In this document: positions 1 through 64,000 of the stretch, piece after piece
How the letters are laid out: each line of letters starts with the position of its first letter
How positions within the stretch are numbered: the first letter of the stretch is position 1
Source of the DNA: an uncultured Oscillospiraceae bacterium
GTDB taxonomy: Bacteria > Bacillota > Clostridia > Oscillospirales > Oscillospiraceae
Assembly (NCBI GenBank): GCA_934655875.1
Contig: CAKUHB010000009.1
Span: forward strand, 1-64,000
Length of the DNA: 64,000 nt
Reading direction: 5' to 3'
Position numbers and translations under genes: made by a program
Notes under the pieces: generated by a model
Told to the model about the DNA's origin: nothing
Databases searched by the model: none
Seen by the model: only the letters and a program-made list of their open reading frames with translations

Positions 1-17
1 TTCATAAAAAGACCTCC

Positions 18-1469
18 TTACGCGTTATATGTGCTCGCGGCGGTATTTCCGCCGCGGCCCGTCCAGTTGGTGTGGAAGAACTGCCCTCTGGGGCTGTCCA
101 GCCGCTCATAGGTATGGGCTCCAAAATAATCGCGCTGCGCCTGCAAAAGATTCGCGGGCAGGCGGTCGGTAGTGTAGCCGTCGAAGTAGCTGAGCGCCGC
201 CGTCATTGCGGGAGCCGGGACACCATAAGAAACAGCCGCTGCTGCAACCTTCCGCCATGCGGGAATGAGTTTTTCCATCGTCTCCTTGAAATACGGATCG
301 AGCAGGAGGTTCGACAGCTCCGGATTCTTGTCATACGCTTCCTTGATCTTGCCGAGGAAGACGGAGCGGATGATGCAGCCGCCGCGCCACATGAGGGCGA
401 TGCCGCCATAATTGAGGTTCCAACCGTAGCTCTTCGCCGCGGTGCGCATGAGGGTGTAGCCCTGTGCGTAGGAAATGATCTTGGACGCATACAGCGCCTG
501 CCGGATGGCTTCGACCATCTCTGCCTTGTCGCCGGTGAAGGCCGGGATTGTGCGTGCGTATTCCTTTGCCGCTTCCACGCGCTCAGACTTCATCGCGGAC
601 AGGCAGCGCGCAAAGACCGCTTCACCGATGAGTGTCAGCGGAACGCCCTCGTCGAGCGCCGCGATGCCCGTCCACTTGCCGGTGCCCTTCTGCCCTGCGG
701 TATCGAGAATTTTTTCCACGATGGGCTGACCGTCGGTGTCCTTGTAGGCCAGAATGTCGCGGGTGATCTCAATTAAGTAGGAATCCAGTTCGGTTTTATT
801 CCATGCGGCGAAAACCTCGTGCATTTCATCGTCCGACATGCCGAGCAGATCGCGCATGAGCTGGTAGGCTTCGCAGATGAGCTGCATATCGCCGTACTCG
901 ATGCCGTTGTGAACCATCTTGACGAAGTGCCCCGCGCCGTTTTCGCCGACCCAGTCGCAGCACGGCGAGCCGTCCTCGACCTTCGCGCAGATTGCCTGAA
1001 AGATGGGCTTGACGGACTCCCACGCGGCGGGGCTGCCGCCGGGCATCATGCTGGGGCCTTTCAGCGCACCCTCCTCGCCTCCGGACACGCCGGTGCCGAT
1101 GTAGAGCTTGCCCTTGGATTCGACGTAAGCCGTTCTGCGGATGGTGTCGGGGAAGTGCGAGTTGCCGCCGTCGATGAGGATATCGCCGTCGTCCAGCAGC
1201 GGCAGAAGCTGCTCGATCATGTCGTCCACGGCGTTGCCGGCTTTGACCATCATGAAGACCTTGCGTGGTTTTTCCAGATTGTCAACCAGTTCTTCAAGGC
1301 TGTGGCAGCCGATGATGTTCTTGCCCGCGGCTCTGCCGGTTACGAATTTGTCCACCTTCTCCGTCGTGCGGTTGAAGACCGCCACGGTGAAGCCTTTGGA
1401 CTCCATGTTCATGACGAGATTTTCGCCCATGACGGCAAGGCCGATCAGACCAATATCTGCTTTTTTCAT
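18..1469 (-). CDS. gnd: 6-phosphogluconate dehydrogenase (decarboxylating)
   Basis: 483-aa ORF. The N-terminal Rossmann motif [12 protein letters not shown] is followed by 6PGDH C-terminal domain signatures. ATGA overlap with the upstream kinase gene indicates translational coupling. Confidence 0.9.
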
Positions 1470-2533
1470 CGCTGTACCCTCGCGTTTCCCTTGTAAATAT
1501 CCCAGACCTGCTTCTCATCGGCAGGCTCGGCGTAGTCGTTAAGGCTCGACGCCGCCAGCACACCGCTCGCCCAGCCGAATTGCAGGCACTGTTCCGGCTC
1601 CCAGCCGTTCAGAACGCCATAGAGCAGGCCGCCGGAGAAGCCGTCGCCGCCGCCGATGCGGTCGAGCACCTGAATCTCACGGGGTTCCTCGACGTACCAC
1701 TTGCCGTCCGCAAGCAAAATTGCGCCCCAGAGGTGCTCGTTCGCCGAAACGACCTGCCGCAGCGTGGTCGCGAACAGCTTCGCGTTCGGATATTTTGCCT
1801 GCACCTGCGAGATCATGCCCTTGAACGATTCAATCTTGGAGGACAGATCTTTGCCGCCCGCTTCGGGACCTTTAAAGCCAAGGCAGAGCTGGAAGTCCTC
1901 CTCGTTGCCGATGAGCACGTCAGCCAGAGACGCAATCTCGCTGAACGCCTTGGACAGTTCTTCCTCGCGGCCCTTCCAGAACGTCGCGCGGTAGTTGAGG
2001 TCGAACGAAACGAGCGTGCCGTACTGCTTCGCGGCTTTTGCCAGCGCAAGGCAGCACTCGGTCGTCTCATGGCTCATGGCCGCAATGAGCCCGGACAGAT
2101 GCAGGATACCGACGCCCTCCTGCCCGAAGATGCGGTCAACATCAAAATCCTCGATGCAAAGCGTTCTGCCGACCTCGCCCGCACGGTCATTCCAGACGCG
2201 CGGCGCTTTCAAGCCAAAACCGGAGTCCGCGATGTTAAACTGATGGCGATAGCCCCACGGCCCGCCCTGCTCCACGTCCAGACCCTCAATGCGGATGTTT
2301 CGCGCGCGCAGCTGCCGCTTGATGAAGTCCGCGACGGGGCTTCCCTTGACGAATTTGGTGAGTGCCAGGCACTCCCGCCCAAGGCTCGACGCGACGTTCA
2401 GGACGTTGGTTTCCGCGCTCGTCGCCTGCATATAAAACTGATTGCTGTTCTGCACCGCCATGCGGTCGGGCGGCGTAATGCGCACGCCCATGCTCGTCGG
2501 GCAGGCAATGGCATATTGATAGATTGCTTTCAT
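1466..2533 (-). CDS. kdgK: PfkB-family carbohydrate kinase, probably 2-dehydro-3-deoxygluconokinase
   Basis: 355 aa with the PfkB signature [12 protein letters not shown] and ribokinase-like fold motifs. It is a same-strand neighbour of the KduD-like SDR gene. Specificity is inferred from context only. Confidence 0.65.
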
Positions 2534-2565
2534 ATATATTCTCCTTAGAAATTAGAACAACGTAG

Positions 2566-3738
2566 TCATCGATGGAGTCCCAACACATATCCACCAGTCT
2601 TGCCGACGACTACGTTGTTTTCCACACGAATCCCGCCGATTCCCGGAATGTACACGCCGGGCTCAATTGCGATGACCATGCCCTCGCGCAGCACGTCCTG
2701 AGAGCCGGGTTCCAGATGCGGGAAACCTTCGCTATGCGCAAACCCGGTACCATGGCCGGCAGGATGTACAAAGTACTGACCGTATCTGCGTTCTTCCAGA
2801 TATGCACGGCAGGCCGCATCTACTTCGGCGCCACGCACACCGTCTTTCGCCATCGCCAGCCCCGCCTGGAACGCGCCGCTGACGGCATCATATGCCTGCT
2901 TCTTTTCACCGCGAAAGCCGCCGACGCAGCCCGTTCGGGTAAGATCTGCCCAATATCCGTCCATGCAGGCACCGATCTCGTACATAGCGACGTCGCCATC
3001 CTGCAATACTCTGCCGCAGCTGAGAATACCATCTGCCCAAGCTACCAGAGAACGCTCCGGCCCGGTGCTCAACTGGCCGAATGGACGCGCAGCGCCGCGC
3101 GCGCCGCGGTAGCCGCAGGCCAGCTTCGTATAATATGCCTGCGTCTCCGCCAGTACGTCGACCTCGCGGATGCCCGGCGTCTGAAGCAGCGTTTCAAAAT
3201 AATCCAGCGCCTTTTGCAGTACTTCGTTGACGAGCTCCAACTTCTCCAGATCGCTCTCATTTTTGATGCTCCGGATATCGCGGATCGCATCTTTTACATA
3301 GATAAAATCGTCGGTATCAAAGCCCTGCTTCAGAATGTTTCGCGTCGTACTGCCGCAAAGCTGCACCTTATTGGCAACGAACGTCGGCGCCATGACGTCT
3401 TCGCCGCCTTCAATCGCGATTTTTGGGTGCACACCAAGCTGATAGCGCGCGGCCAATTCATGGATAACGTTCACAACGTTTTGGATGGGGTCGCCGTCGG
3501 AAAGCAGAACATCGCCAAATCCGATCGCATTGGTGATCCCAACCTCTTTCGTATCCTCCAGCTCAACCATGGGGCAAATCACGACGGGTTCGCCCGAAGC
3601 AGGAACGAAGAGGAATGCAAAACCGTAGCGGGGCCAATACTGGGTAAAGAGCACAAGATTTTCCGGCAGGCGCAGCAGCGCTGCTGCCGCCTTGTTTTCA
3701 CGCAGCCAGCTCTGAAACGCGTCAAGATGTTGATACAT
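2566..3738 (-). CDS. M24-family metallohydrolase (creatinase/prolidase-like), paralog A
   Basis: 390 aa. The M24 metal-ligand motifs are present: DGYWADLTRT, HPAGHGTGF..HSE, IEPG, VENNV. It is clearly paralogous to the ORF at 8291-9451, sharing the N-terminus MYQH..F....LRLPEN..LFTQYWPR. Confidence 0.75.
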   Translation of the reverse strand: MYQHLDAFQSWLRENKAAAALLRLPENLVLFTQYWPRYGFAFLFVPASGEPVVICPMVELEDTKEVGITNAIGFGDVLLSDGDPIQNVVNVIHELAARYQLGVHPKIAIEGGEDVMAPTFVANKVQLCGSTTRNILKQGFDTDDFIYVKDAIRDIRSIKNESDLEKLELVNEVLQKALDYFETLLQTPGIREVDVLAETQAYYTKLACGYRGARGAARPFGQLSTGPERSLVAWADGILSCGRVLQDGDVAMYEIGACMDGYWADLTRTGCVGGFRGEKKQAYDAVSGAFQAGLAMAKDGVRGAEVDAACRAYLEERRYGQYFVHPAGHGTGFAHSEGFPHLEPGSQDVLREGMVIAIEPGVYIPGIGGIRVENNVVVGKTGGYVLGLHR

Positions 3739-3798
3739 GGTGTGTCCTCCTGTAAAAGTGTATATTCAGTTTTTAAAAACGCAGCAGCATGGATACAT

Positions 3799-4575
3799 TT
3801 AAAGCGACGCCTGCCAACCGCCGTCGACATAGACCGTAAAGCCATCCACGTAATCCGACGCCGGTGACGCAAGGAAAATCACGGTACCGACAATGTCCTC
3901 CGGCTTGCCCCAGCGGCCAAGCGGAACCTCTCCGACGACCCAGCTGTTGAACGTCTCGTCCTCTACGAGACATTTCGTCAATTCAGTCTCGATATAACCT
4001 GGGCCGACGGCATTGACGTTCAGGCCAAAGCGGCCCCACTCCGTTGCCATTGATTTCGTGAGCATTTTCAGGCCACCCTTTGCCGCGCTGTAATTGGCGA
4101 TATTTGTGCGTGCCAGCTCCGCATTCAGCGAGGTAACGTTGATGATCTTTCCGTGTTTTCGCGGGATCATATGCTGCGCAACAGCCTGTCCCATCAAAAA
4201 GGCGCTCGTCAGGTTCACATCGATCACGCGCTGCCAGTCTGCCGCCGGCATTTCTGCAAGCGGATGTCTGCGATGGATCCCGGCATTGTTGATCAGCACA
4301 TCAATCGGGCCGATCTCCGACTCGATCTTTTCCACAGCCGCATGCACCTGCGTCTCGTCTGAAACATCGAAGCAAAGGCCATAGGCAGGGAAGCCGTTTG
4401 CGCGGCGCTCTGCGACCACCGCGTCCAGTGTTTCCTGATGCGTGCCGTTCAGAACGACGGTCGCACCCGCGCGCAGGCAGGCATCCGCATATGCCAGTCC
4501 CAACCCACGACTGGAGCCCGTGATCACAACGATCCTGTTCTCCAGAGAAAATAAGCGATTCAAATACTCGTTCAT
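3799..4575 (-). CDS. SDR-family oxidoreductase (KduD / gluconate 5-dehydrogenase-like)
   Basis: 258 aa with the TGSSRGLG glycine-rich NAD(P)-binding motif and the YxxxK catalytic motif (NYSAAKGG). Confidence 0.8.
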   Translation of the reverse strand: MNEYLNRLFSLENRIVVITGSSRGLGLAYADACLRAGATVVLNGTHQETLDAVVAERRANGFPAYGLCFDVSDETQVHAAVEKIESEIGPIDVLINNAGIHRRHPLAEMPAADWQRVIDVNLTSAFLMGQAVAQHMIPRKHGKIINVTSLNAELARTNIANYSAAKGGLKMLTKSMATEWGRFGLNVNAVGPGYIETELTKCLVEDETFNSWVVGEVPLGRWGKPEDIVGTVIFLASPASDYVDGFTVYVDGGWQASL

Positions 4576-4584
4576 AAAAATCTC

Positions 4585-6099
4585 CTAGTCCACCATATAT
4601 TGCAGCAGCAGCGACTTTTTGATATCCGTGCTGTGATTGTCCAGTTCCTTTACGCAGCGGCCCTGCTTGATAATGTAGATCCGGTCGCAAAGCGCAATCA
4701 ACTCATCCAACTCATCCGAAATGTAGAGGATCGCAGTGCCCTGCTCCGCAGCCTGCTGCGTGACCAGTTCGTAGATCTCACTCTTTGCGCCGACGTCGAC
4801 ACCTCTGGTCGGCTGATCCAGAATCAAAAGCTTGGGATCGTTCATCAGACACTTACCGATTGCAACTTTTTGCTGATTGCCGCCGGAAAGATCAGAGATT
4901 ACCTGTTTGGGGCTTGTGCATTTGACAGACATGAAGCGGATCATATCCTGTACCTTGCTGCCAAGCATTTTATAGTTCAGTGCAAATGCTCTTTGAACCT
5001 TTCCGAGATATGACAGCCACATGTTTGTGTTGATCCCAAGCTTCAGAACCAGACCCTCCAGCTTTCGATCCTCCTGCACCATGTTGATGCCCATGTGAAC
5101 GGCCTTCGTTGGGCTGGTGATCTGCACGGTTTTTCCTTCATAGCAAATGCTTCCGGAGCCGACCTTCTCCGCGCCGAAGATCATTTTCGCGATCTCCGAA
5201 CGCCCGGAACCGACAACGCCCGCCAGACCCACGATCTCTCCTTTGCGAATACAGAGCGAAACGTCATGGATCAGATCCCGCGCCGTTGTCAGACCCTTGC
5301 AGTCCAGCAGCACCTCGCGATCCGTTTTCGGCTCACCGATATTTTTCTCAATGGCTGCTTCCCTGCCGATCATCCACTGTACAAGCTGGTTGACCGTGCA
5401 ATCCTTCGTCTCGGCTGTCGCCACGGTCCGCCCGTCTCGCAGTACGGTCAGCCGGTCCGCGACCTCAAAAACCTCTTCCAGATAATGCGAGATATAGATG
5501 ATGCTGATACCCTTTTCCCGTAGCATCCGAATGACCTTGAACAGCTGCTGTGTCTCTGTATGAGAAAGGGAAGAGGTCGGCTCATCCATAACGATCACTC
5601 TGGAATTGCAGGAGACCGTCCGCGCAATCAGTACCAACTGCTGCTGAGCCGGGCTGAGCGTTGAGACCATCGCCGTCGCTGGAATCTGGAATCCAAGCAT
5701 CTGCATCAGCTTCTCGGTTTCCTGATACATCTGTTTTCTATCAAGGATCTTCTGCGCACGATCCCGGAACAGCTCGCGTCCCAGATAAATGTTTTCCGCG
5801 ACATTCCGGCAGCCGACCAGATCGAGTTCCTGATGGATCATCGTAATACCGCAGTTGTACGCATCGCGCGGCGTATGGAAGGACACCGATTTCCCATTGT
5901 ACCGGATCTCGCCGGCTGTCAGTGAATAGATCCCGTTCAGAATCTTCATCAGCGTCGACTTTCCTGCGCCGTTTGCGCCAAGCAGCGCATGCACTTCTCC
6001 CGTACGCAGCTCAAAATTCACTTCGTCGAGCACGCGCACACGGGAAAATTCCTTCACGATGCCGTGCATTTCAAGAATATTTTCACGCAATACAGTCAC
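4585..6099 (-). CDS. Sugar ABC transporter ATP-binding protein (two fused nucleotide-binding domains)
   Basis: 504 aa with a duplicated Walker A (GANGAGKST; a second P-loop-like region) and an LSGGQQQ signature. The architecture is RbsA/MglA-like. Confidence 0.85.
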   Translation of the reverse strand: MTVLRENILEMHGIVKEFSRVRVLDEVNFELRTGEVHALLGANGAGKSTLMKILNGIYSLTAGEIRYNGKSVSFHTPRDAYNCGITMIHQELDLVGCRNVAENIYLGRELFRDRAQKILDRKQMYQETEKLMQMLGFQIPATAMVSTLSPAQQQLVLIARTVSCNSRVIVMDEPTSSLSHTETQQLFKVIRMLREKGISIIYISHYLEEVFEVADRLTVLRDGRTVATAETKDCTVNQLVQWMIGREAAIEKNIGEPKTDREVLLDCKGLTTARDLIHDVSLCIRKGEIVGLAGVVGSGRSEIAKMIFGAEKVGSGSICYEGKTVQITSPTKAVHMGINMVQEDRKLEGLVLKLGINTNMWLSYLGKVQRAFALNYKMLGSKVQDMIRFMSVKCTSPKQVISDLSGGNQQKVAIGKCLMNDPKLLILDQPTRGVDVGAKSEIYELVTQQAAEQGTAILYISDELDELIALCDRIYIIKQGRCVKELDNHSTDIKKSLLLQYMVD

Positions 6100-6120
6100 T
6101 CCCTTCTTCCGCGCAGCGGC

Positions 6121-7068
6121 TTACTCGCGCTTTTTGTTTGCAAAGCTGTCAATGCCGACCGCAACAATCAGGATCACGCCGGTAATGGCATCCTGCCAGA
6201 AGCTCGACACGCCGGACAGCTGCAAAATATTCAGGATGATACCCATAATCATTGTGCCGATGATACAGCCGCCGATGGAGCCGACACCGCCATCCAGCGA
6301 GGTTCCGCCGACGATGCACGCCGACATGACCTTCAACTCATATCCGTCCATGCCATCGGCTGTACACATCAGGATCCGGAGCGTGTAAACCAGCGCGCCG
6401 ATCGAAGCGAACAGGCCACTGATCACAAGCGCCAGCGTCTTGATCACATCAACGTTTACGCCGGACAGCCACGCGGCACGCTTGTTGCCGCCGGTCGCAT
6501 AGATATACTGGCCGAAGCGGGTCTTTCGGAGAATGTACGCCATGACGAGCGCCAGCACGAGCCAGATCAGCGCCGGTACGGGGATCACACCGGCGATCTT
6601 TCCCATGCCGATGATATTAAATGCCCTTGGTATGCCGGTGATCGGCTTTGCGCCGGTAATAATGTAGACAAGGCCACGGACAGATGTCTGTGTGCCGAGC
6701 GTCGTAACGAACGGGTTGATGCCGATTTTTGTTACCAGGAAGCCGTTGATCAGGCCGATCACGATACCGGTCAGAAGTCCGACCAGAATACCGGGCACAA
6801 AGCCGTATTTTACAAACATCATCGTGGACAGGACGCCGGTCAGCGCGCCAGTCGACGAGACAGACATATCAAACGAGCCTGTGACCAATGCGAACACCAT
6901 GCCGAGCGCCATGATGCCGACAATGGCATTCTGCGCAAGCAGATTCATCAGATTGGACAAAGAGAGGAACAAGGGGTTAATGATTACGCTGACCAGCATC
7001 ATGGCTGCAAGCACGATCAGCATGGTCAGTTCTTTGGACTTCAAGATTGGATTCTTTTTTCGCTCCAC
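6121..7068 (-). CDS. ABC transporter permease (ribose/monosaccharide type)
   Basis: 315 aa, polytopic hydrophobic, RbsC-like. It sits between the ATPase and the binding-protein gene. Confidence 0.85.
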   Translation of the reverse strand: MERKKNPILKSKELTMLIVLAAMMLVSVIINPLFLSLSNLMNLLAQNAIVGIMALGMVFALVTGSFDMSVSSTGALTGVLSTMMFVKYGFVPGILVGLLTGIVIGLINGFLVTKIGINPFVTTLGTQTSVRGLVYIITGAKPITGIPRAFNIIGMGKIAGVIPVPALIWLVLALVMAYILRKTRFGQYIYATGGNKRAAWLSGVNVDVIKTLALVISGLFASIGALVYTLRILMCTADGMDGYELKVMSACIVGGTSLDGGVGSIGGCIIGTMIMGIILNILQLSGVSSFWQDAITGVILIVAVGIDSFANKKRE

Positions 7069-7171
7069 TGTGATCCCAACTTTCTAAATATAGATTTGGC
7101 ACGGCAGCAAACGGGGGTAATTGCTGCCGTGCCATTTTCATTCATTGCACGTGCAAATCGTCAGGTGACGC

Positions 7172-8227
7172 TTACCAGGCAACATCGTAATCCTCGCAGT
7201 TTTCCGCGGTCACGATCGGAAGATCGATTGCAGTCAATGCTTCAAATTTTGCGTCCGGGTTCGTAAAGTACTCGTAAACGACCTCCGCTGCCTTCTGGCC
7301 CTGGATTGCGGGGGACTGGTTTACAGTCGCGTAAATATTGCCCGCCAGGATCCCTTCCTTTACGTAGGACGGGTAATCAAACGCAGTGATCTTGCCGAGC
7401 AGCTCTGTGCGTCCGGCTTCGATGCAGGCTTCCGCCACGCCGACGGCATCGTCCGGGCCCTGTGTGATGACAGCGTCGATCTCGCCGGCCTGGAACTTCG
7501 TGAGCATGTTCTGCGCGACCTGAATGGCGGTTGCCTTATCCCAGTCGCTGTTCTGTTCGAAAACAACCTCGATCTCGGGATAGTCCTTCAGATACTCATA
7601 AAAACCTTCGCTCTCCTGCACTTGCGGGCCGGAGCCGAGCGTACCGAGCAGATATGCGATCTTGCCCTTGCCGCCGGTCAGTTCCACTGCCAGCTGCGCT
7701 TCCAGACGACCGGCTTCGACGCAGTCCATGTTGACCTCCGTGATGATGTCAGCACCTTCGCCAAGGGAACGGTTGATGACAACAACGGGAATGTTGGCCT
7801 CATTGCATTCCTGCACGACGGGAACCAGAGAGTTGGACTGGGCCGGAACCAGAATAATCAGATCCTTGCCCTGCGTGATGAAGTTTTCAACGATGGTCGT
7901 CTGCGTAACAGGGTCATCCTTGCCATCCTGCGTGTCTACGTTGAAGCAGCCGTATGCTTCCAGTGCTTCCACGCACTCGTTCATGATGGCGACCTGGAAC
8001 GGCGTGCCGAAATTCGCGCAGCAATAGCCGATCTCCCAGACCTTATCGCTGGTGGCTTCAGCGTCGCTGGTGGCTTCGGCGTCGCTGGCAGCCTGTTCCG
8101 CTACGTCAGTGGTGTCGGTGGGTGTTGCCGCGGTGTCAGCAGGGGTCTGATCGGGGGTGGCTGCACAACCTGTCAGCAGTGCAAATACGAGGATGAGTGC
8201 AAGAGCGAGTGCCAAGATTTTTTTCAT
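7172..8227 (-). CDS. Sugar ABC transporter substrate-binding lipoprotein
   Basis: 351 aa with a signal peptide and lipobox (LLTGCAAT). A low-complexity T/D/A-rich linker precedes a periplasmic-binding-protein fold resembling RbsB/LacI-type binding proteins. Confidence 0.8.
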   Translation of the reverse strand: MKKILALALALILVFALLTGCAATPDQTPADTAATPTDTTDVAEQAASDAEATSDAEATSDKVWEIGYCCANFGTPFQVAIMNECVEALEAYGCFNVDTQDGKDDPVTQTTIVENFITQGKDLIILVPAQSNSLVPVVQECNEANIPVVVINRSLGEGADIITEVNMDCVEAGRLEAQLAVELTGGKGKIAYLLGTLGSGPQVQESEGFYEYLKDYPEIEVVFEQNSDWDKATAIQVAQNMLTKFQAGEIDAVITQGPDDAVGVAEACIEAGRTELLGKITAFDYPSYVKEGILAGNIYATVNQSPAIQGQKAAEVVYEYFTNPDAKFEALTAIDLPIVTAENCEDYDVAW

Positions 8228-8290
8228 TATGTTACATTCCTTTCTCTTTGTGTCATCGTCTTATAGGTTCCTGCTATGTTGCGAAAAACG

Positions 8291-9451
8291 TTACCAGCCA
8301 AACGGTACGCCGCCATGCGGTGTGACCAGAACGTTTAACTCCTTGCGCAGACCGCCGACGCCAGGAACATATAGTCCGGGTTCAATGGCGATCACCATGT
8401 TTTCCTTCAGTACATCCTGTGACGAGGGACTGAGCGTGGGGATTGATTCATGATAATTAAATCCCGTTCCGTGTCCCGCCGGATGCAGATAATACTTTCC
8501 GTAGCCAGCGTCTTCCATGACCTTGCGTGTCGCGCGGTCGATGTCGCTGCCAGTCGCGCCAGGTCTTGCCGCGGCTACGCCGGCCTCAAAGGCCTGATGG
8601 ATCAGATCCAGCATCTTCCTGCTTTCCCCTCGAGCGCCGCCGACGACAGCAGAGCGCGTAATGTCCGCCCAGTAGCCATCCACGCAGAGCCCAAGCTCCA
8701 GCAGGCAACAGTCGCCATCCTGTAGGACGCGTCTGTCGCTGATAACGCCTTCACACGAGGCCACCTCGCCCTTTTTGCCAGTGCTGAGCTGTGCCCATGC
8801 GCGCGCCACGCGTGCACCGCAGAAGCCTGCCGCATTCAGCTGCAGCTGCTTCTCGATCTCCGTCACCACGGCAAGCTCCGTCATGTGCGGCACCTGAATG
8901 AGGTCTTCAAACCGATCCATAGCCTGCGCAGCCAGCTCGTTCACGACCTTCAGCTTCTCAATGTCCTGCTCGTTCTTGATCGCCATGATCGGCGGGATCA
9001 GATCCCGGACGGTGACGAAATGATTGCTCCCAAAGCCCTCTGTGACCAGACGGTATGTATTGCGCCCGACGAGGGAAACCTTTCCCGAGCAGAAGCACGG
9101 CGCGACCATATCGTAATCCAGCTCCAGACCGATTTTCGCGTCCTTTTCCAGACCGTAGGCCTCGGCAAGCTTCCGGAAGACCGCAACGGTCTGCTCATCC
9201 GGATCGCCGCTGGCCATATCGACATCGTTATAGGAATAGATGTTTGTCAGCTCCGCAAGCTCGGCGTCCTCGGTCTCCACCAGTGGGACAACCACTGCCG
9301 GCTTTCCCGTTTCCGGGATCACCAGATAGGAGTTTGCATTTCTCGGCCAGTACTGGGTGAACAGCGTCATGTTCTCCGGCAGCCGCAGGACAGAAAGCGC
9401 AATGCCAGCGCCGCTCATTGCAGCCTGAAATTCTTCAATGTGCTGGTACAT
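8291..9451 (-). CDS. M24-family metallohydrolase (creatinase/prolidase-like), paralog B
   Basis: 386 aa with M24 ligands DGYWADITRS, HPAGHGTGFNYHE, IEPG. It is paralogous to 2566-3738. Confidence 0.75.
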   Translation of the reverse strand: MYQHIEEFQAAMSGAGIALSVLRLPENMTLFTQYWPRNANSYLVIPETGKPAVVVPLVETEDAELAELTNIYSYNDVDMASGDPDEQTVAVFRKLAEAYGLEKDAKIGLELDYDMVAPCFCSGKVSLVGRNTYRLVTEGFGSNHFVTVRDLIPPIMAIKNEQDIEKLKVVNELAAQAMDRFEDLIQVPHMTELAVVTEIEKQLQLNAAGFCGARVARAWAQLSTGKKGEVASCEGVISDRRVLQDGDCCLLELGLCVDGYWADITRSAVVGGARGESRKMLDLIHQAFEAGVAAARPGATGSDIDRATRKVMEDAGYGKYYLHPAGHGTGFNYHESIPTLSPSSQDVLKENMVIAIEPGLYVPGVGGLRKELNVLVTPHGGVPFGW

Positions 9452-9511
9452 ATCTGCATCCTTTCTTATTTTTTATTGATCATTCTCACAGTTTTCCGTG
9501 AACATGTGCAC

Positions 9512-10840
9512 TTACAGCTCTGCCTGCATGGCCTTGAAGATGTCCTCCATGCGGTTGAGCGTGATGTTGATATCCTCCATCGTGTGCTGCGCACTGAAGC
9601 CGTAGTGTGCCGGCGCGGCTGCGCCGCAGTCGTGCATGAACAGGCCGTGCTCGAGCGCCTTCACGAGGAAGCTGTGGGTCATATCCGAACGGTAGCTGTC
9701 GCCGGTCTTTCTCCAGTCGTAATCGTCCTCGGGGTTCTGTACGCCAAAGTAAACGCCGAAGCGTGCGCCGATGCCGCTGACGTGGCCGGGGATGCCGTAC
9801 TGCTGCATCAGCTGATTCATGCCGCCGTAAAGCGCGTCCGCCTTTTCGTTGATCCCGTCATAGAAGCCCGGCTCCATCGCCATCTTCATGCACTCGATCG
9901 AAGCCAGAACCGGCATAAGCGCGCCCGTATATGTTCCGCTCATGATGGTCTTGCCAATGGGGTTCAGGACCTGCATAACCTCACGCTTGCCGCAGAGCGC
10001 TGCAATCGAGAAGCCGCCGCCGATGGCCTTTGCAAATGTACCGAGATCGGGTGTGACACCGTAATAAGCCTGTGCGCAGCCGGGCGCCATCCGCAGGCCG
10101 CAGATGACCTCGTCGAAGATCAGAACGATGCCTTCCTTGGTACACAGATCGCGAACCTTCTCAAGGTATTCTTTTCTTGCCGCGTAGCAGCCGCAGTTAT
10201 AGCTGATCGGCTCCATCATGACCGCAGCGACCTTGCCTTTATTGGCAGCGACAGCCTTCTCCAGCGCGTCAAAGTCATTGAACGGCACATTGCGGACAAC
10301 CTCACTGAAGCATTTCGGCATACCGGCGGTATCCGGAATGTTCTCCACGGTGCCGTCCGCATGAATTTCACCGCGGGCCCCGTTGTGGTTGAACCAGATC
10401 AGCTCGTGCATGCCATGGAAGTGGCCTTCCATTTTGATGATGATGTCCTTCCCGGTGTAGGCGCGCGCCACACGCTCGGCGGCCATCGTGACCTCAGTGC
10501 CGGTGTTGGAAAGGCGGATCATCTCTGCACAGGGAAACATCTTCTGATAGAGCTTTGCCAGCTCTGTGTGATACGGCGTTTCAAAGTTCATGAAGAAGCC
10601 GAGATCCATCGCTTTCTCCGCCGCCGCGCGGAGTCTCGGATGGTTGTGGCCGAAGAAAGCCGCACCGGAACCGGTATGGTAGTCGATGTATTCCTTGCCG
10701 TTGACGTCGTAGATACGGCTTCCATCGGCATGATCCAGATACAGCGGCTGCTGGATGGTGGAATTGAACCGGCCGCCGGCGCTGCCGCCTCCCACGAAGT
10801 ATTTCCGTGCTTCCTCATAAACACTCTTTAACTTATCCAT
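9512..10840 (-). CDS. Class-III (omega) pyridoxal-phosphate aminotransferase
   Basis: 442 aa with the glutamate-1-semialdehyde aminomutase / acetylornithine aminotransferase-like fold, including the FDEVICG..R motif and a PLP-lysine region. It is the first gene of the minus-strand operon. Confidence 0.8.
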   Translation of the reverse strand: MDKLKSVYEEARKYFVGGGSAGGRFNSTIQQPLYLDHADGSRIYDVNGKEYIDYHTGSGAAFFGHNHPRLRAAAEKAMDLGFFMNFETPYHTELAKLYQKMFPCAEMIRLSNTGTEVTMAAERVARAYTGKDIIIKMEGHFHGMHELIWFNHNGARGEIHADGTVENIPDTAGMPKCFSEVVRNVPFNDFDALEKAVAANKGKVAAVMMEPISYNCGCYAARKEYLEKVRDLCTKEGIVLIFDEVICGLRMAPGCAQAYYGVTPDLGTFAKAIGGGFSIAALCGKREVMQVLNPIGKTIMSGTYTGALMPVLASIECMKMAMEPGFYDGINEKADALYGGMNQLMQQYGIPGHVSGIGARFGVYFGVQNPEDDYDWRKTGDSYRSDMTHSFLVKALEHGLFMHDCGAAAPAHYGFSAQHTMEDINITLNRMEDIFKAMQAEL

Positions 10841-10890
10841 TTTACACGCTCCTGCTCCACATTGGAATGGTTTTTGATGTGAAATCTGAG

Positions 10891-10906
10891 ACCTGAAATA
10901 TCAGGT
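10891..10906. promoter_or_regulatory. Candidate GntR-family operator: perfect palindrome ACCTGA-AATA-TCAGGT just downstream of the -10
   Basis: The 6-4-6 inverted repeat acctgaaatatcaggt conforms to the GT..AC core typical of FadR-subfamily GntR operators. It lies between the divergent gntR gene and the catabolic operon. Confidence 0.4.
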
Positions 10907-10916
10907 ATCTGATTTC

Positions 10917-10944
10917 ATTATAATCGACTCGCCAAAAATGTCAA
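10917..10944 (-). promoter_or_regulatory. Sigma-A-type promoter for the catabolic operon (-35 TTGACA, 16-bp spacer, -10 TATAAT on the minus strand)
   Basis: The reverse complement reads ggaaTTGACAtttttggcgagtcgatTATAATgaaatc, about 75 nt upstream of the aminotransferase ATG. Confidence 0.5.
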
Positions 10945-11053
10945 TTCCTTTCCCGAATTTTCTCGGATTTTGGTTGTTTTAACAAAAATCGCGTAAAGCA
11001 ATTGTATATATTTCTTGTTTCGCGCTGCAATCTGATATTTTTTGTTTCAGCTA

Positions 11054-11083
11054 TTGCCTATTTGGGTGTTTCCTGTTATAATA
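11054..11083 (+). promoter_or_regulatory. Putative promoter of the GntR regulator gene (-35 TTGCCT, extended -10 TGtTATAAT)
   Basis: Read from the sequence: ttgcct at 11054-11059, 18-bp spacer, TATAAT at 11078-11083, about 30 nt before the ATG at 11112. Confidence 0.35.
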
Positions 11084-11111
11084 TATAAAATTAGTTTTAT
11101 GGTGGGTTGAT

Positions 11112-11759
11112 ATGGCTATCAATACGGAAAGTCTTACTGAACAGCTTGCGACGCTGATCCTGGAAATGATCATGCGCAGAGAGCTGGTCGCCGGTGAGCA
11201 GATCCCAACGAAAAAAATCGCAGAGGATAACAATGTCAGTGTGACGCCGGTCCGTCTCGCGCTGCGTGAGCTGGCAGACCGCAAGCTCGTTGTAAACAAA
11301 GCCCGTGTCGGATATTTTGTGGCGGAATATTCAACGGCCAAGCTGATCGCAATTTCCAACTGCCGCAAGATGTTTGAGCTTTACTGCATGGAGACGTATT
11401 TCGATTCTCTGGATCTTGACCGGCTGCACCGGCTCTATGACAGCATTGAGGAGAATTTTGCCGGTCATTTTGATGAGGTTCGTTACCAGAAGGACGATAT
11501 TGCGCTCCACGAGAGCTTTGTGCTCGCGTCCCACAATGAATTTATCATCACGCAGTATAGCCAGATCAAGGATCTGATCTCCCTGTTCGTGATTTACGAC
11601 AGCGATAACATGGCGCACAATCATCTTTCGCGCGCAGAGCATCTGCGCCTGCTCAACTATATTTTTGATAAGAAAAAAAATGCGGCAATTTTGGAGTTAA
11701 AGAACCATCTTGACCGCACTGACCGCACCTTGCTGGAACTGGATTCAAAAAAAACATAA
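11112..11759 (+). CDS. GntR-family transcriptional regulator (FadR/FCD subfamily)
   Basis: 215 aa with an N-terminal winged HTH (…IPTKKIAEDNNVSVTPVRLALRELADRKLV) and a C-terminal all-helical FCD-like domain. It is divergent from the catabolic operon. Confidence 0.85.
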   Translation: MAINTESLTEQLATLILEMIMRRELVAGEQIPTKKIAEDNNVSVTPVRLALRELADRKLVVNKARVGYFVAEYSTAKLIAISNCRKMFELYCMETYFDSLDLDRLHRLYDSIEENFAGHFDEVRYQKDDIALHESFVLASHNEFIITQYSQIKDLISLFVIYDSDNMAHNHLSRAEHLRLLNYIFDKKKNAAILELKNHLDRTDRTLLELDSKKT

Positions 11760-11798
11760 ATGCGTGCGCATTTCGTGCCAACTTGGAGCGCAGCTGCA

Positions 11799-11830
11799 AC
11801 CTCCGCATCGAAAGATGCGGAGGTTTTTTG
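11799..11830 (+). terminator. Rho-independent terminator after the gntR-family gene
   Basis: The hairpin acctccgcatc-gaaa-gatgcggaggt is followed by TTTTTT. Confidence 0.65.
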
Positions 11831-11944
11831 CATCTTCCCCCCTTTGACTGTATTATCTCCGCGGATGGTTTTTGTCAAAATAGCTATTTTTTCGGGGCGG
11901 AAATTTATGAAAATGACGATTTCTCTATTATATGTTTATCGGGC

Positions 11945-11973
11945 TTGCAATCAGAATACATTTGTATTACGAT
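11945..11973 (+). promoter_or_regulatory. Putative promoter of the RHH-TIR/RCC1 operon (-35 TTGCAA, 17-bp spacer, -10 TACGAT)
   Basis: This is the only reasonable sigma-A-like pair in the 11831-11996 region, followed by the RBS AAAGGAG at 11981-11987. Confidence 0.3.
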
Positions 11974-11996
11974 GGTAAATAAAGGAGTGATGCTGT

Positions 11997-12188
11997 TTGG
12001 TGGAACCGCGTTTGGAGATTCCGGCGAAGAAATACACCGGCGAATCCGCAGTGATTTCCATGCGATTGCCGCGGGATATGCTGCTGGAAATCGACACAAT
12101 CGCAGCCGATACGGGTCGGACAAGAAATGAAGTTTTAACACTCTGCATGGAGTTCGCATTGAACCATCTCGATAAGGAATCGAAATAA
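11997..12188 (+). CDS. Ribbon-helix-helix (CopG/Arc-like) DNA-binding protein, putative operon regulator
   Basis: 63 aa. The beta-strand ISMRLPRDML is followed by two helices (LEIDTIAADTGRTRNEVLTLCMEFAL). TTG or GTG start 10-13 nt after AAGGAG; the start codon is uncertain. Confidence 0.55.
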   Translation: MVEPRLEIPAKKYTGESAVISMRLPRDMLLEIDTIAADTGRTRNEVLTLCMEFALNHLDKESK

Positions 12189-12209
12189 GGCCGAAAGAGA
12201 GAGAACAGA

Positions 12210-15200
12210 ATGGCGATGATCAAGTGCAAGATGTGCGGCGGGGATTTAAACGTCGAAGAAAACAGCCAGATCGCAGTCTGCGAATACTGCGGGACGCAGC
12301 AGACCGTTCCGAAGCAGGATAACGAGAAGAAGCTGACGCTGTTTGCGCGTGCAAACCGGCTGCGCTTTGCCTGCGAATTTGATAAGGCGGCGGGCGTTTA
12401 TGAGTCCATCGTGGCGGAGTTCCCGGAGGAGGCGGAAGCCTATTGGGGGCTTGTGCTCTGCAAATACGGTATTGAATACGTTGACGATCCGGCGACGGGT
12501 AAAAAGGTTCCGACCTGCCACCGGTCGAGCTTTGACAGCGTTCTGGAGGACGCGAACTTTGAGCTGGTCATGGAATACGCCGACGTAGTCACGCGGAAGC
12601 TTTACCGCGAGGAAGCCAAGGCCATCGAGGAGCTGCGGCGCAGGATCATCGAGGTCTCCAGCCGTGAAGAGCCGTATGACATTTTCATCTGCTATAAAGA
12701 GACGGACGAAAACGGCCAGCGGACACTCGATTCCGTCCTGGCGCAGGATTTATATGACGCGCTGACGGAAAAGGGCTACCGGGTATTTTTCTCCCGCATT
12801 ACGCTGGAGGACAAGCTCGGGCAGGAATACGAGCCGTATATCTTCGCCGCGCTCAACTCCGCGCGCGTCATGCTGGCCGTCGGGACGGACTATGAGTATT
12901 TTAACGCCCCGTGGGTCAAGAACGAGTGGAGCCGGTATTTGCAGCGCATCGCCGCCGGGCAGAAGAAATCGCTCATCCCGTGCTATAAAAATATCGACGC
13001 CTACGACATGCCGAAGGAATTTGCAAAGCTGCAGGCACAGGATCTCGGCAAGGTCGGTGCAACGCAGGATCTACTGCGCGGGATCGACAAGCTGCTGGGG
13101 AAAACAAGCACTCCCGCGGTTCCGGTGCAGCCCGCTCCGATGCAGGCTGCTGCTGCGCCGAATGTTGATTCGCTTCTTCGCCGCGGCAATCTGTTTCTGG
13201 AGGACCGCGACTGGACGAACGCAAAAACCTACTTCGATAAGGTTCTGGATATCGTTCCGGAGTGCGGCGCGGCGTATCTGGGGAAATTTCTTGCTGCAAA
13301 GAAGGCAAAAACGGTCGCGTCGTTTGTCCGGCGCTATGTGGAAGACATTGCGGCCCATGCACCGGCGCGCACCCGGCAGGATGCCTGCAAGCCGGACGAG
13401 ACATTCATCGCTGCCTGTCTCAATAAGTATCAGGTGCCGGAATATCTGGACGCACGCGAAATCCGGTCTCTGCTGCGCTTCGATCTTACGTATCATGCCG
13501 GGCTTGCAGACTATTATCACGACTGCTTCCTGCGCGCGGCGCAGATGCTTGGCAGCGAAAAGGACTTTGTCCGTGCTGAAAAGTATGCTGACGCGGATGT
13601 GCAGACGCAATGCGAGCTGCTGCGCAGCAAAATCCTGAACGATCTTCATGCCCGGCAGCAGGCCGCGGAGCAGGAGGAAGCCGGCGAAAAGCAGCGCATC
13701 ACGGAAGCCTATCATACATTTTTAAAGGAAACCGAATCAACGCTCGCCGCACGGCAGAAGGAAGCGCTTGAAAAGAAGAAAGCGCATGACAAGCTCGCGG
13801 AACGGCTGCGGTTGGAACGGGAAAAGCACGAAAAAGCGGCAGCAATCGAGCGGGAAAAGCAGGAAAAGCTGAGAAAAATCGCCGAGCAGGAGGCAAAACA
13901 AAAGGCCGCAAAGGCCCGGAAGCTCACGATCATCGGCGGCACTGCGGCAGCTGTCATCCTCGCAGCCGTGTTGATCATTACAAAGGTCATGATTCCGTCG
14001 CAGAAATATGCCAACGCCGCAGCGCTGCTGGATGCCGGAAACTATGATGACGCCATTTCAGCCTTTGCCGCATTGGGCGAGTATAAGGATTCTGCTGCCA
14101 TGTGCAGCAGCGCCGCGCACGCAAAAGCCTATGCGGAAGCGGAAACACTGCTGGCCGCCGGAGATTATAAGGGCGCGAGCGCCGCATTCGCTGCATTGCA
14201 GGATTATAAGGACGCGGCAAGCCGCGCAGATGCCGCAAGAAGCCAGCAGCTTGAAGCGGAAAACGCACAGGCCTATGCAAATGCGGAAGCACTGCTGGAT
14301 GCCGGAAACTATGCTGCCGCTGCCAAGGCGTTCCAAGCACTCGGCGACTACAAGGACGCGGCAGAGCGTGCGCAGGACTGCCCGTACATAGAAGCCGAGC
14401 AGCTTCTGGCGCAGGGAAAAACCGCAGAAGCCTCCATTGCGTTTGGAAGAATTGCCGGATATAAGGATGCGCTGGAGCGGAGCTTTGCGCTGAGAGCTTC
14501 CAGCGATCCTACAATTATTGCGAAGGACGATCATATCGTTGCGCTGAAAGAGGACGGTACTGTAGTCGCCATCGGCAATAACGAGTATGGGCAATGCGAT
14601 GTTGCCGACTGGACGAATCTTGTGGCAATCGATGCAGGATTCCTCTATACGGTCGGCCTGAAAGCGGATGGGACTGTGCTTGCTGTGGGCTATAACGATG
14701 ATGGCCGATGCAATGTTTCCGATTGGACGGACATCACAGCGATCCGCGCCGGCAGCTATCACACGGTCGGCCTGAAAACAAATGGAACCGTCGTTGCTGT
14801 AGGAGACAACGACTTGGGTCAATGCGATGTTGCCGACTGGACAGATATTACTGCCATCAGTGCCAGAGAGCATCACACGGTCGGTCTCAAGGCAGATGGC
14901 ACGGTAGTCGCCGTGGGCTATAACAGGTTTGGCCAATGCGATGTTTCCGGCTGGACGGATATCGTGGCGATCAGCACGGGGTATAATCACACGGTCGGCC
15001 TGAAAGCAGACGGAACGGTGGTCGCCGCAGGAAATAACGAGGATGGACAATGCGATGTATCTGATTGGACAGATATTGTAGCAATCAAGGCAGCATACAA
15101 ACACACAGTCGGCTTGAAATCGGACGGAACCGTGGTCGCTGTTGGTTTTAATGAATATGGTCAGTGTGACGTTTCAGATTGGACAGATATGATAGCAATT

Positions 15201-15434
15201 GATGCAGCAACTTATCACACGGTTGGTCTGAAAGCGGATGGAACCGTCGTTGCCACAGGAAATAATGGCGATGGGCAATGCAATGTCTCCGATTGGACAG
15301 ATATCGTTGCGGTGAACGCTGGTGGGTGGAATACCGTCGGCCTGAAAGCAGACGGTACCGTGGTCGTTGTTGGCGGTAACGTCGATGACAAGTGCAATGC
15401 TTCCGGCTGGACGGATATCAGGCTCCCCAACTGA
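12210..15434 (+). CDS. Zinc-ribbon / TIR-domain / TPR / single-TM / RCC1-like beta-propeller protein, paralog 1
   Basis: 1074 aa with these regions: an N-terminal CxxC..CxxC ribbon (KCKMCGG…CEYCG); a TIR-like region (DIFICYKETD…GYRVFFSRITLED…APWVKNEWSRYL) carrying the W-x-x-N-E catalytic-Glu motif; TPR-like helices; an E/K/Q-rich coiled coil; a TM helix (LTIIGGTAAAVILAAVLIITKVMIP) with positive residues on its N side; four ~40-aa repeats (A.ALL.AG.Y..A..AF.ALG.YKDA); and about eight RCC1-like blades (HTVGLKADGTVVAVG.N..GQCDVSDWTDI). It ends in IRLPN. Confidence 0.85.
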   Translation: MAMIKCKMCGGDLNVEENSQIAVCEYCGTQQTVPKQDNEKKLTLFARANRLRFACEFDKAAGVYESIVAEFPEEAEAYWGLVLCKYGIEYVDDPATGKKVPTCHRSSFDSVLEDANFELVMEYADVVTRKLYREEAKAIEELRRRIIEVSSREEPYDIFICYKETDENGQRTLDSVLAQDLYDALTEKGYRVFFSRITLEDKLGQEYEPYIFAALNSARVMLAVGTDYEYFNAPWVKNEWSRYLQRIAAGQKKSLIPCYKNIDAYDMPKEFAKLQAQDLGKVGATQDLLRGIDKLLGKTSTPAVPVQPAPMQAAAAPNVDSLLRRGNLFLEDRDWTNAKTYFDKVLDIVPECGAAYLGKFLAAKKAKTVASFVRRYVEDIAAHAPARTRQDACKPDETFIAACLNKYQVPEYLDAREIRSLLRFDLTYHAGLADYYHDCFLRAAQMLGSEKDFVRAEKYADADVQTQCELLRSKILNDLHARQQAAEQEEAGEKQRITEAYHTFLKETESTLAARQKEALEKKKAHDKLAERLRLEREKHEKAAAIEREKQEKLRKIAEQEAKQKAAKARKLTIIGGTAAAVILAAVLIITKVMIPSQKYANAAALLDAGNYDDAISAFAALGEYKDSAAMCSSAAHAKAYAEAETLLAAGDYKGASAAFAALQDYKDAASRADAARSQQLEAENAQAYANAEALLDAGNYAAAAKAFQALGDYKDAAERAQDCPYIEAEQLLAQGKTAEASIAFGRIAGYKDALERSFALRASSDPTIIAKDDHIVALKEDGTVVAIGNNEYGQCDVADWTNLVAIDAGFLYTVGLKADGTVLAVGYNDDGRCNVSDWTDITAIRAGSYHTVGLKTNGTVVAVGDNDLGQCDVADWTDITAISAREHHTVGLKADGTVVAVGYNRFGQCDVSGWTDIVAISTGYNHTVGLKADGTVVAAGNNEDGQCDVSDWTDIVAIKAAYKHTVGLKSDGTVVAVGFNEYGQCDVSDWTDMIAIDAATYHTVGLKADGTVVATGNNGDGQCNVSDWTDIVAVNAGGWNTVGLKADGTVVVVGGNVDDKCNASGWTDIRLPN

Positions 15435-15455
15435 CGAAGAAAGAAGGACGAGAAG

Positions 15456-18400
15456 ATGGCAATTATTAAATGTAAGATGTGCGGCGGGGATATTGAGATC
15501 TCTGCGGACAAGACGTTTGGGACGTGCGAATACTGCGGCAGCACGATGACGCTGCCCAAAGTGGACGACGAGCAGCGGGCGGCGGCGTTTAACCGCGGCA
15601 ATCACTTTAGGCGCAGCGGCGAGTTTGACAAGGCGCTGGCCGTGTATGAGCGAATCGTTGCCGAGGACGACAACGACGCCGAAGCGCACTGGTGCTGCGC
15701 GCTGTGCCGGTTCGGCATTGAATATGTGGAGGATCCGGCGACGTATGAATGGCTGCCGACGTGCCACCGCGCGAGCTTCGACAGCTTCTTGGAGGACGTG
15801 GACTATCTGGCTGCGGTCGCGCATTCCGACGGCATCACCCGCCGCCAGTACCAGAAGGACGCAGCGAAAATCGCCGAGGTGCAGCGCGGGATTCTCGCCA
15901 CGTCGCAGAACGAGCAGCCGTTCGACGTCTTCCTCTGCTACAAGGAGACCGGCGAGGACGGCCAGCGCACGCGCGACAGCCTGATGGCGCAGGAGGTCTA
16001 TTACGAACTGACCGAGCAGGGCTACCGCGTATTCTTCGCGCGCATCACGCTGGAAGATAAAGCGGGCGCGGAATATGAACCGTATATCTTTGCGGCGCTG
16101 AACTCCGCGAAGGTCATGGTCGTGATCGGCACGAAGCCGGAGCATTTTAACGCCGTCTGGGTCAAGAACGAATGGAGCCGCTTCCTGTCCATGATGAAAA
16201 AGGATCGGAGCAAGCTGCTCCTGCCGTGCTACCGGGACATGGATCCGTATGACCTGCCGGAAGCACTGTCGGTGCTGCAAAGCTATGACATGAGCAAGAT
16301 CGGCTTCATGCAGGATCTGATCCGCGGCGTCAAAAAGGTGCTCGACGCGGGCAAACCGCAGGAGGCTGCGAAAGAAACGGTCAAGGAGACCGTCGTGGTA
16401 CATAACGAGGGCGGCAGCAACGTGCAGGCCCTGCTCAAGCGCGGCAACATGGCGCTGGAGGACGGCGAATGGAGCAAGGCAGACGAGTTCTTTGAGCAGG
16501 TACTCAATCAGGACGCGGAGTGCGGCGCGGCGTATCTGGGGAAGTTTTTGAGCAGCAGAAAAGCAAAAAGCGTGCAGGCGTATTTGCAGAGCTGTTGCAA
16601 AAGAATAGCAAGCAACGCGCCGACCGCACAAAAGAGCAGCGCCTGTGAGGAAGACAGCGCGTTTATCGATGCCTGCGTGAAAAAGTATCAGGTGCCGGAC
16701 TATTACACCCCGGAGGACATTCACAAGGCGCTTACCCATGACCGGCTCTACTGCGCGGATCGCGCGGCGTATTTCCGCGAAGCGCAGAAGGAGTTCAATC
16801 AAGCACTGAGCGCCGACCGGAACTTTGTCCGCGCGGAAAAATTCGCCGACAGCGAAACAAAAGCGCAGTGCGGCACACTGCGCAGCGAGACCATGACTCT
16901 CCTGCGTCAGCAGGAGCAGCAGGCAGAGCAGGAAGCGGCTGCGGAAAAGCAGCGCGTTACCGAGGCCTATCACGCGTTCTTGCGCGAGACTGAGCCAAAG
17001 CTGGCCGAGAAACAGAAGCAAGGTCTTGCGAAGCAGGAAGAGGATCAAAAACGCAAGGAGGAATTTGAACGCCTGCGCGCGGAACAGAAAAAGCGTGCAG
17101 AGGAAGCAGAGAAACTCGCCGCACAGGAAGCAGCGCTAAAGGCTGCAAAGGCAGCAAAGGCGAAAAAGCTTACGCTTATCTGTGCTGCGGTGGCTGCTGC
17201 TGTCATTGCGGTGGTGTTGATCGTCACTCAAGTCATCATCCCATCTGCAAACTATTCCAAGGCTGAGAAGCTGCTGACTGCTGGCGATTATGACAGCGCA
17301 ATCACGGCATTCGCAGCTCTAGGCAATTACAAGGACGCAGCGGAGAAGATTACGCAGGCAAAAGAGCAGAAAGAAAACGAGCGTCTTGCCAAAGAAGCAG
17401 CTGAGGAGGAAGCCAGAAACGCGCAGGCATATGCCGATGCAGAAGCGCTGCTGGCAAGCGGGGATTACGACGGTGCTATCGCTGCTTTTACAGATCTGGG
17501 CGAGTATCAGGATGCTGCCGACCGGGTAAAGGCCATAGAAGCACAGAAAGCCGAGGAAAAAGCCAAAAAGGTGGAAGCGAAAAATGCGCAGGCATATCAG
17601 GAAGCGGTTTCTCTGCTGGAAAGCGGTAATTATTCAAAAGCGTCTGACGCATTTGCTAAACTTGGCAGCTACAAAGATGCGGCTATTCGGCGGAAAGAGT
17701 GCCAGTATCAAATGGCCGACCAGCTTCAAAATGATGGCGATACTGCTGCCGCTGCGGTAACGTTTGGGAAAGCCTGTGGATTCAACGACGCAAAAGAGCG
17801 TAGTCTGGCACTCTGGAATGTCATTGCCAAAAGAGATGTTATTGCGGCAAGCTGGGGATACACCGTTGGAGTGAAAGCAGATGGGACAGTTGTTGCAACC
17901 GGTGAAAATGATGACGGGCAATGCAATGTATCCAAATGGAAAGATATTATCGCCGTAGCAGCTGGATACGGGCACACGGTCGGCTTGAAGGCAGATGGGA
18001 CCGTGGTCGCTACCGGAAATAATGATGATGGTCAATGCAACGTGTCCGGTTGGAGCAACATTGTCGCAGTTGCAGCAGGATCCAGCCACACAGTTGGTCT
18101 GAAAATTGACGGAACTGTTGTTACCGCTGGCAGCACCATATGCGGTGAATCTAATTGGAGCGATATTATTTCTATAGCAGCCAACACCATTGTGACAGTT
18201 GGTCTGAAAACAGACGGGACAGTAGTTGACAAACCTTCTTGGTATAGCATTACCGCAGTGGCAGCCGGCGGCGTACACACAGTTGGGCTTAAAATGGACG
18301 GAACAGTTATTGCCACTGGCAGCAACGACCATCGGCAATGCAACGTATCTGACTGGAATAATATTATCGCGGTGGCAGCAGGCACCGACCACACTGTTGC

Positions 18401-18608
18401 AGTGAAATCAAATGGCACTGTTGTTGCCGCCGGTGAGAACGAAGATGGTCAGTGCAATGTATCTGGTTGGAGTAGTATCATTGCCGTGGCAGCAGGGTTC
18501 GACCACACTGTTGGCTTGAAGTCAGACGGAACTGTCGTTGCGGCCGGTGATAATTATTACGGTCAATGCAACGTTTCCAACTGGAAGAACATCAAGCTCC
18601 CCAATTGA
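15456..18608 (+). CDS. Zinc-ribbon / TIR / TPR / TM / RCC1-like protein, paralog 2
   Basis: 1050 aa with the same architecture. TIR motifs FDVFLCYKETGEDGQRT…VWVKNEWSRFL. TM helix LTLICAAVAAAVIAVVLIVTQVII. The RCC1 blades run to the C-terminus, which ends NIKLPN. The 22-bp junction with paralog 1 (gaaagaaggacgagaagATGGCAATTAT) is near-identical to the next junction. Confidence 0.85.
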   Translation: MAIIKCKMCGGDIEISADKTFGTCEYCGSTMTLPKVDDEQRAAAFNRGNHFRRSGEFDKALAVYERIVAEDDNDAEAHWCCALCRFGIEYVEDPATYEWLPTCHRASFDSFLEDVDYLAAVAHSDGITRRQYQKDAAKIAEVQRGILATSQNEQPFDVFLCYKETGEDGQRTRDSLMAQEVYYELTEQGYRVFFARITLEDKAGAEYEPYIFAALNSAKVMVVIGTKPEHFNAVWVKNEWSRFLSMMKKDRSKLLLPCYRDMDPYDLPEALSVLQSYDMSKIGFMQDLIRGVKKVLDAGKPQEAAKETVKETVVVHNEGGSNVQALLKRGNMALEDGEWSKADEFFEQVLNQDAECGAAYLGKFLSSRKAKSVQAYLQSCCKRIASNAPTAQKSSACEEDSAFIDACVKKYQVPDYYTPEDIHKALTHDRLYCADRAAYFREAQKEFNQALSADRNFVRAEKFADSETKAQCGTLRSETMTLLRQQEQQAEQEAAAEKQRVTEAYHAFLRETEPKLAEKQKQGLAKQEEDQKRKEEFERLRAEQKKRAEEAEKLAAQEAALKAAKAAKAKKLTLICAAVAAAVIAVVLIVTQVIIPSANYSKAEKLLTAGDYDSAITAFAALGNYKDAAEKITQAKEQKENERLAKEAAEEEARNAQAYADAEALLASGDYDGAIAAFTDLGEYQDAADRVKAIEAQKAEEKAKKVEAKNAQAYQEAVSLLESGNYSKASDAFAKLGSYKDAAIRRKECQYQMADQLQNDGDTAAAAVTFGKACGFNDAKERSLALWNVIAKRDVIAASWGYTVGVKADGTVVATGENDDGQCNVSKWKDIIAVAAGYGHTVGLKADGTVVATGNNDDGQCNVSGWSNIVAVAAGSSHTVGLKIDGTVVTAGSTICGESNWSDIISIAANTIVTVGLKTDGTVVDKPSWYSITAVAAGGVHTVGLKMDGTVIATGSNDHRQCNVSDWNNIIAVAAGTDHTVAVKSNGTVVAAGENEDGQCNVSGWSSIIAVAAGFDHTVGLKSDGTVVAAGDNYYGQCNVSNWKNIKLPN

Positions 18609-18629
18609 TAGAGAAAGAAGGACGAGAAG

Positions 18630-21458
18630 ATGGCAATTATGAAATGTAAGATGTGCGGCGGGGATATTGAGATCTCGGCGGACAAGACCTTCGGAACGTG
18701 TGAATACTGCGGCAGCACGATGACGCTGCCGAAGACGGATGACGACCAGCGGCTGAGCTTATTCAACCGCGGCACGCATCTGCGGCGCAACGGTGAATTT
18801 GACAAGGCTGCGGCGATCTATGAGCGGCTGATCGGTGAGAACGACGCGGACGCGGAAGCGCACTGGAACCTGCTGCTCTGCCGGTACGGCATCGAGTATG
18901 TGCAGGATCCGGCCTCCGGCGAGCGTATCCCGACCTGCCACCGCGCGAGCTTTGACAGCATTCTGAACGATGTGGACTATCAGGCCGCGCTGCAATACTC
19001 CGACGGCGTGGCGCGGAGCCTGTATGAAAAGGAAGCGCAGCGCATTGCTGCGCTGCAAAGGGACATTCTGGCGATCTCGCAGAAGGAATCGCCGTTCGAC
19101 GTGTTCATCTGCTACAAAGAATCCGACGAGAACGGCAGGCGCACGAAGGATTCCGCGCTGGCGCAGGATATTTACTACCAGCTCACCGACGCGGGCTATA
19201 AGGTCTTCTTCGCGCGCATCACGCTGGAGGATAAGCTCGGACAGGAATACGAGCCGTATATCTTTGCCGCCCTGCACTCGGCAAAGGTCATGGTTGTGGT
19301 CGGCACGAAGCCGGAATACCTGAACGCTGTCTGGGTCAAAAACGAGTGGAGCCGGTATCTCGCGCTCATGCGCACCGACCGCAGCCGCCTGCTCATCCCC
19401 TGCTACCGCGATATGGATCCGTATGATATGCCGGAAGAGCTCAGCATGCTGCAAAGTCAGGACATGGGGCGGATCGGGTTCATTCAGGATCTCATCCGCG
19501 GCGTCAGAAAAGTCGTAGACGCGGCAAAGCCGCAGCCGGAGCAGCCGTCCGCCGCGGCGGACGCCGGGACGAAGACCGCGCCGCTCCTGCGCCGCGGCAC
19601 GCTCTTTCTGGAGGACGGCGACTGGGCCAACGCAAACCAGTATTTTGAAAAGGTGCTGGACGCCGCGCCGGAGTGCGCGGAAGCGTATCTCGGAAAATTC
19701 CTCGCGCAGAATCACGCAAAGTCCGCCGCGGACTATGCAAACGCCCGTCTTGCGGACATTGTCAGGCACGCGCCGTCCATCAAAAACACGGACGCGTGCG
19801 CGGCGGACGGTGCATTTATCTCCGCCTGCACAGAAAAATATCAGGTCGACGGATATCTGAGCAGTCAGGAGATCACCAGAATGCTTTCCGCCTTTGACCG
19901 GCAGTATTGCAGTCAGGCGGCCTATTACCGCACCGCGGCGGAGACGGCAAGAAGCGAACTGGACACAGACCGCAATCTGACCCGCGCCCGGCAGTTCGGC
20001 TCGGACAAGACCCGCGCCCAATGCCAGAGCATCTGCGACAGCCTGTTCGGCCCGCTGGCGGAAAAGCTCCGCCAGTGCGAAGAGGAAGACGCCCGCCAGG
20101 CGCGCAGCATCCGCGAGGACTACGCCGCCTTTCTGAAAAAGGCGGAGGAAAAAGTCACCGCACGCTCCGAGCAGCTGCGGCAGAAAGAAGCACAGGCACA
20201 GCTCGAGCAGGAGCGGCAGCAGCGCGAAGCGGAGGAAGCGGAGCGCCAGCGCCGTCTGGAGGAGCTTCACCAGCTGGCAAAGGCCCGCCGGAAACAGACG
20301 GCCAAAAAGATCGCCAGGGGCGCGGTCGTTGCCGGGCTGCTGCTGGCCGCGGCTCTCAGCTTTTTGAAGTTTGCGAACCGGAAGTATGATCAGGCGGTGG
20401 CGCTCGCCGCGGAGGGCAGCTATGCGCAGGCCGCGGAAGCGTTCGACGAGCTGAAAACCTACAGAGACAGCAAGGAGCAGTTCGCGGAGAACATGCGTCT
20501 GGCCGGAGAAGCGTATCTGGCGTCGGGCGAGACGGCGCGCGCCGCCATGTGCTACGCAAAGATCGGCGATCCGGAAAGCATGGAAAAAAGCTATGCGCTG
20601 TGGGACACGGTCGCGGTGCGGAAGACGATCTCCGTCGGATATAACTACACCGCCGCGTTGAAAGACGACGGCACGGTCGTATTTACCGACAGGCACGCGT
20701 TTGACTCCTCGCCCGCGGGCTGGCACGACATCATCGCGATCGCCTGCGGCGACGACCATCTGCTCGGCCTGCGGGCAGACGGCAGCGTCTGCGCAGCCGG
20801 ACGGAATACAAAAGGCGAATGCGACGTTTCCGACTGGAAAAACATCGTGGCGATTGCCGCAGGGATGGACTACTCGGTCGGCCTGCGGGCGGACGGAACG
20901 GTCGTCACGGCTGGACGGAAGGACAATGGCAACCACAAGACCGGCGACTGGACAGATATCGTAGCGATCGACGCCAAGAGCCTACAGGCCGTCGCCCTGA
21001 AAGCGGACGGAACCGTGATCATGACCGGGGATACGGATAGTGAGAAGACGCTGGTGGAAAGCTGGACGGATATCAAGGCGATCTCGGCCGGATGGTTCCA
21101 CACGGTCGGGATCAAGCAGGACGGAACAGTCGTTGCGGCGGGACATGACACCGATGGTGCCTGCGACGTCGGCAGCTGGAGCAATATCTGCGCAGCGGTC
21201 GGCGGCGGAAGCACAAAGTTTGACTACACGATCGGTCTGCGGACGGACGGCACGCTGGTCGTGACGCGTCCGGAAAGCGTGGAAGCCGGCTCCGCACGTG
21301 ACATTGCCGGCTGGAGCAGCATTGTCGCAGTTGCGACAGGCACAGATACGGAAAAGCTCACCCTTGGTCTGCGGTCGGACGGCACGGTCGTCGCCGTGGG
21401 CGATACGGACGGCATTGATCTGAGCGAATGGACAAATATCAAGCTCCCAAACAGATAA
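18630..21458 (+). CDS. Zinc-ribbon / TIR / TPR / TM / divergent RCC1-like protein, paralog 3
   Basis: 942 aa. The N-terminal ~300 aa are about 80-90% identical to paralog 2 at the start. TIR motifs FDVFICYKESDENGRRT…VWVKNEWSRYL. TM helix VVAGLLLAAALSFLKFA. There are fewer YKDA repeats, and the propeller blades are degenerate (several lack the GQC motif). It ends NIKLPNR. Confidence 0.85.
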   Translation: MAIMKCKMCGGDIEISADKTFGTCEYCGSTMTLPKTDDDQRLSLFNRGTHLRRNGEFDKAAAIYERLIGENDADAEAHWNLLLCRYGIEYVQDPASGERIPTCHRASFDSILNDVDYQAALQYSDGVARSLYEKEAQRIAALQRDILAISQKESPFDVFICYKESDENGRRTKDSALAQDIYYQLTDAGYKVFFARITLEDKLGQEYEPYIFAALHSAKVMVVVGTKPEYLNAVWVKNEWSRYLALMRTDRSRLLIPCYRDMDPYDMPEELSMLQSQDMGRIGFIQDLIRGVRKVVDAAKPQPEQPSAAADAGTKTAPLLRRGTLFLEDGDWANANQYFEKVLDAAPECAEAYLGKFLAQNHAKSAADYANARLADIVRHAPSIKNTDACAADGAFISACTEKYQVDGYLSSQEITRMLSAFDRQYCSQAAYYRTAAETARSELDTDRNLTRARQFGSDKTRAQCQSICDSLFGPLAEKLRQCEEEDARQARSIREDYAAFLKKAEEKVTARSEQLRQKEAQAQLEQERQQREAEEAERQRRLEELHQLAKARRKQTAKKIARGAVVAGLLLAAALSFLKFANRKYDQAVALAAEGSYAQAAEAFDELKTYRDSKEQFAENMRLAGEAYLASGETARAAMCYAKIGDPESMEKSYALWDTVAVRKTISVGYNYTAALKDDGTVVFTDRHAFDSSPAGWHDIIAIACGDDHLLGLRADGSVCAAGRNTKGECDVSDWKNIVAIAAGMDYSVGLRADGTVVTAGRKDNGNHKTGDWTDIVAIDAKSLQAVALKADGTVIMTGDTDSEKTLVESWTDIKAISAGWFHTVGIKQDGTVVAAGHDTDGACDVGSWSNICAAVGGGSTKFDYTIGLRTDGTLVVTRPESVEAGSARDIAGWSSIVAVATGTDTEKLTLGLRSDGTVVAVGDTDGIDLSEWTNIKLPNR

Positions 21459-21473
21459 GAGAGGAAGAACGCA

Positions 21474-23333
21474 ATGAGCAAATTTGTAATTGAATGCCCC
21501 AAATGCGGGAAATACGCCGAAGCCAGCACCGGCCTGTTTGCAAAACGGAGGATCCCCTGCACGTGCGGGCACGCCATCGACGTGCGTACGGAACGGCTCG
21601 CGACCCGCGAATGCCCGCACTGCGGCAATACCGTCCTCTATGACCAGTCCAAGGGCGAAAAGGCGCTCTGCCCCGTCTGCCATACGCCGGTCAACACGAC
21701 GGCCCTTCAGCTCAAGACCGTGGAATTTTCCTGCGCGCAGTGCGGCATCCAGCTGCACGCGAGCAAGGCGGATACGACCTGCATCTGCCCCGTCTGCGGC
21801 TGCGAGAACGACGTGGAGCAGCGCGTCACGACCGACCGGATCAAAAAGGACGGTCTTGCCAGCATCATCAAATACGAGGGCGACAACGAGACCTTCGTCT
21901 GGAAGCACCCGATCGAGGACTTCAACTTCGGCTCGCAGCTGATCGTCCATGAGAGTCAGGAAGCGATCTTCTTCCGCGACGGGCAGGCACTCGACCTCTT
22001 CGGCGCGGGCCGCTACACGCTGCAAACGCAGCAGCTGCCGCTGCTGGAGAAGATCTACAAGCTCCCGACCGACACCGAGGGCACGTTCCATTCCGAGGTC
22101 TATTTCATCAACCTCGCCACCCAGATGGGCGTCAAATGGGGCACGGACAGCAAAGTCCGGATGTTTGACCCTGCGTCCCACCTGCCGATCGAGATCGGCG
22201 CGTCGGGCGAATTTAATATCCGCGTGACCGACTCGCGCAAGCTTCTTTTGAAGGTCGTCGGCACGACGGGCGGGCTTGGGCAGGAGCAGCTGCTGGGCAT
22301 CGGGAACGGCAAGGGCTTCTTCCGCTCGATGGTCATGACGCAGGTGAAAAGCTACCTTGCGCAGACGATCAAGGAAAACGCCATCGACATTCTGGAGATC
22401 GACGAGCACCTCATGGCGCTCTCCGGCGCGCTGCGCGAGCGGATCAACGCCGCGCTGGATGAATACGGCCTGACGATGCCGGAATTTTACGTCAGCCGTA
22501 TCGTAACGCCGGACGACGACCCCAATTTCCGCCGCATGAAGGAGCAGCACGCCGAGCAGTATCTGCTCGTCCGGCAGGAGAACATCCGCAAAGCCGAAGC
22601 CGAAGCCGCGGCAGGCCGCAAGGCGGTCGAAGCGCAGACGGCTGCCCACCTGAAGATCATCGGCGCGCAGGGCGACGCGGAAGCACTCAAGATCCAGAAG
22701 CAGGCCGAAGCCGAAGCCTATCGCATGCAGGCCGAAGCCGAAGCCGCCGAAATGCACATGAAGGGCTACAGCTATCAGCAGGAGTCCGCCCGGCAGGTCG
22801 GTCTGGAAGCGATGAAAAATGGCCTTGGCGGCGGCGCGAATGCTGCGGGCGCGCTGGGCGATCTCGCGGGGCTTGGTGTAAGTCTTGGCGCAATGGGCAG
22901 TGTCATCGGCATGACGAAGGATGCGCTGAACCCCATGACGCAGGACGCCGCGCAGATGGGCGCGGCCGTCGGTGCAGCCGGCACAGGCGGCTGGGACTGC
23001 CCGGCGTGCGGACACAAAAACATCACCACGAACTTCTGCCCCGACTGCGGCGGCAAAAAGCCCGAAGCAAAAACCGGCTGGGACTGCGCACAGTGCGGCA
23101 CAAAGAACATCCAGAGCAGATTCTGCCCGAACTGCGGCGCAAAGAAGCCGGAGGAGCCGAAGGGCTGGATCTGCCCGGACTGCGGCACGAAAGATATCAC
23201 GACGAACTTCTGCCCCAACTGCGGCACGAAGAAGCCGGAGGCGCCAAAGGGCTGGATCTGCCCGGACTGCGGCACGAAGGATATCATGACGAACTTCTGC
23301 CCGAACTGCGGACGGAAGAAGGAGGAGACATAA
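21474..23333 (+). CDS. SPFH/band-7 (YdjI-like) protein with three N-terminal and four C-terminal zinc ribbons
   Basis: 619 aa. N-terminal CPKCG…CTCGH, CPHCGN…CPVCH and CAQCG…CPVCGC ribbons precede a central SPFH-like domain (…FVWKHPIEDFNFGSQLIVHESQEAIFFRDGQALD…) and an A/E/Q-rich coiled coil. Four tandem 29-aa repeats GW(D/I)CP.CG.K.I...FCP.CG.KKPE, about 87 bp each, make up the 22985-23330 DNA region. Confidence 0.8.
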   Translation: MSKFVIECPKCGKYAEASTGLFAKRRIPCTCGHAIDVRTERLATRECPHCGNTVLYDQSKGEKALCPVCHTPVNTTALQLKTVEFSCAQCGIQLHASKADTTCICPVCGCENDVEQRVTTDRIKKDGLASIIKYEGDNETFVWKHPIEDFNFGSQLIVHESQEAIFFRDGQALDLFGAGRYTLQTQQLPLLEKIYKLPTDTEGTFHSEVYFINLATQMGVKWGTDSKVRMFDPASHLPIEIGASGEFNIRVTDSRKLLLKVVGTTGGLGQEQLLGIGNGKGFFRSMVMTQVKSYLAQTIKENAIDILEIDEHLMALSGALRERINAALDEYGLTMPEFYVSRIVTPDDDPNFRRMKEQHAEQYLLVRQENIRKAEAEAAAGRKAVEAQTAAHLKIIGAQGDAEALKIQKQAEAEAYRMQAEAEAAEMHMKGYSYQQESARQVGLEAMKNGLGGGANAAGALGDLAGLGVSLGAMGSVIGMTKDALNPMTQDAAQMGAAVGAAGTGGWDCPACGHKNITTNFCPDCGGKKPEAKTGWDCAQCGTKNIQSRFCPNCGAKKPEEPKGWICPDCGTKDITTNFCPNCGTKKPEAPKGWICPDCGTKDIMTNFCPNCGRKKEET

Positions 23334-25010
23334 ATGGCGGCAAAGCTGGAATGTGAAATCTGCGGCGGCAAGCTGATCGGCAAGCCCGGCGGCATCTTCG
23401 AGTGCGATTCCTGCGGCATGGAGTATTCCACCGAATGGGCCAAGGCCAAAATTCAGGAAATCAAAGGCACGGTCAAGGTCGAGGGCACGGTCGAGGTCAC
23501 CGGCAAGGTACAGGTCGAAGGCGGCACAGTGCAGGTCGAGGGCGCGGTGACAAAAGAGAGTCTTCTCAAGCGCGCGGAGATGTGCTGCGCGGAGAAGGAC
23601 TGGGGCAAAGCAAAGGCGCTGATTGAACAGGTTCTGAATATCGACCCGGAGTGCGGCGAAGCGTATCTGACCTCGGTGATGGTAGAGCGGGTCATGCAGT
23701 CAAAAGAAGACCTCCACGCATACTGCACCAACGCCATCCTTCCTCTGCCGCAAGGGAAAAACATGGAGCGCGCACAGCAGTTCCTGCCGGAGCTTTTTGC
23801 ACAATGGAAAGAAGAAAAAGAGCGCAACTACGCAGCGTATCTTAAGAAATACGAGGAAAGCGGCGCAGCGCAGCTGCGTGCGCGCTATGCAAAGACAGAT
23901 GGACTGCTGGTCTGTGGGTATCCCGGCCTGCTCGGGATTCGAACAGACGGAACTGTTCTGGTATCGGCAACAGAAACGCGGGAGCCGGACGCCGCCGCGA
24001 TCCGGCAGTGGGATGAGATCACAACAATTGCTTGCGGCGTGAATCATACAGTTGGCCTTCGGGCAGACGGCACAGTCGTCGCCGTTGGAAAAAATGGTAG
24101 CGGCCAGTGCAATGTTGAGAAATGGCGAAACATCACAGCAATTGCTTGCGGCGGGAATCATACAGTTGGCCTTCGGGCAGACGGTACGGTCGTTGCTGTC
24201 GGAGCAAATGAAAATGGACAGTGCAATGTCAGGGACTGGCGGGACGTCACAGCAATTGCTTGCGGCGATAGCCATACGGCTGGTCTTCGGGCAGACGGTA
24301 CGGTCGTTGCAGCCGGATGCAATGAAGAGCAGTGCAATGCCATCAAGGGCTGGCGGGATATTACCGCAATCGCCTGTAGCGGATCCCATACCGTCGGTCT
24401 CCGGGCAGACGGCACAGCGGCTGCGACAGACTATCCGAATTGTGAAAACTGGCGCGACGTTGTCTCGCTTGTGTGCAATGGCGAGTATGGTCTGCGGAAG
24501 AACGGGACGCTTGCGCCGAGCTGGGGCAATCTGTGCTGCGGCTGGTCGGACATTATCGCCGTTTCGGGTTATGGCAGTCATATCTCCGCGCTGCGCAGCG
24601 ACGGAACGGTTATATGCGCTGGCGGCGGAGAAAGCCAAAAGTGGACGGATATCGTCAGCATTTGCAGCATCCTCGATAAGGTGTATGGCATACGGAAAGA
24701 CGGTACCGTCGTGGCGGCTGGCGAATCTCATAGAGATGTTTCCGGCTGGCGCTTATTTAACAGTATTGATACCTTGGAACAGGAGCGCACGAAAGGACTG
24801 GCACGTGCCCGGGCCGAACACCTTGCAAAGGAAAAGGCCAAAGCTGATCGCATCGCACAGAAAAAAGCAGAGCTTCAGGCTGAACGGGACGAACTGCAAG
24901 CAGAGCTTTCGCAGCTCAAGGGGCTGTTTTCCGGCAAGCGCCGAAAAGAAATTGAACTTCTGCTGACCGTCAACCGGTATGAGCTTCAGGAATTGGAGGA
25001 ACAGGCATGA
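23334..25010 (+). CDS. Soluble zinc-ribbon / TPR / RCC1-like repeat protein (no TIR, no TM)
   Basis: 558 aa with an N-terminal CEICGG…CDSCG ribbon, a (K/T)VEGTV repeat, one TPR-like unit, at least 7 RCC1-like blades (NHTVGLRADGTVVAVG.N..GQCNV..W.DITAIACG) and a C-terminal coiled coil. The start overlaps the preceding stop (TAAATGG). Confidence 0.8.
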   Translation: MAAKLECEICGGKLIGKPGGIFECDSCGMEYSTEWAKAKIQEIKGTVKVEGTVEVTGKVQVEGGTVQVEGAVTKESLLKRAEMCCAEKDWGKAKALIEQVLNIDPECGEAYLTSVMVERVMQSKEDLHAYCTNAILPLPQGKNMERAQQFLPELFAQWKEEKERNYAAYLKKYEESGAAQLRARYAKTDGLLVCGYPGLLGIRTDGTVLVSATETREPDAAAIRQWDEITTIACGVNHTVGLRADGTVVAVGKNGSGQCNVEKWRNITAIACGGNHTVGLRADGTVVAVGANENGQCNVRDWRDVTAIACGDSHTAGLRADGTVVAAGCNEEQCNAIKGWRDITAIACSGSHTVGLRADGTAAATDYPNCENWRDVVSLVCNGEYGLRKNGTLAPSWGNLCCGWSDIIAVSGYGSHISALRSDGTVICAGGGESQKWTDIVSICSILDKVYGIRKDGTVVAAGESHRDVSGWRLFNSIDTLEQERTKGLARARAEHLAKEKAKADRIAQKKAELQAERDELQAELSQLKGLFSGKRRKEIELLLTVNRYELQELEEQA

Positions 25011-25702
25011 AACAGGACAAAGGAAAAACCCAGACGCTTCTGATCCTCGCCATTGTGCTGGCGGCGTATCTGGTGCTGGCATTCGTGATCCCATTTGCAA
25101 AGACCGGCGTGTTCTGGCTGGCGCTGGTGTTTACGCTGGCGGCGTTCGGCTTGCAGCTGTATGTGATGAAGCTGTCGTTTACAAAGGGCAAGGACGCGCG
25201 AAGCAAGTTCTACGGCTTCCCGATTGCCCGCGTCGGCGCGGTGCACCTGATCGTGCAGCTCGTGCTGAGCTTCCTGTTCATGGCGCTCGCCGCATACTGC
25301 CCGGCATGGGTCGCCGCCGTCATCTTTGTGGTGCTGCTGGCCGCCGCTGCCGTCGGCGTTGTTGCGGCAGACGCAATGCGCGACGAGGTCGAGCGGCAGG
25401 ACGTGCAGCTCAAAACGGACGTGGCCGCCATGCGCACGCTGCAATCGCGCGCGGCAGCGCTGGTTGCCCGCTGCGAGGACGCGGCACTGCGGGCTGACGC
25501 GCAGAAGCTTTCGGACGCGTTCCGGTACAGCGATCCCGTGACAAATCCCGCAACGAGCGCCGCAGAGCACGAGCTTTCCGCCTGCATGGACGAGCTGGAG
25601 CGCGCCGCGCTTGACGGCGATGTTGAAAACGCAAAGACGCTGATCCGGCGCACCGCCGCCCAGCTCTCAGAGCGCAACCGCCTGTGCAAGCTGAATAAAT
25701 AA
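25007..25702 (+). CDS. Four-TM membrane protein with a C-terminal cytoplasmic helical domain (last gene of the operon)
   Basis: 231 aa with four hydrophobic helices in the first 130 aa followed by an A/R/D-rich helical tail. ATGA overlap with the upstream gene. Confidence 0.7.
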   Translation: MKQDKGKTQTLLILAIVLAAYLVLAFVIPFAKTGVFWLALVFTLAAFGLQLYVMKLSFTKGKDARSKFYGFPIARVGAVHLIVQLVLSFLFMALAAYCPAWVAAVIFVVLLAAAAVGVVAADAMRDEVERQDVQLKTDVAAMRTLQSRAAALVARCEDAALRADAQKLSDAFRYSDPVTNPATSAAEHELSACMDELERAALDGDVENAKTLIRRTAAQLSERNRLCKLNK

Positions 25703-25746
25703 CCCCGCGCAGCAAACCGCTCCTGCACCTTTCAAGCATAACCTGC

Positions 25747-25790
25747 GGCGGGCCTGATATTCCGGGAATATCAGGCCCGCTTTGTGCTTC
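25747..25790 (+). terminator. Rho-independent terminator of the TIR/RCC1 operon
   Basis: Perfect hairpin gcgggcctgatatt-ccggg-aatatcaggcccgc followed by TTTGTGCTTCTT. Confidence 0.75.
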
Positions 25791-25870
25791 TTCTCTCCCG
25801 TGCCGTGGCAGCCCGCCGAAAAATGTTCAAAAAGCCAGGAAAAAAGCAGCAAAATGCATGTAGTAAACAC

Positions 25871-25899
25871 TTGCTTTGCATAGATATGCATGTTATAGT
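25871..25899 (+). promoter_or_regulatory. Putative promoter of the SLH surface-protein gene (-35 TTGCTT, 17 bp, extended -10 TGtTATAGT)
   Basis: Read from the sequence. Three ATGCAT/GCAT motifs lie within and around the spacer. Confidence 0.35.
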
Positions 25900-25977
25900 A
25901 GAACCAGATAGCGGAAAAAGGGGAAATATGATACCAATTCTCCCTCTGCTGTCAAAAAAGAAGATGGAGAGAAAGCT

Positions 25978-28900
25978 ATGAAGAGAAGCAAACGTCTACT
26001 TTCCCTGCTGCTTTGTATCGTGATGCTCCTCGGCATGCTGCCCGTGTCGGTGCTGGCAGCGGAAAACGAAACGCCGGAGACGCTGAAGCGGTACACCGTG
26101 CTCGTGCTGGATACGTCGAACACGGCGAGCTTCACAGCCGACGGTAAGCCGATCTATACGGCGGATACCGCGGTCGAATACGTGAAAAAAGCGGCGAAAA
26201 AGTTCATTTCGTCGCTGGTCAACGCGGACGGGAGCAACTACGTCGCCGTTGTCTCCTTTAAGTCGACCGCTTCGGTGGTATCCGGCTTTACGGATGACAT
26301 ACAGGCGCTGCATGAAAAAGTGGAAGCGCTGACGGCCGATGAGGTCATCCGGGATATCTCCGCCGGACTGGAGAGCGCGGACACGCTGATCTCCGCGATT
26401 CCGGACGGCGAGAACGTGCGGAAGAATGTCGTGCTGTTCACCACCGGCATGACCAACCACGGCGATTACAGCTATTCCGGCAAGTATGACGATCAGACGG
26501 TCGGCAGCTCGTGGTACCGCACCGATACGGGTATCCGTCTGTATGCCTACGCGAACCACGCGATCGCCGCCGCCGAAGCGCTGAAGCAGAAGGCCACGCT
26601 CTACACCATCGGCCTTTTCCAGACCATGGACGGCATGCCCGAGCGGGGCAAGGATATTGTCGAGTTCTTCAAGCTGACGACAAAGGATCTGGCCACGTCG
26701 GAGGAGTATTACTATCCCGTCGACGATCCGGACGATCTGGAATTTACCTTCGGCGATGTGGCCGGAGATATTGTCAATAAGAAAAAAATCATAACAAGCA
26801 AATTCAAGTGGCACGGTTCGATCGCAAGCGGCAGAGATCAGGAGGGCACCTGCTACTACTCGGACGATTACTTCCTGGAGACCTCCACGATTGAAAACAC
26901 GCACCGCAGAACGATGTCGCTCGCCTTTGTGCTGTCAGGCTTTGCAAGCAAAGACGGCAGCACCGACTGGGATCAGGGTGTGGACGAGAACGGAGTCAGG
27001 AACAACGATAAAGACCCGAAATGGAAAAACGCAAAAAATCTGCTGTGTGGGATTGACGGTAGCGAGGACTATCCCGGTCTGGGTTTTGATGAGGAGACCT
27101 TCCAGGTCAATGACTTCTGGCTGCGCAAGCCGACCAGAGATTCTATCGGCGTGCTGGCCGCAAATAAGACGCTGCGCGACGGCAGCAGACTCGTCGCTCT
27201 GGCGATCCGCGGCGGCGGCTATGAGCAGGAATGGGCCAGCAACTTCACCATCGGTCTCTGGGACGAACACGAGGGCTTCGCCAAGGCGAAGCGGGATACG
27301 TTGAGCTTCCTCGACAGCTATCTGACCGAAATGCAGATCACGGGGCCGATCAAGCTCTGGATCGTCGGCTACAGCCGCTCGGGCGTTACCGCCAACATGG
27401 TCGGCGGCGCGCTTGACTCGGGATACCAGCTTGCAAACGGCGCGACCGTTGCATTTGACGACCTGTTCGTCTACGCCTTTGAGCCGCCGCAGGGCTCCAT
27501 GCGGGAGCAGGTGCGCGGAAATTATTCCAACATTCATAACATCGTAAACCCGAACGACCCCGTCGCAATGGTCGCACCGTCGGCGTGGAACTTTGCACGG
27601 TACAGCAACGATGCATGGATCCCCAGCGCCGCCGCTACCAAGGACTTTGCAAAATACCAGACCAACATGCTCCTGACGCTTGCCGACTTCGACGGCATGG
27701 AGTCGGTCGGTAAATTTTATAAAGTCCGGGAGCGTCTCCCGCTGACCCGCATCAAAGTAGACTGGAGTGCGATCCTGCCGTTCGGAGATCCGTTTATTTC
27801 AAGAGAGACTTATTATATTTCGACACACTCCGCACTTTCCACGCTCGTGGGCACTCTGGCAAATGACATTCTGGATTCCCGGGCGACCTATGTCGCAGAC
27901 TGGCAGGCCGGTGTCCGGACGATCATGTCGCTCGTCGAGGGCGGCGGCATTGCGGATATGTTCGGCGAGAGAATGTCTGCACAGGAGTTTTTCTCTGATT
28001 TCTTCAGCAAGCTGACGTTTGAACGCCTTCTGGAGATCCTCGACCCCGCATTCAGTCTGAATCCGTTCTATTCGTTTGCCGAACGTCAGAAGGACATTGA
28101 AAGGAATGTCAAGGCGTTCGTAGCGGAAGCACTGTCCAACTATGATTTCCTGGCAACTACCGAATGGATTCTTAATCTGACAGATGCTCTGAGCGATCTG
28201 ATCACGCGATTCCTGATTTTTGCAGCCAAAGACATCGTTCTGCACCAGAGCACCAGATTGCAGCTGGTCTGGGATCTGATCTACATGATCGTAGAGAAGA
28301 GCGCCGCCCAGCCCCATTTCCCGGATATCACGCTTGCTTGGATCATGTCGATGGACTCCTATTACGGCGCGGACGATATCACGAAGTCCAATCAGCTGAC
28401 GCGCGTCGTACATATCAACTGCCCGGTCGATATCAGCGTCTATGACAGCAGCGGTGCGCTCGTGGCGTCGATCGTCGGCGACGAGCCGCAGACTGTGGAC
28501 GGCAGCATGATCCCGGCGTTCATCAACACAGACGGCGAGAAGATCGTCATGCTCCCGCCGGATGAGACCTACGAGCTTCATGCCGACGCGACAGCCGACG
28601 GCAGCGTGAACCTTGCGATTCAGGAATATTATTTCAGCACCTCCTCCGTCAACCGTCTGCTGGACTATTTCAACATCCCCGTCCAGACGGGCGAGCAGAT
28701 CAAGGTGCTCCTGCCGGAGCTGACCGAGCAGGAAATGACGTTTGTTTCCCCGAGCGGCTCCTCCGCGCAGTATCAGGTGCTGCATAACGCCGCGGCGCTT
28801 GCGCCGTCGGACAGCTATACCGGCGAAGACGCCCAGCGCAGCTATGAGGTCACCGTCACCGTCGACGGTGAAAACGGTATGGTGAACGGCGGCGGCACGT

Positions 28901-29919
28901 TCGCGCACGGCACCTTTGCGCAGCTGGAAGCCTTCCCGGCCAACGGCGCAGCGTTCCTTGGCTGGTATCTGGGCGAGACGCTCGTCTCGACGGAGCTTAC
29001 CTACCGGTTTGCTGTGACCGAGGATCTGGCGTTTACCGCGAAGTTTGGTGACGCGGCAGAGCTTTATACGTTACAGGTCTCCGCAGGCATCGGCGGCAGC
29101 GTCAAAAATATAACGCTCCACGTCCCGGCGAATGTACGGGTCAACCTCGTCGCCGTCGCGGATGAAGGCTACACGTTCGCTTCGTGGCGAACCGATGCCG
29201 GTACGATTGAGAACGCAGGCGAAGCCGACACGTGGTTCACAATGCCGGCGCGCAGCGCGCACGTCTTTGCTTCCTTTACAAAGGACGGCGGCGGCGAACT
29301 CCCGAAGCCGCCGGTCACGCCGTCCAGCCCCAGCGGCACGCTGTCGCAGCCGGCGGGTGAGGAAGCCTGCCCCAGTCGGAGCTTTACAGATGTCGATACA
29401 AGCCTGTGGTATCACGAAGCGATTGACTATGTGCTGGAAAAAGGCTATATGAACGGAACCGGCCGGACGCTGTTTGAGCCGAACGGCAAGCTTACACGCG
29501 CCATGCTCGTGCAGATCCTCTACAATATGGAGGGCAAACCCGCTGTTACCGGGACTGTCAGCTTCAAGGATGTCCCGGACGGTGCCTGGTATCAGGACGC
29601 GCTGGCATGGGCCGCCGCGAACGAGATCGTTCTGGGCTACAGCGACGGCACATTCCACCCCGGTGATCCGATCAGCAGAGAGCAGCTTGCCGCGATCCTG
29701 TTCCGGTATCACGGCTATAAGGGCAGAGACATCTCGCACAGACAGAGCCTTGCATTCACGGATACAGAAGCCGTCTCGGCATGGGCGCAGGACGCCATGC
29801 AGTGGGCGGTCGCAGAAAAGATCGTCAACGGCAAGGGGCAGGGGCTCCTTGACCCGCATGGAAAAACCACCCGCGCACAGGCCGCGCAGATGCTGATGAA
29901 CTACCAGAAGAGCCTGTAA
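25978..29919 (+). CDS. Secreted cell-wall protein with a VWA-like N-terminal domain, a large central domain and three C-terminal SLH domains
   Basis: 1313 aa. It has a signal peptide (MKRSKRLLSLLLCIVMLLGMLPVSVLAAE) and a VWA-like domain (VLVLDTSNTASF…VAVVSFKST…). The central domain contains a GYSRSG nucleophile-elbow-like segment. Three S-layer-homology repeats close the protein (FTDVDTSLWYHEAIDYV…, FKDVPDGAWYQDALAWA…, FTDTEAVSAWAQDAMQWA…). Confidence 0.8.
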   Translation: MKRSKRLLSLLLCIVMLLGMLPVSVLAAENETPETLKRYTVLVLDTSNTASFTADGKPIYTADTAVEYVKKAAKKFISSLVNADGSNYVAVVSFKSTASVVSGFTDDIQALHEKVEALTADEVIRDISAGLESADTLISAIPDGENVRKNVVLFTTGMTNHGDYSYSGKYDDQTVGSSWYRTDTGIRLYAYANHAIAAAEALKQKATLYTIGLFQTMDGMPERGKDIVEFFKLTTKDLATSEEYYYPVDDPDDLEFTFGDVAGDIVNKKKIITSKFKWHGSIASGRDQEGTCYYSDDYFLETSTIENTHRRTMSLAFVLSGFASKDGSTDWDQGVDENGVRNNDKDPKWKNAKNLLCGIDGSEDYPGLGFDEETFQVNDFWLRKPTRDSIGVLAANKTLRDGSRLVALAIRGGGYEQEWASNFTIGLWDEHEGFAKAKRDTLSFLDSYLTEMQITGPIKLWIVGYSRSGVTANMVGGALDSGYQLANGATVAFDDLFVYAFEPPQGSMREQVRGNYSNIHNIVNPNDPVAMVAPSAWNFARYSNDAWIPSAAATKDFAKYQTNMLLTLADFDGMESVGKFYKVRERLPLTRIKVDWSAILPFGDPFISRETYYISTHSALSTLVGTLANDILDSRATYVADWQAGVRTIMSLVEGGGIADMFGERMSAQEFFSDFFSKLTFERLLEILDPAFSLNPFYSFAERQKDIERNVKAFVAEALSNYDFLATTEWILNLTDALSDLITRFLIFAAKDIVLHQSTRLQLVWDLIYMIVEKSAAQPHFPDITLAWIMSMDSYYGADDITKSNQLTRVVHINCPVDISVYDSSGALVASIVGDEPQTVDGSMIPAFINTDGEKIVMLPPDETYELHADATADGSVNLAIQEYYFSTSSVNRLLDYFNIPVQTGEQIKVLLPELTEQEMTFVSPSGSSAQYQVLHNAAALAPSDSYTGEDAQRSYEVTVTVDGENGMVNGGGTFAHGTFAQLEAFPANGAAFLGWYLGETLVSTELTYRFAVTEDLAFTAKFGDAAELYTLQVSAGIGGSVKNITLHVPANVRVNLVAVADEGYTFASWRTDAGTIENAGEADTWFTMPARSAHVFASFTKDGGGELPKPPVTPSSPSGTLSQPAGEEACPSRSFTDVDTSLWYHEAIDYVLEKGYMNGTGRTLFEPNGKLTRAMLVQILYNMEGKPAVTGTVSFKDVPDGAWYQDALAWAAANEIVLGYSDGTFHPGDPISREQLAAILFRYHGYKGRDISHRQSLAFTDTEAVSAWAQDAMQWAVAEKIVNGKGQGLLDPHGKTTRAQAAQMLMNYQKSL

Positions 29920-29936
29920 TATCCATAACAGCAGCA

Positions 29937-29975
29937 AAGCGCCCGGGCACAATGTGCCCGGGCGCTTGTTTGTCA
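29937..29975. terminator. Bidirectional rho-independent terminator between the SLH gene and the convergent TfoX-like gene
   Basis: The hairpin aagcgcccgggcac-aat-gtgcccgggcgctt is flanked by an A-tract on its left and TGTTTGTC on its right. Confidence 0.65.
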
Positions 29976-30080
29976 AAGGTTCTCCTGCGTCAGTGCGTCA
30001 AGCAGGGTCATGCCGCGACAGACGCTCCCGCGCGGCCGCCAGCATGCGTGTAAACTGCAACTTCTGCTCCATGGCGACCC

Positions 30081-30416
30081 TCAGAGCGAACACACGTCCG
30101 GCTGCCGCCTGCGCTTCGGTGCTAGCAGCTCGGGCTCCATCGCCTGTATCAGATCGGTCAGAAATTCCTTCCGGTCGACCTCCTCGACGAGCAGCATCGG
30201 CTTTGCGCCTGCATACGGCAGCTCGCGCGGCGCGTCCGGCATTCTGTCCATGGCTGCCTTTACCGGCTTTACCAGCAGCCGGTCATCGTAGATCCCACCG
30301 AAGAGCTTTCCCCGGTAATACAGAAGATACTCCCCCATCATGGGCTGATAGCGCACGCCGTCCAGCCCGGACAGCTGCTCAAGAATAAACTCCAGATACG
30401 CCTCCCGTGATGCCAT
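30081..30416 (-). CDS. TfoX N-terminal-domain family protein
   Basis: 111 aa. The segment …VRYQPMMGEYLLYYRGKLFGGIYDDRLLVKP… matches the TfoX_N fold motif (MFGgyglY..g.mFa.i.dd.LylK). Confidence 0.55.
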   Translation of the reverse strand: MASREAYLEFILEQLSGLDGVRYQPMMGEYLLYYRGKLFGGIYDDRLLVKPVKAAMDRMPDAPRELPYAGAKPMLLVEEVDRKEFLTDLIQAMEPELLAPKRRRQPDVCSL

Positions 30417-30464
30417 GACTGCTTCCTCCCTCTTCGTTTTTATATTCTGATGTACAGGTGTCCG

Positions 30465-31394
30465 TCATTTCCGATTCCCGCCCGCTTCTATGATCATCGC
30501 TTCCAGCTCCTTTGCGGCGACGCTGAGGGGCTGGTCTTTTCGTTTGACGAGACAGACGCTGCGCAGCGGGAGCGGATCGGCGAGGTCGATCACGCGCACG
30601 TTGTCGGACGGACGGATAAAATCCCGCGGGACAATGCCGACGCCAAGGCCGGATTCGACCATCGGCAGGATCTGGTCGGCGGTGAACGCTTCAATATCCG
30701 GGCGGAACGGCAGGCCGTGGGCGGCAAAGAAGCCAGTATAGAGCGCATAGGACTGTGTGTCCGCGCCAAGCGTGATGAGCGGATGGCGGCGCAGCTCGTC
30801 CAGCGTGACCTTGCGCCCCAGAAGATCCCCGAACGCCGGCGCGCAGACCGCGACCTCCTGGATCTGCCGGATATTGATTTGCACATAGGCAGCCGCGCGC
30901 AGCACCGGCGTTGTGACCACGGCAAAATCGGCGGTCGTCCCGCGCAGGGCGGCGATGGCCTGCGGGGTCGAGTAATTGCTGATGCGCAGGCGCACGCCCG
31001 GATAGCGCGCGCGGAACGACTCCAATACCGGCAGGAGCAGGCAGCGCAGCGCGCCCTCGCTCGCGGCAAGAAACACCGTGCCGGTCTGCAAAGACCGGCT
31101 CTGCGCCAGCTCCGCTTCTCCGGCTTCGAGCTGCTCGACGGCAATTCTGACGTGCCGGTAGAGCTGCTCGCCCTCCGGCGTCAGCTTCATGCCGCGGTTC
31201 GTCCGGGAAAAGAGCGTACAGCCCAGCTCTGCTTCGAGATTTTTGATCGAACGCGTCAGGTTCGGCTGATTATTGACCAGCTCTCTTGCCGCCTGCGAGA
31301 GATTCCCGCACTTCGCAACATAATAGAAAATCCTGTAATACTCATAATTTACGTCCATGTGTGTCTCCTCCGGTATATCAAACGCATATGCCAA
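30465..31394 (-). CDS. LysR-family transcriptional regulator
   Basis: 309 aa with the N-terminal HTH YYRIFYYVAKCGNLSQAARELVNNQPNLTRSIKNLEAELGCTLFSR and a C-terminal substrate-binding fold. It is divergent from the atp operon. Confidence 0.85.
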   Translation of the reverse strand: MAYAFDIPEETHMDVNYEYYRIFYYVAKCGNLSQAARELVNNQPNLTRSIKNLEAELGCTLFSRTNRGMKLTPEGEQLYRHVRIAVEQLEAGEAELAQSRSLQTGTVFLAASEGALRCLLLPVLESFRARYPGVRLRISNYSTPQAIAALRGTTADFAVVTTPVLRAAAYVQINIRQIQEVAVCAPAFGDLLGRKVTLDELRRHPLITLGADTQSYALYTGFFAAHGLPFRPDIEAFTADQILPMVESGLGVGIVPRDFIRPSDNVRVIDLADPLPLRSVCLVKRKDQPLSVAAKELEAMIIEAGGNRK

Positions 31395-31411
31395 CCATAT
31401 TTATTTCGGAT

Positions 31412-31440
31412 TTTACACATATTTGTATGCGCATTATAAT
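31412..31440 (+). promoter_or_regulatory. Putative atp operon promoter (-35 TTTACA, 17 bp, -10 TATAAT)
   Basis: Read from the sequence, about 60 nt upstream of the small membrane-protein gene. Confidence 0.4.
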
Positions 31441-31501
31441 ATGGGCGCTTCGGGAAGTCAAGACAGCGTTCAACTGCTTTCCGAAAGAAAGGGAAACCAA
31501 A

Positions 31502-31768
31502 ATGGCACTTACAATAGAGGCGCTGGCCGCAGCCGTCATCGATCTTGTCCTGCTTCGCGTCATGCTCCGTCTGGAAAATGAACCGGGCGCAGATCACCCG
31601 AAGGAGCGGCGCTGGATGCTGGCCGCGGGCGTTTTACTTCTCGTGGGCTGCATCGCGGAGATCGCACTGCGCGGCGCGCACATCATGCAGATCCTGCTGG
31701 GGATCGGCTTCAATCTCGCGTTTGTCACCTACTTTTTCAGCTTCCGCGCCGCTGAACAGGAAGCCTGA
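31502..31768 (+). CDS. Small two-TM membrane protein at the head of the atp operon (AtpZ/AtpI-like)
   Basis: 88-aa frame beginning MALTIEALAAAVIDLVLL, about 10 nt after AAGGGAAACC. It has two hydrophobic helices. Its position is equivalent to atpI/atpZ in Firmicutes atp operons. Confidence 0.4.
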   Translation: MALTIEALAAAVIDLVLLRVMLRLENEPGADHPKERRWMLAAGVLLLVGCIAEIALRGAHIMQILLGIGFNLAFVTYFFSFRAAEQEA

Positions 31769-31806
31769 CCGGCGCACGGAAAGCTCCGGAGAAAAGGAGG
31801 ATCCAT

Positions 31807-32628
31807 ATGAGCAAAAAGCGTAAGATCCTTTCGCTTGTGGTTCTCGGCGTTCTGCTGCTCGCTTCGCTGGCGCTCAGTCTGCTGTGCGGCAGGAGCGGCG
31901 CGAAGGAATCGCTGCAAACGATCATGCGGGACGCAGTTCTGCATGAGGACAATAAAATCAGCCTGTTCGGGCTGATGGACGTGAATCCGGCCGTCGTTTC
32001 CGGATTGATCGTCACGGGCGTGCTGCTGGTTCTGGCAGCGCTGGCGCGGCTCTTTGTGATCCCGCGATTTCAGTATAAGCCCGGAAAGCTTCAGCTGCTA
32101 TTAGAGGAGCTTGTGACGTTCTTCCGGAACCTTGCACAGACGAACAGCCCGCACCGCAATGGATTTCTGGGCGCGTATCTGTTCGGCGCGGGCGTCTATG
32201 TATTCTTCGGTACGCTCTTTGAGCTGTTCGGCCTGCAGGCCGTGACGACGGCCGGCGGCTCCATTTCCCTTCCCGCGCCGCTGTCGGATATCAACGCAGC
32301 CGTCAGTGTCGGCTGCATGTCCTATCTTGTGATCCTTGGCGGCGGCATCGCGGCAAATAAGCTCCGGGGCGCTGCCAACACGCTCAAGGATTTCTCACTT
32401 CCCATCTCCATGAGCTTCCGTCTGTTCGGCGCGCTGCTGAGCGGTCTGCTTGTCACGGAGCTTGTTTATTATTCGCTCAGCCTGAGCTTCGTGCTGCCGG
32501 TGTTCGTGGGCGTCATGTTCACGCTCCTGCACGCGCTCATCCAGACGTATGTCCTGACGACGCTCGTGTCGATCTTCTACGGTGAGGTCACGGAGCCGCA
32601 TATCAAAAAAGCCAAGCAGAACGCTTGA
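31807..32628 (+). CDS. atpB: F0F1 ATP synthase subunit a
   Basis: 273 aa, polytopic, with the conserved arginine motif ISMSFRLFGALLSG. Confidence 0.9.
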   Translation: MSKKRKILSLVVLGVLLLASLALSLLCGRSGAKESLQTIMRDAVLHEDNKISLFGLMDVNPAVVSGLIVTGVLLVLAALARLFVIPRFQYKPGKLQLLLEELVTFFRNLAQTNSPHRNGFLGAYLFGAGVYVFFGTLFELFGLQAVTTAGGSISLPAPLSDINAAVSVGCMSYLVILGGGIAANKLRGAANTLKDFSLPISMSFRLFGALLSGLLVTELVYYSLSLSFVLPVFVGVMFTLLHALIQTYVLTTLVSIFYGEVTEPHIKKAKQNA

Positions 32629-32647
32629 CAGATGGAGGAACGGAAAA

Positions 32648-33010
32648 ATGAAACTGACTGCAAAACGAATGGTATCCCTGATGCTTGTCATGCTGCTCGT
32701 CTGTGCGCTGCTCGCCGTATCGGCCAGCGCGGCAGATACCGCGGACACCGCACCTGCCGCAGAGGCCGCAGCTGCGGCTGAAAACTCGACCGGTGCAAAA
32801 GCGATCGCCGCAGCGATCGTTGTCGGTCTTGTTGCAACGGCCGGCGCACTTGGCATGGCCATCGCCATCGGCAAGAGCGCCGAGGGCATGTCCCGCCAGC
32901 CGGAGGCCTCCGGCAGCATCCGGTCCTCGATGATGCTGGGTCTGGTCTTTATTGAGACCGCCATCATTTATGCCCTGATCGTCGCCATTCTGATCATCTT
33001 CGTGCTGTAA
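32648..33010 (+). CDS. atpE: F0F1 ATP synthase subunit c with an N-terminal ~45-aa signal-like extension
   Basis: The core GAKAIAAAIVVGLVATAGALGMAIAIGKSAEGMSRQPEASG…GLVFIETAIIYALIVAILIIF is a typical c-subunit hairpin with the carboxylate in IETA. The ATG at 32648 follows GGAGGAACGG. The extension reads MKLTAKRMVSLMLVMLLVCALLAVSASAAD. Confidence 0.8.
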   Translation: MKLTAKRMVSLMLVMLLVCALLAVSASAADTADTAPAAEAAAAAENSTGAKAIAAAIVVGLVATAGALGMAIAIGKSAEGMSRQPEASGSIRSSMMLGLVFIETAIIYALIVAILIIFVL

Positions 33011-33022
33011 AGGAGAAATAGT

Positions 33023-33502
33023 ATGGGAGTACCGCTGAATATCGACTGGCAGCAGATCCTGCTGCACGCATTTAATCTGATCATCCTGACGGGCGGACTG
33101 TATTTCCTTCTGTATCAGCCCGTCACCGCATTTATGAAAAAACGGCAGGACTATTATGCCGGTCTGGAAGCTGACGCACAAGCAAAGCTGCGCGAAGCCG
33201 AGCAGAAGGTCCAGCAGGCCGACGCCCGTCTTTCCGGCATGCAGGCAGAAGCGGAGCAGCTGCGCGCGGACGCCATAAAGCAGGCCGACGCGGAAGCCGC
33301 CGCCCGTCTTGCAGGCGCGGAAGCGGAAAAGCAGAAGATCCTCGCCGCCGCAAAGGCGCAGGCCGCGCGGGAGAAGGACGCCATGCTGCGCGAAGCCAAC
33401 GAGCAGATCGGCGCGCTGGTCTCCAACGCGGTCGACAAGCTGGTCTCCGACGCGGACGATCCGTATGCAGACTTTCTGCACGCAGTCAAGCGGGGAGCAT
33501 AA
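33023..33502 (+). CDS. atpF: F0F1 ATP synthase subunit b
   Basis: 159 aa with an N-terminal TM helix followed by a long A/E/K/Q-rich helix. Confidence 0.8.
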   Translation: MGVPLNIDWQQILLHAFNLIILTGGLYFLLYQPVTAFMKKRQDYYAGLEADAQAKLREAEQKVQQADARLSGMQAEAEQLRADAIKQADAEAAARLAGAEAEKQKILAAAKAQAAREKDAMLREANEQIGALVSNAVDKLVSDADDPYADFLHAVKRGA

Positions 33503-33505
33503 CGC

Positions 33506-35271
33506 ATGAACGAGCAGAAGCTGCAGGCCCGCGTATACAGCCGCACCGCTCCGACCGAGGAGCAGCTTGCGCAGCTGCGCGACTTCCTGCATCAGAAATA
33601 CCAGCGTCCGGTCAGCCTGCATTGGGAGCGGGACGAGCGGATGAAGGACGGCTTCCGGCTGGAGCTTGGTGAGGGCAATCGCCGCGAGCTGGTCTATGAC
33701 TGGAGCAGCTCCGGCAAGAGCCGCCAGCTGAAGGATAAGATCGCCGCCGCCATCCGCAGCCGGAGCGACGTCATCCCGCTGCTCCGGAAAACGCTGGAGG
33801 AGTTCCGCCCGGAAGCAGCCGCAACCGAGATCGGCACCGTCCTCTCCTACGGCGACGGCATCGCCGAAGTCAGCGGTCTGCCGGGCGCGGAATACGGCGA
33901 GATCCTGATTTTTGAAAACGGCGTGTGCGGCATGGTGCTTGATCTGAAGGAGAAAAGCATCGGCTGCGTCGTTTTTGCAGGTGAAGCCGCCGTACAGGCT
34001 GGCAGTACCGTTCTGCGCAGCGGCAGATCTGCCGGTATCCCGGTCGGCGACGCGTTTCTCGGCCGCGTGATCGACCCGCTCGGCGCGCCGATCGACGGCA
34101 AGGGCGAGATCGCAGAGTCGGACTACTACCCCATCGAATCCCCTGCCCCCGGCATCATCGACCGGCAGCCGGTCGACAAGCCCATGCAGACGGGGCTTCT
34201 TGCCATCGATTCTATGTTCCCCATCGGCCGCGGCCAGCGCGAACTTATCATCGGCGACCGGCAGACCGGCAAGACAGCCATTGCGCTCGATACGATCCTC
34301 AACCAGAAGGATCAGAACGTCGTGTGCATCTATGTCGCCATCGGCCAGAAGGCGTCCTCCGTTGCGCAGCTCGTGCAGACGCTGCGGGCGCATGACGCGC
34401 TGCGCTATACCATCGTTCTGTGCGCGGCGGCCAGCGATTCCGCGCCGTTGCAGTACATCGCGCCCTATGCGGGCTGCGCGATGGGCGAATATTTCATGCA
34501 TCAGGGCCGCGACGTGCTGATCGTATATGACGATCTTTCCAAGCACGCGGTCGCGTACCGCGCATTGAGCCTGCTTCTAAAGCGTTCCCCAGGCCGTGAA
34601 GCCTATCCCGGCGACGTGTTTTACCTGCATTCGCGTCTTCTTGAGCGCGCAGCACATCTGGCCGACCACTTAGGCGGCGGCAGCATGACAGCGCTGCCGA
34701 TCGTCGAGACGCAGGCAGGCGACGTCTCCGCCTATATTCCGACCAACATCATCTCCATCACGGACGGCCAGATCTTTCTGGAGAGCAGCCTGTTCTTCGC
34801 GGGCCAGCGGCCTGCCGTCAACGTCGGTCTGTCTGTGTCCCGTGTCGGCGGGGCGGCGCAGACAAAGGCCATGAAAAAGGCCGCGGGCGCGATCCGTCTG
34901 GAGCTGGCGCAGTACCGCGAGATGGAGGTCTTCATGCAGTTCTCCAGCGATCTGGACGACGCGACGCGCCGCCAGCTTGCCTACGGACAAGGCCTCATGC
35001 AGCTGCTCCGGCAGGAGCAGTCCCACCCATATTCCCAGCACGCGCAGGTGCTTCTGCTTGTGAGCGCGCTCGGCCATGCCTTTCTGCCCGTGCCGCCTGC
35101 GCAGGTGCGCTCCGTCGCGCAGCGGATGCTCTCCTGTCTGGAGCAGGAGCTTTCCGCCCTTTGCAGCCGGATCGACACGACCGGCCAGCTGACAGACCGG
35201 GACTGCGCGCAGATCCTTGACGCTGCAAAGCGGTTTGTCTCGCAGCATCTGAACCTGGACGGTGAGCATAA

Positions 35272-35275
<4 letters not shown>
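33506..35275 (+). CDS. atpA: F0F1 ATP synthase alpha subunit with an N-terminal fused delta (OSCP) C-terminal-domain remnant
   Basis: 589 aa. Residues ~95-589 are canonical alpha, including the Walker A GDRQTGKT. Residues ~8-85 ([67 protein letters not shown]) align with the C-terminal domain of delta subunits (…VYS..PLSEQEL..L…G..V…G.R..DGSVSGQL). No separate atpH ORF lies between atpF and atpA. Confidence 0.85.
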
Positions 35276-37984
<2,709 letters not shown>

Positions 37985-37997
37985 CTTCGCTTCCTCC

Positions 37998-38050
37998 GCC
38001 GGTGTATGGGTGGTGAACCGGACCGCTTGTGCACCGGCAATCTTATTTTC
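37998..38050 (+). terminator. Possible, irregular terminator after atpC
   Basis: gccggtg…caccggc encloses an internal hairpin and is followed by aatcttattttctg. The structure is imperfect. Confidence 0.3.
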
Positions 38051-38816
38051 TGATATATTTATATCATTTTCGGTATATTGAAACAGGAATCGGCATTGTT
38101 CTTTTTTCCACGCCTGTGGTAAACTGAAAAAAAGAGAATACCGGGCAGCTCGCGCAAGCCATGCGCTTGCAGGTGGAATGGGGTGAGACGCCCCGCGAGT
38201 CGGTCACTGTGATACCTGCTTTGTCAGGATAAGTCAGGTCTTCCGAGAGCTGCCCCGTGCCTTGCCATGACCGGGGCCGAACCGTACAGCGCTTATCAGC
38301 AGGATAGGGGCTTTGTTTTCGTGCGGCCGGTGCAGGCAGCACGGTTTTTTGTTTGTACCCGCGGCAGCGGACAGTCCGCGGTGCAATACGGAAGTGTGTG
38401 CTTCCGCTTTTCCTCCGGCGGCCCAATCCGCCTTCCCTTCCTGCCGGGCGTCCGGATCTCCTACCGGGCGTCCGGCAATCCTATGCCCCCACCAAACACT
38501 CCCGCACCGATCAAACAGCCCCATCCCGAACACACCCGTGTTCGGGATGGATTTGCTCTTGGCAGGTCGTGATATATTAAACACCGCAACAGTTTCTCCC
38601 ATCTGCGACTATCTGAATAGAAGCATTTACAGCCAAGGAGGATCCGCAGATGGGCGGGCCGTATGGATCGCTCGACCATGTGGAGAAACCGGTTAGGGCG
38701 TGTATGGAAGCAGGAGAACTGATGTCCCGCGTGAGCTTATATATGATCGAACAATACGGCTGAGGGGCGCTCTGCGCCGGTTTTGGCACCGGGACGGCGC
38801 GCGGCGAATATGAAAA

Positions 38817-38860
38817 CCCCGGCGGCGGATACAGGCTTTGTATCTGCCGCCGGGGTTTTT
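38817..38860. terminator. Bidirectional rho-independent terminator at the 3' end of the GLUG surface-protein gene
   Basis: AAAA-ccccggcggcggatacaggctttgtatctgccgccgggg-TTTTT is a perfect 16-bp stem flanked by an A-tract and a T-tract, 10 nt beyond the stop of the minus-strand gene. Confidence 0.75.
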
Positions 38861-38869
38861 ATGGATTCT

Positions 38870-41800
38870 TTATTGCAGCTTTTCCTGCACTGCGGCCGGG
38901 ATGGCGCAGTTGTCCTTCGTCAGGTCGCTGCGGAAGTCGAAGGAGGCGGAGATGGAGATCTGGGTATCGACGATGCTGACCTGTACGCTGCCGCCGACCG
39001 AGGCGCGCAGGGCCGTGATTTTCCCATCCTGCACATCCAACTCGATCGTGCCGGGCAGATACTGCACATTGAGCTTCTCCGCGTCCGGCGCGATGGCGAT
39101 GGCCGCCTGCCGCGTGCGTTCCTCGCTGAGGGTCAGCGTGTAGGTATAGCCGCTCTGGGTCTGCGTGCTGCTCGCTGCGCCCTCCAGGCACGCGCGATAG
39201 GCAATGTCCATGAGATCCGCGCAGCGCACGAGCGTCTGCTCGCTGGCCGTCGGCGTTTTGCCGTCCTTCGTCCAGACCTGCTCGCCCACGAAATAGAGCT
39301 CCAGCGCGCCCGCACGCAGGCAGCTGACCGTTCTTCCGTCCTGCACGGTGCGGAAGTAGTCGAGCGAGGTATCGAAGATCACGGGGCCGCAGTTGGCGCT
39401 GAGCTTTACGCGTGCGGCCAGCGGGTCGCGCTTGCCAAGCTCCGACACAGCGGACAGCACCCGCAGCAGATCCTCGGTCAGCTCCAGCTTCCCCTGATAG
39501 CCGCCGTTCGCCATGGCGTCGGTCACGGCCTTGGGGACGCTGTGCACGGTCTGCGCGTCCTCCTCGATCGTCAGCTCGGCCCAGACGGTCATCGACTGGG
39601 TCTGGCCGTCGCTTCCCGCGGCTTTTCCGCTGCCGGAAGCTTCGATGGAGCGGATCGCACCGTCCGTCACGTGCATGCACAGGTCGATGCTCTCGACTGC
39701 GGTCAGAGAATCGGCGATCGTCGGCGTCAGCAGCGACAACGCCTGCTCCGCGTCCGAACCATAGGCCGTCACGGAATAGACCTCTTCCCCGCTCTCGCGG
39801 GCATAGGTCACGTCGGTCGCGTTATACAGCTCGAGAATATGCTCGCCCAGTGTGGAATAATCCGGGAACAGGCCGCTCGTGCGGTACGCGCTGCCGTTTT
39901 CGAGATAGATCGAGCCGTCATAATAATACAGCTGCACGCCGTTTTCCTCGATGCAGAGGATCTGCTTGCCGTCGGCCTGCGTGCGGAACAGATGCGCGTC
40001 CGTTTGCAGTGTCTCGCTGCCGAGCTCCATCTGTACGGAAGCGCTCATGTCCAGCTCTTTTCTGGCGGACAGATTTTTGAGCAGCAGCAGGGCGTCCACG
40101 CTGCTCTTGAGACTGGCGCGGTAGATGAGGATACCCGCCGCAGCCAGAGCCACAACAGCCAGCGCGATGATCCACCAGAGTCTGTGCTTCTTTTTCTTTT
40201 CTGCGGACAGCAGCTGCTCCTCCTCGGAAGGCACCTGCCCTGCGCCCTCGGACATGACCGCGTTGTTGGCGTTCTGCTCGGCCTGCATGGCACTGCGCAG
40301 CGCCTGCATCTGGCGTCTTCTTGCCTTGCCGAGCTTGTGAATAAGGTGGATGATCAGCAGCACCAGCAGCGCCGCGAGCCCTGCCAGCACGATCCAGAGC
40401 CACCAGACCTGGAACGTCGACAGTGCCGCCAGCTGCACCGTCTGTCCTTCCGCCTGGAAGGACAGATAGCTGCCGACCTGCGTGGTCTTGACCTTTTTCC
40501 AGACGCCGTTTTCGTTCTGCAAATAGATATCCAGCTTCCCCTTCTGGCCGTCCGGCGCGCGGTAGCGGATGGTATGCGTCTGCGCGCCGTCGTCCGGCAG
40601 GCGCAGCTGCCACTGCTCGACAACGGACTTGGCAACATGCGCCGCAGGCGCATGGCCGTCGGAGATATTCTCAAAGTATTTCCGGATCGCTTCCGGGATG
40701 CTGGCGGAGATCTCGCCGAATGCGGACGGTGTGATCGCCTGCGGCTGCGCTTGCAGCCGGTCGGTGTCCGTATACGCGCCCTCGGCAAAGAAGACCGGGC
40801 GGCCGTCGCCGCGGGCCGCTTCGCTGGTCAGCGCATCCACACAGGTGTGGTATTCCGCCGTGACGGTGGTGTCAAAGCGGATGTTTTGCAGGCTCCGGAT
40901 ATCCCAGACGCCGTACTGGCCGTCCACCGCGGGGATCTCCGGATAGACGGAATCGTCAAGCGAGTCGCCATAGTCCACCGCGACGGTCTTCAGGATCTCG
41001 CCGTCTGCCACGAACTGCACCGTAAAGGTCTTGAACGCGTCCGGGAGCGCTTCGTTCTCCAGAAGCGACCGGTAGGAGACCGGCTCCGCCTGCGTGCTGA
41101 CGCTCACGCCGTCAAGACCCGCCAGCGTGTCAGAGACGAAGCGGTTGTCTGCGAATGTCCCGGCATTGCTGCCCGCGATCGCACCGGCGTACTGCTCGCA
41201 GTCCGTGATGGTCACGAGCGACGTGCAGCCGGTGACGGTGCTGCCGTCTCCTGTCAGGCTGTCCGTCACGCCGGAGCCGACGATGCCGCCAAGATACCGG
41301 CTGCCGGACAGCGCGCACTTGGCATAGCTGTCCTGCACCGCGGCGGCGCAGATCCCGGCAATGCCGCCGACATAGCTGCCGCTCTCACTGTTTACGCTGC
41401 CGTAGGCTTCGCAGCTGTCGATCAGGCCCAGATCCATCCGGCCGCAGATCGCCGCCGCGCAGTCCTTTTTGGCCGTGACGCTGCCGGTATTGACGCAGCT
41501 CTGCAAAACGGCCTTCAGCTCATACTGCTTGCGCTCCTGCGTGGAAAGGCTTTCGGAGACGTCGCTCTCGGGGTCGACGTCATATTCCAGCGCCATCGCG
41601 CCGGCAATGCCGCCGACGTTGCGGTCGGCCTGCACGCTGCCGCTGTTTTTGCAGCCGCGCAGCGCGCCGAGCGTCACCGCGTCCGCCGCATCCTGCGACG
41701 TATCCGAGATCACATCCTGATTCTCCACGGCGTCCATGGCATCGAACACCGTCTGGCTGATCTCATCGAGCTTGTCGCTGACGGCTTGCAGATCGCCGGT

Positions 41801-43285
41801 CAGCGTCGCAGAGAGGTTGGCTGTTTGGGAGCCGATGGCGCGCATCTGTGCGCCCATGCCGCTCAGTGCGGAAGCAAGCTCCGGCAAAGACGCGTCGGCG
41901 TTCATTTGCAGCGACGCGCTGATCGCGCCTGCGCCGTCTGTGCCGCCGGACAGCGACACATCCGAGGGATCCACATAGCCGCCCGCACCGACGCCCGCAC
42001 CAATGCCGTGCGAGGTATCGATCTCGATCGGGTGACTGGAAATGCTGACGCTGCTGTCCGTCCCCGCGCCCGCCGCAACTCCGGCGCCCGCAGTGGCTTC
42101 GCCGATCTCCAGCTCTGCGCCGCCCGAAATGCCGCCGTTTGCCAGTGCGCTGCCGTCAATCGTGGCGCTGGCCTTGAGGTTATTGGCCGCGTTCGACGCG
42201 CTGTCCAGATACGAGCCCATCCCGGCCAGCTGCGAACCGATGGCGCTGGCCGCGCCGCCGGCGTCTTCGGTTGCCTTGTCGGTCAGCGTTTTGAGCTCCT
42301 GCAGCTGCCGCTGGAGCTGATCTTTCGTGCTTTCCGAGACGATGATCGCCACATACGGCTCTGCCTGTCCGGCGATGCCGCCGACGTCCTTGCGGCCGAA
42401 GATCGTGCCGGTGTTGGTATTGTTGAGCAGATACCCGCTCGTGCTGCCGGCGATGCCGCCGACGTTATAGCCCACATGCTCATAGCCGACCGTGCCCTCG
42501 TTCGTGCAGCCGACGATCATGCCGGTGTTGCTCCCGGCGATGCCGCCGGTGGAGGTCGTCGTGAGAAGGGTCTGGGACTTGTTCAGATTGGCAAGATCGA
42601 AGGTCAGATCGATCTGAATGTCGGTCAGGTTCAGCGCGGCGTCCACGCTGTTGGGGTTGACGCTGCCGCTGTTGGTGCAGTGGCGGATCACGCCGCTGTT
42701 CCGTCCGGCGATGCCGCCGGTGGCGTTCGTCGCCTGCACCATGCCGGTAAACGTGCTGCTGATGATCTCGCCGGACAGCTCGTTGCAGCCGACAAGACCG
42801 CCGATCTGCGCGTCGCCCTGCACCATGCCGGTGAAGCTGCAGCAGACGATGCGGCCGTAGTTTTCGCCTGCAATGCCGCCGCAGACCGTCTGGTCGCCGC
42901 CCGCGGCGACAGAGCCTGTCACGTTCAGATTTTCCACCTGCCCGGAGGGCTGGATGGTGCCGAAGAGGCCGGCCGGGCTGTAGCTGCCTGTCAGATCAAA
43001 GTCGGAAATGGTATGCCCGCCGCCGTCAAACGTCCCGCCGAAGGACGCCGCAGGCGCGCAGTCCATGCCCGCCAGCGAAATATCCGTCCGCAGCACGACC
43101 GTCTTTCCCTGTGACCAGGTATCGAGCGCACAGTTTTTGACAAAGGCTTCAAAATCGCTTGCAGAATCGATATAAACGGTATCCGTGCCGTCCGCCGCGG
43201 CGGCGCACAGCACCGACGGCAGGCACAGACACAGAGCCAGAAGCAGCACCAGAAGGCGTCTGGCAAGAAGCGTTCTCTTATTCAT
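38870..43285 (-). CDS. Large surface protein with GLUG-type (GGIAG) repeats, two TM helices and a large C-terminal extracytoplasmic domain
   Basis: The start was trimmed to the ATG at 43285 (MNKRTLLARRLLVLLLALCLCLPSVLCAAAAD, a signal peptide, preceded by AAGGAGG). The Arg/Ser-rich 98-aa upstream extension of the ORF is judged spurious. Numerous GG(I/L)AG(S/R)N repeats are present, with TM helices (WWLWIVLAGLAALLVLLII and LWWIIALAVVALAAAGILIY). It is 1471 aa from the trimmed start. Confidence 0.7.
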   Translation of the reverse strand: MNKRTLLARRLLVLLLALCLCLPSVLCAAAADGTDTVYIDSASDFEAFVKNCALDTWSQGKTVVLRTDISLAGMDCAPAASFGGTFDGGGHTISDFDLTGSYSPAGLFGTIQPSGQVENLNVTGSVAAGGDQTVCGGIAGENYGRIVCCSFTGMVQGDAQIGGLVGCNELSGEIISSTFTGMVQATNATGGIAGRNSGVIRHCTNSGSVNPNSVDAALNLTDIQIDLTFDLANLNKSQTLLTTTSTGGIAGSNTGMIVGCTNEGTVGYEHVGYNVGGIAGSTSGYLLNNTNTGTIFGRKDVGGIAGQAEPYVAIIVSESTKDQLQRQLQELKTLTDKATEDAGGAASAIGSQLAGMGSYLDSASNAANNLKASATIDGSALANGGISGGAELEIGEATAGAGVAAGAGTDSSVSISSHPIEIDTSHGIGAGVGAGGYVDPSDVSLSGGTDGAGAISASLQMNADASLPELASALSGMGAQMRAIGSQTANLSATLTGDLQAVSDKLDEISQTVFDAMDAVENQDVISDTSQDAADAVTLGALRGCKNSGSVQADRNVGGIAGAMALEYDVDPESDVSESLSTQERKQYELKAVLQSCVNTGSVTAKKDCAAAICGRMDLGLIDSCEAYGSVNSESGSYVGGIAGICAAAVQDSYAKCALSGSRYLGGIVGSGVTDSLTGDGSTVTGCTSLVTITDCEQYAGAIAGSNAGTFADNRFVSDTLAGLDGVSVSTQAEPVSYRSLLENEALPDAFKTFTVQFVADGEILKTVAVDYGDSLDDSVYPEIPAVDGQYGVWDIRSLQNIRFDTTVTAEYHTCVDALTSEAARGDGRPVFFAEGAYTDTDRLQAQPQAITPSAFGEISASIPEAIRKYFENISDGHAPAAHVAKSVVEQWQLRLPDDGAQTHTIRYRAPDGQKGKLDIYLQNENGVWKKVKTTQVGSYLSFQAEGQTVQLAALSTFQVWWLWIVLAGLAALLVLLIIHLIHKLGKARRRQMQALRSAMQAEQNANNAVMSEGAGQVPSEEEQLLSAEKKKKHRLWWIIALAVVALAAAGILIYRASLKSSVDALLLLKNLSARKELDMSASVQMELGSETLQTDAHLFRTQADGKQILCIEENGVQLYYYDGSIYLENGSAYRTSGLFPDYSTLGEHILELYNATDVTYARESGEEVYSVTAYGSDAEQALSLLTPTIADSLTAVESIDLCMHVTDGAIRSIEASGSGKAAGSDGQTQSMTVWAELTIEEDAQTVHSVPKAVTDAMANGGYQGKLELTEDLLRVLSAVSELGKRDPLAARVKLSANCGPVIFDTSLDYFRTVQDGRTVSCLRAGALELYFVGEQVWTKDGKTPTASEQTLVRCADLMDIAYRACLEGAASSTQTQSGYTYTLTLSEERTRQAAIAIAPDAEKLNVQYLPGTIELDVQDGKITALRASVGGSVQVSIVDTQISISASFDFRSDLTKDNCAIPAAVQEKLQ

Positions 43286-45779
43286 CTGCCTGCGCCTCCT
43301 TTCCTGCATCCTCTGTATCCGGCGGCGTTTCGGGCGGAGCATCCGGTGCCTCCGGCTCCTCCTCTTCCGTGCCGGAGAGCAGGCTGACGTTGACATCGCC
43401 GTCCACGTACGCATGCACAACGCCGTGGATCTGGCCGCGGATCTCGCCGCGGACCATGCCGTCGATGCGGATGCGGCCGCTCGCCTGCCGCTGTGAAACA
43501 GCGGTCGGCATGTCGAAGGAGGTCTTATCGATGACCTTCTCGCCCAGCAGCAGGATCTGCGGGAGGATGAACATGACAATGATAATGGTAATGATCGTGC
43601 CGCGGCCCAGACTGTCGCCGATTCCGGCGATGGCCGCGTTGGAGGTCATCTGGCCGATCAGGATACCGGCAATGACCATCATAAGGCCCGAGGTGATGAT
43701 CGTCGGGAATGCGAGGTTCATCGTCTCGATGATCGCGTCCTTCTTTGGCATTTTGTCCTTAAATTCCATGAAGCGGCTGGTCGTCACGATGGCATAGTCG
43801 ATGTTCGCGCCCATCTGGATGGACGAGACAACCAGATAGCTGAGGAAGAACAGGGGGCTGTTCGTGATGGTGGGAATGCCGTAGTTGATCCAGATACTGC
43901 CCTGAATGACGAGGATCAGCAGGACCGGGATACCGGCCGATTTGAACGTGAACAGCAGGACCACAAGGACAATGAGGATGGACAGCACCGACACGACCAC
44001 GTTGTCGCGCGAGAACGACGCCTTGAAATCCTGCTCGGACGAGGAATCGCCCACGACATACACGTCGCCGTCCGGGTAATAGCTTTTCGTGACGAGCCGG
44101 ATCTGATCCAAGAACTCATACGTCTCGTCGCCGCCGACCGGCAGATTCAGATAGACCAGCATACGGCTGTAGCTGTCGGACTGCAGCTGCTTTTTCGCGT
44201 TCTGGATCTGCGTGTTGGCGTCCTCCAGCGTCTTGGTCATGTCATCGTCCAGAGAGACATAGCCCTGCTGCATCTCGTCGTAGAGGAACGAGAACATATC
44301 AATGAGCGGCACGGAATAGTTCGGCAGGCCACCGATGATCTTGCCGTAATTTTCGGTGTCTGCGGCATATGCCGCGTAGAGAAGCTCCGCGACCTCATAG
44401 TCGAGGTCGGTCAGCTCGGAGAACTGCCGCGGGTTCAGCGCGTCCGTCAGCATGTAGTCTCCCATGGCCTCCACATTGGAAAGGCCCAGCGTGGAATCGA
44501 CCTCGTCATAGGTCTCCAGCTCATCCAGAAGCTTCTTTTCCGACGGGTAATCCCCGGACGGGACCACGACGGCCACCATATTGGTCGAGCCGAAGGTCTC
44601 GTCGATCAGATTTTCCGCGATCTGCTGGTCGGACTGCTTCGCGGTCTTCAGATAGCTGAAGCCGTAGACATACGGGCAGTTCTGCGCGAAGATCATCGCG
44701 ACGATGATGACAGCAAGGAAGACCGGCGGGATGATCTTTTTGGTCGCATAGGCGAATCTGCCGACGAAGGGGATTTTCGGGACAAAGTTTTTGTGGCGCG
44801 TGGCGTCGATCTTCTTGCCGAACAGCATGAGAAGCCCCGGCATCAGGAAGAAGACGGAAAACAGCGAGAAGAAGATGGACTTGATCAGGCAGATACCGAG
44901 GTCAAAGCCCAGCCGGAACTCCATGAACAGCATCGCCACCAGACCGCCGATCGTCGTGAGACTGCTGCCGCAGATCTCCGGCACGGCCTTGCTGAGCGCG
45001 ACGATGACCGCCTCCCGGATGGGAAGCGTCTCATGCTCCTCCTTATAGCGGTTGCAGAGAATGATCGCATAGTCGACCGACAGCGCCAGCTGCAGAACGA
45101 TCGTGACGGAGTTCGACACGAACGAAATCGTGCCCAGCAGGAAGTTCGTGCCCATGTTCAGAAGCGCCGCCGCAACGAACGTGATCAGCAGCACCGGCAC
45201 CTCGGCATACGTCTGCGAGGTCAGAATCAGAACCGACACGACGACGATCGCCACGATGATGACGATGACGCCGATCTCCTGCGCGAGGACCTTGGACGCC
45301 GTATCGCCGAAGGTCGCGGAGACGTACATATCATAGTCTGCAAGACGCTCCTCCACCTCGTTCAGGACGGTCTCGCAGCGCTCGTCGTCCTCGGAATAGT
45401 CGAAGGTGATATCGTACAGCGCGGAAGCGTTCGTATAGTGCGCATCCGTGTCGTCAAACGTCACGCCCTGCACGCCGTCGATGTCCGCGAGCTGCTCGCG
45501 GATCGCTTCCGCTTCATCGTAGGAGACGTTGACGAGCATGATCTGCGCCGTGCCGAACGTCGTAAATTCGTCCTCCATAAGCTGCAGGCCCCGATACGTC
45601 TCGGAGTCCTTCGGCAGGTAGGCGGAAAGCTGATTTTCCACCTGCACCCAGTTGCGCGAGAAAACCGAAAAGATCAGCCCAATTGCAACGATCAGGAAGA
45701 TCAGGTTTCGCTTATCAACGATAAAGCTGGCAAATTTGTACATAAAGCCTTCATTCTGGTTCTTTGCATTCTGGCTCAT
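43278..45779 (-). CDS. MMPL/RND-superfamily membrane transporter
   Basis: 833 aa with two hydrophobic 6-TM bundles, each followed by a large loop (MMPL topology), and an acidic P/E-rich C-terminal tail. Its stop overlaps the downstream gene start (ATGAATAA). Confidence 0.8.
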   Translation of the reverse strand: MSQNAKNQNEGFMYKFASFIVDKRNLIFLIVAIGLIFSVFSRNWVQVENQLSAYLPKDSETYRGLQLMEDEFTTFGTAQIMLVNVSYDEAEAIREQLADIDGVQGVTFDDTDAHYTNASALYDITFDYSEDDERCETVLNEVEERLADYDMYVSATFGDTASKVLAQEIGVIVIIVAIVVVSVLILTSQTYAEVPVLLITFVAAALLNMGTNFLLGTISFVSNSVTIVLQLALSVDYAIILCNRYKEEHETLPIREAVIVALSKAVPEICGSSLTTIGGLVAMLFMEFRLGFDLGICLIKSIFFSLFSVFFLMPGLLMLFGKKIDATRHKNFVPKIPFVGRFAYATKKIIPPVFLAVIIVAMIFAQNCPYVYGFSYLKTAKQSDQQIAENLIDETFGSTNMVAVVVPSGDYPSEKKLLDELETYDEVDSTLGLSNVEAMGDYMLTDALNPRQFSELTDLDYEVAELLYAAYAADTENYGKIIGGLPNYSVPLIDMFSFLYDEMQQGYVSLDDDMTKTLEDANTQIQNAKKQLQSDSYSRMLVYLNLPVGGDETYEFLDQIRLVTKSYYPDGDVYVVGDSSSEQDFKASFSRDNVVVSVLSILIVLVVLLFTFKSAGIPVLLILVIQGSIWINYGIPTITNSPLFFLSYLVVSSIQMGANIDYAIVTTSRFMEFKDKMPKKDAIIETMNLAFPTIITSGLMMVIAGILIGQMTSNAAIAGIGDSLGRGTIITIIIVMFILPQILLLGEKVIDKTSFDMPTAVSQRQASGRIRIDGMVRGEIRGQIHGVVHAYVDGDVNVSLLSGTEEEEPEAPDAPPETPPDTEDAGKEAQADE

Positions 45780-45989
45780 ACGTCACACTCCCGTTGTTCT
45801 GCTCCTTAAAAATTCAATCCAGTTTAGCACAAAATTACTTCATTTGGCAATATGCAAACCGCCGAAGTTGACCAAGCAAAATCGTCACTTCTCCCAGCAG
45901 ATCAACGCCCCGCCGAGCACAAAAACGAGGGCCTTTATGCAAAGCATAAAAGCCCTCTCACCCCACACACTCCGCAGCGAACCGCCCGC

Positions 45990-46390
45990 TCCAGCCGCTT
46001 ATGGATCAACTAAAAACAAAATCGCAATCCAGCGTCAGCGATTGCGATTTTGAAGCGAAGAAACGCCCCGTCCGGCTAAGAAGCCTCGCCGCAAGGCGGG
46101 GATTCGTGCCGTAAGGGGCGTTTCTGCGCTGTGTTGTGCGAATACGATGATCAATTCCCAAGTTGGCAGCACAAAACTGTGACCCAGCGAAGCGGTCACA
46201 GTTTTGAAGCGAGGAGCAGCGGAGCAAGTGAGAGATGACTTTTTATGCAGCGCATAAAAAGTCGTCGCGAACTTGCGCAGTTCGCGACGAGCTGTGTCAT
46301 GTGAACACTATGGATCAACTATCAGATTTGAAGCACAAACCCGCAATCCAGCGAAGCGATTGCGGGTTTGAACGAAGAAAGACCTTTGCT
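45990..46390. repeat. Cluster of three paralogous ~70-bp hairpin repeat units, plus additional GC-rich hairpins
   Basis: Each of the three units has ATGGATCAACT / ATGATCAATT, then a 12-bp stem with conserved loop CAGCG(A/T)(A/C)GCG flanked by an A-tract and TTTT, then GAAGCGAAG. The unit starts are 46001, ~46147 and 46310, with hairpins at 46017-46052, 46172-46206 and 46335-46370. The stems differ but keep complementarity (compensatory changes). There are also a nested 10-bp stem gaaacgcccc…ggggcgtttc (46060-46124) and hairpins at ~46230 and 46262-46286. Confidence 0.55.
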
Positions 46391-46443
46391 GTCGAGATGA
46401 ACGCGCTTGCGCGGTCATCTGACATACAAAGGTCATTTCTGAG

Positions 46444-46530
46444 TGGTGCCGGTGGCCGGACTCGAACCGGCACGCCATCGCTGGCGGTGGATTTTGAGTC
46501 CACTACGTCTACCAATTCCATCACACCGGC
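46444..46530 (-). tRNA. tRNA-Leu (anticodon CAA), CCA-encoded
   Basis: The reverse complement gccggtgtgatggaattggtagacgtagtggactCAAaatccaccgccagcgatggcgtgccggttcgagtccggccaccggcacca has a 7-bp acceptor stem, a D-arm with GG, the anticodon loop ctCAAaa, a long variable arm and a T-loop GGTTCGAGTCC. Confidence 0.88.
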
Positions 46531-46588
46531 GTTGCTGGCAGTTATTATACAGCATGGAACGTGGAAATTCAAGACAAACTTCTCTTGA

Positions 46589-47230
46589 TTATTCCGCTTC
46601 TGCCTTCATCTGTTCGTTGAGGTGCTTGCACAGCAGCGCCAGAGACGCGGCCATGTTCTCGTTCTGCACCAGAATATGCTCCGGGACGTTCAGATGCTTC
46701 GGAGCAAAGTTCCAGATGGCAAGAATGCCGTTGCTGATGAGAAGATCGCACACGGCCTGCGCCTGCTCGGCGGGAACAGTGATGATGCCGATCTTGATCT
46801 TGTCGCGCTGGCAGATCTCGCCCAGCCGCGACAGGTGCATGATGGGCTTGCCGCTCTTGTAAGTGCCGATGAGCGCGTCGTTCTCGTCGAACGCCGCAAC
46901 GATATTGAGGCCGTATTCCGCGAAGCCGGAATAGCCCAGCAGCGCGCGGCCAAGCTTGCCCGCGCCGATGAGGACGGCGTCGTTGGAGTTGCCGTAGCCG
47001 AGGAACTGCTCGATATCCGTGATGAGCGCGGCGCGGTTATAGCCGATCTTCGGTCGGCCGCCGCTCGAGACGAGCGCCAGATCCTTCCGCACCTGCACCT
47101 CGCCCATATGCAGACCTGCTGCCAGCGCCGTCGCGGAAATATTCGCGCCGCTGTTTTCCGGCAGTCCCTTGAGATAGGACAGATAGGTCGGCAGACGTTT
47201 GAGTGTTGCACGGGAGATTTCTTTTTCCAT
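46589..47230 (-). CDS. rex: Redox-sensing transcriptional repressor Rex
   Basis: 213 aa with an N-terminal winged HTH (ISRATLKRLPTYLSYL) and a Rossmann NADH-binding domain (AVLIGAGKLGRALLGY). Confidence 0.85.
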   Translation of the reverse strand: MEKEISRATLKRLPTYLSYLKGLPENSGANISATALAAGLHMGEVQVRKDLALVSSGGRPKIGYNRAALITDIEQFLGYGNSNDAVLIGAGKLGRALLGYSGFAEYGLNIVAAFDENDALIGTYKSGKPIMHLSRLGEICQRDKIKIGIITVPAEQAQAVCDLLISNGILAIWNFAPKHLNVPEHILVQNENMAASLALLCKHLNEQMKAEAE

Positions 47231-47249
47231 GGGCTCATGTCCTCTTTCC

Positions 47250-47274
47250 GATATCGATAATTTGTATCGATATC
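47250..47274. promoter_or_regulatory. Perfect inverted repeat GATATCGATA-atttg-TATCGATATC in the rex 5' region / sigE 3' flank
   Basis: 10-bp arms seen directly in the sequence. It could be a Rex or other regulator operator, or a weak AT-rich terminator for sigE. Confidence 0.3.
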
Positions 47275-47325
47275 TTTATACCATAACTGTTTTTCATTTT
47301 CAAGCCCTAATTTCTATGTTCTTAC

Positions 47326-48033
47326 TCAGCTGTAGATCTGCCGGGAGATCTCCCGCCGCAAGCGGAGCATAATGCGTTTTTCCAGCCGGGAAATATACGA
47401 CTGGGAAATCCCCATCAGGTCGGCGACCTCCTTCTGCGTCTTCTCCTGCCGCCCGCCAAGCCCGAAGCGCATGGAGACGATCTGCTTTTCCCGCTCCGGC
47501 AGCCGCAGCAGCGCCTGCCGCAGGAGCTGATGGTCCACATCGTCCTCCAGAGGGCGCATGACCACGTCGCTGTCGGTGCCGAGCACATCGGACAGCAGCA
47601 GCTCATTGCCGTCCCAGTCCGTATTGATCGGTTCGTCGAGCGAGACCTCCGTCTTCTGATTTGCGATCTTCCGGATGTGCATTAAGATCTCATTTTCAAT
47701 GCAGCGCGAGGAATACGTCGCCAGCTTGATGTTCCGGTCCGGCCGGAAGGTTCCCACGGCCTTGATGAGACCAATGGTGCCGATGGAGATGAGATCCTCC
47801 AGATTGACCCCTGTGTTTTCAAAGCGCCGCGCGATATAAACGACCAGACGCAGATTGTGCTCGATCAGCGTCTGCCGGGCGGCTTCGTCGCCCTCCTGCA
47901 ATCGCTGCAATGCCTGCCGCTCCTGCTCCTGTGTGAGCGGCGCAGGCAGCACGTCGCTGCCGCCGATGTACATGATTTTTCCCGGCTGCAAAAGCCCCAG
48001 CTTCTGTAAGATCTGTTCCAGCTTCAAGATCAT
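47326..48033 (-). CDS. sigE: Sporulation sigma factor E (pro-sigma-E)
   Basis: 235 aa. The pro-sequence followed by [22 protein letters not shown]…[42 protein letters not shown]…[19 protein letters not shown] matches B. subtilis SigE almost motif-for-motif. ATGA overlap with spoIIGA. Confidence 0.88.
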
Positions 48034-48878
48034 CCGTCTCCTCCTGTCAGTGCGTCATAATTTCCACCATCCGAAACGGGCGTCGGGGAAAACGCCGCAA
48101 GGCAGCTTCTGCGCCGCCCATTCGCCGCAATTGTCTCGCACCGCAGCGCCAGCAAAAGCCCCGCCTGCGTGCCCACGCTCCGGTAGGAGAGCAGCCGCAG
48201 CGGCAGCTGCGGATCCTTTGCATGCAGCCGCAGCATCAGCGCTGCCGGATCCCGCAGCTCCGCCGCGCGGATGGCTTCTCCGGGCAAAAGCACCTGCAAG
48301 GCCCCTGCTTCCGCCACGAGAGCACGCTCGCCCGTGACGGGATCGCAGAGCGTGCAGCCGGTGTCCCGCAGCGCGCGGATCGGCACGCTGGCTGCCCCAT
48401 ATGCCAGCCGGAGCGGCACGATCCCTCCGCCGCCGTGGCGCGCCGTACAGGCAAAGACCGTGTAGCACAGCAGATACGCAAGCCCCGCCAGCAGCAGAAG
48501 GCCGAGAAGACTCACCGCGTAATATGCTCCGCCCGGCAGAACCAGCACGCCTGTCCCGAAGATCTGCGCCGCAGCCAGCGCCATGCCGCCGAACGCGCAC
48601 ACCGCCGCCAGGAACAAAAGTCCCGCGCGCAGCGTATGCCGTCCGACCCCGTAGGCCAGCAGCAGCATTGCCGCAAGGCTTGCCAGTTTCATGGGCAGCG
48701 CCTGCAAAAACGCGAGCCGCGGCGCGAGCGCCGCCGCAGCATACAGGCCTCCGAACGCCGCTGCGAGCGCGAACCGCAGCCGCAGCAGCCGCCCGCCGCC
48801 GAGCTTTGCTCCGCAGATGAGCAGCAGATAGTCCACAGCCGCGTTCAGCAAAAACGCTTCATCGGCATATACCGTCAT
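48030..48878 (-). CDS. spoIIGA: Sigma-E processing peptidase SpoIIGA
   Basis: The start was trimmed to the ATG at 48878 ([20 protein letters not shown]…), preceded by GAGGGGGA. The multi-TM N-terminal half and the aspartic-protease motif [16 protein letters not shown] (compare DSGNQLYDPLT in the B. subtilis protein) are present. 282 aa. Confidence 0.8.
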
Positions 48879-48994
48879 CCGCAGTCCCCCTCGTCCGTTC
48901 CGATGGACAAAGCTTACACCCGGCGGGCAGAAAAAAGCGGTCGCAATTCCATGCGGAATTGCGGCCGTTCGTTCGTCAGGTTTTCCTTGCAATG

Positions 48995-49186
48995 TCAAAT
49001 CGGCTTCCCCTCACGCAGAATCTGGCGGATGCTCTTTTCCGCCTTGCTGCGCGGGATCATCAGCTCATGCCCGCAGCCGTCGCAGCGCAGGCGGAAATCC
49101 ATTCCGCTGCGCAGCACGTGCCACTGCTTTGAGCCGCAGGGATGCTCCTTTTTCATGACAAGAATATCGCCGACCTGTACGTCCAT
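48995..49186 (-). CDS. Small conserved zinc-ribbon protein (DUF951-like)
   Basis: 63 aa from the ATG at 49186, preceded by AAGGAG: MDVQVGDILVMKKEHPCGSKQWHVLRSGMDFRLRCDGCGHELMIPRSKAEKSIRQIL. The upstream 10 codons of the ORF-track frame are judged an extension. Confidence 0.5.
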   Translation of the reverse strand: MDVQVGDILVMKKEHPCGSKQWHVLRSGMDFRLRCDGCGHELMIPRSKAEKSIRQILREGKPI

Positions 49187-49245
49187 ACTGCATCTCCTTC
49201 TTTCCCCCGTCTGCATATATTGGAGGAGAAACGGGGGAATGATCT

Positions 49246-50139
49246 ATGATTTGTTATCTGCCGGAAGGGCTGCATCCGCAGCCGGAGGGGTATACCAAAG
49301 AGGAACTGCGGCTCGCCATGGCGCAGCGCCGCGTTTTGCAGGCCACAGCCGTCCGGTGCGACGAGCGGCACGATCTGCACGTGCAGCTCGGCTGCTGCGA
49401 GGGGCTCATCCCGAGAGCGGAGGCCGCGCGCGGCATTACCGGCGGCCAGACGCGGGACATTGCCATTTTATCGCGGGTCGGCCGCCCGGTCTGCTTTCAC
49501 GTGACCGGCTTTCTTTCGGATGGCCGCGCGGTCTTATCACGCCGCAGTGCACAGGAGCAGGCGCTGGATCACATCCTGCAAAGCTGCCGCCCCGGCGATA
49601 TTTTGCCCGCGGTCGTGACGGGGCTTGCGCCCTTCGGTGCGTTCTGCGATATCGGCTGCGGCGCGCCGGCGCTTCTCGGGCTGCGGGAGATCTGCGTCAG
49701 CCGCATCCAGCATCCGTCCGACTGCCTGCATATCGGCCAGCAGCTCTATGCTGTGCTTCGCTCGCTGGATCCTGTCCGGCGGCGCGTACAGCTGACGCAA
49801 AGAGAGCTGCTCGGCACGTGGGAGGAGAACGCCGCGCGCTTCCGTCCCGGCCAGACCGTTGCGGGCGTTGTCCGCGCCCGGCAGCCATATGGCGTTTTTA
49901 TCTCGCTCACGCCGAACCTCTCGGGTCTGGCCGACCCGGACGATACGCTGCGGCCCGGCCAGCCGGTCTGCGTCTTCATCAAGGCCATCCAGCCCGAAAC
50001 GCTCAAGATCAAGCTGTGCGTCCTGCATACGCTCGATTCCCTGCCCGCGCAGCCGCTCCGGTACACGAAAACGGAGGGCCATCTCGACACCTGGCGCTAC
50101 GGAAGCCCGGCGCTGGCAAAGATCCTGACTATTTTTTGA
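49246..50139 (+). CDS. S1-like RNA-binding domain protein (two S1-type OB folds)
   Basis: 297 aa with two segments of S1 pattern: GDILPAVVTGLAPFGAFCDIGCGAPALLGLREI and GQTVAGVVRARQPYGVFISLTPNLSGLA. Confidence 0.5.
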   Translation: MICYLPEGLHPQPEGYTKEELRLAMAQRRVLQATAVRCDERHDLHVQLGCCEGLIPRAEAARGITGGQTRDIAILSRVGRPVCFHVTGFLSDGRAVLSRRSAQEQALDHILQSCRPGDILPAVVTGLAPFGAFCDIGCGAPALLGLREICVSRIQHPSDCLHIGQQLYAVLRSLDPVRRRVQLTQRELLGTWEENAARFRPGQTVAGVVRARQPYGVFISLTPNLSGLADPDDTLRPGQPVCVFIKAIQPETLKIKLCVLHTLDSLPAQPLRYTKTEGHLDTWRYGSPALAKILTIF

Positions 50140-51388
50140 TCTCGTCCCAATAGCGCTTGGCCGCCTGCTCGGTCTTATTATCGCCGTATACATAGTACGT
50201 CCGGTCTTTGATCGCGTCCGGCAAATACTGCTGCCGGACCCAGTGGCCGGGATAATTGTGCGGATACAGATAGCCCTGCTCGCGCTCAAAGCCCGTGCCG
50301 TCCGCGTGGACGTTTTGCAGCTCCCGCGGCACAGGGCCGGTCCGGCCCGCCTTGACGTCTGCCATGGCGGCATCAATCGCCATGCAGCCGGAGTTGGATT
50401 TCGGCGCGGTCGCGAGCAGAAGCACCGCGTCTGCCAGCGGCAGCCGCGCTTCCGGCAGGCCGAGCTGCAAGGCGCTGTCGACACAGGCCTTGACAATGGG
50501 GATGGCCTGCGGATAGGCAAGGCCGATGTCCTCTGCCGCGGAGCAGAGGATCCGGCGGCAGGCCGACGGCAGGTCGCCCGCTTCGAGAAAGCGCGCCAGA
50601 TAGTGCACCGCCGCGTCCGGGTCGGAGCCGCGGATGGACTTCATGAGCGCGGAAAGATCGTCATAATGATCGTCTCCGGCCTTGTCGTAGCGCATGGCCG
50701 AGCGCTGCGACACCTGCTTCGCGTCCGCCAGCGTCAGGCGCAGGACACCGTTTTCCGGCCTTGTGGCGGCGTAAAGGAACTCGATGGCGTTCAGGGCCTT
50801 TCGGATATCGCCGCCGCAGGCCTGCGCGATATGGCCGGTCACACCCGGCTCCGGCAGAATGGTCACGCTGTCGCGTGCTTCGAGGTAATTGAGCGCCCGC
50901 TCGACCGCACGCTGCGCTTCTTCCTTCTCCACGGGCTTGAACTCAAAGACCGTCGAGCGCGACAGGATGGCGTTATAGACATAGAAATACGGATTTTCCG
51001 TTGTAGATGCGATCAGTGTGATCTTGCCGTTTTCGATGTATTCCAGCAGCGTCTGCTGCTGCTTTTTGTTGAAATACTGGATCTCGTCGAGGTAGAGAAG
51101 CACGCCGTTCGGCGCGAGGAACGTGTCGAGTTGGGCGTAGATCTCCTTGATGTCGGCGGAGGACGCCGTGGTCGCGTTGAGCTTGCATAGCTTCCGCTGC
51201 GTCTTTTTCGCGATCAGGTTCGCGACCGTCGTCTTGCCCGTGCCGGACGGCCCGTAGAAGATGAGATTCGGCACGCTGCCGGATTCGATGATACGGCGCA
51301 GCAGGCCGTTTTCGCCCAGAATATGCTGCTGTCCGCAGACGTCTGAAAGTTCCTGCGGACGAAGCGCATCCGCGAGGGGCTGGTACAT
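50129..51388 (-). CDS. rarA: Replication-associated recombination protein A (AAA+ ATPase)
   Basis: 419 aa with Walker A GPSGTGKTT, and the MgsA/RarA N-terminal (ALRPQELSDVCGQQHILG) and C-terminal domains. Confidence 0.85.
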   Translation of the reverse strand: MYQPLADALRPQELSDVCGQQHILGENGLLRRIIESGSVPNLIFYGPSGTGKTTVANLIAKKTQRKLCKLNATTASSADIKEIYAQLDTFLAPNGVLLYLDEIQYFNKKQQQTLLEYIENGKITLIASTTENPYFYVYNAILSRSTVFEFKPVEKEEAQRAVERALNYLEARDSVTILPEPGVTGHIAQACGGDIRKALNAIEFLYAATRPENGVLRLTLADAKQVSQRSAMRYDKAGDDHYDDLSALMKSIRGSDPDAAVHYLARFLEAGDLPSACRRILCSAAEDIGLAYPQAIPIVKACVDSALQLGLPEARLPLADAVLLLATAPKSNSGCMAIDAAMADVKAGRTGPVPRELQNVHADGTGFEREQGYLYPHNYPGHWVRQQYLPDAIKDRTYYVYGDNKTEQAAKRYWDEIKK

Positions 51389-51515
51389 TCCGCCCGCCTC
51401 CTTTTTGTGTTTTCCTGTATTATACCGGCTGCCGCCGGTAATTACAAGCGGCCTGTTCCCTTTGCCGCGCTTTTATGCTATAATTCGTGTGATCAGGAAG
51501 AAAGGAGGCGCACAC

Positions 51516-52151
51516 ATGGAAACTGCCGAACGCGTGGAGGGCATTCTTGCCGCTCTGAAGCAGGAATACCCGGATTCGGTCTGCGCGCTGCATTACAAAA
51601 AGGACTACGAGCTGATGATCGCGGTGCGGCTGTCTGCGCAGTGCACCGACGCGCGGGTCAATCTGGTGACGCCCGCGCTCTTTGCGCGCTATCCGACGCT
51701 GGACGCCTTTGCAGAAGCCGATATTTCGGAGGTAGAGGGCTATGTCCACTCCTGCGGCTTCTACAAGCACAAGGCGGAGGACATCGTCCTCGCCTGTCGG
51801 ATGCTGCGTGACGACTACGGCGGAAAGGTTCCCGGCACGATGGAGGAGCTTCTGCGCCTGCCCGGCGTGGGCCGGAAGACGGCAAACCTTCTGCTGGGCG
51901 ATATTTATAAAACGCCCGGCTCCGTCGTCTGTGACACGCACTGCATCCGGATCTGCGGCCTTCTCGGCCTGTCCGAAGGCAAGGATCCGGCGAAGGTCGA
52001 GCAGCAGCTGCGAAAGATCCTGCCGCCGGAGGAATCGTCCGATTTCTGCCACCGGATCGTCCTGCACGGGAGAGCTGTGTGCGTGGCGCGGCGGCCGGCA
52101 TGCGAGCGCTGCTGTCTTGCGCCGTACTGCAAAAGCTTCTCCGGCAGCTGA
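51516..52151 (+). CDS. nth: Endonuclease III (DNA glycosylase/AP lyase)
   Basis: The start at ATG 51516 follows AAAGGAGG. It has the HhH-GPD motif LPGVGRKTANLLL and the [4Fe-4S] cluster ligands C..C..C…C near the C-terminus. 211 aa. Confidence 0.85.
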   Translation: METAERVEGILAALKQEYPDSVCALHYKKDYELMIAVRLSAQCTDARVNLVTPALFARYPTLDAFAEADISEVEGYVHSCGFYKHKAEDIVLACRMLRDDYGGKVPGTMEELLRLPGVGRKTANLLLGDIYKTPGSVVCDTHCIRICGLLGLSEGKDPAKVEQQLRKILPPEESSDFCHRIVLHGRAVCVARRPACERCCLAPYCKSFSGS

Positions 52152-52250
52152 CCGGCGGCAGCGTTCGCCGATTGCAAACGGCGCGCAGATTGCTCAAAAA
52201 TCCCCGGTGAAGTTTGTAAAAAATGGCGGGCAAAAAAATTTGTAAGTGCA

Positions 52251-52279
52251 TTGCAATTTTTTTGTCCGCCATTTATAAT
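52251..52279 (+). promoter_or_regulatory. Near-consensus promoter upstream of ssnA-ygfK (-35 TTGCAA, 17 bp, -10 TATAAT)
   Basis: Read from the sequence. It overlaps the right arm of a 20-bp inverted repeat (52221-52240 / 52255-52274). Confidence 0.45.
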
Positions 52280-52436
52280 GAAACTACAATCTAAGATTGG
52301 TAGCTGTAAGGAAGTGTTTCGCACACGGGCTGCAACTATCACTCGGCTTGCACGGCAGAGTGTTTCAGATGAAGAATCTGAAGCACTTTTGTTATATGCA
52401 AATACCCGGTGATCATCACGAAAAGGAGGATTATCC

Positions 52437-53780
52437 ATGTATTTACTCACAAACGGACGCGTCATCACCCGCGATGCGGGCGGCAAGGGCTACTATGAAA
52501 AAGGCGCCGTTGCCTACGAGGGCACCAAGATCGTCGAGGTCGGCGAAGAGACCGCGCTGCGCGCAAAGTATCCGCAGGCCGAGATCATCGACGCCAAAGG
52601 CGGCGTCATCATGCCGGCCTTCATCAACGCCCACACCCACATCTATTCCGCACTGGCGCGCGGCCTGTCCATCGTCGGCAACAACCCCACGAACTTCTAT
52701 GAGGTGCTCGACGGCACGTGGTGGGCCATGGACCGCAAGCTGACGCTCGAGGGCTCCCGCGCATCCGCCGACGCACTGTACATCGACTGCATCAAGCAGG
52801 GCGTCACCACGATCTTCGATCATCATGCCGCCTACTGTGAGATCCCCGGCTCCCTGTTCCAGATCGGCGAGAGCGCCAAGAAGTTCGGCATCCGCTCCTG
52901 CCTGTGCTACGAGGTCTCCGACCGCGACGGCGAAGAGAAGTGCTTACAGGCCATCAAGGAGAACGCCGACTGGATTACCTACTGTCAGGAAAAGAAGGAT
53001 CCGATGCTCGCCGCCATGTTCGGCGGTCACGCCCTGTTCACCATCTCCGATAAGACGTTTGACCGCATGGTCGAGGCCAACAACGGCCGCACCGGCTATC
53101 ATATCCACGTCTCCGAGGGCATGAACGACGTCTATGACTCCCTGCAGAACTATGGCCGCCGTCCGGTGCAGCGCCTGCACGACCACGGCATCCTGGGTGA
53201 CAAGACCATCCTCGGCCACTGCATCCACGTGAACCCGGCAGAGATCGAGCTGATCCAGACCACCAACACCATGGTCGTCAACAACCCCGAGTCCAACATG
53301 TCCAACGCCGTCGGCGTCTGCCCGGTGCTGCCGCTGTCCAAGGCGGGCATCCTCCTCGGTCTCGGCACCGACGCATGGACGAACGACATGATTGAGTCGC
53401 TCAAGGCCGCGCTCTGCGTCCAGCGTCTGAACGCCTGCCTGCCGAACGTCGCCTGGTGCGAGGTCACGGACATGCTCTTCAAGAACAACGCAAAGATCGG
53501 CGCGAAGTATTTCCCGGACGAGCTGGGTGTCCTCAAGGCCGGCGCAGCCGCCGACATCATCGTCATGGACTACAAGCCGTACACCCCGTTCTCCGATGAA
53601 AATATCGACGGCCACATCCTCTTCGGCATGACCGGCAAGCTCTGCCGCACGACCATCGCCAATGGCAAGCTCCTCATGAAGGATCGCGAGCTCATTGGCA
53701 TCGACGAGGAAGCCGAAAACGCCCACATTCTCGAAGCCGCCAAGAAGCTCTGGGGCGCGCTGAACCATCGGGAATATTAA
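52437..53780 (+). CDS. ssnA: Amidohydrolase-superfamily protein, SsnA-like (putative aminohydrolase of selenium-dependent purine/pyrimidine catabolism)
   Basis: 447 aa with the metal-binding HxH (FINAHTHIYS) and the conserved pattern …LDGTWWAMDRKLT… of SsnA/chlorohydrolase-type enzymes. It lies immediately upstream of a ygfK homolog, as in enterobacterial loci. Confidence 0.7.
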   Translation: MYLLTNGRVITRDAGGKGYYEKGAVAYEGTKIVEVGEETALRAKYPQAEIIDAKGGVIMPAFINAHTHIYSALARGLSIVGNNPTNFYEVLDGTWWAMDRKLTLEGSRASADALYIDCIKQGVTTIFDHHAAYCEIPGSLFQIGESAKKFGIRSCLCYEVSDRDGEEKCLQAIKENADWITYCQEKKDPMLAAMFGGHALFTISDKTFDRMVEANNGRTGYHIHVSEGMNDVYDSLQNYGRRPVQRLHDHGILGDKTILGHCIHVNPAEIELIQTTNTMVVNNPESNMSNAVGVCPVLPLSKAGILLGLGTDAWTNDMIESLKAALCVQRLNACLPNVAWCEVTDMLFKNNAKIGAKYFPDELGVLKAGAAADIIVMDYKPYTPFSDENIDGHILFGMTGKLCRTTIANGKLLMKDRELIGIDEEAENAHILEAAKKLWGALNHREY

Positions 53781-53857
53781 GATATCACCGCTGTCTGCAT
53801 GGCGGACGGAGCCGTCCGCCATGCAAAAGGCCGCAAATGAAAACAGGAGGAACTTAC

Positions 53858-56809
53858 ATGTCTGAAAAAATGTATCCGATCCCGTTCCGGTCTCTGATGA
53901 ACTGGATCGTTACCGAATATGCCCGCGAGGGTGAGATTTTCGGCGTCCATACCCCATATTACGCCACCGGCAAGACCCTGCCGATCTTCGGCGAGACCAT
54001 CGAGACCCCGTTCGGCCCGGCCGCCGGCCCCAACAGCCAGCTGGCGCAGAACATCATCGCCGCCTATTTTGCAGGCGCACGCTTCTTCGAGGTCAAGACC
54101 GTGCAGAAGATGGACGGCGAAGAGCTGGCCCGCTGCGTGCCGCGTCCGTGCATTCTGGCAAACGACGAGGGCTACAACCAGGAATGGTCGACCGAGCTGG
54201 AGGTGCCGCAAGCGCAGAACGAGTATATCAAGGCCTGGTGCGCACTGAAGGTTCTGTCCAAGGTCTATGGCCTTGGCTCGCCGGACGGCTTCGTGTTCAA
54301 CATGTCCGTCGGCTATGACCTCGAGGGCATCAAGGGCGAAAAGGTCAACAGCTACATCGACAACATGATGGACGCGTCCAATACTGCGCAGTTCCAGGAG
54401 TGCCTTGCCGTTCTCACCGAGCTGTTCCCGCAGGAAAAGGACTTCATCGCTTCCATCTCCCCGCGCGTCAGCCGCAGCGTCACCGTTTCCACGCTCCACG
54501 GCTGTCCTCCGCAGGAGATTGAGCGCATCGCGTCGTATCTGCTGACCGAGAAGGGTCTGCACACCTTCGTCAAGTGCAATCCGACCATTCTCGGCTACAA
54601 GACCGCCCGCACCATCCTCGACTCCATGGGCTATGACTACATCGTCTTTGACGAGCATCACTTCAACGAAGACCTTCAGTGGGTCGACGCCGTGCCGATG
54701 TTCGAGCGTTTGCAGGCGCTGGCCGATTCCAAGGGTCTGGAATTTGGTCTCAAGCTCTCCAACACCTTCCCGGTCGACACCACCCGGAACGAGCTGCCCG
54801 GCACCGAGATGTACATGTCCGGCCGCAGCCTGTTCCCGCTGACCATTGAAATGTGCAATCGCATCAGCCGCCAGTTTAACGGCAAAATGCGCATCTCCTT
54901 TGCCGGCGGCGCAGAGTATTTCAACTGCGACAAGCTGTTCGCGGCTGGCATCTGGCCCATCACCGTGGCTACCACCATTCTCAAGCCCGGCGGATACAAC
55001 CGTCTGGCCCAGATGGTCGAAAAGACCGAAAAGCTGCCGTATCACGCATTCAGCTGCACGGATTCTGCCGCCATCAGCGACATGTCCACGGCCAGCCACA
55101 CCGATTTCCACCACCTGAAGCCCATCAAGCCGCTGCCCGCACGCAAGAGTGAGGACAAGGTTCCCCTCATCGACTGCTTCACCGCACCCTGCAAGGGCGG
55201 CTGCCCGATTCATCAGGACATTCCGGAGTACATGGAGCTCTGCCGCCGCGGTCTGTTCGGCCCGGCTCTGAAGCTCATCACGGAGAAGAACGCCCTGCCG
55301 TTCATCACCGGCACCATCTGCGCGCACCGCTGCCAGAACAAGTGCTCGCGCAACTTCTATGACGAATCCGTCCACATCCGCGACACCAAGCTCATCGCAG
55401 CCAACCATGGCTACGAAGCGCTCATGGCCACGCTGAAGCCGACCGCCAAGGTTCCCGGCAAGAAGGCGGCCATCATCGGCGGCGGCCCGACCGGCATTGC
55501 GGCGGCCTATTTCCTCGCCCGCGGCGGCGTGGATACCACGATCTTTGAGCGCGAAGAGAAGCTCGGCGGCGTGCCGCGCTACGTCATCCCCGCGTTCCGT
55601 ATCCCCGATGAAGCCATCGACAAGGATATCTCCATCATGGAGCGTCTCGGCGTCACGGTCAAGTGCGGCGCGCCCGCACCCAGCGTGGAAGAGCTGAAAA
55701 AACAGGGCTACACCCACATCCTGATGGCCACCGGCGCATGGCAGGCGGGCGAGCTGGGCATCCCCGGCAACGTCAAGGGCGTCATCGGCTGGATGAAGGA
55801 AATGAAGACGCAGGTCAAGCCGTGCCTGGAGGGCCATGTGGTCGTCGTCGGCGCGGGCAACACCGCGATGGACGCCGCCCGCGTCGCCAAGCGCATGGGC
55901 GCTGCTTCCTCCGCCCTCGTCTACCGCCGCACGAAGAAGGAAATGCCCGCCGACGAGCATGAGCTGAAGCTCGCCATCGACGAGGGCGTTCAGCTGGTCG
56001 AGCTGGCTGCTCCGGTCGAGCAGAAGGACGGCAAGCTGATCTGCAACAAGATGAAGCTCGGCGAGCCTGACACTTCCGGCCGCCGCAGCCCGGTCGCCAC
56101 CGGCGAAACGTTTGAGATCCCGTGCGATCTCGTCATCTCCGCCATCGGCGAGAAGGTCGACGCGAAGCTCATGGCCGACAACGGCATCGAAATGGGCCGC
56201 AAGGGCCCGGCGTTCAAGACCAACGTTGAAAACGTCTGGTCCGCCGGTGACGCGCACAGAGGCCCTGCCACTGTCGTCGAGGGCATTGCCGACGCAGCCG
56301 CCTTCGCGGAAGCTGTCATCGGCGAAGCGCACACCTACGAGATCCCCGAGCAGGCCTATCCCACCAAGGCCGACGCCATCGCCAAGAAGGGCATTCTCAA
56401 GATGGCGAAGGACGCCTGCTGCGAGGGCAGCCGCTGCCTGAACTGCAACACGGTCTGCGAAAACTGCGCCGATTCCTGCCCGAACCGTGCGAACGTCATC
56501 GTGAAGCTGGCTGACGGCCGCCACGAGATCGTCCACGTCGACAAGATGTGCAACGAGTGCGGCAACTGCACGCAGTTCTGCCCGTATGCATCCGAGCCGT
56601 GCCACGACAAGTTCACGCTCTTCCAGACCGAAAAGGACATGAACGAGAGCGAGAACAAGGGCGTTCTGTTCCTCGGCGGCGACGCCATCCGCGTCCGTCT
56701 GGACGAGGACAAGACCTACGATCTGTCCCAGCCGAACGACCTGCCGAAGGAGATTGAGACCCTGATCCTCACCATCCGCAGCAAGTACGCGTATCTGTAC
56801 ACCGAATAA
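53858..56809 (+). CDS. ygfK: YgfK-like FAD/NAD(P)-dependent iron-sulfur oxidoreductase (putative selenate-reductase subunit family)
   Basis: The start at ATG 53858 follows AGGAGG. It has a dihydropyrimidine-dehydrogenase-like N-terminal barrel region, a glutamate-synthase-small-subunit-like FAD/NAD domain (KKAAIIGGGPTGIAAAYFLARGG…EREEKLGG) and several Cys clusters (CAHRCQNKC; CLNCNTVCENCADSCP; CNECGNCTQFCP). 983 aa. Confidence 0.7.
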   Translation: MSEKMYPIPFRSLMNWIVTEYAREGEIFGVHTPYYATGKTLPIFGETIETPFGPAAGPNSQLAQNIIAAYFAGARFFEVKTVQKMDGEELARCVPRPCILANDEGYNQEWSTELEVPQAQNEYIKAWCALKVLSKVYGLGSPDGFVFNMSVGYDLEGIKGEKVNSYIDNMMDASNTAQFQECLAVLTELFPQEKDFIASISPRVSRSVTVSTLHGCPPQEIERIASYLLTEKGLHTFVKCNPTILGYKTARTILDSMGYDYIVFDEHHFNEDLQWVDAVPMFERLQALADSKGLEFGLKLSNTFPVDTTRNELPGTEMYMSGRSLFPLTIEMCNRISRQFNGKMRISFAGGAEYFNCDKLFAAGIWPITVATTILKPGGYNRLAQMVEKTEKLPYHAFSCTDSAAISDMSTASHTDFHHLKPIKPLPARKSEDKVPLIDCFTAPCKGGCPIHQDIPEYMELCRRGLFGPALKLITEKNALPFITGTICAHRCQNKCSRNFYDESVHIRDTKLIAANHGYEALMATLKPTAKVPGKKAAIIGGGPTGIAAAYFLARGGVDTTIFEREEKLGGVPRYVIPAFRIPDEAIDKDISIMERLGVTVKCGAPAPSVEELKKQGYTHILMATGAWQAGELGIPGNVKGVIGWMKEMKTQVKPCLEGHVVVVGAGNTAMDAARVAKRMGAASSALVYRRTKKEMPADEHELKLAIDEGVQLVELAAPVEQKDGKLICNKMKLGEPDTSGRRSPVATGETFEIPCDLVISAIGEKVDAKLMADNGIEMGRKGPAFKTNVENVWSAGDAHRGPATVVEGIADAAAFAEAVIGEAHTYEIPEQAYPTKADAIAKKGILKMAKDACCEGSRCLNCNTVCENCADSCPNRANVIVKLADGRHEIVHVDKMCNECGNCTQFCPYASEPCHDKFTLFQTEKDMNESENKGVLFLGGDAIRVRLDEDKTYDLSQPNDLPKEIETLILTIRSKYAYLYTE

Positions 56810-56855
56810 GACAAAAAGCTGCCCGCCGATTAGATGGTGGTCATAAAACAGTTAT

Positions 56856-56893
56856 GGAGCGTATCGATACCGATACGCTCCATTTCTCATGTT
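56856..56893 (+). terminator. Rho-independent terminator after ygfK
   Basis: Perfect 11-bp stem ggagcgtatcg-atac-cgatacgctcc followed by ATTTCTCATGTT. Confidence 0.5.
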
Positions 56894-57056
56894 GGGCCTT
56901 GGCTCTCCCTCCGGGAGAACTGTCACCGCAGGCGACTGAGAGGGCATTTGCGGTCTTCTTCAGCATTTCCCCTCTCCGTCCTCGCTGCGCTCGGCCACCT
57001 CTCCCAAAGGGAGAGGCAAGGGATGTCCGCACGAAATCAAATCATAACAGGAACAG

Positions 57057-57080
57057 GCACAGCAGATGATCCTGCTGTGC
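57057..57080 (-). terminator. Hairpin terminator downstream of icd
   Basis: The 9-bp perfect stem gcacagcag-atgatc-ctgctgtgc sits 17 nt after the icd stop and is followed on the minus strand by a T-rich stretch. Confidence 0.45.
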
Positions 57081-57096
57081 CTGCCAACTGTCCAAA

Positions 57097-58302
57097 TTAC
57101 GCTTCCATCCGGCTGCGGATGGCCTGGAGGAACTCCAGGCTGGTCACGGCCTGCGCGGGGCCGTCTTCGACAAGACCGACCAGATCCTTCGTCATGATGC
57201 CGGCCTTCAGGGTATCCATGCAGGCGGTCTCCAGACGATCTGCAAACTGCTCCAGCTCCGGCAGCTTGTCCAGCTGGCCGCGCTTTCTGAGCGCGCCGGT
57301 CCAGGCAAAGATCGTCGCCATCGGGTTGGTCGAGGTCTGTTCGCCCTTGAGGTATTTGTAATAGTGTCGCGTGACGGTGCCGTGCGCGGCCTCATACTCC
57401 GTCGTGCCGTCCGGCGCGACGAGCACCGACGTCATCATCGCGAGCGACCCGAACGCCGTGGAGACCATGTCGCTCATCACGTCGCCGTCGTAGTTCTTGC
57501 AGGCCCAGATGAAGCCGCCCTCGCTGCGGATGACACGCGCGACCGCGTCGTCGATGAGCGTATAGAAATACGTCAGGCCGAGCGCTTCGAACTGCGCCTT
57601 GTAACGCTGCTCGTACTCCTCCTCAAAGATCCGCTTGAACGCGCCGTCATAGACCTTGGCGATGGTATCCTTCGTGGAGAACCAGAGATCCTGCTTTGTG
57701 TCGATCGCGTACTGGAAGCAGGCTTTGGCAAACGAGCGGATGCTCGATTCCTTGTTGTGCTCGCCCTGGAAGACGGCCGGGCCGTCGACCTTCTGGACAA
57801 GAACGGTCTTCTCCTCACCCGATGCGCCGCGGAACGTCATGGTGCATTCGCCCGGCTCGTTCGTCTCAAAGCTGACCGATTTATAGACATCGCCATAGGC
57901 GTGACGGGCAATGGTGATCGGCTTTTTCCAGTTGCGCACGACCGGCTTGATGGAGTCCAGCAGAATGGGCGCGCGGAAGACCGTTCCATCGAGAATGGAG
58001 CGGATCGTGCCGTTCGGACTTTTCCACATCTGCGTCAGCTGCGGATACTCGATCATCCGCTGCGCGTTCGGCGTGATCGTCGCGCATTTGACGGCGACGC
58101 CATATTTTTTCGTGGCCAAGGCCGCGTCGATTGTGACCTGATCCTCCGTCTCATTGCGGTGCAGCAGGCCCAGATCGTAGTATTCCGTCTTCAGCTCGAC
58201 GAACGGGCAGATCAGCTCGTCCTTGATCATCTGCCAGAGGACTCTTGTCATTTCGTCGCCGTCCATCTCGACGAGCGGCGTTTTCATTTTGATCTTTTCC
58301 AT
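57097..58302 (-). CDS. icd: NADP-dependent isocitrate dehydrogenase (dimeric, eukaryotic-like subfamily)
   Basis: 401 aa with conserved IDH motifs (…TIRSILDGTVFRAPI…, …NYDGDVMSDMV…). Confidence 0.9.
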   Translation of the reverse strand: MEKIKMKTPLVEMDGDEMTRVLWQMIKDELICPFVELKTEYYDLGLLHRNETEDQVTIDAALATKKYGVAVKCATITPNAQRMIEYPQLTQMWKSPNGTIRSILDGTVFRAPILLDSIKPVVRNWKKPITIARHAYGDVYKSVSFETNEPGECTMTFRGASGEEKTVLVQKVDGPAVFQGEHNKESSIRSFAKACFQYAIDTKQDLWFSTKDTIAKVYDGAFKRIFEEEYEQRYKAQFEALGLTYFYTLIDDAVARVIRSEGGFIWACKNYDGDVMSDMVSTAFGSLAMMTSVLVAPDGTTEYEAAHGTVTRHYYKYLKGEQTSTNPMATIFAWTGALRKRGQLDKLPELEQFADRLETACMDTLKAGIMTKDLVGLVEDGPAQAVTSLEFLQAIRSRMEA

Positions 58303-58314
58303 AGCGCTCTCCTT

Positions 58315-60549
58315 TTATCCGCGGGCTGCGTAATAGTTCATCAGGCAGCCGTCCAGCAAAATCTCCGTTTCGTCCTGCGTCAGGCCCTTGACGTGCAGCA
58401 GGATCGGCTGCGTGCTTCCGTCCGCGCGGACGACCGTCGCGTGGAAGTCCTCACAGCCGTCAGACAGCAGGCTGCGCACATTCGGCACGAAGACAAAGTC
58501 GCCCGGTGCGTAGTCAAAGGCGGTATCTGCGTCCAGCGTGAACGGCAGCATGCCCCAGTTGATGCAGTTGCTGCGGTAGCGCTTGGTGGCGAACTCATAG
58601 CAGATATTCGCAAAGCCGCCCAGCACCTTCTGGCACGAGGCCGCCTGCTCGCGCGCGGAGCCGTCGCCCGGCTTGTTGGCGAACACGCAGGAGCCGAACT
58701 GCGTCGTCGGCAGGAGGGCGTCCGCGTCGCCGGCCGCGGCCAGCACCTTCCGCAGCACGTCCGGCGCCGCGCCTGCGCGGCGTCCGGCTTCCACCTCTGC
58801 GATCTTCTTTGCGCGCGGCACATAGTCCGGCACGCGGCGCGAGAGCGTGAACTCCGCCAGCCGCAGCGGGTTCGAGCGGTAAGAGGACGTCTCGCCGGAC
58901 GGGATCAGCTCGTCCGTCGTGGTCACAGGGTCGTGGATGACGGCGGCCAGCTCAAGGAGCAGGTTCTCGCCGAGGGCATACATCTTCGGCCAGTCGGTGA
59001 TGTTCGGGCCCATGATGAGCTTCGTCTCGGGCTGCGGATGGCCAAAGCCGTTGTAGACGCGGCGGGCATAGACGGTCTCGTCAAACTGATACGGATGGCG
59101 CTCCGGCGCATAGTCCAGCTCGTCCGCCGGCGTGATGCGGCCGCCGTTTTTCGCCGTCGCCGCGATGGAGCGCGCGTCCATCAGGCACACGCCTGCGAAC
59201 TGCCCCTCACCGGGCTTGGAGCCCTCGCGGTTCGGGAAGTTGCGCGTCGTATGGCGCAGGGACAAGCCGTTGTTGGCCGGAACGTCGCCCGCGCCGAAGC
59301 ATGGACCGCAGAAGCTCGGCTTGATGATCGTGCCGGTCTCCAGCAGCCGCTCCGTCACGCCCATGCGCGTCAGCGCAAGGCTGACCGGCACGGACGTGGG
59401 ATAGACGTTCATGGTAAAATAGCTGCTGCCGATCGAGCCGCCGTCCATGATCTGCGCAGCTTCGTCAATATTATCGAACATGCCGCCCGCGCAGCCGGCA
59501 ATGATGCCCTGATCGGCCCAGACCGCGCCGTCATGGATCTTGTCCAGCAGATGCACGTCTGCCTTCGGCCAGCGCTTTTTCGCCTCCGCTTCGACCCCGG
59601 CGAGCAGCTCCTCCGCATTCGCCAAAAACTCGCGGATGGTATACGCGTTCGACGGGTGGAACGGCAGGGCGATCATCGGCTCGACCGTGGACAGGTCAAG
59701 CTCGATCATGCGGTCATAATATGCGCCATCGAACGGGTGCAGGGGCTTGTAGGCCTCCGGGCGGCCGTGGATCTCAAAGAAGCGCTTCGTCTCCTCGTCC
59801 GTCTCCCAGATGGAGGACAGGCAGGTGGTCTCGGTCGTCATGACGTCGATGCCGTTGCGGAAGTCGATCGGAAGGGACGCGATGCCGGGGCCGGCAAACT
59901 CCAGCACGCGGTTTTTGACAAAGCCGCTGGCAAACGTCTGCTTGACCAGCGCGATCGCCACGTCATGCGGGCCGACGCCGCGGCGGGGCTTGCCTGTCAG
60001 ATAGACCAGCACGACCTCGGGCAGATCCGCGTCCCACGTGTGCTTCAGAAGCTGCTTGGCAAGCTCCGGCCCGCCCTCGCCCACGGCCATGGTGCCGAGC
60101 GCGCCGTAGCGCGTGTGCGAATCGGAGCCGAGGATCATCGCGCCGCAGGCGGCCATCTGCTCGCGCGCGTAGGAGTGGATGACGCTCTGGTTGGCAGGAA
60201 CGTAGATGCCGCCGTATTTCTTCGCCGCGGACAGGCCGAAGACGTGGTCGTCCTCGTTGATCGTGCCGCCGACCGCGCAGAGACTGTTATGGCAGTTTGT
60301 CAGCGCATACGGGATGGGAAATTCCTTCATGCCGGACGCGCGCGCCTGCTGGATGATGCCGACATAGGTGATATCATGCGACAGCATCGCATCAAACCGG
60401 ATCTGCAACTTATCCGGGCTTCCGGACTGGTTATGCGCCTGCAGAATGCGGTAGGCCATCGTTCTGGTTCTGCCCGCTTCTTTGGAAATGGGAGCGGTAT
60501 CGTGCGGCGCGCCGCCGCAGAGAAAAACGCCGTGCTCAGTTGTTTTCAT
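58315..60549 (-). CDS. Aconitate hydratase (aconitase family)
   Basis: The start was chosen at ATG 60549 (MKTTEHGV…), which follows GGAGAGGAGAG; the MAYRIL start 30 codons downstream is possible instead. It has Fe-S cluster Cys ligands and aconitase catalytic motifs (…GSDSHT…, …FCGPCFG…, swivel-domain SRRV). It forms an operon with icd, 12-nt gap. 744 aa. Confidence 0.85.
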   Translation of the reverse strand: MKTTEHGVFLCGGAPHDTAPISKEAGRTRTMAYRILQAHNQSGSPDKLQIRFDAMLSHDITYVGIIQQARASGMKEFPIPYALTNCHNSLCAVGGTINEDDHVFGLSAAKKYGGIYVPANQSVIHSYAREQMAACGAMILGSDSHTRYGALGTMAVGEGGPELAKQLLKHTWDADLPEVVLVYLTGKPRRGVGPHDVAIALVKQTFASGFVKNRVLEFAGPGIASLPIDFRNGIDVMTTETTCLSSIWETDEETKRFFEIHGRPEAYKPLHPFDGAYYDRMIELDLSTVEPMIALPFHPSNAYTIREFLANAEELLAGVEAEAKKRWPKADVHLLDKIHDGAVWADQGIIAGCAGGMFDNIDEAAQIMDGGSIGSSYFTMNVYPTSVPVSLALTRMGVTERLLETGTIIKPSFCGPCFGAGDVPANNGLSLRHTTRNFPNREGSKPGEGQFAGVCLMDARSIAATAKNGGRITPADELDYAPERHPYQFDETVYARRVYNGFGHPQPETKLIMGPNITDWPKMYALGENLLLELAAVIHDPVTTTDELIPSGETSSYRSNPLRLAEFTLSRRVPDYVPRAKKIAEVEAGRRAGAAPDVLRKVLAAAGDADALLPTTQFGSCVFANKPGDGSAREQAASCQKVLGGFANICYEFATKRYRSNCINWGMLPFTLDADTAFDYAPGDFVFVPNVRSLLSDGCEDFHATVVRADGSTQPILLHVKGLTQDETEILLDGCLMNYYAARG

Positions 60550-60788
60550 GCTGCACTCTCCTCTCCGGCCATGCGGCCGGAAGCTGTCATAAAGTTGTGT
60601 ATACTGTACCACAAAATGACGTTTTTGAAAAGTCTTCTTTCAAAAATTCAAAAATTCAGCATTTTTCATAATATGTGCTTTTTCCCGCACGCTTTCTGCA
60701 AGTTTCTGTGCGTCATCTTTCATGTTTTCCGCTTGCCGCAGCGCGGTTTTTCATGTATGATACCAGTATAAACATTCAGGAGGGCGTC

Positions 60789-61403
60789 ATGGCGCAGTAT
60801 TACATGCTCAATAAGCCGCGCGGGCTGCTGACGGCCCGGCGTGACGCGCGGCGGGAAACCGTCATGGTCTGCTTTCCGGAGGCGCTGCGCGAGGTGCTGC
60901 ACCCCGTCGGACGGCTGGACCGGGACAGTGAAGGGCTGCTTCTGTTCACGGACGACGGCATGCTGGATCACGCGCTGCTGCGGCCGGAGCATCACGTGGA
61001 GAAGGAATACGAATACCGCGCCTTCGGCACGCTGGACGAGGACGCGATCGGCCAAATGGAGACGGGCGTACCGATCCTCTCGGGGCGCGAGATCTCCCGC
61101 CCAGCGCGCGCGGTGCTCCTCTGCCACACCACCATCGGTGAGAGCGAAGCCTATCTTCCGGAGCGCTTCCGGGAAAAATATCTGAAAAATCCCACGCGGC
61201 CCGTCACGGCCGGAAAGCTCTGGATCACGGAGGGACGCAAGCACCAGGTGCGGATGATGGTCAAGGCCGTCGGCGGGCATGTGTTTTATCTCAAGCGGCT
61301 GGCCATCGGCCCGCTGCGGCTGGATGAAACGCTTCTGCCCGGGGAATATCGCCCGCTGCGGCCCGCAGAGCTGCAAGCGCTTCTGTCCGCAGCCAGACAG
61401 TAA
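60789..61403 (+). CDS. RsuA/RluF-family pseudouridine synthase (no S4 domain)
   Basis: The start at ATG 60789 follows AGGAGG. The catalytic-Asp motif HPVGRLDRDSEGLLLFTDDG is present. 204 aa. Confidence 0.8.
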   Translation: MAQYYMLNKPRGLLTARRDARRETVMVCFPEALREVLHPVGRLDRDSEGLLLFTDDGMLDHALLRPEHHVEKEYEYRAFGTLDEDAIGQMETGVPILSGREISRPARAVLLCHTTIGESEAYLPERFREKYLKNPTRPVTAGKLWITEGRKHQVRMMVKAVGGHVFYLKRLAIGPLRLDETLLPGEYRPLRPAELQALLSAARQ

Positions 61404-61406
61404 AAA

Positions 61407-61448
61407 GCACCGGCGTACTGGATCCAGTACGCCGGTGCCTGATTTTTT
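61407..61448. terminator. Bidirectional rho-independent terminator between the convergent pseudouridine-synthase and ricT genes
   Basis: The 16-bp stem gcaccggcgtactgga-tc-cagtacgccggtgc is flanked by TAAAAA on its left and CTGATTTTTT on its right. Confidence 0.7.
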
Positions 61449-62961
61449 ATCCTTCCGCCTTGGGCGGCTGGCCCTCGCCTGCGGGCTTGCGGCCGCTTCC
61501 GGGGCGGCGTCTGCGGCGGCGGGGCTTCGGCGCCTGTCCGTCGGCTGCTTCGGGCTTGTCCGTCCGCTCGGGCTTGTCGGCGGCCGGCTTGCGCTCCTGC
61601 GGGGGACGCTCCTTTTTCGGGCGCTCGCGCCGGGGCTGCTCCTGCCGGGGCTGGTCGGGTCTGGCGGGCTTTTCGGCTGCTTGCTCTGCCGGACGCTCGC
61701 CGGGAGCCTTCGGCTTTCTGCCGCCGCGGCGGCGGCGACGGTTCGCGCTCTTGGCGGGATCGCCCGCACTCTGCGCCTGCGGCGGCTGCTCGCCGGTCTG
61801 CGCTTCCGGCTCGATCACAGCGACTGTGTCCGTATAAATGACCTCCGGCAGCTCCTCAAAGAAAGCCTCCTTTTTGGCCGCGGGACGCGGTCTGGACGAG
61901 ATGGGTGCAAAATCCTTCGGGATGGGCGGGTCGTTCTTGCGCGCCTTTCCGTTGCGGATGACGTAAATATCCGCATTTTTATAGCTCCCGATCGTCTCCG
62001 GGTGATCCTCCATGCGCACCTTGACGCTCTGCCGGAGCAAATTCACCTCAACGACCGTTCCGCGTCCGTCCGGCGTGTCGACGAAGGACTCCGCCTTCGG
62101 CGCGGTCTTGATCAGATCCTCATACGCTTCCTGCTCGTATTTCAGGCAGCACATGAGCCTGCCGCAGGTGCCGGATATCTTCGTCGGGTTCAGGCTCAGA
62201 TTCTGCGTTTTGGCCATCTTGATGGAGACCGGCTGGAAATCGTCGAGAAATTCCTTGCAGCAGAAGGGTCTGCCGCACACGCCGAGACCGCCGACCATCT
62301 TGGCCTTGTCCCGCACGCCGATCTGCCGCAGCTCGATCCGGGTGCGGAAAACGGACGCCAGATCCTTGACCAGCTCGCGGAAGTCCACGCGGCCCTCCGC
62401 CGTGAAGAAGAACAGGAGCTTGCTGCCGTCAAAGGCACACTCCGCCGAGACGAGCTGCATCTCCAGCCCGTGCGCGGCGATCTTCTGCTGGCAGACCTCA
62501 AAGGCACGCTTCTCCTTCTCCTGATTGTCCGCGTTGACGCGCTCATCCTGCGCCGTCGCCACGCGCAGAACCTTGCGCAGCGGCAGAACCAGCTCCCGCT
62601 GCGAAACCTCGTGGCAGCCGGACGCACACGTACCAAATTCGTCGCCGCGGGCCGTATCGATGATGACGTGCATCCCGGCGGTGAGCGTCATGCCGTCCGG
62701 GTCAAAGAAATAGGACTTTGCATTGTTCCGGAAGCGGATATCCACGACCGTGACCGGCTGCGGCTGGCTGTCCGGCTGCGGCTCGTCTGCGGGCTGCGCG
62801 GGTTCAGCTTCCTCCGCCTTTTCGGATGTATCGGGCTGCGGCTGCTGCGGCAGCTCCTCCGGCTGCCGGATCTCTTCGGCGGCCTGCGCTTCCGCTTCCT
62901 GTGCAGGCTCCTGCTGCTCCAGAACGGATTCGGGTGTCAATTCTTGCATGGTTCTCTCCAA
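61447..62961 (-). CDS. ricT: PSP1-domain protein RicT/YaaT homolog with long low-complexity N- and C-terminal extensions
   Basis: 504 aa. The central ~270 aa carry the PSP1 C-terminal domain (…IDTARGDEFGTC…RELVKDLASVFRTRIELRQIG…CGRPFCCKEFL…CGRLMCCLKYEQE…). It is adjacent to holB, as in Bacillus. The N-terminus is E/Q/P-rich and the C-terminus R/K/P-rich. Confidence 0.75.
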   Translation of the reverse strand: MERTMQELTPESVLEQQEPAQEAEAQAAEEIRQPEELPQQPQPDTSEKAEEAEPAQPADEPQPDSQPQPVTVVDIRFRNNAKSYFFDPDGMTLTAGMHVIIDTARGDEFGTCASGCHEVSQRELVLPLRKVLRVATAQDERVNADNQEKEKRAFEVCQQKIAAHGLEMQLVSAECAFDGSKLLFFFTAEGRVDFRELVKDLASVFRTRIELRQIGVRDKAKMVGGLGVCGRPFCCKEFLDDFQPVSIKMAKTQNLSLNPTKISGTCGRLMCCLKYEQEAYEDLIKTAPKAESFVDTPDGRGTVVEVNLLRQSVKVRMEDHPETIGSYKNADIYVIRNGKARKNDPPIPKDFAPISSRPRPAAKKEAFFEELPEVIYTDTVAVIEPEAQTGEQPPQAQSAGDPAKSANRRRRRGGRKPKAPGERPAEQAAEKPARPDQPRQEQPRRERPKKERPPQERKPAADKPERTDKPEAADGQAPKPRRRRRRPGSGRKPAGEGQPPKAEG

Positions 62962-62995
62962 TCTGCCGCACGCGGCGGCAAGGTAAAATCTTGAT

Positions 62996-63973
62996 TCAGC
63001 GAAGCTTCATCGCCAGCCAGCCGATCACAGCGCCGGCCGACGCATTCGCGTCCAGACTGTCGATGGCCGTCTGTAGATCGCAGGCCGCCTGTAAAAGCTC
63101 CGCGCCGGAGCGGCTGGCCACCATCTGCGCGGCGCTCTGCATCGCGGTATCCAGCCCGCTGCGCTGCTCCATCGCGGCACAGACGCTCTCGCGCAGCTGC
63201 CGCAGCACCTGCGTCAGCTGCTCGCGCTTGTATTTTTCCATCGGCAGCAGCGCGCGCAGCAGCGCCATCCGGTCGCGTGCGGCATAGGCCGCCGCAAGTC
63301 CGGCCACAGCCGGGTCTTCCTCGGTCTGCAAAAGCGTCAGTGCCTGCCCCAGAAAGCCTCCCGCGCGCAGATAGGCCGCGCGCAGCGTATTTTGCGGTTT
63401 CTCCGGACAGCGCGCCTGCAAAAATGCGAGCGCTTCCGGCTCTTCGACCGGCCCCAGCTGCAATTCGGCGCAGCGGCTGCGGATCGTCGGCAGCAGCCGC
63501 TCCGCGCTCGTCGTCAGGATCAGAAACGCACCGTAATCCGGCGGCTCCTCCAGGATCTTCAGAAGCGCGTTCTGCGCGCTCTCGTTCATATCCTGCCCGC
63601 GCGGAATGATATAAATTTTGCGCAGGCCCTCGTTTGGCCGGATGAACATGTCGCTTCTGGCCGCGCGGATCGGGTCGACAGTCATGGCCTTATGCTCGGT
63701 GTCGTCGACGGTGATGATATCGGGATGGATGCCCGCGAGCGCCTTCCGGCAGCCCGAGCAGACGCCGCACGGGACGGTTCTTTTCTCTCCGGTGCACTCC
63801 ATCGCGGCGCTTAAAAGCCGGGCGAGCGTATGCCGTCCGGAGCCTTCCGGCCCGCAGATCAGGTAACTGTGCGCCACACGGCCGCTGGCAAACGCACCGG
63901 TCAGCCGCCGCTTGATCGCGTCGTTGCCCAGAAATCCGGTAAAATCCATGCTCTGCGTTCCTTTCCCGGCCAA
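62996..63973 (-). CDS. holB: DNA polymerase III subunit delta'
   Basis: 325 aa with an AAA+ clamp-loader fold: Walker A-like GPEGSGRHT, a zinc module (CGVCSGCRK), an SRC-like motif (TIRSRCAELQL) and a C-terminal helical domain. Confidence 0.85.
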   Translation of the reverse strand: MAGKGTQSMDFTGFLGNDAIKRRLTGAFASGRVAHSYLICGPEGSGRHTLARLLSAAMECTGEKRTVPCGVCSGCRKALAGIHPDIITVDDTEHKAMTVDPIRAARSDMFIRPNEGLRKIYIIPRGQDMNESAQNALLKILEEPPDYGAFLILTTSAERLLPTIRSRCAELQLGPVEEPEALAFLQARCPEKPQNTLRAAYLRAGGFLGQALTLLQTEEDPAVAGLAAAYAARDRMALLRALLPMEKYKREQLTQVLRQLRESVCAAMEQRSGLDTAMQSAAQMVASRSGAELLQAACDLQTAIDSLDANASAGAVIGWLAMKLR

Positions 63974-64000
63974 TACTTCGCCTGATAGTATAGTATAACA

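Follow-up and report, generated by a model that had tools for sequence, protein, structure and literature searches.

TIR domains are an immune currency common to animals, plants and bacteria, and the known bacterial TIR systems detect infection from within the cell. In one bacterial TIR protein, BtpA/TcpB, the catalytic motif is W213xxxE217 (PMC7188309). TIR is also among the effector domains of DGR targets, in which C-type-lectin 'antigen sensors' are diversified, the published DGR sensors being STAND-NTPase or MoxR/vWA ternary systems of multicellular Proteobacteria and Cyanobacteria (PMC10907252, PMC7159879). In the PspA-SamGHI (YdjGHI) system of B. subtilis, SamG, which has an N-terminal zinc ribbon and a TM helix, and the membrane protein SamH recruit the soluble SPFH protein SamI, which restrains these two membrane sensors.

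The locus described here lies in the 64,000 nucleotides at the start of contig CAKUHB010000009.1 (GCA_934655875.1) from an uncultured Oscillospiraceae bacterium, referred to as the window. It is a seven-gene operon in which an RHH regulator is followed by three tandem, co-directional genes for TIR proteins (P1, P2 and P3) separated from one another by 21-nt spacers, an SPFH/Band_7_1 zinc-ribbon protein, G5 (zinc ribbon and RCC1) and G6 (four TM helices). The intergenic gaps along the operon are 21, 21, 21, 15, 0 and -4 nt and terminator-like hairpins bound it on both ends.

11798-11825, terminator-like hairpin that ends the upstream GntR gene
11945-11973, +, predicted promoter-like site, TTGCAA-17-TACGAT, conserved
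11955-11968, +, inverted repeat AATACAttTGTATT between the promoter-like hexamers
11997-12188, +, RHH (CopG-like) gene, first of the operon, 63 aa, TTG start, GRTRNE motif
12210-15434, +, P1, 1074 aa
15456-18608, +, P2, 1050 aa
18630-21458, +, P3, 942 aa
21474-23333, +, SPFH/Band_7_1 protein, 619 aa, SPFH domain at aa 149-348
23334-25010, +, G5, 558 aa, zinc ribbon, GTVxVEG repeats, TPR, RCC1-like propeller and C-terminal coiled coil
25007-25702, +, G6, 231 aa, four TM helices then a cytosolic helical bundle (predicted)
25747-25781, +, strong terminator-like hairpin, 16-bp stem then T-rich tail, operon end

The promoter-like block is near-invariant in a leader alignment of four genomes and may well be the promoter of the operon, while the inverted repeat within it is a possible operator for the RHH protein, which itself matches Pfam RHH_1 with E=0.007, below the curated cut-off. 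A scan of the 5' leader against Rfam gave no matches. The tandem arrangement of the three genes and the near-identity of their junctions, both described in the original prediction, are real, the junction strings reading as it had quoted them. An assembly artefact, against which it had advised a check, is excluded for the array: two separate ENA assemblies, which match at 100% identity along 23 kb and 6 kb, reproduce it exactly, and DNA identity between the copies is only ~60%. The operon's neighbours in the window are housekeeping genes (GntR regulator, aminotransferase, ABC transporter and ATP synthase). The gene of a VWA-Flg_new-SLH surface protein is found shortly downstream of the operon.

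P1, P2 and P3 have the same order of domains, with a zinc ribbon, a helical domain and the TIR followed by a coiled coil, one TM helix, TPR-like repeats and an RCC1-like propeller.

12210-12314, +, zinc ribbon of P1
12681-13094, +, TIR of P1, with WVKNE at 12912-12926
13923-13979, +, TM helix of P1
14535-15431, +, RCC1-like propeller of P1, about 8 blades, in a head with four YKDA-type repeats
15456-15560, +, zinc ribbon of P2
15927-16340, +, TIR of P2, with WVKNE at 16158-16172
17169-17225, +, TM helix of P2
17856-18605, +, propeller of P2, two blades degenerate, in a head with four YKDA-type repeats
18630-18734, +, zinc ribbon of P3
19101-19514, +, TIR of P3, with WVKNE at 19332-19346
20310-20366, +, TM helix of P3
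20634-21455, +, propeller of P3, most blades without GQC, in a head with a short stalk and 1-2 YKDA-type repeats

All three proteins belong to Pfam TIR_2 (48.4, 39.8 and 48.2 bits for P1, P2 and P3, cut-off 28) and carry an RCC1-like propeller according to RCC1_2 (183, 154 and 92 bits, cut-off 22); TPR is also found by Pfam. In the AF2 model of the N-terminal module (N-module; pLDDT 76) residues 158-297 form the alternating strands and helices of a flavodoxin-like TIR fold. The top Foldseek matches of the model in the PDB are TIR domains, with a probability of 1.00, and it is closest to the NADase-type TIRs of SARM1, L6/L7, RPP1, RUN1, TIR-STING, SPARTA and AbTir. The WxxxE motif is intact in P1, P2 and P3, where W235xxxE239 aligns with W213xxxE217 of BtpA/TcpB. 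WV[KR]NEW is kept in 121 of 121 complete TIR domains from 81 loci, and the zinc ribbon in all 120 TIR proteins with enough upstream sequence. Fold and motif together point to a catalytic TIR of the NADase type, for which NAD+ cleavage itself is a prediction. The single TM helix of each protein is flanked on its N-terminal side by K/R-rich sequence, and from the positive-inside rule and the types of domain in the head the N-module is predicted to be cytoplasmic and the head extracellular.

TIR_2, WxxxE and the best-matching predicted fold are common to these proteins and to Thoeris ThsB, TIR-STING, SPARTA TIR-APAZ, AbTir and BtpA/TcpB, and in defence systems, too, the TIR is joined to a variable sensor part, either within one protein or as a partner. 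Unlike in those systems, however, the TIR here belongs to a membrane protein with a large C-terminal head and is preceded by an N-terminal zinc ribbon and a helical domain; SPFH, 4-TM and RHH regulator proteins are its constant partners, and no ThsA-type effector, STING, Argonaute or cyclase accompanies it in the window. With animal Toll-like receptors the proteins share, given the predicted topology, a layout in which a ligand-binding ectodomain made of repeats is connected by one TM helix to a TIR in the cytoplasm, and LRR heads even occur in a few members of the family. Unlike in Toll-like receptors the order is inverted, with an N-terminal TIR (a type II topology, as predicted), the TIR is of the catalytic type and the heads in this window are RCC1-like propellers; homology is confined to the TIR domain.

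The SPFH protein is a member of the SPFH/Band_7_1 family (Band_7_1 126.3 bits, cut-off 24; Band_7 26 bits, cut-off 23.6). N-terminal zinc ribbons (5 CxxC) precede its SPFH domain, which is followed by a coiled coil, a Gly/Ala-rich low-complexity region and four C-terminal zinc ribbons, with 87-nt repeats in the gene at 22989-23327, and the TM scan predicts no TM helix. Among solved structures it gave only a weak match to QmcA, over the coiled-coil part (E=0.03), and matches to zinc ribbons. G5, an optional cassette member, has neither TIR nor TM helix, and G6 has no family in Pfam, NCBIfam or PADLOC. A zinc-ribbon membrane protein, a second membrane protein and a soluble SPFH protein with low-complexity sequence and a C-terminal zinc finger are thus found here as in SamGHI, the match being one of architecture only. 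Unlike in PspA-SamGHI there is no PspA among the seven operon genes and, as described in the papers on it, SamG has neither a TIR domain nor a large head, unlike P1-P3. The cassette also resembles the SPFH cages around membrane clients (HflK/C-FtsH and QmcA-YbbJ) in that an SPFH protein is co-operonic with membrane proteins that it possibly encloses or regulates, but the Band_7_1 protein carries many zinc ribbons and lacks a membrane anchor of its own, an NfeD partner and a protease client.

The gene content and order of the cassette were established from module HMM scans over 81 genome loci. It recurs across gut and rumen Clostridia with 1-6 TIR genes per cassette and comprises RHH, the TIR protein or proteins, SPFH/Band_7_1, an optional zinc-ribbon protein with RCC1 or LRR, and the 4-TM protein. 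The SPFH gene adjoins the TIR-protein genes in 52 of the 81 loci (22 of 28 among those with full flanks) and is followed by the G6 gene, its constant partner, in 48. RHH homologues are found in 30 of 93 loci, nearly all directly upstream of the first cassette gene, be it for a TIR protein or SPFH, and at one locus (L086) the G5 N-module is fused to an LRR_5 domain. No further conserved neighbours, such as PspA or effectors, were found across the 81 loci, apparent extra clusters being antisense shadow ORFs or generic ABC ATPases. The family has more than 8000 homologues; 3973 cluster representatives (50% identity) match the N-module at E<=1e-30, nearly all of the 150 matches listed have the module at the N-terminus or close to it, with a few exceptions, and there are at least 561 loci in species-representative genomes. 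A phage origin of the module is excluded, since it occurs in only 3 of 2.9 million viral contigs, each with a cellular cassette. While it is not proof of absence that no description of the cassette was found in the literature on TIR, SPFH, RCC1, DUF6273 and DGR, a 2025 TIR survey included, the TIR-SPFH cassette is apparently undescribed so far.

In related genomes, in which the SPFH neighbour is 87-90% identical in amino acids, the three types of N-module recur as conserved orthologues with amino acid identities of 0.90-0.99, dN/dS of 0.009-0.064 and dS of 0.29-0.73. By these measures the N-modules form three orthologous lineages under very strong purifying selection. A sharp breakpoint follows at aa ~290-360, just past the TIR, beyond which identity falls to 0.15-0.6 and dS is saturated. 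Likewise, the first ~320 residues of P2 are 96-99% identical to those of 117 metagenome homologues, the stalk 40-46% and the propeller 60%. The sequence after the breakpoint has a separate and much older ancestry than the N-module, which argues for swapping of C-terminal cassettes. A constant signalling module with a variable sensor module, as originally predicted, is therefore right, as seen from the comparisons between genomes and not from the three copies themselves. The diversifying selection that had been proposed to act on the sensors is not what is found: dN/dS is below 1, differences between strain-level variants (>=90% clusters) are very small and evenly spread over all domains, and entire C-terminal cassettes appear to be replaced by recombination. 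The extreme conservation of the N-module fits housekeeping signalling equally well as an effector role.

RCC1 forms the head in 48 of 115 proteins; among the remaining 67 are heads of DUF6273 (46), LRR_5 (4), LRR_8 (3), Flg_new (3) and RHS (1). P1-type N-modules are elsewhere fused to a soluble coiled coil or a 4-TM tail, and some family members have no TM helix or head at all. Since, in addition, the propeller of G5 comes without a TM helix, the term extracellular head does not hold across the family. At four related loci the C-terminal DUF6273 head of a TIR protein is the target of DGR TR/VR pairs, in which mismatches fall at TR adenines in 18 of 19 cases (L043), 24 of 26 (L047), 20 of 20 (L056) and 16 of 17 (L074). 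It is in this rewriting of a C-terminal head that the family resembles the systems of Doré et al. 2024 and Kaur et al. 2020. Unlike the published DGR sensors it has no NTPase, is membrane-anchored and occurs in Clostridia, and the genes of the window are RCC1-headed without a DGR: neither an A-biased repeat pair nor an RT motif was found there, and P1-P3 are not DGR targets.

At the other end of the N-module, the junctions between the genes are themselves repeated.

15393-15578, +, junction tract 1, last codons of P1 (...IRLPN), 21-nt spacer, purine-rich RBS and first ~40 codons of P2 (zinc ribbon)
18567-18752, +, junction tract 2, end of P2 (...IKLPN), 21-nt spacer and first ~40 codons of P3

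The repeat finder aligns the two over 186 nt at 87% identity. Between P2 and P3 a core of ~140 nt, from about -35 to +105 relative to the ATG, reaches about 92-93% and covers the stop codon, the RBS and the zinc-ribbon codons, while identity is 0.68-0.75 in the remainder of the first 900 nt and 0.59 over the whole gene. Within codons 1-35 dN is 0.01 and dS 0.45, compared with a dS of about 1 or more elsewhere. As judged from these values, the ~140-nt junction and zinc-ribbon tract is homogenised between P2 and P3, and the 5' tract is also homogenised between paralogues at three other loci (L003, L062 and L079). Copy number varies between close relatives; L003 lacks P1, and its first gene has a P1-type leader and hybrid first codons.

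Searches for known defence systems returned little. PADLOC-DB v2 gave only PDC-S66, at about 21-22 bits, in the TIR region of P1 and P3 and no system match, with nothing for SPFH, G5 or G6, and the NCBIfam defence families gave only ThcB4 at 21 bits (cut-off 220). The operon genes scanned (all but RHH for PADLOC and NCBIfam) include no ThsA-type effector and yield no Thoeris call in either collection. In related cassettes the accessory genes include SIR2_2, in one cassette only (L091), DUF2971 (L090) and a weak HEPN-like match (L083); the first of these cassettes adjoins an LlaJI-type restriction system and the second MobA and a recombinase. Recombinases, AbiL, AriA, pAgo and LmuA are found among the flank genes of some loci. 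This association with defence islands, drawn from 131 flank genes at 36 loci without a background set, is suggestive but not conclusive. The reading of the proteins as immune sensors, made in the original prediction, is plausible and circumstantial. The catalytic-type TIR, the DGR heads in relatives, the SIR2, DUF2971 and HEPN-like genes and the defence or mobile islands at some loci favour it, and the lack of a match to a known defence system and the housekeeping flanks in the window disfavour it.

The explanation that we prefer, and to which as a whole we give an even chance, is of ancient paralogues with shuffled heads that act as membrane sensors with a TIR NADase output, gated by SPFH, in conflict or defence. 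Heads would be shuffled, and copy number altered, by recombination in the conserved 5' tract and at the breakpoint behind the TIR. The output of the sensors would be TIR-TIR assembly leading to cleavage of NAD+, whether for depletion or to make a signal nucleotide, and the soluble SPFH protein, anchored through the 4-TM protein, may scaffold or restrain the TIR proteins as SamI does SamG and SamH. The biological role would most likely be a conflict or defence response to phage or to a surface insult. If the function is confirmed, the present picture of TIR domains would be extended by a family that is widespread among the dominant Clostridia of gut and rumen. Bacteria would then have a first candidate for TIR signalling across the membrane, the poorly understood SPFH proteins of the Band_7_1 type would gain a role that can be tested, and receptor diversification through cassette exchange would have a natural example. 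Such a system would also bear on phage therapy and on the dynamics of phages and their hosts in the gut microbiome.

A bolder reading, which we hold only tentatively, is an outside-in receptor system in which swappable extracellular heads, diversified by DGRs in some species, recognise phage particles or foreign surface molecules and signal through the TM helix to the catalytic TIR, the assembly of which is gated by an SPFH cage anchored by the 4-TM protein. Were it true, gut Clostridia would possess a new class of immunity that senses at the cell surface, in function a prokaryotic counterpart to Toll-like receptors.

The resemblance to SamGHI (YdjGHI) could instead mean that the cassette is a non-immune module for envelope stress or membrane homeostasis, in which zinc-ribbon membrane proteins sense the wall or membrane, SPFH acts as a brake and the TIR links the signal to NAD metabolism or merely mediates oligomerisation. 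The components correspond, with a zinc-ribbon membrane protein, a polytopic membrane protein and a soluble SPFH protein with low-complexity sequence and C-terminal zinc fingers, and the housekeeping flanks in the window, the extreme purifying selection on the N-module and the near absence of the cassette from viral contigs all agree with such a role. We nevertheless consider it rather unlikely: there is no conserved PspA or sigma-W-type partner, G6 is likened to SamH by architecture only, and swapped heads, variable copy number and, in some cases, DGR-diversified heads would be unusual for a housekeeping stress sensor; the SIR2, DUF2971 or HEPN-like accessory genes and the defence or mobile neighbours at some loci speak against it too.

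RCC1-like, BspA LRR, Flg_new and DUF6273/C-type-lectin-like heads are typical of Firmicute surface proteins, DGRs diversify adhesins too, and a surface protein is encoded shortly downstream of the operon, all of which would fit surface adhesins or proteins associated with the cell wall. Their variable heads would bind glycans from host or diet, or other cells, the TIR would be a domain for structure or assembly, and the link to SPFH would reflect no more than the organisation of membrane microdomains. However, WxxxE in 121 of 121 TIR domains and the N-module dN/dS of 0.01-0.06 argue for a conserved intracellular role, enzymatic or signalling, and some family members lack a TM helix or head, so that this reading is improbable.

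Returning to the preferred explanation, the age of the paralogues follows from comparison of the three copies. P1, P2 and P3 share 46-52% of residues. Over the first 295 residues P1 is 49-64% identical to P2 and P3, which are 71-74% identical to each other, so the 5' end of P1 is indeed the more diverged, as had been noted. The claim that divergence is concentrated in the C-terminal propeller fails. In domain-wise pairwise identities the lowest similarity is found in the linker (15-30% between copies), the helical middle (42-44%), the coiled coil and TM helix, and the YKDA stalk (30-35% in pairs involving P3), with the propeller intermediate at 45-59%, and the C-terminal half of P1 and P2 is as similar as the N-terminal half or more so. 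dS is about 1 or higher, and mostly saturated, in all domains and all pairs except for codons 1-35 of P2 and P3, which contradicts a recent triplication and marks the three as ancient paralogues. The literal original reading of a recent tandem triplication with positive selection focused on the propeller, to which the near-identical P1/P2 and P2/P3 junctions and the differing blade and repeat numbers lend some colour, is therefore barely credible given that saturation, the separate orthologue lineage of each copy in other genomes, a propeller that is not the most diverged region, dN/dS below 1 and strain-level variation that is uniform across domains. The propeller DNA shows 114-nt (38-aa) periodic repeats; a recent expansion of blades is excluded, the blade repeats being only 60-80% identical. 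The copies do differ in repeat number and blade integrity, as first observed, with 4, 4 and 1-2 YKDA repeats and 7, 4 and 1 G[QRE]C motifs in P1, P2 and P3, respectively.

The three tandem TIR-protein genes, P1, P2 and P3, are co-directional open reading frames separated by spacers of 21 nt each. A ribbon-helix-helix (RHH) gene, overlooked in the original prediction, lies 21 nt 5' of P1, and three more genes on the same strand follow P3 with gaps of 15, 0 and -4 nt, the second being the zinc-ribbon-RCC1 gene G5.

11997-12188, + strand: RHH open reading frame, 63 aa, TTG start at 11997
12210-15434, + strand: P1, 1074 aa
15456-18608, + strand: P2, 1050 aa
18630-21458, + strand: P3, 942 aa
23334-25010, + strand: G5, 558 aa; zinc ribbon, TPR, RCC1 propeller and coiled coil, without TIR domain or transmembrane (TM) helix

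The array is genuine and its copy number is reproduced in two separate ENA metagenome assemblies, which match the window at 100% identity (23 kb in one, 6 kb in the other) and carry the same three genes. With only ~60% DNA identity between the copies, a collapse or expansion during assembly can be discounted. Long antisense ORFs of 624-725 aa (15174-17048, 18759-20936 and 20982-23015, all - strand) overlap the TIR and SPFH genes. Counterparts are found in 71 loci as 'shadow' ORFs opposite conserved sense genes, and they are most likely not genes.

Each of the three proteins begins with a CxxC…CxxC motif and has Pfam matches to TIR_2 (40-48 bits, cut-off 28), RCC1_2 (92-183 bits) and TPR repeats. 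A single hydrophobic helix is present in each at residues ~561-590, flanked by 5-6 Lys/Arg on the N-terminal side and 2-3 on the other, which predicts an intracellular N-terminus and an extracellular C-terminus. In an AF2 model of residues 1-340 of P2 (pLDDT 76) a zinc-ribbon beta unit at residues 2-32 is followed by a helical domain with a beta hairpin (38-152) and an alpha/beta TIR fold (158-297), which together make up the N-module. The best PDB matches of this model are catalytic TIR domains: SARM1, flax L6/L7, RPP1, RPV1/RUN1, TIR-STING, SPARTA and AbTir. In a phmmer alignment W235-V-K-N-E239 is matched to W-P-A-R-E of Brucella TcpB/BtpA, where the catalytic motif is W213xxxE217 and the E217A mutation abolishes NAD+ depletion (PMC7188309). 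As judged from the sequence, the catalytic motif is intact in the TIR domains of all three proteins.

Overall, the amino-acid identity is 52% for P1/P2, 46% for P1/P3 and 52% for P2/P3, and it varies by domain.

Amino-acid identity by domain (P1/P2, P1/P3, P2/P3)
Zinc ribbon and helical part: 49%, 50%, 71%
TIR: 59%, 64%, 74%
Linker: 23%, 15%, 30%
Helical middle: 44%, 44%, 42%
Coiled coil: 47%, 30%, 30%
YKDA stalk: 54%, 35%, 31%
Propeller: 59%, 45%, 50%

P2 is therefore closer to P3 in the N-terminal third and to P1 in the C-terminal half. The divergence had been predicted to centre on the propeller; the lowest identities are instead in the middle of the protein and the stalk. Nor does a recent triplication fit, as dS between the copies (Nei-Gojobori, our own script) is ~1 or higher and mostly saturated in all domains of all pairs, with the exception of codons 1-35 of P2/P3 (dN 0.01, dS 0.45). 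P1-P3 are thus paralogues of long standing, homogenised over a single short tract. The claimed differences in repeat content were upheld on recounting, with 4, 4 and 1-2 YKDA-type repeats and 7, 4 and 1 G[QRE]C blade motifs in P1, P2 and P3, respectively. The propeller blades are 114-nt repeats with a mutual identity of only 60-80%.

The pattern is sharper between genomes. Among those in which the SPFH gene is 87-90% identical to that of the window (dS 0.5-0.7, dN/dS 0.10-0.15), all three N-module types are represented by orthologues. Those of the P2 type have an amino-acid identity of 0.99 (dN/dS 0.009-0.015, dS 0.29-0.49), with 0.90-0.94 for the P3 type (dN/dS ~0.05-0.06) and 0.90-0.93 for the P1 type (dN/dS ~0.03-0.04). 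A sharp breakpoint follows, at residue ~360 in the P2 type and ~281-300 in the P1 and P3 types, beyond which identity is 0.15-0.6, dS is saturated and dN/dS is 0.14-0.76. What follows a given N-module type varies radically: the P1-type N-module is joined to a 4-TM tail in L083 and to a soluble coiled coil in L086, both related loci. For 117 full-length metagenome homologues the median identity to P2 is 0.99 in the zinc ribbon/helical part, 0.99 in the TIR and 0.96 in the linker, and then 0.67 in the middle, 0.46 in the coiled coil, 0.43 in the TM helix, 0.40 in the YKDA stalk and 0.60 in the propeller. The original prediction of conserved signalling modules joined to variable sensor modules is thus borne out by the between-genome breakpoint, but the diversifying selection that it proposed is not, since strain-level variants (clusters at >=90%) differ by at most ~4%, spread evenly over the domains. 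As strain variants differ so little and so evenly, the C-terminal variability is attributed to the swapping of whole cassettes and not to faster point substitution. RCC1 forms the head, the variable domain after the TM helix, in 48 of 115 family proteins; the heads of the other 67 include DUF6273 (46), BspA-type LRR_5 (4), LRR_8 (3), Flg_new (3) and RHS (1).

Both junction strings were found exactly as first quoted. With the repeat finder 15393-15578 pairs with 18567-18752 at 87% over 186 nt. P2 and P3 are ~92-93% identical from about -35 to +105 of the ATG, compared with 0.68-0.75 in the remainder of the first 900 nt and 0.59 over the whole gene. Paralogues in other species behave similarly, the first 105 nt being 0.92, 0.95 and 0.91 identical in L003, L062 and L079 against 0.67, 0.59 and 0.59, respectively, in the sequence after. 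In L003, from the closest genome (an uncultured Clostridia MAG), the array at 4073-10150 consists of orthologues of P2 and P3 only, and its first TIR gene has a P1-type leader and first codons that are a hybrid of P1 and P2. On sequence grounds this is the trace expected of recombination between conserved 5' ends, as if P1 had been lost in L003, or gained in the lineage of the window, by recombination at this tract. The tract may be a hot spot for gene conversion and unequal crossover, which would account both for junctions that are almost identical and for a copy number that varies. Selection adds to its conservation, because it includes the ribosome-binding site and a conserved C-terminal peptide, I-K/R-L-P-N.

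The seven genes are bracketed by terminator-like hairpins at 11798-11825 and 25747-25781. In front of the RHH gene (the two together at 11945-12188) is a leader that varies hardly at all among four genomes; it contains the element TTGCAA-17-TACGAT, whose two hexamers enclose the inverted repeat AATACAttTGTATT. The SPFH/Band_7_1 protein (619 aa, 126 bits) carries CxxC motifs at both ends, five N-terminal and eight C-terminal, as well as a Gly/Ala-rich stretch, and is without a TM helix. The 3' end of its gene (22989-23327) is a run of 87-nt tandem repeats, 70-73% identical; every repeat encodes a single CxxC…CxxC zinc ribbon. For G6 (231 aa), which has no family match, the prediction is four TM helices plus a helical bundle in the cytosol. 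Genes of the G5 type, between SPFH and G6, carry a near-identical N-module of their own, a zinc ribbon with GTVxVEG repeats, in the window, L085 and L086; its partner is an RCC1 propeller in the window and in L085 (15374-17047) and a BspA-type LRR_5 domain in L086 (8167-9348). Lacking a predicted TM helix, these proteins would have cytoplasmic heads.

P2 has more than 8000 homologues, unnamed and with the same domain set. At E<=1e-30 the 300-residue N-module matches 3973 representatives of clusters at 50% identity; of the 150 matches listed, in proteins of 310-1895 aa, all except a few have it N-terminally or close to that end. With one genome scanned per species, Clostridia yielded at least 561 loci, of which 80 were retrieved. 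Hosts include Acutalibacteraceae, Oscillospiraceae, Ruminococcus, Lachnospiraceae and Christensenellales, with a few bins labelled otherwise. Module HMMs built from the window and run over 81 loci detected the SPFH gene in 52 and G6 in 48, nearly always paired, and SPFH in 22 of the 28 loci having at least 4 kb on each side. The number of TIR genes per locus was one (59 loci), two (11), three (6), four (3), five (1) or six (1), all lower bounds because contigs are short. The RHH gene is present in 30 of 93 loci, nearly always immediately 5' of the first cassette gene, and no further conserved neighbour was found across the loci. In IMG/VR the module is on only three contigs, each with an SPFH gene. 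An apparent cassette remnant in L092 (9202-10696), between ABC-transporter operons, has an LRR_5 gene and G6 only, without SPFH or TIR genes.

In four loci a diversity-generating retroelement (DGR) targets the gene of a family member with a DUF6273 head: ~125 nt at the 3' end of this TIR-protein gene form the variable region, with the template repeat ~700 nt downstream adjoining a reverse transcriptase. No DGR was found in the window.

L043: variable region 12446-12567, template repeat 13178-13299, reverse transcriptase 13423-14532; 18/19 mismatches at template adenines
L047: variable region 6520-6646, template repeat 7213-7339; 24/26
L056: variable region 2676-2798, template repeat 3383-3505; 20/20
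L074: variable region 12424-12550, template repeat 13117-13243; 16/17

Between the TIR genes and the SPFH gene is an accessory slot, empty in the window, that holds different small genes by genome.

L091, 7220-8140: SIR2_2 protein, 33.6 bits (cut-off 24.5)
L090, 7235-8143: DUF2971 protein
L083, 12923-13387: 154-aa protein, weak HEPN-like match
L086, 5585-6310: 241-aa protein, no named family
L085, 6390-6971: 193-aa coiled-coil and zinc-ribbon protein

The L091 cassette adjoins an LlaJI-type restriction system and that of L090 a relaxase, ParM and a serine recombinase. In a small, uncontrolled set of flanking genes (131, at 36 loci), the most frequent Pfam families are those of integrases and resolvases, and PADLOC matches include AbiLi/AbiLii, AriA, pAgo, LmuA and DolB. 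Counting against an immune role, the flanks of the window's own operon are housekeeping genes and none of the known defence models matches the operon proteins.

The domain architecture, the gene cassette, its pattern of conservation and the intact catalytic motif are observed; going beyond these, we infer a mechanism in which the TIR proteins would span the membrane with their heads outside, and G6 would hold the soluble, zinc-ribbon-rich SPFH protein at the membrane, where it would organise or restrain the zinc-ribbon N-modules. On binding of a ligand or perturbation of the envelope, the TIR domains would be freed or clustered and would then cleave NAD+. The heads are not always extracellular, since there are soluble family members and the G5 propeller is without a TM helix. 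For the SPFH part the closest precedent in function, by analogy, is B. subtilis SamGHI. No description of the cassette was found in the literature searched, on TIR with SPFH and zinc ribbons, TIR with RCC1 in Clostridia, DUF6273 and TIR with DGR, including a 2025 systematic TIR survey, and in other phyla TIR effectors with DGR-diversified sensors are known from STAND and MoxR systems (PMC10907252); for these reasons we class it with TIR-based sensor-effector systems, with a putative function.

Just past the operon terminator, 25978-29919 encodes a 1313-aa VWA - Flg_new/InlB-repeat - SLH surface protein, whose SLH domains point to wall anchoring of the S-layer type in this organism. Elsewhere in the window, gathering-level Rfam matches are an ssnA RNA motif (52294-52341, + strand, 69.5 bits) and a tRNA (46447-46530, - strand).

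Follow-up and report, generated by a model that had tools for sequence, protein, structure and literature searches.

Organization of the operon

The window (the whole 64,000-nucleotide stretch of DNA analysed here) carries on its forward strand an operon of tightly packed or overlapping genes, which is bounded by a promoter-like site and a strong terminator. The probable operon start is a TTTGCA-18-TATTAT site (11827..11856), recognized by consensus match and lying just past the GntR terminator (11798..11825), and the end is marked by a strong intrinsic-terminator-like hairpin with a 16-bp stem (25747..25781), predicted from sequence. The operon leader has no match in Rfam. The 63-aa ribbon-helix-helix (RHH)-like protein encoded at the head of the operon (11997..12188; 21 nt upstream of the first TIR gene), whose gene is also called in independent assemblies, matches Pfam RHH_1 below threshold (16.7-18.3 bits; cut-off 20.5) and is probably the operon repressor. 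Its homologs, detected by tblastn in 100/164 loci (46/72 species loci), usually stop 4-50 nt ahead of the first module gene.

Next come three paralogous genes of shared architecture coding for TIR proteins of 1074 aa (12210..15434), 1050 aa (15456..18608) and 942 aa (18630..21458), followed by the SPFH gene (21474..23333, ATG start), the product of which is a soluble protein of 619 aa with three N-terminal and four C-terminal zinc ribbons. Its stop codon is abutted by the start of a gene for a 558-aa soluble paralog (23334..25010) that combines a zinc ribbon, short beta-rich repeats, TPR, RCC1 repeats and a coiled coil, and is devoid of both a TIR domain and a TM segment. This gene is optional, being found between the SPFH and 4-TM genes in only some loci (e.g., L003, L011, L020, L109 and L113). 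The last gene (25007..25702), with a start overlapping the upstream stop by 4 nt, codes for a 231-aa membrane protein with 4 TM helices and a ~110-aa cytoplasmic helical domain. An S-layer (VWA-SLH) gene adjoins the operon in the window, but it lies past the terminator, and its status as a neighbour is not conserved. The first-pass annotation had placed a zinc ribbon on every other large protein of the operon, which is correct for the RCC1 protein and each of the three TIR paralogs but fails for the 231-aa membrane protein; it had passed over the small RHH gene and the 4-TM partner, the fact that the TIR proteins are single-pass, and the wide distribution and mobility of the module.

The SPFH protein

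The 619-aa protein is a member of the SPFH/Band 7 superfamily of the Band_7_1 type: its SPFH domain (21918..22517; aa 149-348) is recovered by the Pfam models PF13421 (Band_7_1; E=1.7e-36, 126 bits, cut-off 24) and PF01145 (Band_7; E=1.1e-5, 26 bits, cut-off 23.6), bearing out the SPFH core claimed earlier from the bare translation. In Foldseek searches of the PDB, the top 38 matches to its model were all stomatin, HflK/C, prohibitin, flotillin or QmcA, with probabilities of 0.92-1.00 (1.00 or 0.99 for the top 36) and a TMt of up to 0.72 against isolated SPFH domains, the query being a low-confidence model (pLDDT 56). When PDB sequences were searched with a profile, no SPFH chain came up, and the only matches were spurious Cys-rich ones to hepsin. 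The full-length AF2 model, computed on a 16-sequence alignment, has a pLDDT of 56 and a pTM of 0.29; we dropped it as a guide to the packing of the ribbons and used it for the SPFH fold only.

The SPFH domain is followed by long Ala/Glu-rich helices (22521..22817; aa 350-448), predicted by AF2 secondary structure as H350-396, H401-429 and H434-448, which have no Pfam match and are the likely counterpart of the SPFH coiled-coil wall. Beyond them lies a conserved Gly-rich hydrophobic segment (...GDLAGLGVSLGAMGSVIGMT...; 22821..22916; aa 450-481) of glycine-zipper-like aspect, with G462, L467, G468, L471, G472 and T481 unchanged throughout a 21-species alignment. The hydropathy of this segment falls just under the TM threshold: the highest 19-residue Kyte-Doolittle mean in the protein is 1.49, at aa 460-478, versus ~1.6, in agreement with the earlier observation that the protein has no TM segment. 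The N-terminal membrane anchor (TM helix or hairpin) of the SPFH superfamily is likewise absent by hydropathy, and its place is taken by a triple zinc-ribbon module (21474..21812; aa 1-113).

Zinc ribbons at both ends

By inspection of the sequence, the N-terminal module comprises three Cys4 sites (C8/C11/C29/C31, C47/C50/C66/C69 and C87/C90/C105/C108), for which the Pfam zinc-ribbon matches are only sub-threshold and the AF2 model has beta-hairpins with a pLDDT of 56-78. At the other end, four tandem 29-aa units of the pattern WxCxxCG-x9-CxxCG-KKPE begin at aa 506, 535, 564 and 593 (22989..23330). This C-terminal tail matches Pfam DZR (2.1e-17; 63.5 bits, cut-off 27.3) and Zn_ribbon_3 (1.8e-16), so the units are zinc ribbons by profile, with zinc binding predicted. 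A RanBP2/NZF-type finger, considered for the WxCxxC...C units, was dismissed for want of any such Pfam match even at E<=1. All 12 Cys of the N-terminal sites and the Cys of C-terminal units 1-3 are invariant in the alignment of 21 species, where the columns of unit 4 are filled in only some of the species; as judged from this alignment, such invariance far exceeds chance expectation. The seven ribbons counted in the first-pass annotation are thus all accounted for, three and four at the respective ends.

At the DNA level, the C-terminal ribbons form an 87-bp array, which TRF delimits to 22989..23321 (3.8 copies, 77% matches, score 330), close to the interval of 22985..23330 first given for it. 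The description of its repeats as "perfect" was wrong: the units are 63-85% identical in amino acids and 67-86% in nucleotides, with only units 3 and 4 being close, and the accompanying wording "near-identical" comes nearer. The array is not an assembly artefact, a refutation that the first-pass annotation had itself raised, because a gene of the same four-unit layout recurs in hundreds of independent assemblies. Close relatives have four or five units, with a genuine fifth in 649-aa forms (P0032, P0107, P0116 and P0391) that reads as the product of a recent tandem duplication. The 650-aa variants, also considered as carriers of a fifth ribbon, were set aside, as the extra length of L148 is a 30-aa insertion in an SPFH loop and only the 649-aa forms are five-unit.

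Across species, 79/80 have five CxxC motifs and one CxC at the N-terminus, and the number of C-terminal ribbons ranges from 2 to 6; tandem C-terminal ribbons are accordingly the norm of the family and nothing special to the gene in the window. The N-terminal triple ribbon is not indispensable, since two loci (L100 and L142) retain the module with an SPFH gene that is devoid of it; they are the only informative cases, as a metagenome scan seeded with the N-ribbon-less P0123 recovered mostly forms with the N-terminal ribbons. The number of C-terminal ribbons is uncorrelated with that of TIR genes (Spearman -0.03, n=39), and we therefore rejected the notion of one C-terminal ribbon per TIR client.

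Single-pass TIR receptors

The first TIR paralog displays, in order, a zinc ribbon, TPR, a TIR_2 domain, TPR/coiled coil, one TM segment, TPR-like repeats and RCC1 repeats (Pfam TIR_2 1.6e-12; RCC1_2 2.4e-55), and the TIR_2 domain is detected in all three paralogs at E=1e-10 to 1e-12. The first harbors a WVKNEW motif that includes E239 and aligns on the WPARE motif of the Brucella TcpB TIR; the corresponding motif, W[VI][KR]NE[W], is kept in 207/207 complete TIR ORFs, and from published TIR enzymology we regard its Glu as the putative catalytic residue. The TM segments of the window paralogs (aa 572-590, 572-590 and 561-579, respectively) have a K/R-rich N-flank, which implies an N-in orientation, and a TM segment follows the TIR domain in 142/207 complete TIR ORFs. 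The variable C-terminal part, consisting of RCC1, DUF6273 or other domains, probably faces outward. An extracellular sensor role for RCC1 is not general, because the 558-aa paralog and 8 TIR ORFs also bear RCC1 propellers but have no TM segment. Individual loci have 1-5 TIR genes, the C-termini of which differ between strains with an identical flanking GntR gene.

A conserved and mobile module

Comparison of gene neighborhoods revealed a conserved module made up of the 63-aa RHH-like gene, 1-5 zinc ribbon-TPR-TIR-TM receptors, the SPFH gene and an unannotated 4-TM gene of ~231 aa. The 4-TM gene lies downstream of the SPFH gene in 136/137 eligible loci, and 74/74 eligible loci have one or more zinc ribbon-TPR-TIR genes; no further family neighbors the SPFH homologs in more than 7/80 species-level loci. 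The model of the 231-aa protein is all-helical, with 4 TM helices and a helical bundle; it has no Pfam match and no family assignment, although 13/35 members of its family show recurrent sub-threshold matches to Phage_holin_3_6 (best E 9e-4).

At least 365 species representatives have the SPFH-TIR module, including many abundant Clostridia of the human and animal gut, and its SPFH homologs are restricted to gut and rumen anaerobes, with 58-87% identity of the SPFH protein across families. In some lineages, the module is carried by integrative mobilizable elements and is found beside relaxase and serine-recombinase genes, and one identical module block is inserted at two distinct chromosomal sites. 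Some loci feature optional in-operon genes coding for SIR2_2 (in only 5/80 species loci) or DUF2971. In the species of the window itself, the module occupies a fixed chromosomal site amid housekeeping genes in 8/8 contexts examined, among which no empty-site allele was seen beside an identical GntR gene. No SPFH homolog was found in the viral contigs scanned. The known defence-system models of PADLOC and NCBIfam gave no system-level match: PADLOC returned only a weak match of the window operon to a candidate family, PDC-S66, and the NCBIfam model of the Thoeris type III ThcB4 scored 21 bits against a cut-off of 220. In our literature search, no paper connected SPFH/Band 7 to TIR, and none described the module.

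Relationship to known SPFH and TIR systems

The closest parallel to the SPFH protein is B. subtilis YdjI/SamI of the pspA-ydjGHI (=pspA-samGHI) operon, a likeness that we draw from the shared PF13421 family and from the published description of its architecture. In YdjI/SamI, a soluble SPFH domain leads via a low-complexity linker to one or more C-terminal zinc fingers, and the protein needs separately encoded membrane proteins (PMC8581546; bioRxiv 10.64898/2026.02.06.704340), its subgroup likewise having no membrane anchor (PMC8581546). It depends on YdjG, with a zinc ribbon and TM, and YdjH (PMC8581546; 10.1101/2021.02.15.431232), and SamI has been proposed to restrain signalling by its own membrane partners. 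The window protein has in common with it the anchorless SPFH domain, low-complexity linker, C-terminal zinc fingers and membrane-protein neighbours, and YdjG starts with a zinc ribbon, as do the TIR partners in the window. A C-terminal ribbon also enters the name of COG4260, [quoted passage not shown]. The differences lie in the partners, which here, in place of YdjG/YdjH, are TIR receptors plus a 4-TM protein that is all-helical and unrelated, with no linked PspA; in the invariant N-terminal triple ribbon and the 2-6 C-terminal ribbons of the window clade; and in the mobility and copy variation of its module. The YdjI-type assignment of the first-pass annotation thus stands for the Band_7_1 family and the SPFH/linker/zinc-finger layout, but not for the link to PspA: no PspA-type domain occurs in the window operon proteins, nor is PspA among the conserved neighbours in 80 species loci.

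With the cage-forming SPFH complexes (HflK/C-FtsH, QmcA-YbbJ/NfeD, stomatin, flotillin and prohibitin) the protein shares the SPFH fold and the long helical extension, and with SPFH-NfeD operons the pairing of an SPFH gene with that of a small membrane protein. Unlike these, it has no N-terminal TM or hairpin and displays zinc ribbons at both ends, and its proposed clients are TIR receptors, not a protease. A neighbour of the NfeD family with a C-terminal OB-fold is absent from the operon, the adjacent 231-aa protein being all-alpha in its model.

The TIR components recall Thoeris and other bacterial TIR defences in the TIR_2 domain with its conserved putative catalytic Glu, the multi-copy TIR genes, the mobile variable context and the occasional in-operon SIR2-family gene. 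In contrast to Thoeris, the window TIR proteins span the membrane in a single pass, carry large variable C-termini and have SPFH and 4-TM proteins as obligate partners, and the window operon has no ThsA-type effector (SIR2-SLOG or Macro-TM). By functional analogy only, they also resemble animal Toll-like receptors, being single-pass proteins with a repeat-rich variable non-cytoplasmic domain, a cytoplasmic TIR and multiple paralogs; however, the orientation is inverted, with the TIR at the N-terminus and the variable domain at the C-terminus, RCC1 or DUF6273 repeats take the place of LRR, and the TIR retains the enzyme-type Glu, homology being implied for the TIR domain only. Toll-like receptor signalling is organised in flotillin-marked membrane domains.

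A proposed scaffold for TIR receptors and its alternatives

From what is shown above on domain content, predicted topology, the linkage and conservation of the genes, variation in copy number and mobility, we propose that the SPFH protein is a YdjI-like cytoplasmic scaffold of a self-contained mobile module that organises TIR receptors at the membrane, and we infer a role in conflict or immunity; we put this at about even odds (probability ~0.5). As other SPFH proteins do, the protein would oligomerise, using the SPFH domain together with the long helices, to form a ring or dome on the inner membrane face, a geometry borrowed from other SPFH families because the full-length AF2 model is poor. 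Since it has no anchor of its own, it would be docked by the 4-TM protein in the way that YdjG/YdjH dock YdjI. The N-terminal triple ribbon, in the position of the TM anchor of other SPFH proteins, may lie at the membrane-proximal rim as a docking surface for membrane partners, and the copy-variable C-terminal ribbons might cluster at the crown, where they could provide multivalent, low-specificity contacts with the TIR receptors via their zinc ribbon-TPR heads; as ribbon number is untied to TIR gene number, a simple one-ribbon-one-client arrangement is disfavored. Such an assembly would confine or restrain the receptors until a signal at their variable C-terminal domains, or a membrane perturbation, leads to TIR clustering and potentially to NAD+ cleavage, with NAD+ depletion or signal production as the outcome. 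The setting would most likely be defence or inter-microbial conflict. We count in favor of a conflict system the TIR copy number of 1-5, the variable C-termini, the relaxase/recombinase neighbours, SIR2_2/DUF2971 and the RHH gene at the head of the operon; against the scaffold-immune reading, we count the failure to match any defence model or to find a homolog in viral contigs, the fixed housekeeping-flanked site in the window's species, and the conservation of the SPFH protein, which is unusually high for a defence gene.

The same parts could be read with the SPFH and 4-TM proteins as the business end: the TIR receptors would sense and signal, and TIR-derived nucleotides or NAD+ loss would trigger membrane permeabilisation or remodelling by the two proteins, comparable to the membrane effector of type II Thoeris. 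The 4-TM protein is indeed the tightest-linked partner, often with overlapping start and stop codons, and its holin-like matches, the glycine-zipper-like segment of the SPFH protein and the addition in some loci of SIR2_2, a classical NADase effector domain, all point this way. Yet neither protein has a recognisable domain for nucleotide sensing (SLOG, Macro, SAVED, CARF or STING), the holin-like matches are under every threshold and typical of TM-hairpin composition, and SPFH proteins are known as scaffolds and regulators rather than pore formers, which leaves an effector role unlikely, at perhaps one chance in a handful.

Two non-immune accounts appear more doubtful still. The receptors might read host, diet or neighbour ligands via RCC1/DUF6273, with the SPFH protein organising a membrane microdomain for them and, as part of ordinary physiology, the TIR serving as adaptor or second-messenger enzyme. 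The strong SPFH conservation across families, the housekeeping surroundings in the window's species and the restriction to gut and rumen anaerobes would suit such a role, as would the adjacent VWA-SLH gene, were it not beyond the terminator and inconstant beside the module; association with mobile elements, insertion at differing sites, receptor C-termini swapped at the strain level, the optional SIR2_2 and DUF2971 genes and the strictly retained putative catalytic Glu argue against it, and we consider it improbable. We give the least credence to a YdjI-like envelope-stress module, in which PspA (ESCRT-III) would be recruited by the SPFH protein to sites of membrane damage, with the zinc-ribbon proteins as the sensors of this pathway. 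It would explain the Band_7_1 family, the soluble-SPFH/low-complexity/zinc-finger layout common with YdjI/SamI and the membrane-protein partners, some with a YdjG-like N-terminal zinc ribbon; however, no PspA/IM30 domain is encoded in the operon and no further neighbour is conserved in the 80 species loci, the partners that are conserved comprise an unrelated 4-TM protein and TIR proteins bearing a putative catalytic Glu, and mobility and variable copy number set the module apart from a core stress regulon.

A stronger version of the scaffold proposal, which we advance only tentatively, is that the operon encodes an unrecognised membrane immune receptor complex, wherein paralogous single-pass TIR receptors with swappable, outward-facing sensors (RCC1, DUF6273) are held in a 4-TM-anchored cage or microdomain built from the zinc-ribbon-bearing, YdjI-like SPFH protein; binding of a ligand or damage to the membrane would then release or cluster the TIR domains and bring about NAD+ cleavage. 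Prokaryotes would thereby have, by analogy, their own form of raft-organised Toll-like receptor signalling, disseminated among gut Clostridia by mobile elements.

Significance

SPFH proteins are ubiquitous, but clients are known for only a minority of them. To our knowledge, YdjI/SamI is the only studied Band_7_1 member and is tied to PspA, and the known bacterial TIR systems are cytosolic. Here, the same type of scaffold is fixed to TIR receptors across the species representatives that have the module. The ribbons are in themselves ordinary, several at the C-terminus being usual for the family. If the proposal is true, it would define a client class for SPFH scaffolds, add a membrane-embedded TIR system to bacterial immunity and offer a tractable model of multivalent assembly by zinc-ribbon arrays, and the strain-level diversification of receptors at the locus would bear on phage-host dynamics in the gut.

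The SPFH Gene Sits in a Fixed Module with TIR Receptors

The neighborhood of the SPFH gene is the real finding at this locus, the interesting part being a fixed module composed of an RHH-like gene, one or more TIR receptor genes, the SPFH gene and a gene for a protein with four TM helices. When one genome was scanned for each species, a relative of the SPFH gene turned up in 365 species, the best 80 of which come from Oscillospiraceae, Lachnospiraceae, Ruminococcus, Acutalibacteraceae and kindred gut and rumen Clostridia, along with two MAGs labelled Chloroflexi. The gene always lies within the same module across 80 species-level loci and 80 metagenome contigs; the latter are mostly from one species group, which leaves these linkage counts phylogenetically non-independent and the species-level loci as the sounder sample. 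With ORFs called mechanically, the linkage is near-obligate: a gene for a ~230-aa membrane protein lies downstream in 136 of the 137 loci with enough downstream sequence, and at least one zinc ribbon-TPR-TIR gene (1–5 per locus) is present in all 74 loci where the sequence extends 3.5 kb or more to both sides of the SPFH gene. Clustering of the other flanking ORFs yielded no additional family in more than 7 of the 80 species loci, serine recombinases being the commonest. The Chloroflexi-labelled MAGs L033 (Flexilinea sp.) and L064 (uncultured Chloroflexi) have complete modules, with 67–68% identity to the clostridial proteins, reflecting either horizontal transfer or mis-binning. A full-text literature search, of incomplete coverage and hence compatible with an earlier description, found no paper tying SPFH/Band 7 to TIR proteins.

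The operon in the window spans the interval between a promoter-like sequence match (11827–11856, +) and a terminator with a 16-bp stem (25747–25781, +), and its genes overlap or are separated by at most 21 nt; the GntR gene upstream and the VWA-SLH gene downstream both lie outside it. The latter, right after the terminator (25978–29919, +), encodes a 1313-aa S-layer-type secreted protein with VWA, InlB-B-repeat and three SLH domains, and displays no conserved adjacency to the module in other species. An RHH/CopG-like 63-aa ORF (11997–12188, +) ends 21 nt before the first TIR gene; it gives sub-threshold matches to RHH_1/CopG-antitoxin-like families and is annotated as a gene in independent assemblies. 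Its homologs occur in 100 of 164 loci, a frequency underestimated by the single tblastn query, and mostly end 4–50 nt before the first module gene; the product is probably an autoregulator of the module. Elsewhere in the window, a 1569-aa ORF (38870–43579, −) features an internal signal-peptide-like start and a GC3 of 0.82 and yielded no Pfam match at 1e-5; a 1443-aa ORF on the opposite strand (38783–43114, GC3 0.61) looks like a shadow ORF.

An Anchor-Free Band_7_1 Protein with Zinc Ribbons at Both Ends

The SPFH gene (21474–23333, +) encodes a 619-aa protein that, by profile and architecture, belongs to the SPFH superfamily and, within it, to the Band_7_1 (YdjI/SamI-like) family. The core proposed in the first-pass annotation is recovered by Pfam Band_7_1 at aa 149–348 (E = 1.7e-36) and, more weakly, by Band_7, and the low-confidence AF2 model (pLDDT 56), in which aa 350–448 form long helices, retrieves from the PDB solely SPFH proteins, namely stomatin, HflK/C, prohibitin, flotillin and QmcA. 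The claimed absence of a TM segment also holds under simple hydropathy and the positive-inside rule, by which all TM and topology calls were made: the most hydrophobic 19-residue segment (KD 1.49, aa 460–478) coincides with a conserved Gly-rich stretch, ALGDLAGLGVSLGAMGSVI, in and around which G462, L467, G468, L471 and G472 are invariant.

Three N-terminal ribbons, as first proposed, precede the SPFH domain, with Cys4 sites at C8/C11/C29/C31, C47/C50/C66/C69 and C87/C90/C105/C108, and four C-terminal 29-aa units (GWxCxxCG-x9-CxxCG-KKPE) start at aa 506, 535, 564 and 593. The corresponding ~87-bp DNA array is likewise recovered by Tandem Repeats Finder (87 bp × 3.8 copies, 22989–23321, 77% matches). 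The repeats are not "perfect" as had been stated: the units are pairwise only 63–85% identical in protein and 67–86% in DNA, and close resemblance is confined to units 3 and 4. Nor are they an assembly artefact, since the gene recurs in hundreds of independent assemblies. In Pfam searches the C-terminal tail alone matches DZR (2.1e-17) and Zn_ribbon_3 (1.8e-16), both well over the cut-offs, and the N-terminal ribbons give sub-threshold zinc-ribbon matches only. As the twelve N-terminal cysteines and those of three C-terminal units are invariant in a 21-species alignment, the CxxC motifs at both ends appear to be selected metal sites rather than chance occurrences.

An exhaustive HMMER search gathered 4669 clusters of relatives (50% identity), many of which begin at query residue ~128 and thus lack N-terminal ribbons, yet carry two to four C-terminal ones, making multiple C-terminal ribbons a family trait. 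Zinc ribbons as such are therefore ordinary for this family, and the N-terminal triple ribbon emerges from these comparisons as a clade-specific addition. Within the clade the triple ribbon is invariant (five CxxC and one CxC in 79 of 80 species), whereas the C-terminal set varies in copy number, with two units in 3 species, three in 42, four in 20, five in 6 and six in 2. The fifth unit is genuine in some relatives ~87% identical to the window protein, and its near identity to the adjoining unit indicates a recent tandem duplication. In a sub-lineage of 650-aa variants (e.g., L148), a 30-aa insertion (GQTVSYTHTSERTEYSGQNGESVSQKETTS...) after G275, in a variable SPFH loop, explains length differences that mimic an additional ribbon.

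Partner Proteins

The three TIR paralogs in the window (1074, 1050 and 942 aa; 12210–15434, 15456–18608 and 18630–21458, all +) share an architecture of an N-terminal zinc ribbon, TPR, TIR_2, TPR/coiled coil, one TM helix (aa ~561–590), TPR-like repeats and RCC1 repeats. Because the residues preceding the TM helix are rich in K/R, the N-terminus is predicted to lie inside, which would place the ribbon and TIR domain in the cytoplasm and the RCC1 part outside. The motif W[VI][KR]NE[W] is kept in all 207 complete TIR ORFs of the loci, and in paralog 1 it aligns with WPARE in the TIR domain of Brucella TcpB/BtpA; from published TIR enzymology, we take motifs of this type to hold the catalytic Glu. 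A TM helix follows the TIR domain in 142 of the 207 ORFs, and the C-terminal domain varies, being RCC1 in some and DUF6273 or another domain in the rest.

A 558-aa paralog (23334–25010, +), found in some loci only, combines a zinc ribbon, TPR, RCC1 and coiled coil without TIR or TM. Its gene carries an 18-bp tandem repeat (23466–23548, +; 4.4 copies, 69% matches) encoding short beta-rich GTV-x-VEG repeats in the stretch that separates the zinc ribbon from the TPR segment; a similar motif is seen in the 337-aa zinc-ribbon protein of the related locus L163. The last gene of the operon (25007–25702, +) encodes the 231-aa protein, which has four TM helices; its cytoplasmic helical domain of ~110 aa contains the invariant motifs RDEVERQD, SDPV and ERNRLCKLNK, and the AF2 model of the protein reaches pLDDT 83. 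The protein matches no family in Pfam, NCBIfam or PADLOC, and its structural neighbors are uninformative.

Mobility and Variation

Two different chromosomal sites in one lineage carry an identical ~15.5-kb block (4016–19550 in both L163 and L164), which encodes in order RHH, TIR, DUF2971, SPFH, 4-TM and a zinc-ribbon protein, followed by two small genes, a MobA/MobL relaxase, ALP_N and a large serine recombinase; given the two insertion sites, this block is an integrative mobilizable element with the module as cargo. In another relative, relaxase, MobC and resolvase genes border the module. In the window's species it occupies a fixed site among housekeeping genes, where strains with an identical GntR neighbor carry differing TIR genes: the first paralog has 615 aa without RCC1 (L166, 9874–11721) or ~1074 aa with RCC1 (the window, 12210–15434, and others), and the third has 942 aa in one strain and 1008 aa in another. 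The difference in the first paralog indicates cassette-like exchange of receptor genes within the species.

A SIR2_2 gene occurs inside the operon in five species. These SIR2_2-like genes (306–343 aa) lie between the TIR and SPFH genes in L027, L029 and L078 and are also seen in L045 and L052; the L029 copy matched PF13289 (E = 3e-6), and PADLOC gave no match for the L029 and L078 copies. A ~300-aa DUF2971 gene, weakly similar to the PADLOC candidate family PDC-S31, directly adjoins module genes in several lineages (L016, L031, L038, L054, L153 and L163/L164). The viral contigs scanned held no homolog.

Proposed Role and Alternatives

The operon lacks a ThsA-type effector and matches no curated model, and is therefore not Thoeris; the known defense-system models likewise gave no match. 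Nor is the SPFH gene part of an SPFH-NfeD pair. The YdjI likeness first raised is well founded, in that the protein has exactly the YdjI/SamI layout, in which a low-complexity linker connects a soluble SPFH domain to one or more C-terminal zinc fingers; YdjG (a zinc ribbon plus a TM) and YdjH draw YdjI/SamI to the membrane, and YdjI/SamI then recruits PspA (PMC8581546; 10.1101/2021.02.15.431232; 10.64898/2026.02.06.704340). However, PspA and YdjG/H-type neighbors are absent here, which places the protein outside the PspA-YdjGHI system and makes a PspA-tethering stress role the least probable of the alternatives. A non-immune surface-signaling role, with which the predicted outward RCC1 part would be compatible, is also quite doubtful. 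That the SPFH/4-TM pair is itself the effector would accord with their linkage; we regard this option as unlikely.

We favor, at a probability of about 0.5, the composite reading of an SPFH scaffold for TIR receptors, docked by the 4-TM protein and serving in conflict or immunity. The variable receptors, mobile context, RHH gene and occasional SIR2 gene suggest such a conflict or immune role. To our knowledge, SPFH proteins all assemble into rings or cages apposed to the membrane, whose membrane rim holds the N-termini and whose crown holds the C-termini. Reasoning from this behavior, the SPFH protein would oligomerize, and the 4-TM protein would dock it in the way that YdjG/YdjH dock YdjI, with the triple ribbon as a docking domain in place of the usual TM anchor and the C-terminal ribbons making multivalent contacts with the zinc ribbon-TPR heads of the receptors. 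The simplest versions of such a scaffold are constrained by three observations: the number of C-terminal ribbons shows no relation to that of TIR genes, the SPFH genes of two modules lack N-terminal ribbons, and RCC1 domains are present on TM-less proteins too. Loss of SamI leaves its membrane partners signaling constitutively (10.64898/2026.02.06.704340), and this precedent suggests, by analogy, a restraining or organizing role for the SPFH protein. In these Clostridia, it may thus hold in check or arrange TIR receptors whose output would be TIR clustering and NAD+ cleavage.

Follow-up and report, generated by a model that had tools for sequence, protein, structure and literature searches.

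[quoted passage not shown] Such a fusion is not new as a kind; the window, by which we mean the whole 64-kb stretch of DNA that was analysed, holds a real member, from a new lineage, of a natural kind that has been recognised only recently. The fused deltaΔN-alpha gene (33506..35275, + strand) is a single ORF of 589 aa, which corresponds to a fused alpha of ~64 kDa. Its first part (33506..33760, +, residues 1-85) was assigned to the delta/OSCP C-terminal domain, the putative b2-docking domain, from PF00213, a family profile, an AF2 model and dN/dS, and the rest (33761..35275, +, residues 86-589) to a complete F1 alpha subunit from TIGR00962, PF02874, PF00006, PF00306 and dN/dS. The alpha part consists, in order, of the N-terminal helix, the beta-barrel, the nucleotide-binding domain with its GDRQTGKT motif and the C-terminal helical domain, and at the junction the last delta helix leads through a natural segment of ~8 residues, AAAIRSRS, into the alpha N-helix. 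Since the two parts are fused in one gene, each alpha chain comes with a delta C-terminal domain linked covalently to the front of its N-terminal helix. The TAA stop codon of atpF at 33502 is followed by three nucleotides (CGC) and then by the ATG of the fused ORF, which has a GGGGAG Shine-Dalgarno-like motif upstream. Because atpF stops only 3 nt upstream, there is no space for atpH or for a delta N-terminal domain, and an earlier note on this DNA was right to state that no atpH ORF lies between atpF and atpA and that the fusion is in-frame, as the ORF is single, conserved, under purifying selection and free of frameshifts.

The genes of the operon follow one another contiguously on the + strand in the order a, c, b, delta-CTD plus alpha, gamma, beta and epsilon, which is the canonical atpBEF(H)AGDC order. 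Subunit a of Fo is encoded by atpB (31807..32628, +, 273 aa; PF00119 ATP-synt_A, E 1.4e-15), for which gene callers also offer a shorter start giving 227 aa, and its essential Arg lies within the motif SMSFRLFG. Subunit c is encoded by atpE (32648..33010, +, 120 aa), of which PF00137 matches residues 54-117 only; the ~45-aa N-terminal extension is signal-peptide-like and is kept in the related loci L001-L004 and in the Lachnospiraceae-type locus L008. This subunit has E-T-x-x-x-Y, yet a Met at position Gln/Glu32, residues that bear on the choice between Na+ and H+. Subunit b (atpF, 33023..33502, +, 159 aa; PF00430, E 3.9e-14) is of ordinary length and has no delta part. Downstream of the fused gene lie atpG for F1 gamma (35272..36174, +, 300 aa; PF00231, E 2.2e-88), atpD for F1 beta (36171..37577, +, 468 aa with a TTG start; PF02874, PF00006 and PF22919) and atpC for F1 epsilon (37574..37984, +, 136 aa; PF02823 and PF00401), in which the C-terminal helical domain is present. 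A LysR-family transcription regulator (30465..31394, - strand; Pfam HTH_1 and LysR_substrate) is encoded divergently from the atp operon, and the fused operon is likewise preceded by an orthologue of it in L001, L003 and L004, with 83-87% identity, and at L008, with 65% identity. This conserved divergent regulator suggests that the operon is conditionally expressed.

Searched alone, residues 1-105 matched PF00213 (OSCP) with 24.4 bits (E 3.6e-5), above the gathering cut-off of 22.3 bits, and the match covered profile positions 100-171 of 172. The NCBIfam delta equivalogs matched the same residues at positions ~100-178 (E 2.4e-5 and 8.3e-5), and, as there is no N-terminal domain to match, their scores fell far under the cut-offs set for equivalogs; TIGR01145 gave 22.9 bits against a cut-off of 57.5 for the N-terminal part, and the domain lies inside the alpha ORF, not in a polypeptide of its own. 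The alpha part was matched by TIGR00962 (atpA) over residues 87-579 with 724 bits (cut-off 484.45), and PF02874, PF00006 and PF00306 were all above threshold in it. A family profile, made from the N-terminal 130 aa of 28 family members and searched against PDB chains, matched solved delta chains in their C-terminal domains only (E. coli 5t4o_L residues 107-176, PS3 6n2y_I residues 107-176 and Paracoccus 5dn6_H residues 113-187, all with E ~1e-6), and its best match overall was 9jc1_I (E 2.4e-18). The family profile was needed here, since a single-sequence phmmer search of residues 1-105 against the PDB gave its best delta chain at E ~0.8 only. An invariant Trp in the motif YDWS is specific to the fusion family, canonical deltas having YDGS or IDGS; this Trp shows that the delta domain has diverged, and the binding of this domain to b is predicted. 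No delta N-domain came to light when the window and six related loci were searched in all six frames, and no further OSCP match was obtained among the ~48 window ORFs scanned.

As the AF2 model of the full-length protein was poor (pLDDT 64.5), residues 1-190 were modelled separately. The resulting model (pLDDT 83.5) showed four strands and two helices in the topology of the delta C-terminal domain, this delta-type domain being followed by the alpha N-terminal helix and the beta-barrel. The best Foldseek matches of this model were chains I, J and K of 9jc1, which aligned across 177-180 columns (TMq 0.61-0.67, rmsd 4.1-4.5 A), E being 6.7e-13 for a match of 180 columns with TMq 0.66. Plain alpha chains covered ~99 columns only of the same model. 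Thus Pfam, the family profile and AF2 agree with the earlier note that the first ~85 residues of this 589-aa alpha correspond to the delta/OSCP C-terminal domain, and the absence of the delta N-terminal helical bundle, which it had also put forward, is seen in PF00213 positions 1-99, which are without a match. Agreement of this kind goes well past anything expected by chance, and it recurs in independent assemblies.

The fusion is conserved beyond the window. We found it intact, at 588-589 aa, in four other Oscillospiraceae genomes (at the GTDB species level), which settles in favour of a fusion the alternative of a frameshifted atpH that the earlier note had raised. An identical protein occurs on independent ENA contigs, a fused ORF of 588-591 aa is present in at least five independent assemblies, and among the proteins of gut Clostridia over 100 clusters carry the fusion, which is also found in Lachnospiraceae/Cuneatibacter, Lawsonibacter, Eubacterium and Christensenellales MAGs. 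Residues 1-92 were searched against 1.84 billion cluster representatives and gave 172 matches, in nearly all of which the domain stands at the protein N-terminus and is followed by the alpha N-terminus. The best 120 full-length homologues were 581-608 aa long except for five entries (two truncated, one duplicated of 832 aa and two of 675 aa), and PF00213 together with the alpha domains was present in most of them. When the N-terminal piece served as query in word-indexed searches, all matches were fragments of at most 245 aa, many with frameshifted tails, and a full-length query recovered the intact fusions that these searches had missed. All short matches that were inspected proved to be contig-end or frameshifted fragments of the fusion, and a standalone, unfused short delta comprising only the C-domain was rejected on this ground. 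The dN/dS ratios were 0.10-0.29 for the delta part and 0.05-0.10 for the alpha part, and the delta part is, as judged from these ratios, under purifying selection. Some relatives have two delta C-domains in tandem on their alpha, and others keep a short delta N-domain within the fusion.

The closest known counterpart of the window protein is an engineered one. Ueno et al. (Nat Commun 2025; PMC12229609; PDB 9JC1) constructed a deltaΔN-alpha fused FoF1 in Bacillus PS3. According to this study, the delta N-terminal domain is what restricts the enzyme to one stalk, and a free delta-CTD without it has no known anchor on F1, which was the reason given for fusing. The engineered enzyme bound up to three peripheral stalks, each with its own a-subunit, giving three a-subunits, and its H+/ATP was 5.8 as compared to 3.0; biochemically it averaged ~2 stalks and ~2 a-subunits, three being reached in cryo-EM, where most particles had lost stalks, and its activity was below wild type (PMC12229609). 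In the PS3 construct, as in the window, the delta N-domain is cut at the domain boundary (PS3 residues 2-104), and the delta C-terminus is joined in-frame to the alpha N-terminus. The construct has no separate delta, and none was found in the operon of the window, in its 64 kb or within +/-10 kb in relatives. The two proteins are of similar length (580 vs 589 aa) and collinear, residues 8-576 of the window protein running along residues 6-574 of 9jc1_I, which is its best match in both sequence and fold. They differ in that the construct has a synthetic GGSGGS-type linker instead of the natural AAAIRSRS segment, a delta domain only ~34% identical to that of the window and YDGS in place of the YDWS of the natural family, whereas the natural epsilon retains its C-terminal domain; moreover, the stalk number of the construct has been demonstrated, while that of the window enzyme is a prediction. 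Natural deltaΔN-alpha fusions were also reported in the same article (Discussion and Supplementary Fig. 9), in Acidaminococcus fermentans (D2RLW6) and in the entries G4Q3K6 and A0A1I2C5T3, and multi-stalk enzymes were predicted for them. The arrangement, which the earlier note had called unusual, is therefore not unprecedented, A. fermentans and two other UniProt entries having been reported already. The A. fermentans fusion, which we compare by the paper's description only, resembles that of the window in lacking the delta N-domain, in belonging to the atp operon of a strict anaerobe and in its predicted multi-stalk nature, and differs in lineage, the window being from Oscillospiraceae. The long signal-peptide-like c subunit and the linkage to LysR find no mention in the available parts of that article.

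Other known systems are more distant. The F1Fo of Chloroflexus aurantiacus is a natural two-stalk enzyme, solved as a2b4delta2c10 (PNAS 2025; PMC12002316); like the window enzyme it is of natural origin and F-type, its altered delta N-domain makes room for additional peripheral stalks and a-subunits, and a higher H+/ATP ratio has been proposed for it. However, it has a separate delta of 157 aa, whose shortened four-helix N-domain dimerises, and two stalks (PMC12002316), whereas the window has no delta N-domain of any length and its C-domain is fused to alpha. In the mycobacterial b-delta fusion (atpFH; PDB 7JG5 chain d) a stalk component is similarly joined covalently to the subunit next to it, and the delta C-domains of the two fusions are homologous, but the partner is b and not alpha, the delta N-domain is kept, and there is one copy and one stalk. 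A b-delta fusion in the window itself was rejected, as b is 159 aa long and ends at TAA, and PRK13428 scored 16 bits against a cut-off of 328. An N-ATPase, which also lacks atpH and has the order atpDCQRBEFAG with AtpQ/AtpR, was rejected too, since the gene order in the window is canonical and the scores of TIGR03324 (627 bits, cut-off 750.5) and of the alternate-b TIGR03321 (42.8, cut-off 224.7) fell below threshold. The A/V-type ATPases offer a functional analogy with the fused enzyme; their stalk proteins (E/G) are unrelated, they have a single a-subunit and their catalytic subunits come from different families. The window proteins, in contrast, score as F-type.

We argue that the fused subunit works in an enzyme with more than one peripheral stalk, for which the analogy with the engineered PS3 enzyme makes a fair, somewhat better than balanced, case. 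The C-termini of the b2 stalk would dock on the delta C-terminal domain, and the covalent link would do what the delta N-domain normally does by gripping the alpha N-termini non-covalently. Three equivalent b2-docking sites would thereby be displayed on each F1 head (alpha3beta3), and the delta N-domain, which usually occupies the threefold axis and allows no second stalk, is absent here. By analogy with engineered PS3, the complex is expected to take up a second and perhaps a third b2 stalk, each with its own a-subunit, and the ions translocated per turn would be multiplied (N_c x N_a), raising the ion/ATP ratio. With a higher ratio less ion-motive force would be required for ATP synthesis, which would fit the life of an anaerobic fermenter in the gut, where energy comes in small quanta. 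This whole explanation, a delta-CTD-alpha subunit in a multi-stalk enzyme with a raised ion/ATP ratio, is the one that we cautiously favour. Precedent for it is offered by the construct, by the prediction of Ueno et al. for natural fusions and by the solved two-stalk enzyme of Chloroflexus (PMC12002316), while the stalk losses and reduced activity of the construct weigh against it. The earlier note had expected a stalk attached to a single alpha, with b2 bound by just one of the three alphas; the engineered PS3 enzyme bound up to three (PMC12229609), and the expectation in that form is not supported.

It may be argued instead that the fusion is only a covalent tether in a single-stalk enzyme, with one delta-CTD holding b2 and a while the other two stay idle atop F1. 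Nearly every bacterial F-ATPase characterised so far has a single stalk, many cryo-EM particles of the engineered fusion had one as well (PMC12229609), and the operon has a single atpB and a single atpF, like ordinary operons, which counts against multiple stalks, the expression ratio not being readable from sequence. However, the engineered PS3 fusion averaged ~2 stalks and reached three without any other adaptation (PMC12229609), and in the window protein nothing is seen to obstruct the other two docking sites because the symmetry-breaking delta N-domain is absent, so we consider a single stalk unlikely, though it deserves to be taken seriously. One stalk would also be restored if a canonical delta were encoded elsewhere, in a second atp operon or as an orphan atpH, or the fused operon might be that of an accessory enzyme. 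The LysR regulator is linked to the operon in all relatives, and at the 70%-identical Lachnospiraceae-type loci the operon is surrounded by integrases, transposases and toxin-antitoxin genes, a setting common for accessory operons; both leave room for an accessory role and count against a multi-stalk main enzyme. But the operon neighbours in the window are housekeeping genes (spoIIGA/sigE, aconitase, IDH and holB), the GC3 of the operon is the same as theirs, no ORF resembling a delta N-domain is present within the 64-kb window or within +/-10 kb in four related genomes, and a delta N-domain would probably have difficulty in reaching alpha N-termini that are fused. We therefore regard this explanation as improbable.

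The fused ORF might also yield an ordinary alpha and a short delta as separate products, by internal initiation near the junction or by proteolytic cleavage. In L001-L004 codon 89 (the Val of RSDVIPLL) is indeed GTG, with GGAG 4 nt upstream, which could serve as a start. In the window, however, this codon is GTC and there is no in-frame ATG, GTG or TTG between codons 46 and 140, L008 lacks the GTG/GGAG arrangement altogether, and GGAG merely represents the conserved Arg-Ser codons; a conserved internal start for a free alpha was rejected accordingly. As a free delta-CTD without the N-domain has no known anchor on F1 (PMC12229609), separate products seem very improbable. Lastly, a sequencing or assembly artefact or a pseudogene, in which a frameshifted or truncated atpH has merged with atpA, could be invoked from the many database fragments of the fused gene with frameshifted tails, which come from low-quality assemblies. 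This is effectively refuted by the recurrence of the intact ORF in the independent assemblies and clusters counted above, by the purifying selection on the delta part and by the 3-nt distance from atpF, so that no N-domain coding sequence can be hidden in another frame.

The numbers of peripheral stalks and of a-subunits have long been regarded as fixed at one in F-type ATP synthases. The engineered deltaΔN-alpha enzyme and the Chloroflexus structure, both of 2025, have established that these numbers are variable and set the H+/ATP ratio together with c-ring size. The window shows that the engineered design has also arisen naturally, and related sequences show that it is widespread; beyond Acidaminococcus, the fusion occurs in common gut Clostridia, is conserved under selection and goes with a long-form c subunit and a LysR regulator. 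Taken jointly, these observations could be read further, with rather more doubt than confidence on our part, to mean that, across a wide range of abundant Clostridia of the human gut (Oscillospiraceae, Lachnospiraceae and Christensenellales), the fused operon encodes the regular F-ATPase under LysR control, that this enzyme would have three stalks in vivo and three a-subunits with an ion/ATP ratio near the c-ring number, that just a few tens of millivolts of ion-motive force would suffice for its ATP synthesis, and that the fusion family may still be experimenting with stator design. If the enzymes with this fusion are multi-stalk, the ATP yields that textbooks give for Rnf/Ech-driven energy conservation would have to be revised for gut anaerobes, and the carriers of the fusion would provide native material on which to test the N_c x N_a rule. 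If they are single-stalk, a covalent tether would be able to stand in for the delta N-domain.

The F-type ATP synthase operon of the window lies entirely on the + strand with all its genes contiguous: atpB (subunit a, 31807-32628), atpE (subunit c of 120 aa, 32648-33010), atpF (subunit b of 159 aa, 33023-33502), a 589-aa ORF (33506-35275), atpG (gamma, 35272-36174), atpD (beta, 36171-37577) and atpC (epsilon, 37574-37984). The stop codon of atpF is TAA and the 589-aa ORF, preceded by a GGGGAG motif, begins three bases on in the same frame, which leaves no room for atpH between them; the earlier note had placed and described this ORF correctly, and its claim that atpH is missing here holds. Residues 87-579 matched the atpA equivalog TIGR00962 with 724 bits (cut-off 484) and all three Pfam alpha/beta domains are present; by its sequence the protein belongs to atpA. 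[quoted passage not shown] The match was limited to profile positions 100-171 of 172, and the NCBIfam delta models matched at positions ~100-178 only. When the N-terminal 130 residues of the family were used as a profile against solved delta chains, only C-domains were matched (5t4o_L 107-176, 6n2y_I 107-176 and 5dn6_H 113-187; E about 1e-6), and a mycobacterial b-delta chain was matched at 373-439. Judged on these profiles, the N-terminal domain is homologous to delta/OSCP; two features that define delta/OSCP, an N-domain and existence as a separate subunit, are lacking in the fused protein. The delta N-terminal bundle, correctly reported as absent in the earlier note, is encoded in no frame of the 64-kb window and nowhere within ±10 kb of the gene in related genomes, and no second OSCP match was found among ~48 window ORFs scanned against Pfam. 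A b-delta fusion was rejected, as b has an ordinary length and no delta attached.

Residues 1-190 were modelled with AF2 from an 81-sequence family alignment (pLDDT 83.5, pTM 0.70). The model places a strand at 6-12, a helix at 18-32, strands at 36-42, 51-56 and 62-65 and a helix at 68-84; as modelled, these elements are the four-strand, two-helix delta C-domain, after which come the N-terminal helix of alpha (89-98) and the alpha beta-barrel. Its best fold matches were chains I, J and K of PDB entry 9JC1 (E 7e-13 to 3e-12 over 177-180 columns, TMq 0.61-0.67, rmsd 4.1-4.5 A), while plain alpha chains gave E values of at least 3.5e-8 over ~99 columns, and a weaker full-length model returned the identical top three. 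Chain I also ranked first among PDB chains in the sequence-profile search (E 2.4e-18), residues 8-576 of the full-length protein being collinear with its residues 6-574. According to Ueno et al. (Nat Commun 2025, PMC12229609), 9JC1 is an engineered 'deltaΔN-alpha fused FoF1' of Bacillus PS3, designed on the rationale that the delta N-domain, by its place on the pseudo-threefold axis, restricts the enzyme to one stalk; delta residues 2-104 were removed and the remainder joined to alpha. The engineered complexes are described there as having up to three b2 stalks, with one a-subunit per stalk and a mean of about two, an H+/ATP of 5.8 against 3.0 and a halved equilibrium pmf. [quoted passage not shown] The Chloroflexus aurantiacus enzyme, solved independently, is a2b4delta2c10 with a shortened, dimerising delta N-domain (PMC12002316). 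Identity of the window enzyme with the Chloroflexus type, or with N-ATPases, was rejected.

Since the engineered 9JC1 is the best match by both profile and fold, the window gene is a natural counterpart of this design. The natural truncation falls ~5 residues ahead of the first C-domain strand, which is the engineers' boundary, and the natural junction of ~8 residues, AAAIRSRS, is about equal in length to the synthetic linker. The window protein has the architecture that defines the deltaΔN-alpha class, whose functional mark would be multiple stalks. The class is known since 2025, with natural members so far without characterisation, and the window adds a new one from another lineage. In the fused delta C-domains (window 33506-33760; family alignments A1 and A3) the YDGS or IDGS of canonical deltas is replaced by YDWS, whose Trp is invariant; we speculate that this family signature may be tied to how the domain packs on F1 when the N-domain is absent.

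When genomes were scanned at one per GTDB species, the same ORF was found intact (588-589 aa, with a TAA-NNN-ATG junction likewise) in four more of them, a check that the earlier note had proposed against a frameshifted atpH; the four (UMGS830, HGM13073, a Hadza MAG and UMGS1192) come from human gut and belong to uncultured Oscillospiraceae/Clostridiales. An identical protein is present on independent ENA gut-metagenome contigs. Over the five sequences dN/dS was 0.05-0.10 in the alpha part and 0.10-0.29 in the delta part, and the N-terminal extension is therefore under purifying selection. Together these observations exclude a frameshift or assembly error. Residues 1-92 gave 172 matches at E<=1e-3 among 1.84 billion cluster representatives; in nearly all, the domain begins at protein residue 1-10, with the N-terminal helix of alpha and the G-x-V-x-x-VGDGIA motif coming after it, and at least 47 representatives are unambiguous fusions. 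When the full-length protein was the query, 115 of the best 120 clusters were 581-608 aa long, the majority with PF00213 plus alpha domains; the others were two truncated proteins, one of 832 aa with a duplicated segment and two of 675-676 aa. NCBI labels full-length relatives 'F0F1 ATP synthase subunit alpha' (Lachnospiraceae, Cuneatibacter) and contig-end fragments 'subunit delta, partial' (Oscillospiraceae, Lawsonibacter, Eubacterium, Christensenellales, Clostridia). These searches, taken at the level of sequence, show the class to be widespread in gut Clostridia.

Other stator variants occur among the relatives. Proteins P0281 and P0283 (675-676 aa; P0283 at L011 3693-5720) are delta-alpha fusions that keep a short (~95 aa) delta N-domain. 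Their contigs may be chimeric assemblies, because the C-terminal half of both proteins is almost the same as the alpha of the window, but the architecture is backed independently by fragments P0130, P0136 and P0151. Two tandem delta C-domains precede the alpha N-terminus in P0163 (L012 2692-3408, from the Oscillospiraceae MAG GCA_046953995.1); the b subunit of L012 is unusually long (244 aa). The c subunits of L011 (full delta-alpha fusion; 71 aa) and L012 are ordinary (64-71 aa). Those of the window (32648-33010, +), of L001-L004, which are Oscillospiraceae-type loci with the fusion, and of the Lachnospiraceae-type locus L008 (7117-7500) have 120-127 aa against the usual ~70-90, with a conserved N-terminal extension of ~45 aa (MKLTAKR, a hydrophobic stretch, then SASA/AD) that precedes the usual hairpin and looks like a cleavable signal peptide. 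Their ion site reads E-T-x-x-x-Y on helix 2, with Met in place of Gln/Glu32 (I. tartaricus numbering) of Na+-binding c subunits.

The fused operon may be an accessory one. A LysR-family regulator adjoins it (window 30465-31394, -), which is unusual beside an atp operon, and orthologues are linked in all relatives, with 83-87% identity in L001 (6987-7892), L003 (6307-7209) and L004 (6498-7385) and 65% in L008 (3270-4160); this linkage hints at conditional expression. In L008, L009 and L010 a 70%-identical fused operon lies between phage-type integrases, IS110/DDE transposases, HipA and Phd/ParE toxin-antitoxin genes, and P0344, the fused protein of this type, is identical on 171 contigs; in this lineage the operon may be mobile or accessory. 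The window operon, however, stands amid housekeeping genes with matching GC3. Directly downstream of it, and also after the operon in related locus L006, is a pair consisting of a 1569-aa ORF of high GC3 (38870-43579, -), with no Pfam match at 1e-5, and an MMPL-family transporter (43278-45779, -). Elsewhere in the window (12210-25010, +), three giant paralogous ORFs (1074, 1050 and 942 aa) stand in tandem, each with TPR repeats, a TIR_2 domain at residues ~158-282 and RCC1 repeats at the C-terminus. After them come an SPFH/Band-7 protein bearing zinc ribbons and a further protein of RCC1 repeats; this cluster may be an island of the defence type.

At 33500-33508, as in L001-L004 and L008, b and the fused protein are kept apart by one stop codon alone, TAA and one further codon lying between the two reading frames; this same-frame spacing, conserved among all relatives, probably provides translational coupling. 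Free alpha could be made from an internal start, as codon 89 is GTG with GGAG in four relatives, but it is GTC in the window and the arrangement is missing in L008, and a conserved internal start is therefore unlikely. Each alpha is made with a delta C-domain attached, and the delta N-domain is absent from the operon. The earlier note assumed that only one of the three alpha copies binds b2; the main rival, an enzyme with one stalk and two idle domains, follows this assumption, and we consider it less likely. We lean towards a multi-stalk enzyme, in which the covalent tether would take over the N-domain's grip on the alpha N-termini and offer three equivalent b2-docking sites per F1 head; more than one stalk/a unit could then bind and the ion/ATP ratio would rise, as N_c x N_a / 3. 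The finding is real, topical and already anticipated in print, and it bears on a testable bioenergetic question: a raised ion/ATP ratio would allow ATP production by an anaerobe with weak ion gradients.

Follow-up and report, generated by a model that had tools for sequence, protein, structure and literature searches.

A widespread REP/BOX-like palindromic repeat of Oscillospiraceae gut bacteria found behind tRNA genes

Introduction

The REP/BIME (PU) elements of enterobacteria are short palindromes dispersed between genes, mostly just 3′ of them, that form mosaics with other motifs and fold into hairpins in both DNA and RNA. They are thought to serve as barriers at mRNA 3′ ends and to be moved by an enzyme supplied in trans, the RAYT transposases, and it is their stem and a 5′ GT(A/G)G that are conserved. 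The BOX elements of Streptococcus pneumoniae (boxA-boxB(n)-boxC) are intergenic, non-coding, strongly folding and modular, with modules that are conserved in sequence, that vary in number and order, and that show no particular association with tRNA 3′ ends or attachment sites. In the attC arrays of integrons, short cassettes that share one orientation and vary in order carry hairpins whose sequence changes on a kept structure. A perfect GC-containing stem flanked by A’s and T’s is the mark of intrinsic terminators, which have neither a loop sequence nor an exact stem length in common. Rolling-circle/HUH origins present a conserved loop on stems of fixed length that are free in sequence.

Two further systems bear on the locus described here. 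Tandem accretion has been documented for ICE and IME remnants at tRNA genes; the resulting CIMEs are non-autonomous, have attachment-like ends, stack at the tRNA 3′ end and can be entered at either junction (PMC5704250), and they carry a duplicated tRNA 3′ segment at the junction. Mini-hairpin DNA of the form d(GCGNAGC)/d(GCGNNAGC) is used in the G4 origin, in ssiA and in the early promoters of N4 (PMC13037366), in each case as a single functional site of a phage or plasmid replicon.

Here we describe hairpin A, a widespread palindromic repeat of Oscillospiraceae gut bacteria, which is REP/BOX-like, has several traits uncommon for such elements, and is not a new kind of system. No description of the family was found in the literature, and it appears to be uncatalogued. 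We analysed it starting from a 64-kb stretch of DNA from an uncultured Oscillospiraceae bacterium (the window), for which an initial annotation had noted three hairpin units beside a tRNA-Leu gene.

Results

The array is non-coding, occupies positions 45990–46443 and lies between tRNA-Leu(CAA) (46444–46530, minus strand) and the start of an MMPL-family gene (43278–45779, minus strand). Homologues of Rex, sigma-E and SpoIIGA are encoded on the far side of the tRNA gene from the array. A promoter-like site for the tRNA gene, TTGAAT-17-TATAAT, which is a consensus match only, is located at 46544–46572 on the minus strand, and a terminator-like hairpin (45927–45957, minus strand; GAGGGC...GCCCTC followed by GTTTTTGTG) stands distal to the array and upstream of the promoter-like site of the MMPL gene at 45821–45850.

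Within the array are three direct copies of a hairpin, spaced 154 and 164 nt apart, which we term A1 (46017–46052, arms 46017–46029/46040–46052), A2 (46172–46206, arms 46172–46184/46194–46206) and A3 (46336–46370, arms 46336–46348/46358–46370), all defined on the minus strand. Their stems differ and their loops are near-identical. On the tRNA strand, A1 has the stem CAAAATCGCAATC/GATTGCGATTTTG and the 10-nt loop GCTGACGCTG, A2 the stem CAAAACTGTGACC/GGTCACAGTTTTG and A3 the stem CAAACCCGCAATC/GATTGCGGGTTTG, the last two sharing the loop GCTTCGCTG; read on the plus strand, the loops are CAGCGTCAGC in A1 (10 nt) and CAGCGAAGC in A2 and A3 (9 nt each). The initial annotation had placed the three units correctly and had described their stems as different yet perfectly complementary, which is the case at 13 of 13 positions in each. 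The stems are, however, 13 bp long in all three copies and not 12 bp as it had proposed, and what it had taken for a separate A-tract and T-tract are the outer pairs of the stem itself (CAAA/TTTG).

The hairpins are real and statistically solid. On either strand, the 454-nt region gives a folding z score of −12. The individual hairpins reach z values of about −5 to −6.5, and nearest-neighbor parameters predict that their two strands fold about equally well. Among the 14 distinct perfect hairpins with a stem of at least 12 bp in the window, 5 fall within 46017–46370, an interval in which Markov-random sequence would be expected to hold ∼0.05. A covariance model built from 57 distinct relatives in other genomes, R1, scores A3, A2 and A1 at 59, 51.5 and 47.1 bits, respectively (E of 1e-16 to 1e-12), and finds nothing else above 21 bits in the 64 kb except the reverse strands of A1–A3. 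Searches with loop, head and tail patterns as well as with the covariance model revealed no other copy of hairpin A in the window, and the exact matches to the loop at 31860 and 40817 are in coding sequence and are not flanked by stems.

The repeats are best delimited as units on the minus strand, where they are stacked head-to-tail and the order is tRNA, unit 3, unit 2, unit 1, the terminator-like hairpin and the promoter-like site of the MMPL gene. The units (∼150–165 bp) follow one module plan, consisting of a terminator-like hairpin B, a pyrimidine tract, hairpin A and a 27-nt head that ends in CACA. They start with (G)CTCAGAAA or GCTCGTCG. The head GTTGATCCATAGTGTTCACATGACACA, intact or degenerate, closes units 3 and 2, and unit 1 has a partial head. 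Unit 3 (46293–46443, 151 nt) begins directly after the tRNA CCA and contains the long hairpin B3 (46378–46437) followed by TTTCTTCGTT, then A3, a tail, and the head GTTGATCCATAGTGTTCACATGACACA at 46293–46319. In unit 2 (46130–46292, 163 nt) two hairpins (46262–46290 and 46237–46263) precede A2. The first of these is a consensus terminator with a CTTTTTAT tail; the pyrimidine tract before A2 is CTCCTCGCTT and the degenerate head ends in CAACACA. Unit 1 (45990–46129, distal end approximate) is composed of the long hairpin B1 (46054–46130) with TTTCTTCGCTT, A1, and the partial head at 46000–46012.

Beyond hairpin A, the tract and the head, the three units have little in common. The hairpins at 46054–46130, 46237–46263, 46262–46290 and 46378–46437, which bear out the suggestion of additional hairpins around the repeats, are unrelated to each other in sequence. 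The shared head and tail motifs proposed for every unit hold in part: the head motif TATGGATCAACTA is found unchanged at 46000 and 46309, with a degenerate version, GATGATCAATTC, at about 46147, and the tail motif GAAGCGAAGAAA is exact only behind unit 1, with 3 mismatches in unit 2 and GAACGAAGAAAG in its place in unit 3. Two other interpretations of the unit sequence were rejected. Small ORFs behind a Shine-Dalgarno-like purine tract on the plus strand have the wrong spacing, the only ORF running antisense through the tRNA gene, and a tRNA-like T-arm formed by the loop or the head would be missing the conserved A58-equivalent and the stems.

The window contains hairpin A at a single locus, but the hairpin belongs to a dispersed family with at least 57 different stems in MAGs of Oscillospiraceae and other Clostridia. 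An exact 17-mer spanning the loop and closing pairs, a query that biases which copies are sampled, matched at least 119 stretches of species-representative genomes and 14 viral contigs. In the Oscillospiraceae and Clostridia matches the arms extend over 10–15 complementary bp in many different sequences; matches in other phyla show only the 4 bp that the pattern imposes and are due to chance. In the MAG CAKTVN01, the exact 17-mer is present on at least 8 contigs, with at least 13 copies of the hairpin in the about 55 kb sampled, and R1 gives about 84 strong matches in 480 kb of related loci. No Rfam family matches the hairpin or the units: for the region 44000–48000 the tRNA alone was matched at E up to 10, and in seven related loci the only matches were a T-box and a 6S RNA located elsewhere in those loci. 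Likewise, blastn against annotated phage and plasmid collections found no DNA similar to the array. Of the options that the initial annotation had offered, a REP/BOX-like repeat fits best, the family being dispersed, modular and intergenic in many Oscillospiraceae genomes.

On the strand of the upstream gene, the family consensus consists of a pyrimidine tract (CTCCTCT, TTTCTTCGTT), a 13-bp arm, the loop GCTTCGCTG and the complementary arm, with GCT(N1-2)CGCTG (9–10 nt, tRNA strand) as the general form of the loop. Within the arm, the outer (T/C)CAAA and the inner AATC/AAAC/GACC are semiconserved and the 5-nt middle is nearly free. Among the 57–58 distinct copies in the alignment, which were picked for at least 11 of 13 complementary positions, 714 of 754 stem pairs are Watson-Crick; the rest comprise 5 G·T pairs and 35 mismatches of other kinds, such that G·T is no commoner than the other mismatches. 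In all, 95.8% of cells are paired, two-sided changes number 231 compared with 5 one-sided, and 13 of 15 pairs covary; none of 500 shuffles matched the observed score, and slid controls collapse. A strain with an array otherwise near-identical to that in the window (L006) has an exact 9-nt inversion of the A2 loop.

The presence of only Watson-Crick pairs, together with the clean inversion of the loop between strains, means that the compensatory changes, which had been read as a signature of selection on secondary structure, are not safe evidence of selection at the RNA level. Intrastrand template switching between the arms is an established mechanism for quasipalindromes, and both observations are as expected from maintenance of a palindrome at the DNA level or from folding on both strands. 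A constraint on both strands would forbid G·U pairs. Thus, RNA-type compensatory evolution is not likely to be the cause of the perfect arms.

On the strand opposite to the tRNA, the loop reads CA-GCG(N1-2)AGC. In the window, this takes the form CA-GCGAAGC twice and CA-GCGTCAGC once, the latter, from A1, being a form of GCGNNAGC. Across the family, the variants of the loop complement are GCGAAGC, GCGGAGC, GCGTAGC, GCGCAGC, GCGTCAGC, GCGCCAGC and GCGGAAGC. In sequence, all of them match the mini-hairpin consensus GCGNAGC/GCGNNAGC (PMC13037366), with the G and A kept and N varying, and in four copies the first pair of the mini-stem is changed from GC to AU. Unlike the known mini-hairpin sites, hairpin A is a dispersed chromosomal family.

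Hairpin A shows a strict polarity relative to tRNA genes. All 33 hairpins that have a tRNA gene within 1 kb share the strand of that gene; 28 of these are downstream of the nearest tRNA, and the remaining 5 are in a Gln-Lys spacer, downstream of tRNA-Gln. Nine tRNA species are represented (Leu-CAA, Leu-TAA, Gln-TTG, Gln-CTG, Glu, Gly, Arg, Ser and Cys). The loop starts 85–89 nt past the tRNA end or, in a second class, 99–103 nt past it, and the interval between the tRNA and hairpin A (72–88 nt) holds a long hairpin of unrelated sequence and a pyrimidine tract. Scanning a metagenome collection for the 3′ end of tRNA-Leu yielded 110 usable loci from many taxa, 8 of which have A hairpins, and all 15 hairpins at these loci share the same polarity. 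Several copies are positioned 7–20 nt past stop codons, and the upstream CDS is on the hairpin strand in 47 of 60 cases, a crude figure from a heuristic gene caller.

Terminator-like traits are partial. A pyrimidine tract lies 5′ of the hairpin in 44 of 58 copies, and a T-rich tail (at least 5 T in the next 9 nt) follows 13 of 58 copies on the sense strand vs. 1 of 58 on the antisense strand. In the window, A1 is followed by the U-rich TTTTGTTTTT, and the tails of A2 and A3 are weak (TTTTGTGCT and TTTGTGCTT). A scan with a terminator consensus selects 46262–46290 and 45927–45957 and not the full A hairpins. One copy of the family is in the tRNA-Gln/tRNA-Lys spacer of a five-tRNA cluster, where it is accompanied by one to four ∼42-nt hairpin repeats. 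This placement inside a tRNA operon, together with a U-rich tail in only 22% of copies, argues that hairpin A is not a strong terminator in general. The proposal of a multiterminator insulator next to the tRNA is partly borne out in that there are at least two consensus-terminator matches on the tRNA strand, but the best of these are nonrepeated B hairpins and not members of the family.

Comparison of contigs that encode an identical Rex protein shows how the locus differs between strains. Six agree with the window. In two, divergence sets in precisely at the tRNA CCA, and one of these carries the ArdA gene of a conjugative-type element. Another keeps the first long hairpin and then has a different A-type hairpin followed by the C terminus of a tyrosine integrase, the full gene of which (402 aa, in locus L126) ends ∼50 nt from the A variant, and a further strain has a different unit altogether. 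Single units also occur apart from the arrangement in the window. Unit 3 follows tRNA-Leu in L054, L123, L143, L220 and L273 and occupies the second position in L091 and L276, and the B1 module is combined with a different A hairpin in L220, L273 and L276. L091 has the order tRNA, 2′, 3, where 2′ is a 164-nt homologue of unit 2. In L220 and L273 the tRNA and unit 3 are followed by a mosaic in which B1 and another A hairpin are joined to the distal half of unit 2. The array of L276 is that of L220 with unit 2′ added precisely at the boundary of the tRNA and unit 3. Unit 2′ is present in L276 and L091 and absent from L220, L273 and the window; its junction with the tRNA is CA|CTCAG, and it aligns as a single clean block with CA on both flanks.

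Larger elements use the same junctions. In L004 and L008 an ICE-like element starts directly behind the tRNA CCA, and in L016 a related one starts directly behind the CACA of a head; the head motif is repeated in inverted form at the left end of the ICE-like element (GAACAC..GGATCAA). CACCA|CTCAG is the junction of a phage that encodes a large serine recombinase, a tyrosine-integrase prophage adjoins an A variant, and two viral contigs lacking hairpin A terminate in a head. The junctions with the tRNA CCA and with the heads that the ICE-like element, the two prophage types and the units share mark a much-used attachment point. No displaced tRNA-Leu 3′ end of the kind expected for a classical attR was found in the window, and among proteins encoded beside the hairpins, clustering of neighboring ORFs returned locus-specific synteny groups only. 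Integrases that are 97% identical flank different A hairpins and 71%-identical relatives flank none, which indicates that hairpin A is not the core site of that integrase.

Together, these comparisons show that the cassettes are acquired, deleted and rearranged as intact blocks whose junctions lie exactly behind CAC(C)A, and that the non-coding units behave like miniature cis-mobilizable elements accreted in tandem. As with CIMEs, a discrete block with identical ends is present in some strains and absent from others, and larger elements join the same tRNA and head junctions; the units likewise have attachment-like ends, are non-autonomous, are stacked at the tRNA 3′ end and can be entered at either junction. 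They differ from CIMEs in being only ∼150–165 bp and geneless and in having a junction identity of 2–5 nt (CA or CAC(C)A) in place of a duplicated tRNA 3′ segment. A circle of ∼160 bp would be an unusually small substrate for recombination, and a block could also be gained or lost if the short CAC(C)A ends recombine or allow slippage.

The comparison with the other known systems is similarly mixed. Hairpin A shares with REP/BIME elements the dispersed intergenic location, mostly just 3′ of genes, the mosaic arrangement with other motifs and the capacity to fold in DNA and RNA. In contrast to REPs, it is the loop and closing pairs that are conserved in hairpin A, with the middle of the stem free; the signature GT(A/G)G is absent from the foot of the palindrome, which is instead (T/C)CAAA after a pyrimidine tract. 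Moreover, the copies in the window are direct rather than arranged as inverted doublets, the window and the sampled loci yielded no RAYT, and the host clade is Clostridia. With BOX elements the units have in common their modularity, variable module number and order, intergenic location, non-coding nature and strong folding, but the sequences are unrelated and the BOX modules have no comparable link with tRNA 3′ ends or attachment sites.

The likeness to integron cassettes, that is, short oriented cassettes in variable order with hairpins that vary on a kept structure, does not extend to the sites themselves. Hairpin A has neither R″/R′ (RYYYAAC/GTTRRRY) boxes nor extrahelical bases, the cassettes are non-coding, the unit boundary is ∼45 nt from the hairpin rather than inside it, and no IntI or attI was found. 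An attC-like reading was therefore rejected, given the perfect stems, the lack of R boxes on inspection of the sequence, the distant boundary, the absence of hybrid arms and the variability of the arms. Finally, hairpin A resembles intrinsic terminators in its perfect GC-containing stem flanked by A’s and T’s, in the U-rich tail of A1 and in its position behind tRNA genes and stop codons; it departs from them in that most copies have no U-tract, that one copy lies within a tRNA operon spacer, and that its copies share both loop sequence and stem length.

Discussion

The explanation that we favor, with a confidence that is evenly balanced, is that miniature integrative cassettes at a tRNA attachment hotspot carry hairpin A, a REP/BIME/BOX-like repeat that probably acts as a polar hairpin barrier. 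The cassettes would be miniature or decayed integrative elements (CIME-like) that accreted by site-specific recombination at the hotspot, each bringing its own terminator, hairpin B, and a secondary attachment site, the head. The B hairpins may be the primary terminators, and hairpin A would form a strand-polar structural barrier on transcripts leaving the tRNA or the upstream gene. It could back up termination, provide insulation or stop 3′ exonucleases, in the manner of REP and BOX elements. Such a function is suggested by the position, the polarity and the partial terminator features of the hairpins. Palindrome processes at the DNA level, such as intrastrand template switching, could keep the arms perfect, as could a requirement that both strands fold, and the conserved loop may provide for sequence-specific recognition by some factor.

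A passive barrier leaves the conserved loop and the fixed 13-bp stem unexplained, and these point to sequence-specific recognition. The main rival is accordingly that hairpin A is chiefly a single-stranded DNA recognition site for a structure-specific enzyme encoded in trans, with any effect on transcription being secondary, a reading that we consider possible though rather unlikely. The candidates would be an HUH/Y1 transposase (of the RAYT or IS200/IS605 kind), a Rep protein or relaxase, or a recombinase, which would read the loop on the extruded hairpin and through which repeats and cassettes would spread. This would account for a 9-nt loop that is conserved on stems free in sequence but fixed in length, as at rolling-circle/HUH origins, for the Watson-Crick pairs and the lack of tolerance for G·T, and for a loop complement that corresponds to the mini-hairpin motif of single-strand initiation sites and N4 hairpin promoters; strand polarity could then reflect the direction of replication, and the oriented insertion 3′ of CAC(C)A without evident target duplication and the association of the hairpins with mobile-element ends would also fit. 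However, no candidate enzyme gene recurs near the hairpins, and phmmer searches with approximate IS608 TnpA and Escherichia coli RAYT queries, a weak test, found no IS200/RAYT-like match among 7320 ORFs from the window and the 8-kb samples of the loci. In addition, the unit boundary is ∼45 nt from the hairpin and not at its foot or loop, sites with hybrid arms are not seen, and the 97%-identical integrases adjoin quite different A hairpins, their relatives adjoining none. A more specific form of this idea, which we regard as a long shot, is that the ∼160-bp geneless units are the smallest site-specific mobile cassettes and are moved by a trans-acting enzyme that reads the folded single-stranded hairpin A. 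Insertion would then occur in one orientation 3′ of CA, either at tRNA CCA ends or at the head of the previous unit, and the enzyme would recognize the conserved mini-hairpin loop, making this a REP/RAYT-like or integron-like system specific to Oscillospiraceae, one that assembles polymorphic arrays of non-coding DNA behind tRNA genes. If hairpin A were instead a double-stranded core site of the lox/FRT/dif type at which cassettes are exchanged, its 13-9-13 geometry of inverted arms and an asymmetric spacer, the conservation of that spacer, which strand exchange would require, the tyrosine integrase gene ending ∼50 nt from an A variant and the shuffled cassette arrays would all be in keeping. 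But the arms vary between sites and yet stay mutually complementary, which a recombinase dimer does not need, and exchange at the spacer should yield hybrid, noncomplementary arms, in place of which 95% of pairs are Watson-Crick. The junctions of units and elements are, moreover, after CAC(C)A and outside the spacer, and relatives of the integrase occur without any A. The arm variability, the absence of hybrid arms and the location of the junctions largely refute this reading, and we judge it very improbable.

The remaining alternatives concern RNA and simple duplication. A tRNA-linked small or cis-regulatory RNA, composed of B and A and freed by processing of the tRNA 3′ end, would be compatible with a start immediately at the tRNA 3′ end, with two hairpins and a fairly constant 72–88 nt before A, with a polarity that is always sense to the upstream gene, and with the strong folding of each hairpin (z about −5 to −6.5). 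Against it, Rfam gave no match at E up to 10, G·U pairs are almost absent despite 231 double changes, the loop orientation is flipped in one strain and the loop is reversed relative to the pyrimidine tract in some copies, and the B sequences are unrelated between tRNA species. The B hairpins with U-rich tails also come before A, so that little transcription should reach it. We therefore think such an RNA decidedly improbable, and the small-RNA family put forward in the initial annotation fares no better, there being no promoter for each unit and the units sitting behind terminators. The possibility that the array is a local tandem duplication of one terminator and not part of a wider family, which the same annotation would have preferred had there been only three copies and no expression or conservation, draws on three direct copies at 154/164-nt spacing in one intergenic region and none elsewhere in the window. 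It is barely credible given that dozens of copies with different stems are spread over numerous genomes, at a range of tRNA and protein-gene loci, and that single units occur separately and in other orders elsewhere, which refutes local duplication; nor do the units share more than A, the tract and the head, their B hairpins being unrelated.

Oscillospiraceae are abundant and mostly uncultured gut bacteria whose non-coding repertoire is barely described, and a clade-wide palindromic repeat that combines a conserved loop with free stems and a strict polarity is a useful marker for assembly breaks, strain typing sites and integration hotspots. Hairpin A also offers a clean natural case in which perfect covariation alone does not show selection at the RNA level, which matters for automated discovery of ncRNAs. 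If active mobility of the cassettes is borne out, they would illustrate how a tRNA attachment site is rebuilt and insulated with every integration, and they might reveal a new hairpin-reading enzyme.

The Loop of Hairpin A2 Is Inverted in a Related Strain

Strain comparison identified L006:4025-4059 as the equivalent of hairpin A2 (window 46172-46206), one of the window copies of hairpin A, a palindromic repeat with a 13-bp stem and a conserved loop. In this one strain the 9-nt loop is an exact inversion, GCTTCGCTG to CAGCGAAGC, while the flanking 458 nt are ~99% identical. Given such near-identical surroundings, the loop difference is a flip-flop polymorphism at the center of the palindrome. 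Many loci (e.g., L010, L063, and L079) also carry a pyrimidine tract (CTCCTCT, CCTCCTTT) in the 5′ flank of hairpin A, which in the window lies at 46207-46216 and 46053-46063. This tract resembles an anti-Shine-Dalgarno string; its complement is, by sequence, a consensus ribosome-binding site, without a start codon at suitable spacing.

Mobile Elements and Repeat Arrays Adjoin the tRNA Genes

In strains encoding an identical Rex protein, the tRNA-Leu CCA is the exact integration point of an ICE-like element (L004:3788-6642, where it carries an ArdA gene, and L008:3788-4173). The insertion point of a related element (L016:150-372) comes after the head of unit 3, the 27-nt motif that closes this hairpin A-containing cassette; at the left end of this element is a terminator-like hairpin that includes the head motif in inverted form. 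At L013:1-1824, a phage gene encoding a large serine recombinase abuts CACCA|CTCAGAAATG with its 3′ end; this junction mimics the tRNA-Leu end, and its host side is unit 3.

In the Gly-Arg-His-Gln-Lys tRNA cluster (L011, L012, L017-L020, L057, and L130), a single A hairpin lies in the spacer between tRNA-Gln and tRNA-Lys. After it come ~42-nt hairpin repeats, GCGAATC..GATTCGC GTCTGAGTATTTGTTGGGT, whose number varies (0 to 3 or more), and prophages are integrated just past tRNA-Lys.

Another dispersed noncoding element of ~170-190 nt, with the pattern ...ATTTTTCGCGAGGCACATGTCCTCGCAAAAAATG...TTCGCGCCTGCGGGCGCGAACTCTGCGAGGC, adjoins A hairpins in several Oscillospiraceae MAGs (L034:6600-6750, L046, L068:340-470, L094, L113, L124, and L139:7800-7940). 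It has no match in Rfam and is not present in the window.

Elsewhere in the window, long ORFs of 1569 aa (38870-43579, minus strand) and 643 aa (48222-50153, plus strand) have no match in Pfam; the former is overlapped by an opposite-strand ORF of nearly equal length, such that either strand could be coding.

Hairpin A1 Resembles Part of tRNA-Leu

Over window 46026-46046, the plus strand of hairpin A1 matches the tRNA-Leu sense sequence at 46473-46493 in 18 of 21 positions; the tRNA stretch takes in the 3′ side of the anticodon stem plus the variable arm. The resemblance may be due to chance or may be a trace of the hairpin's origin.
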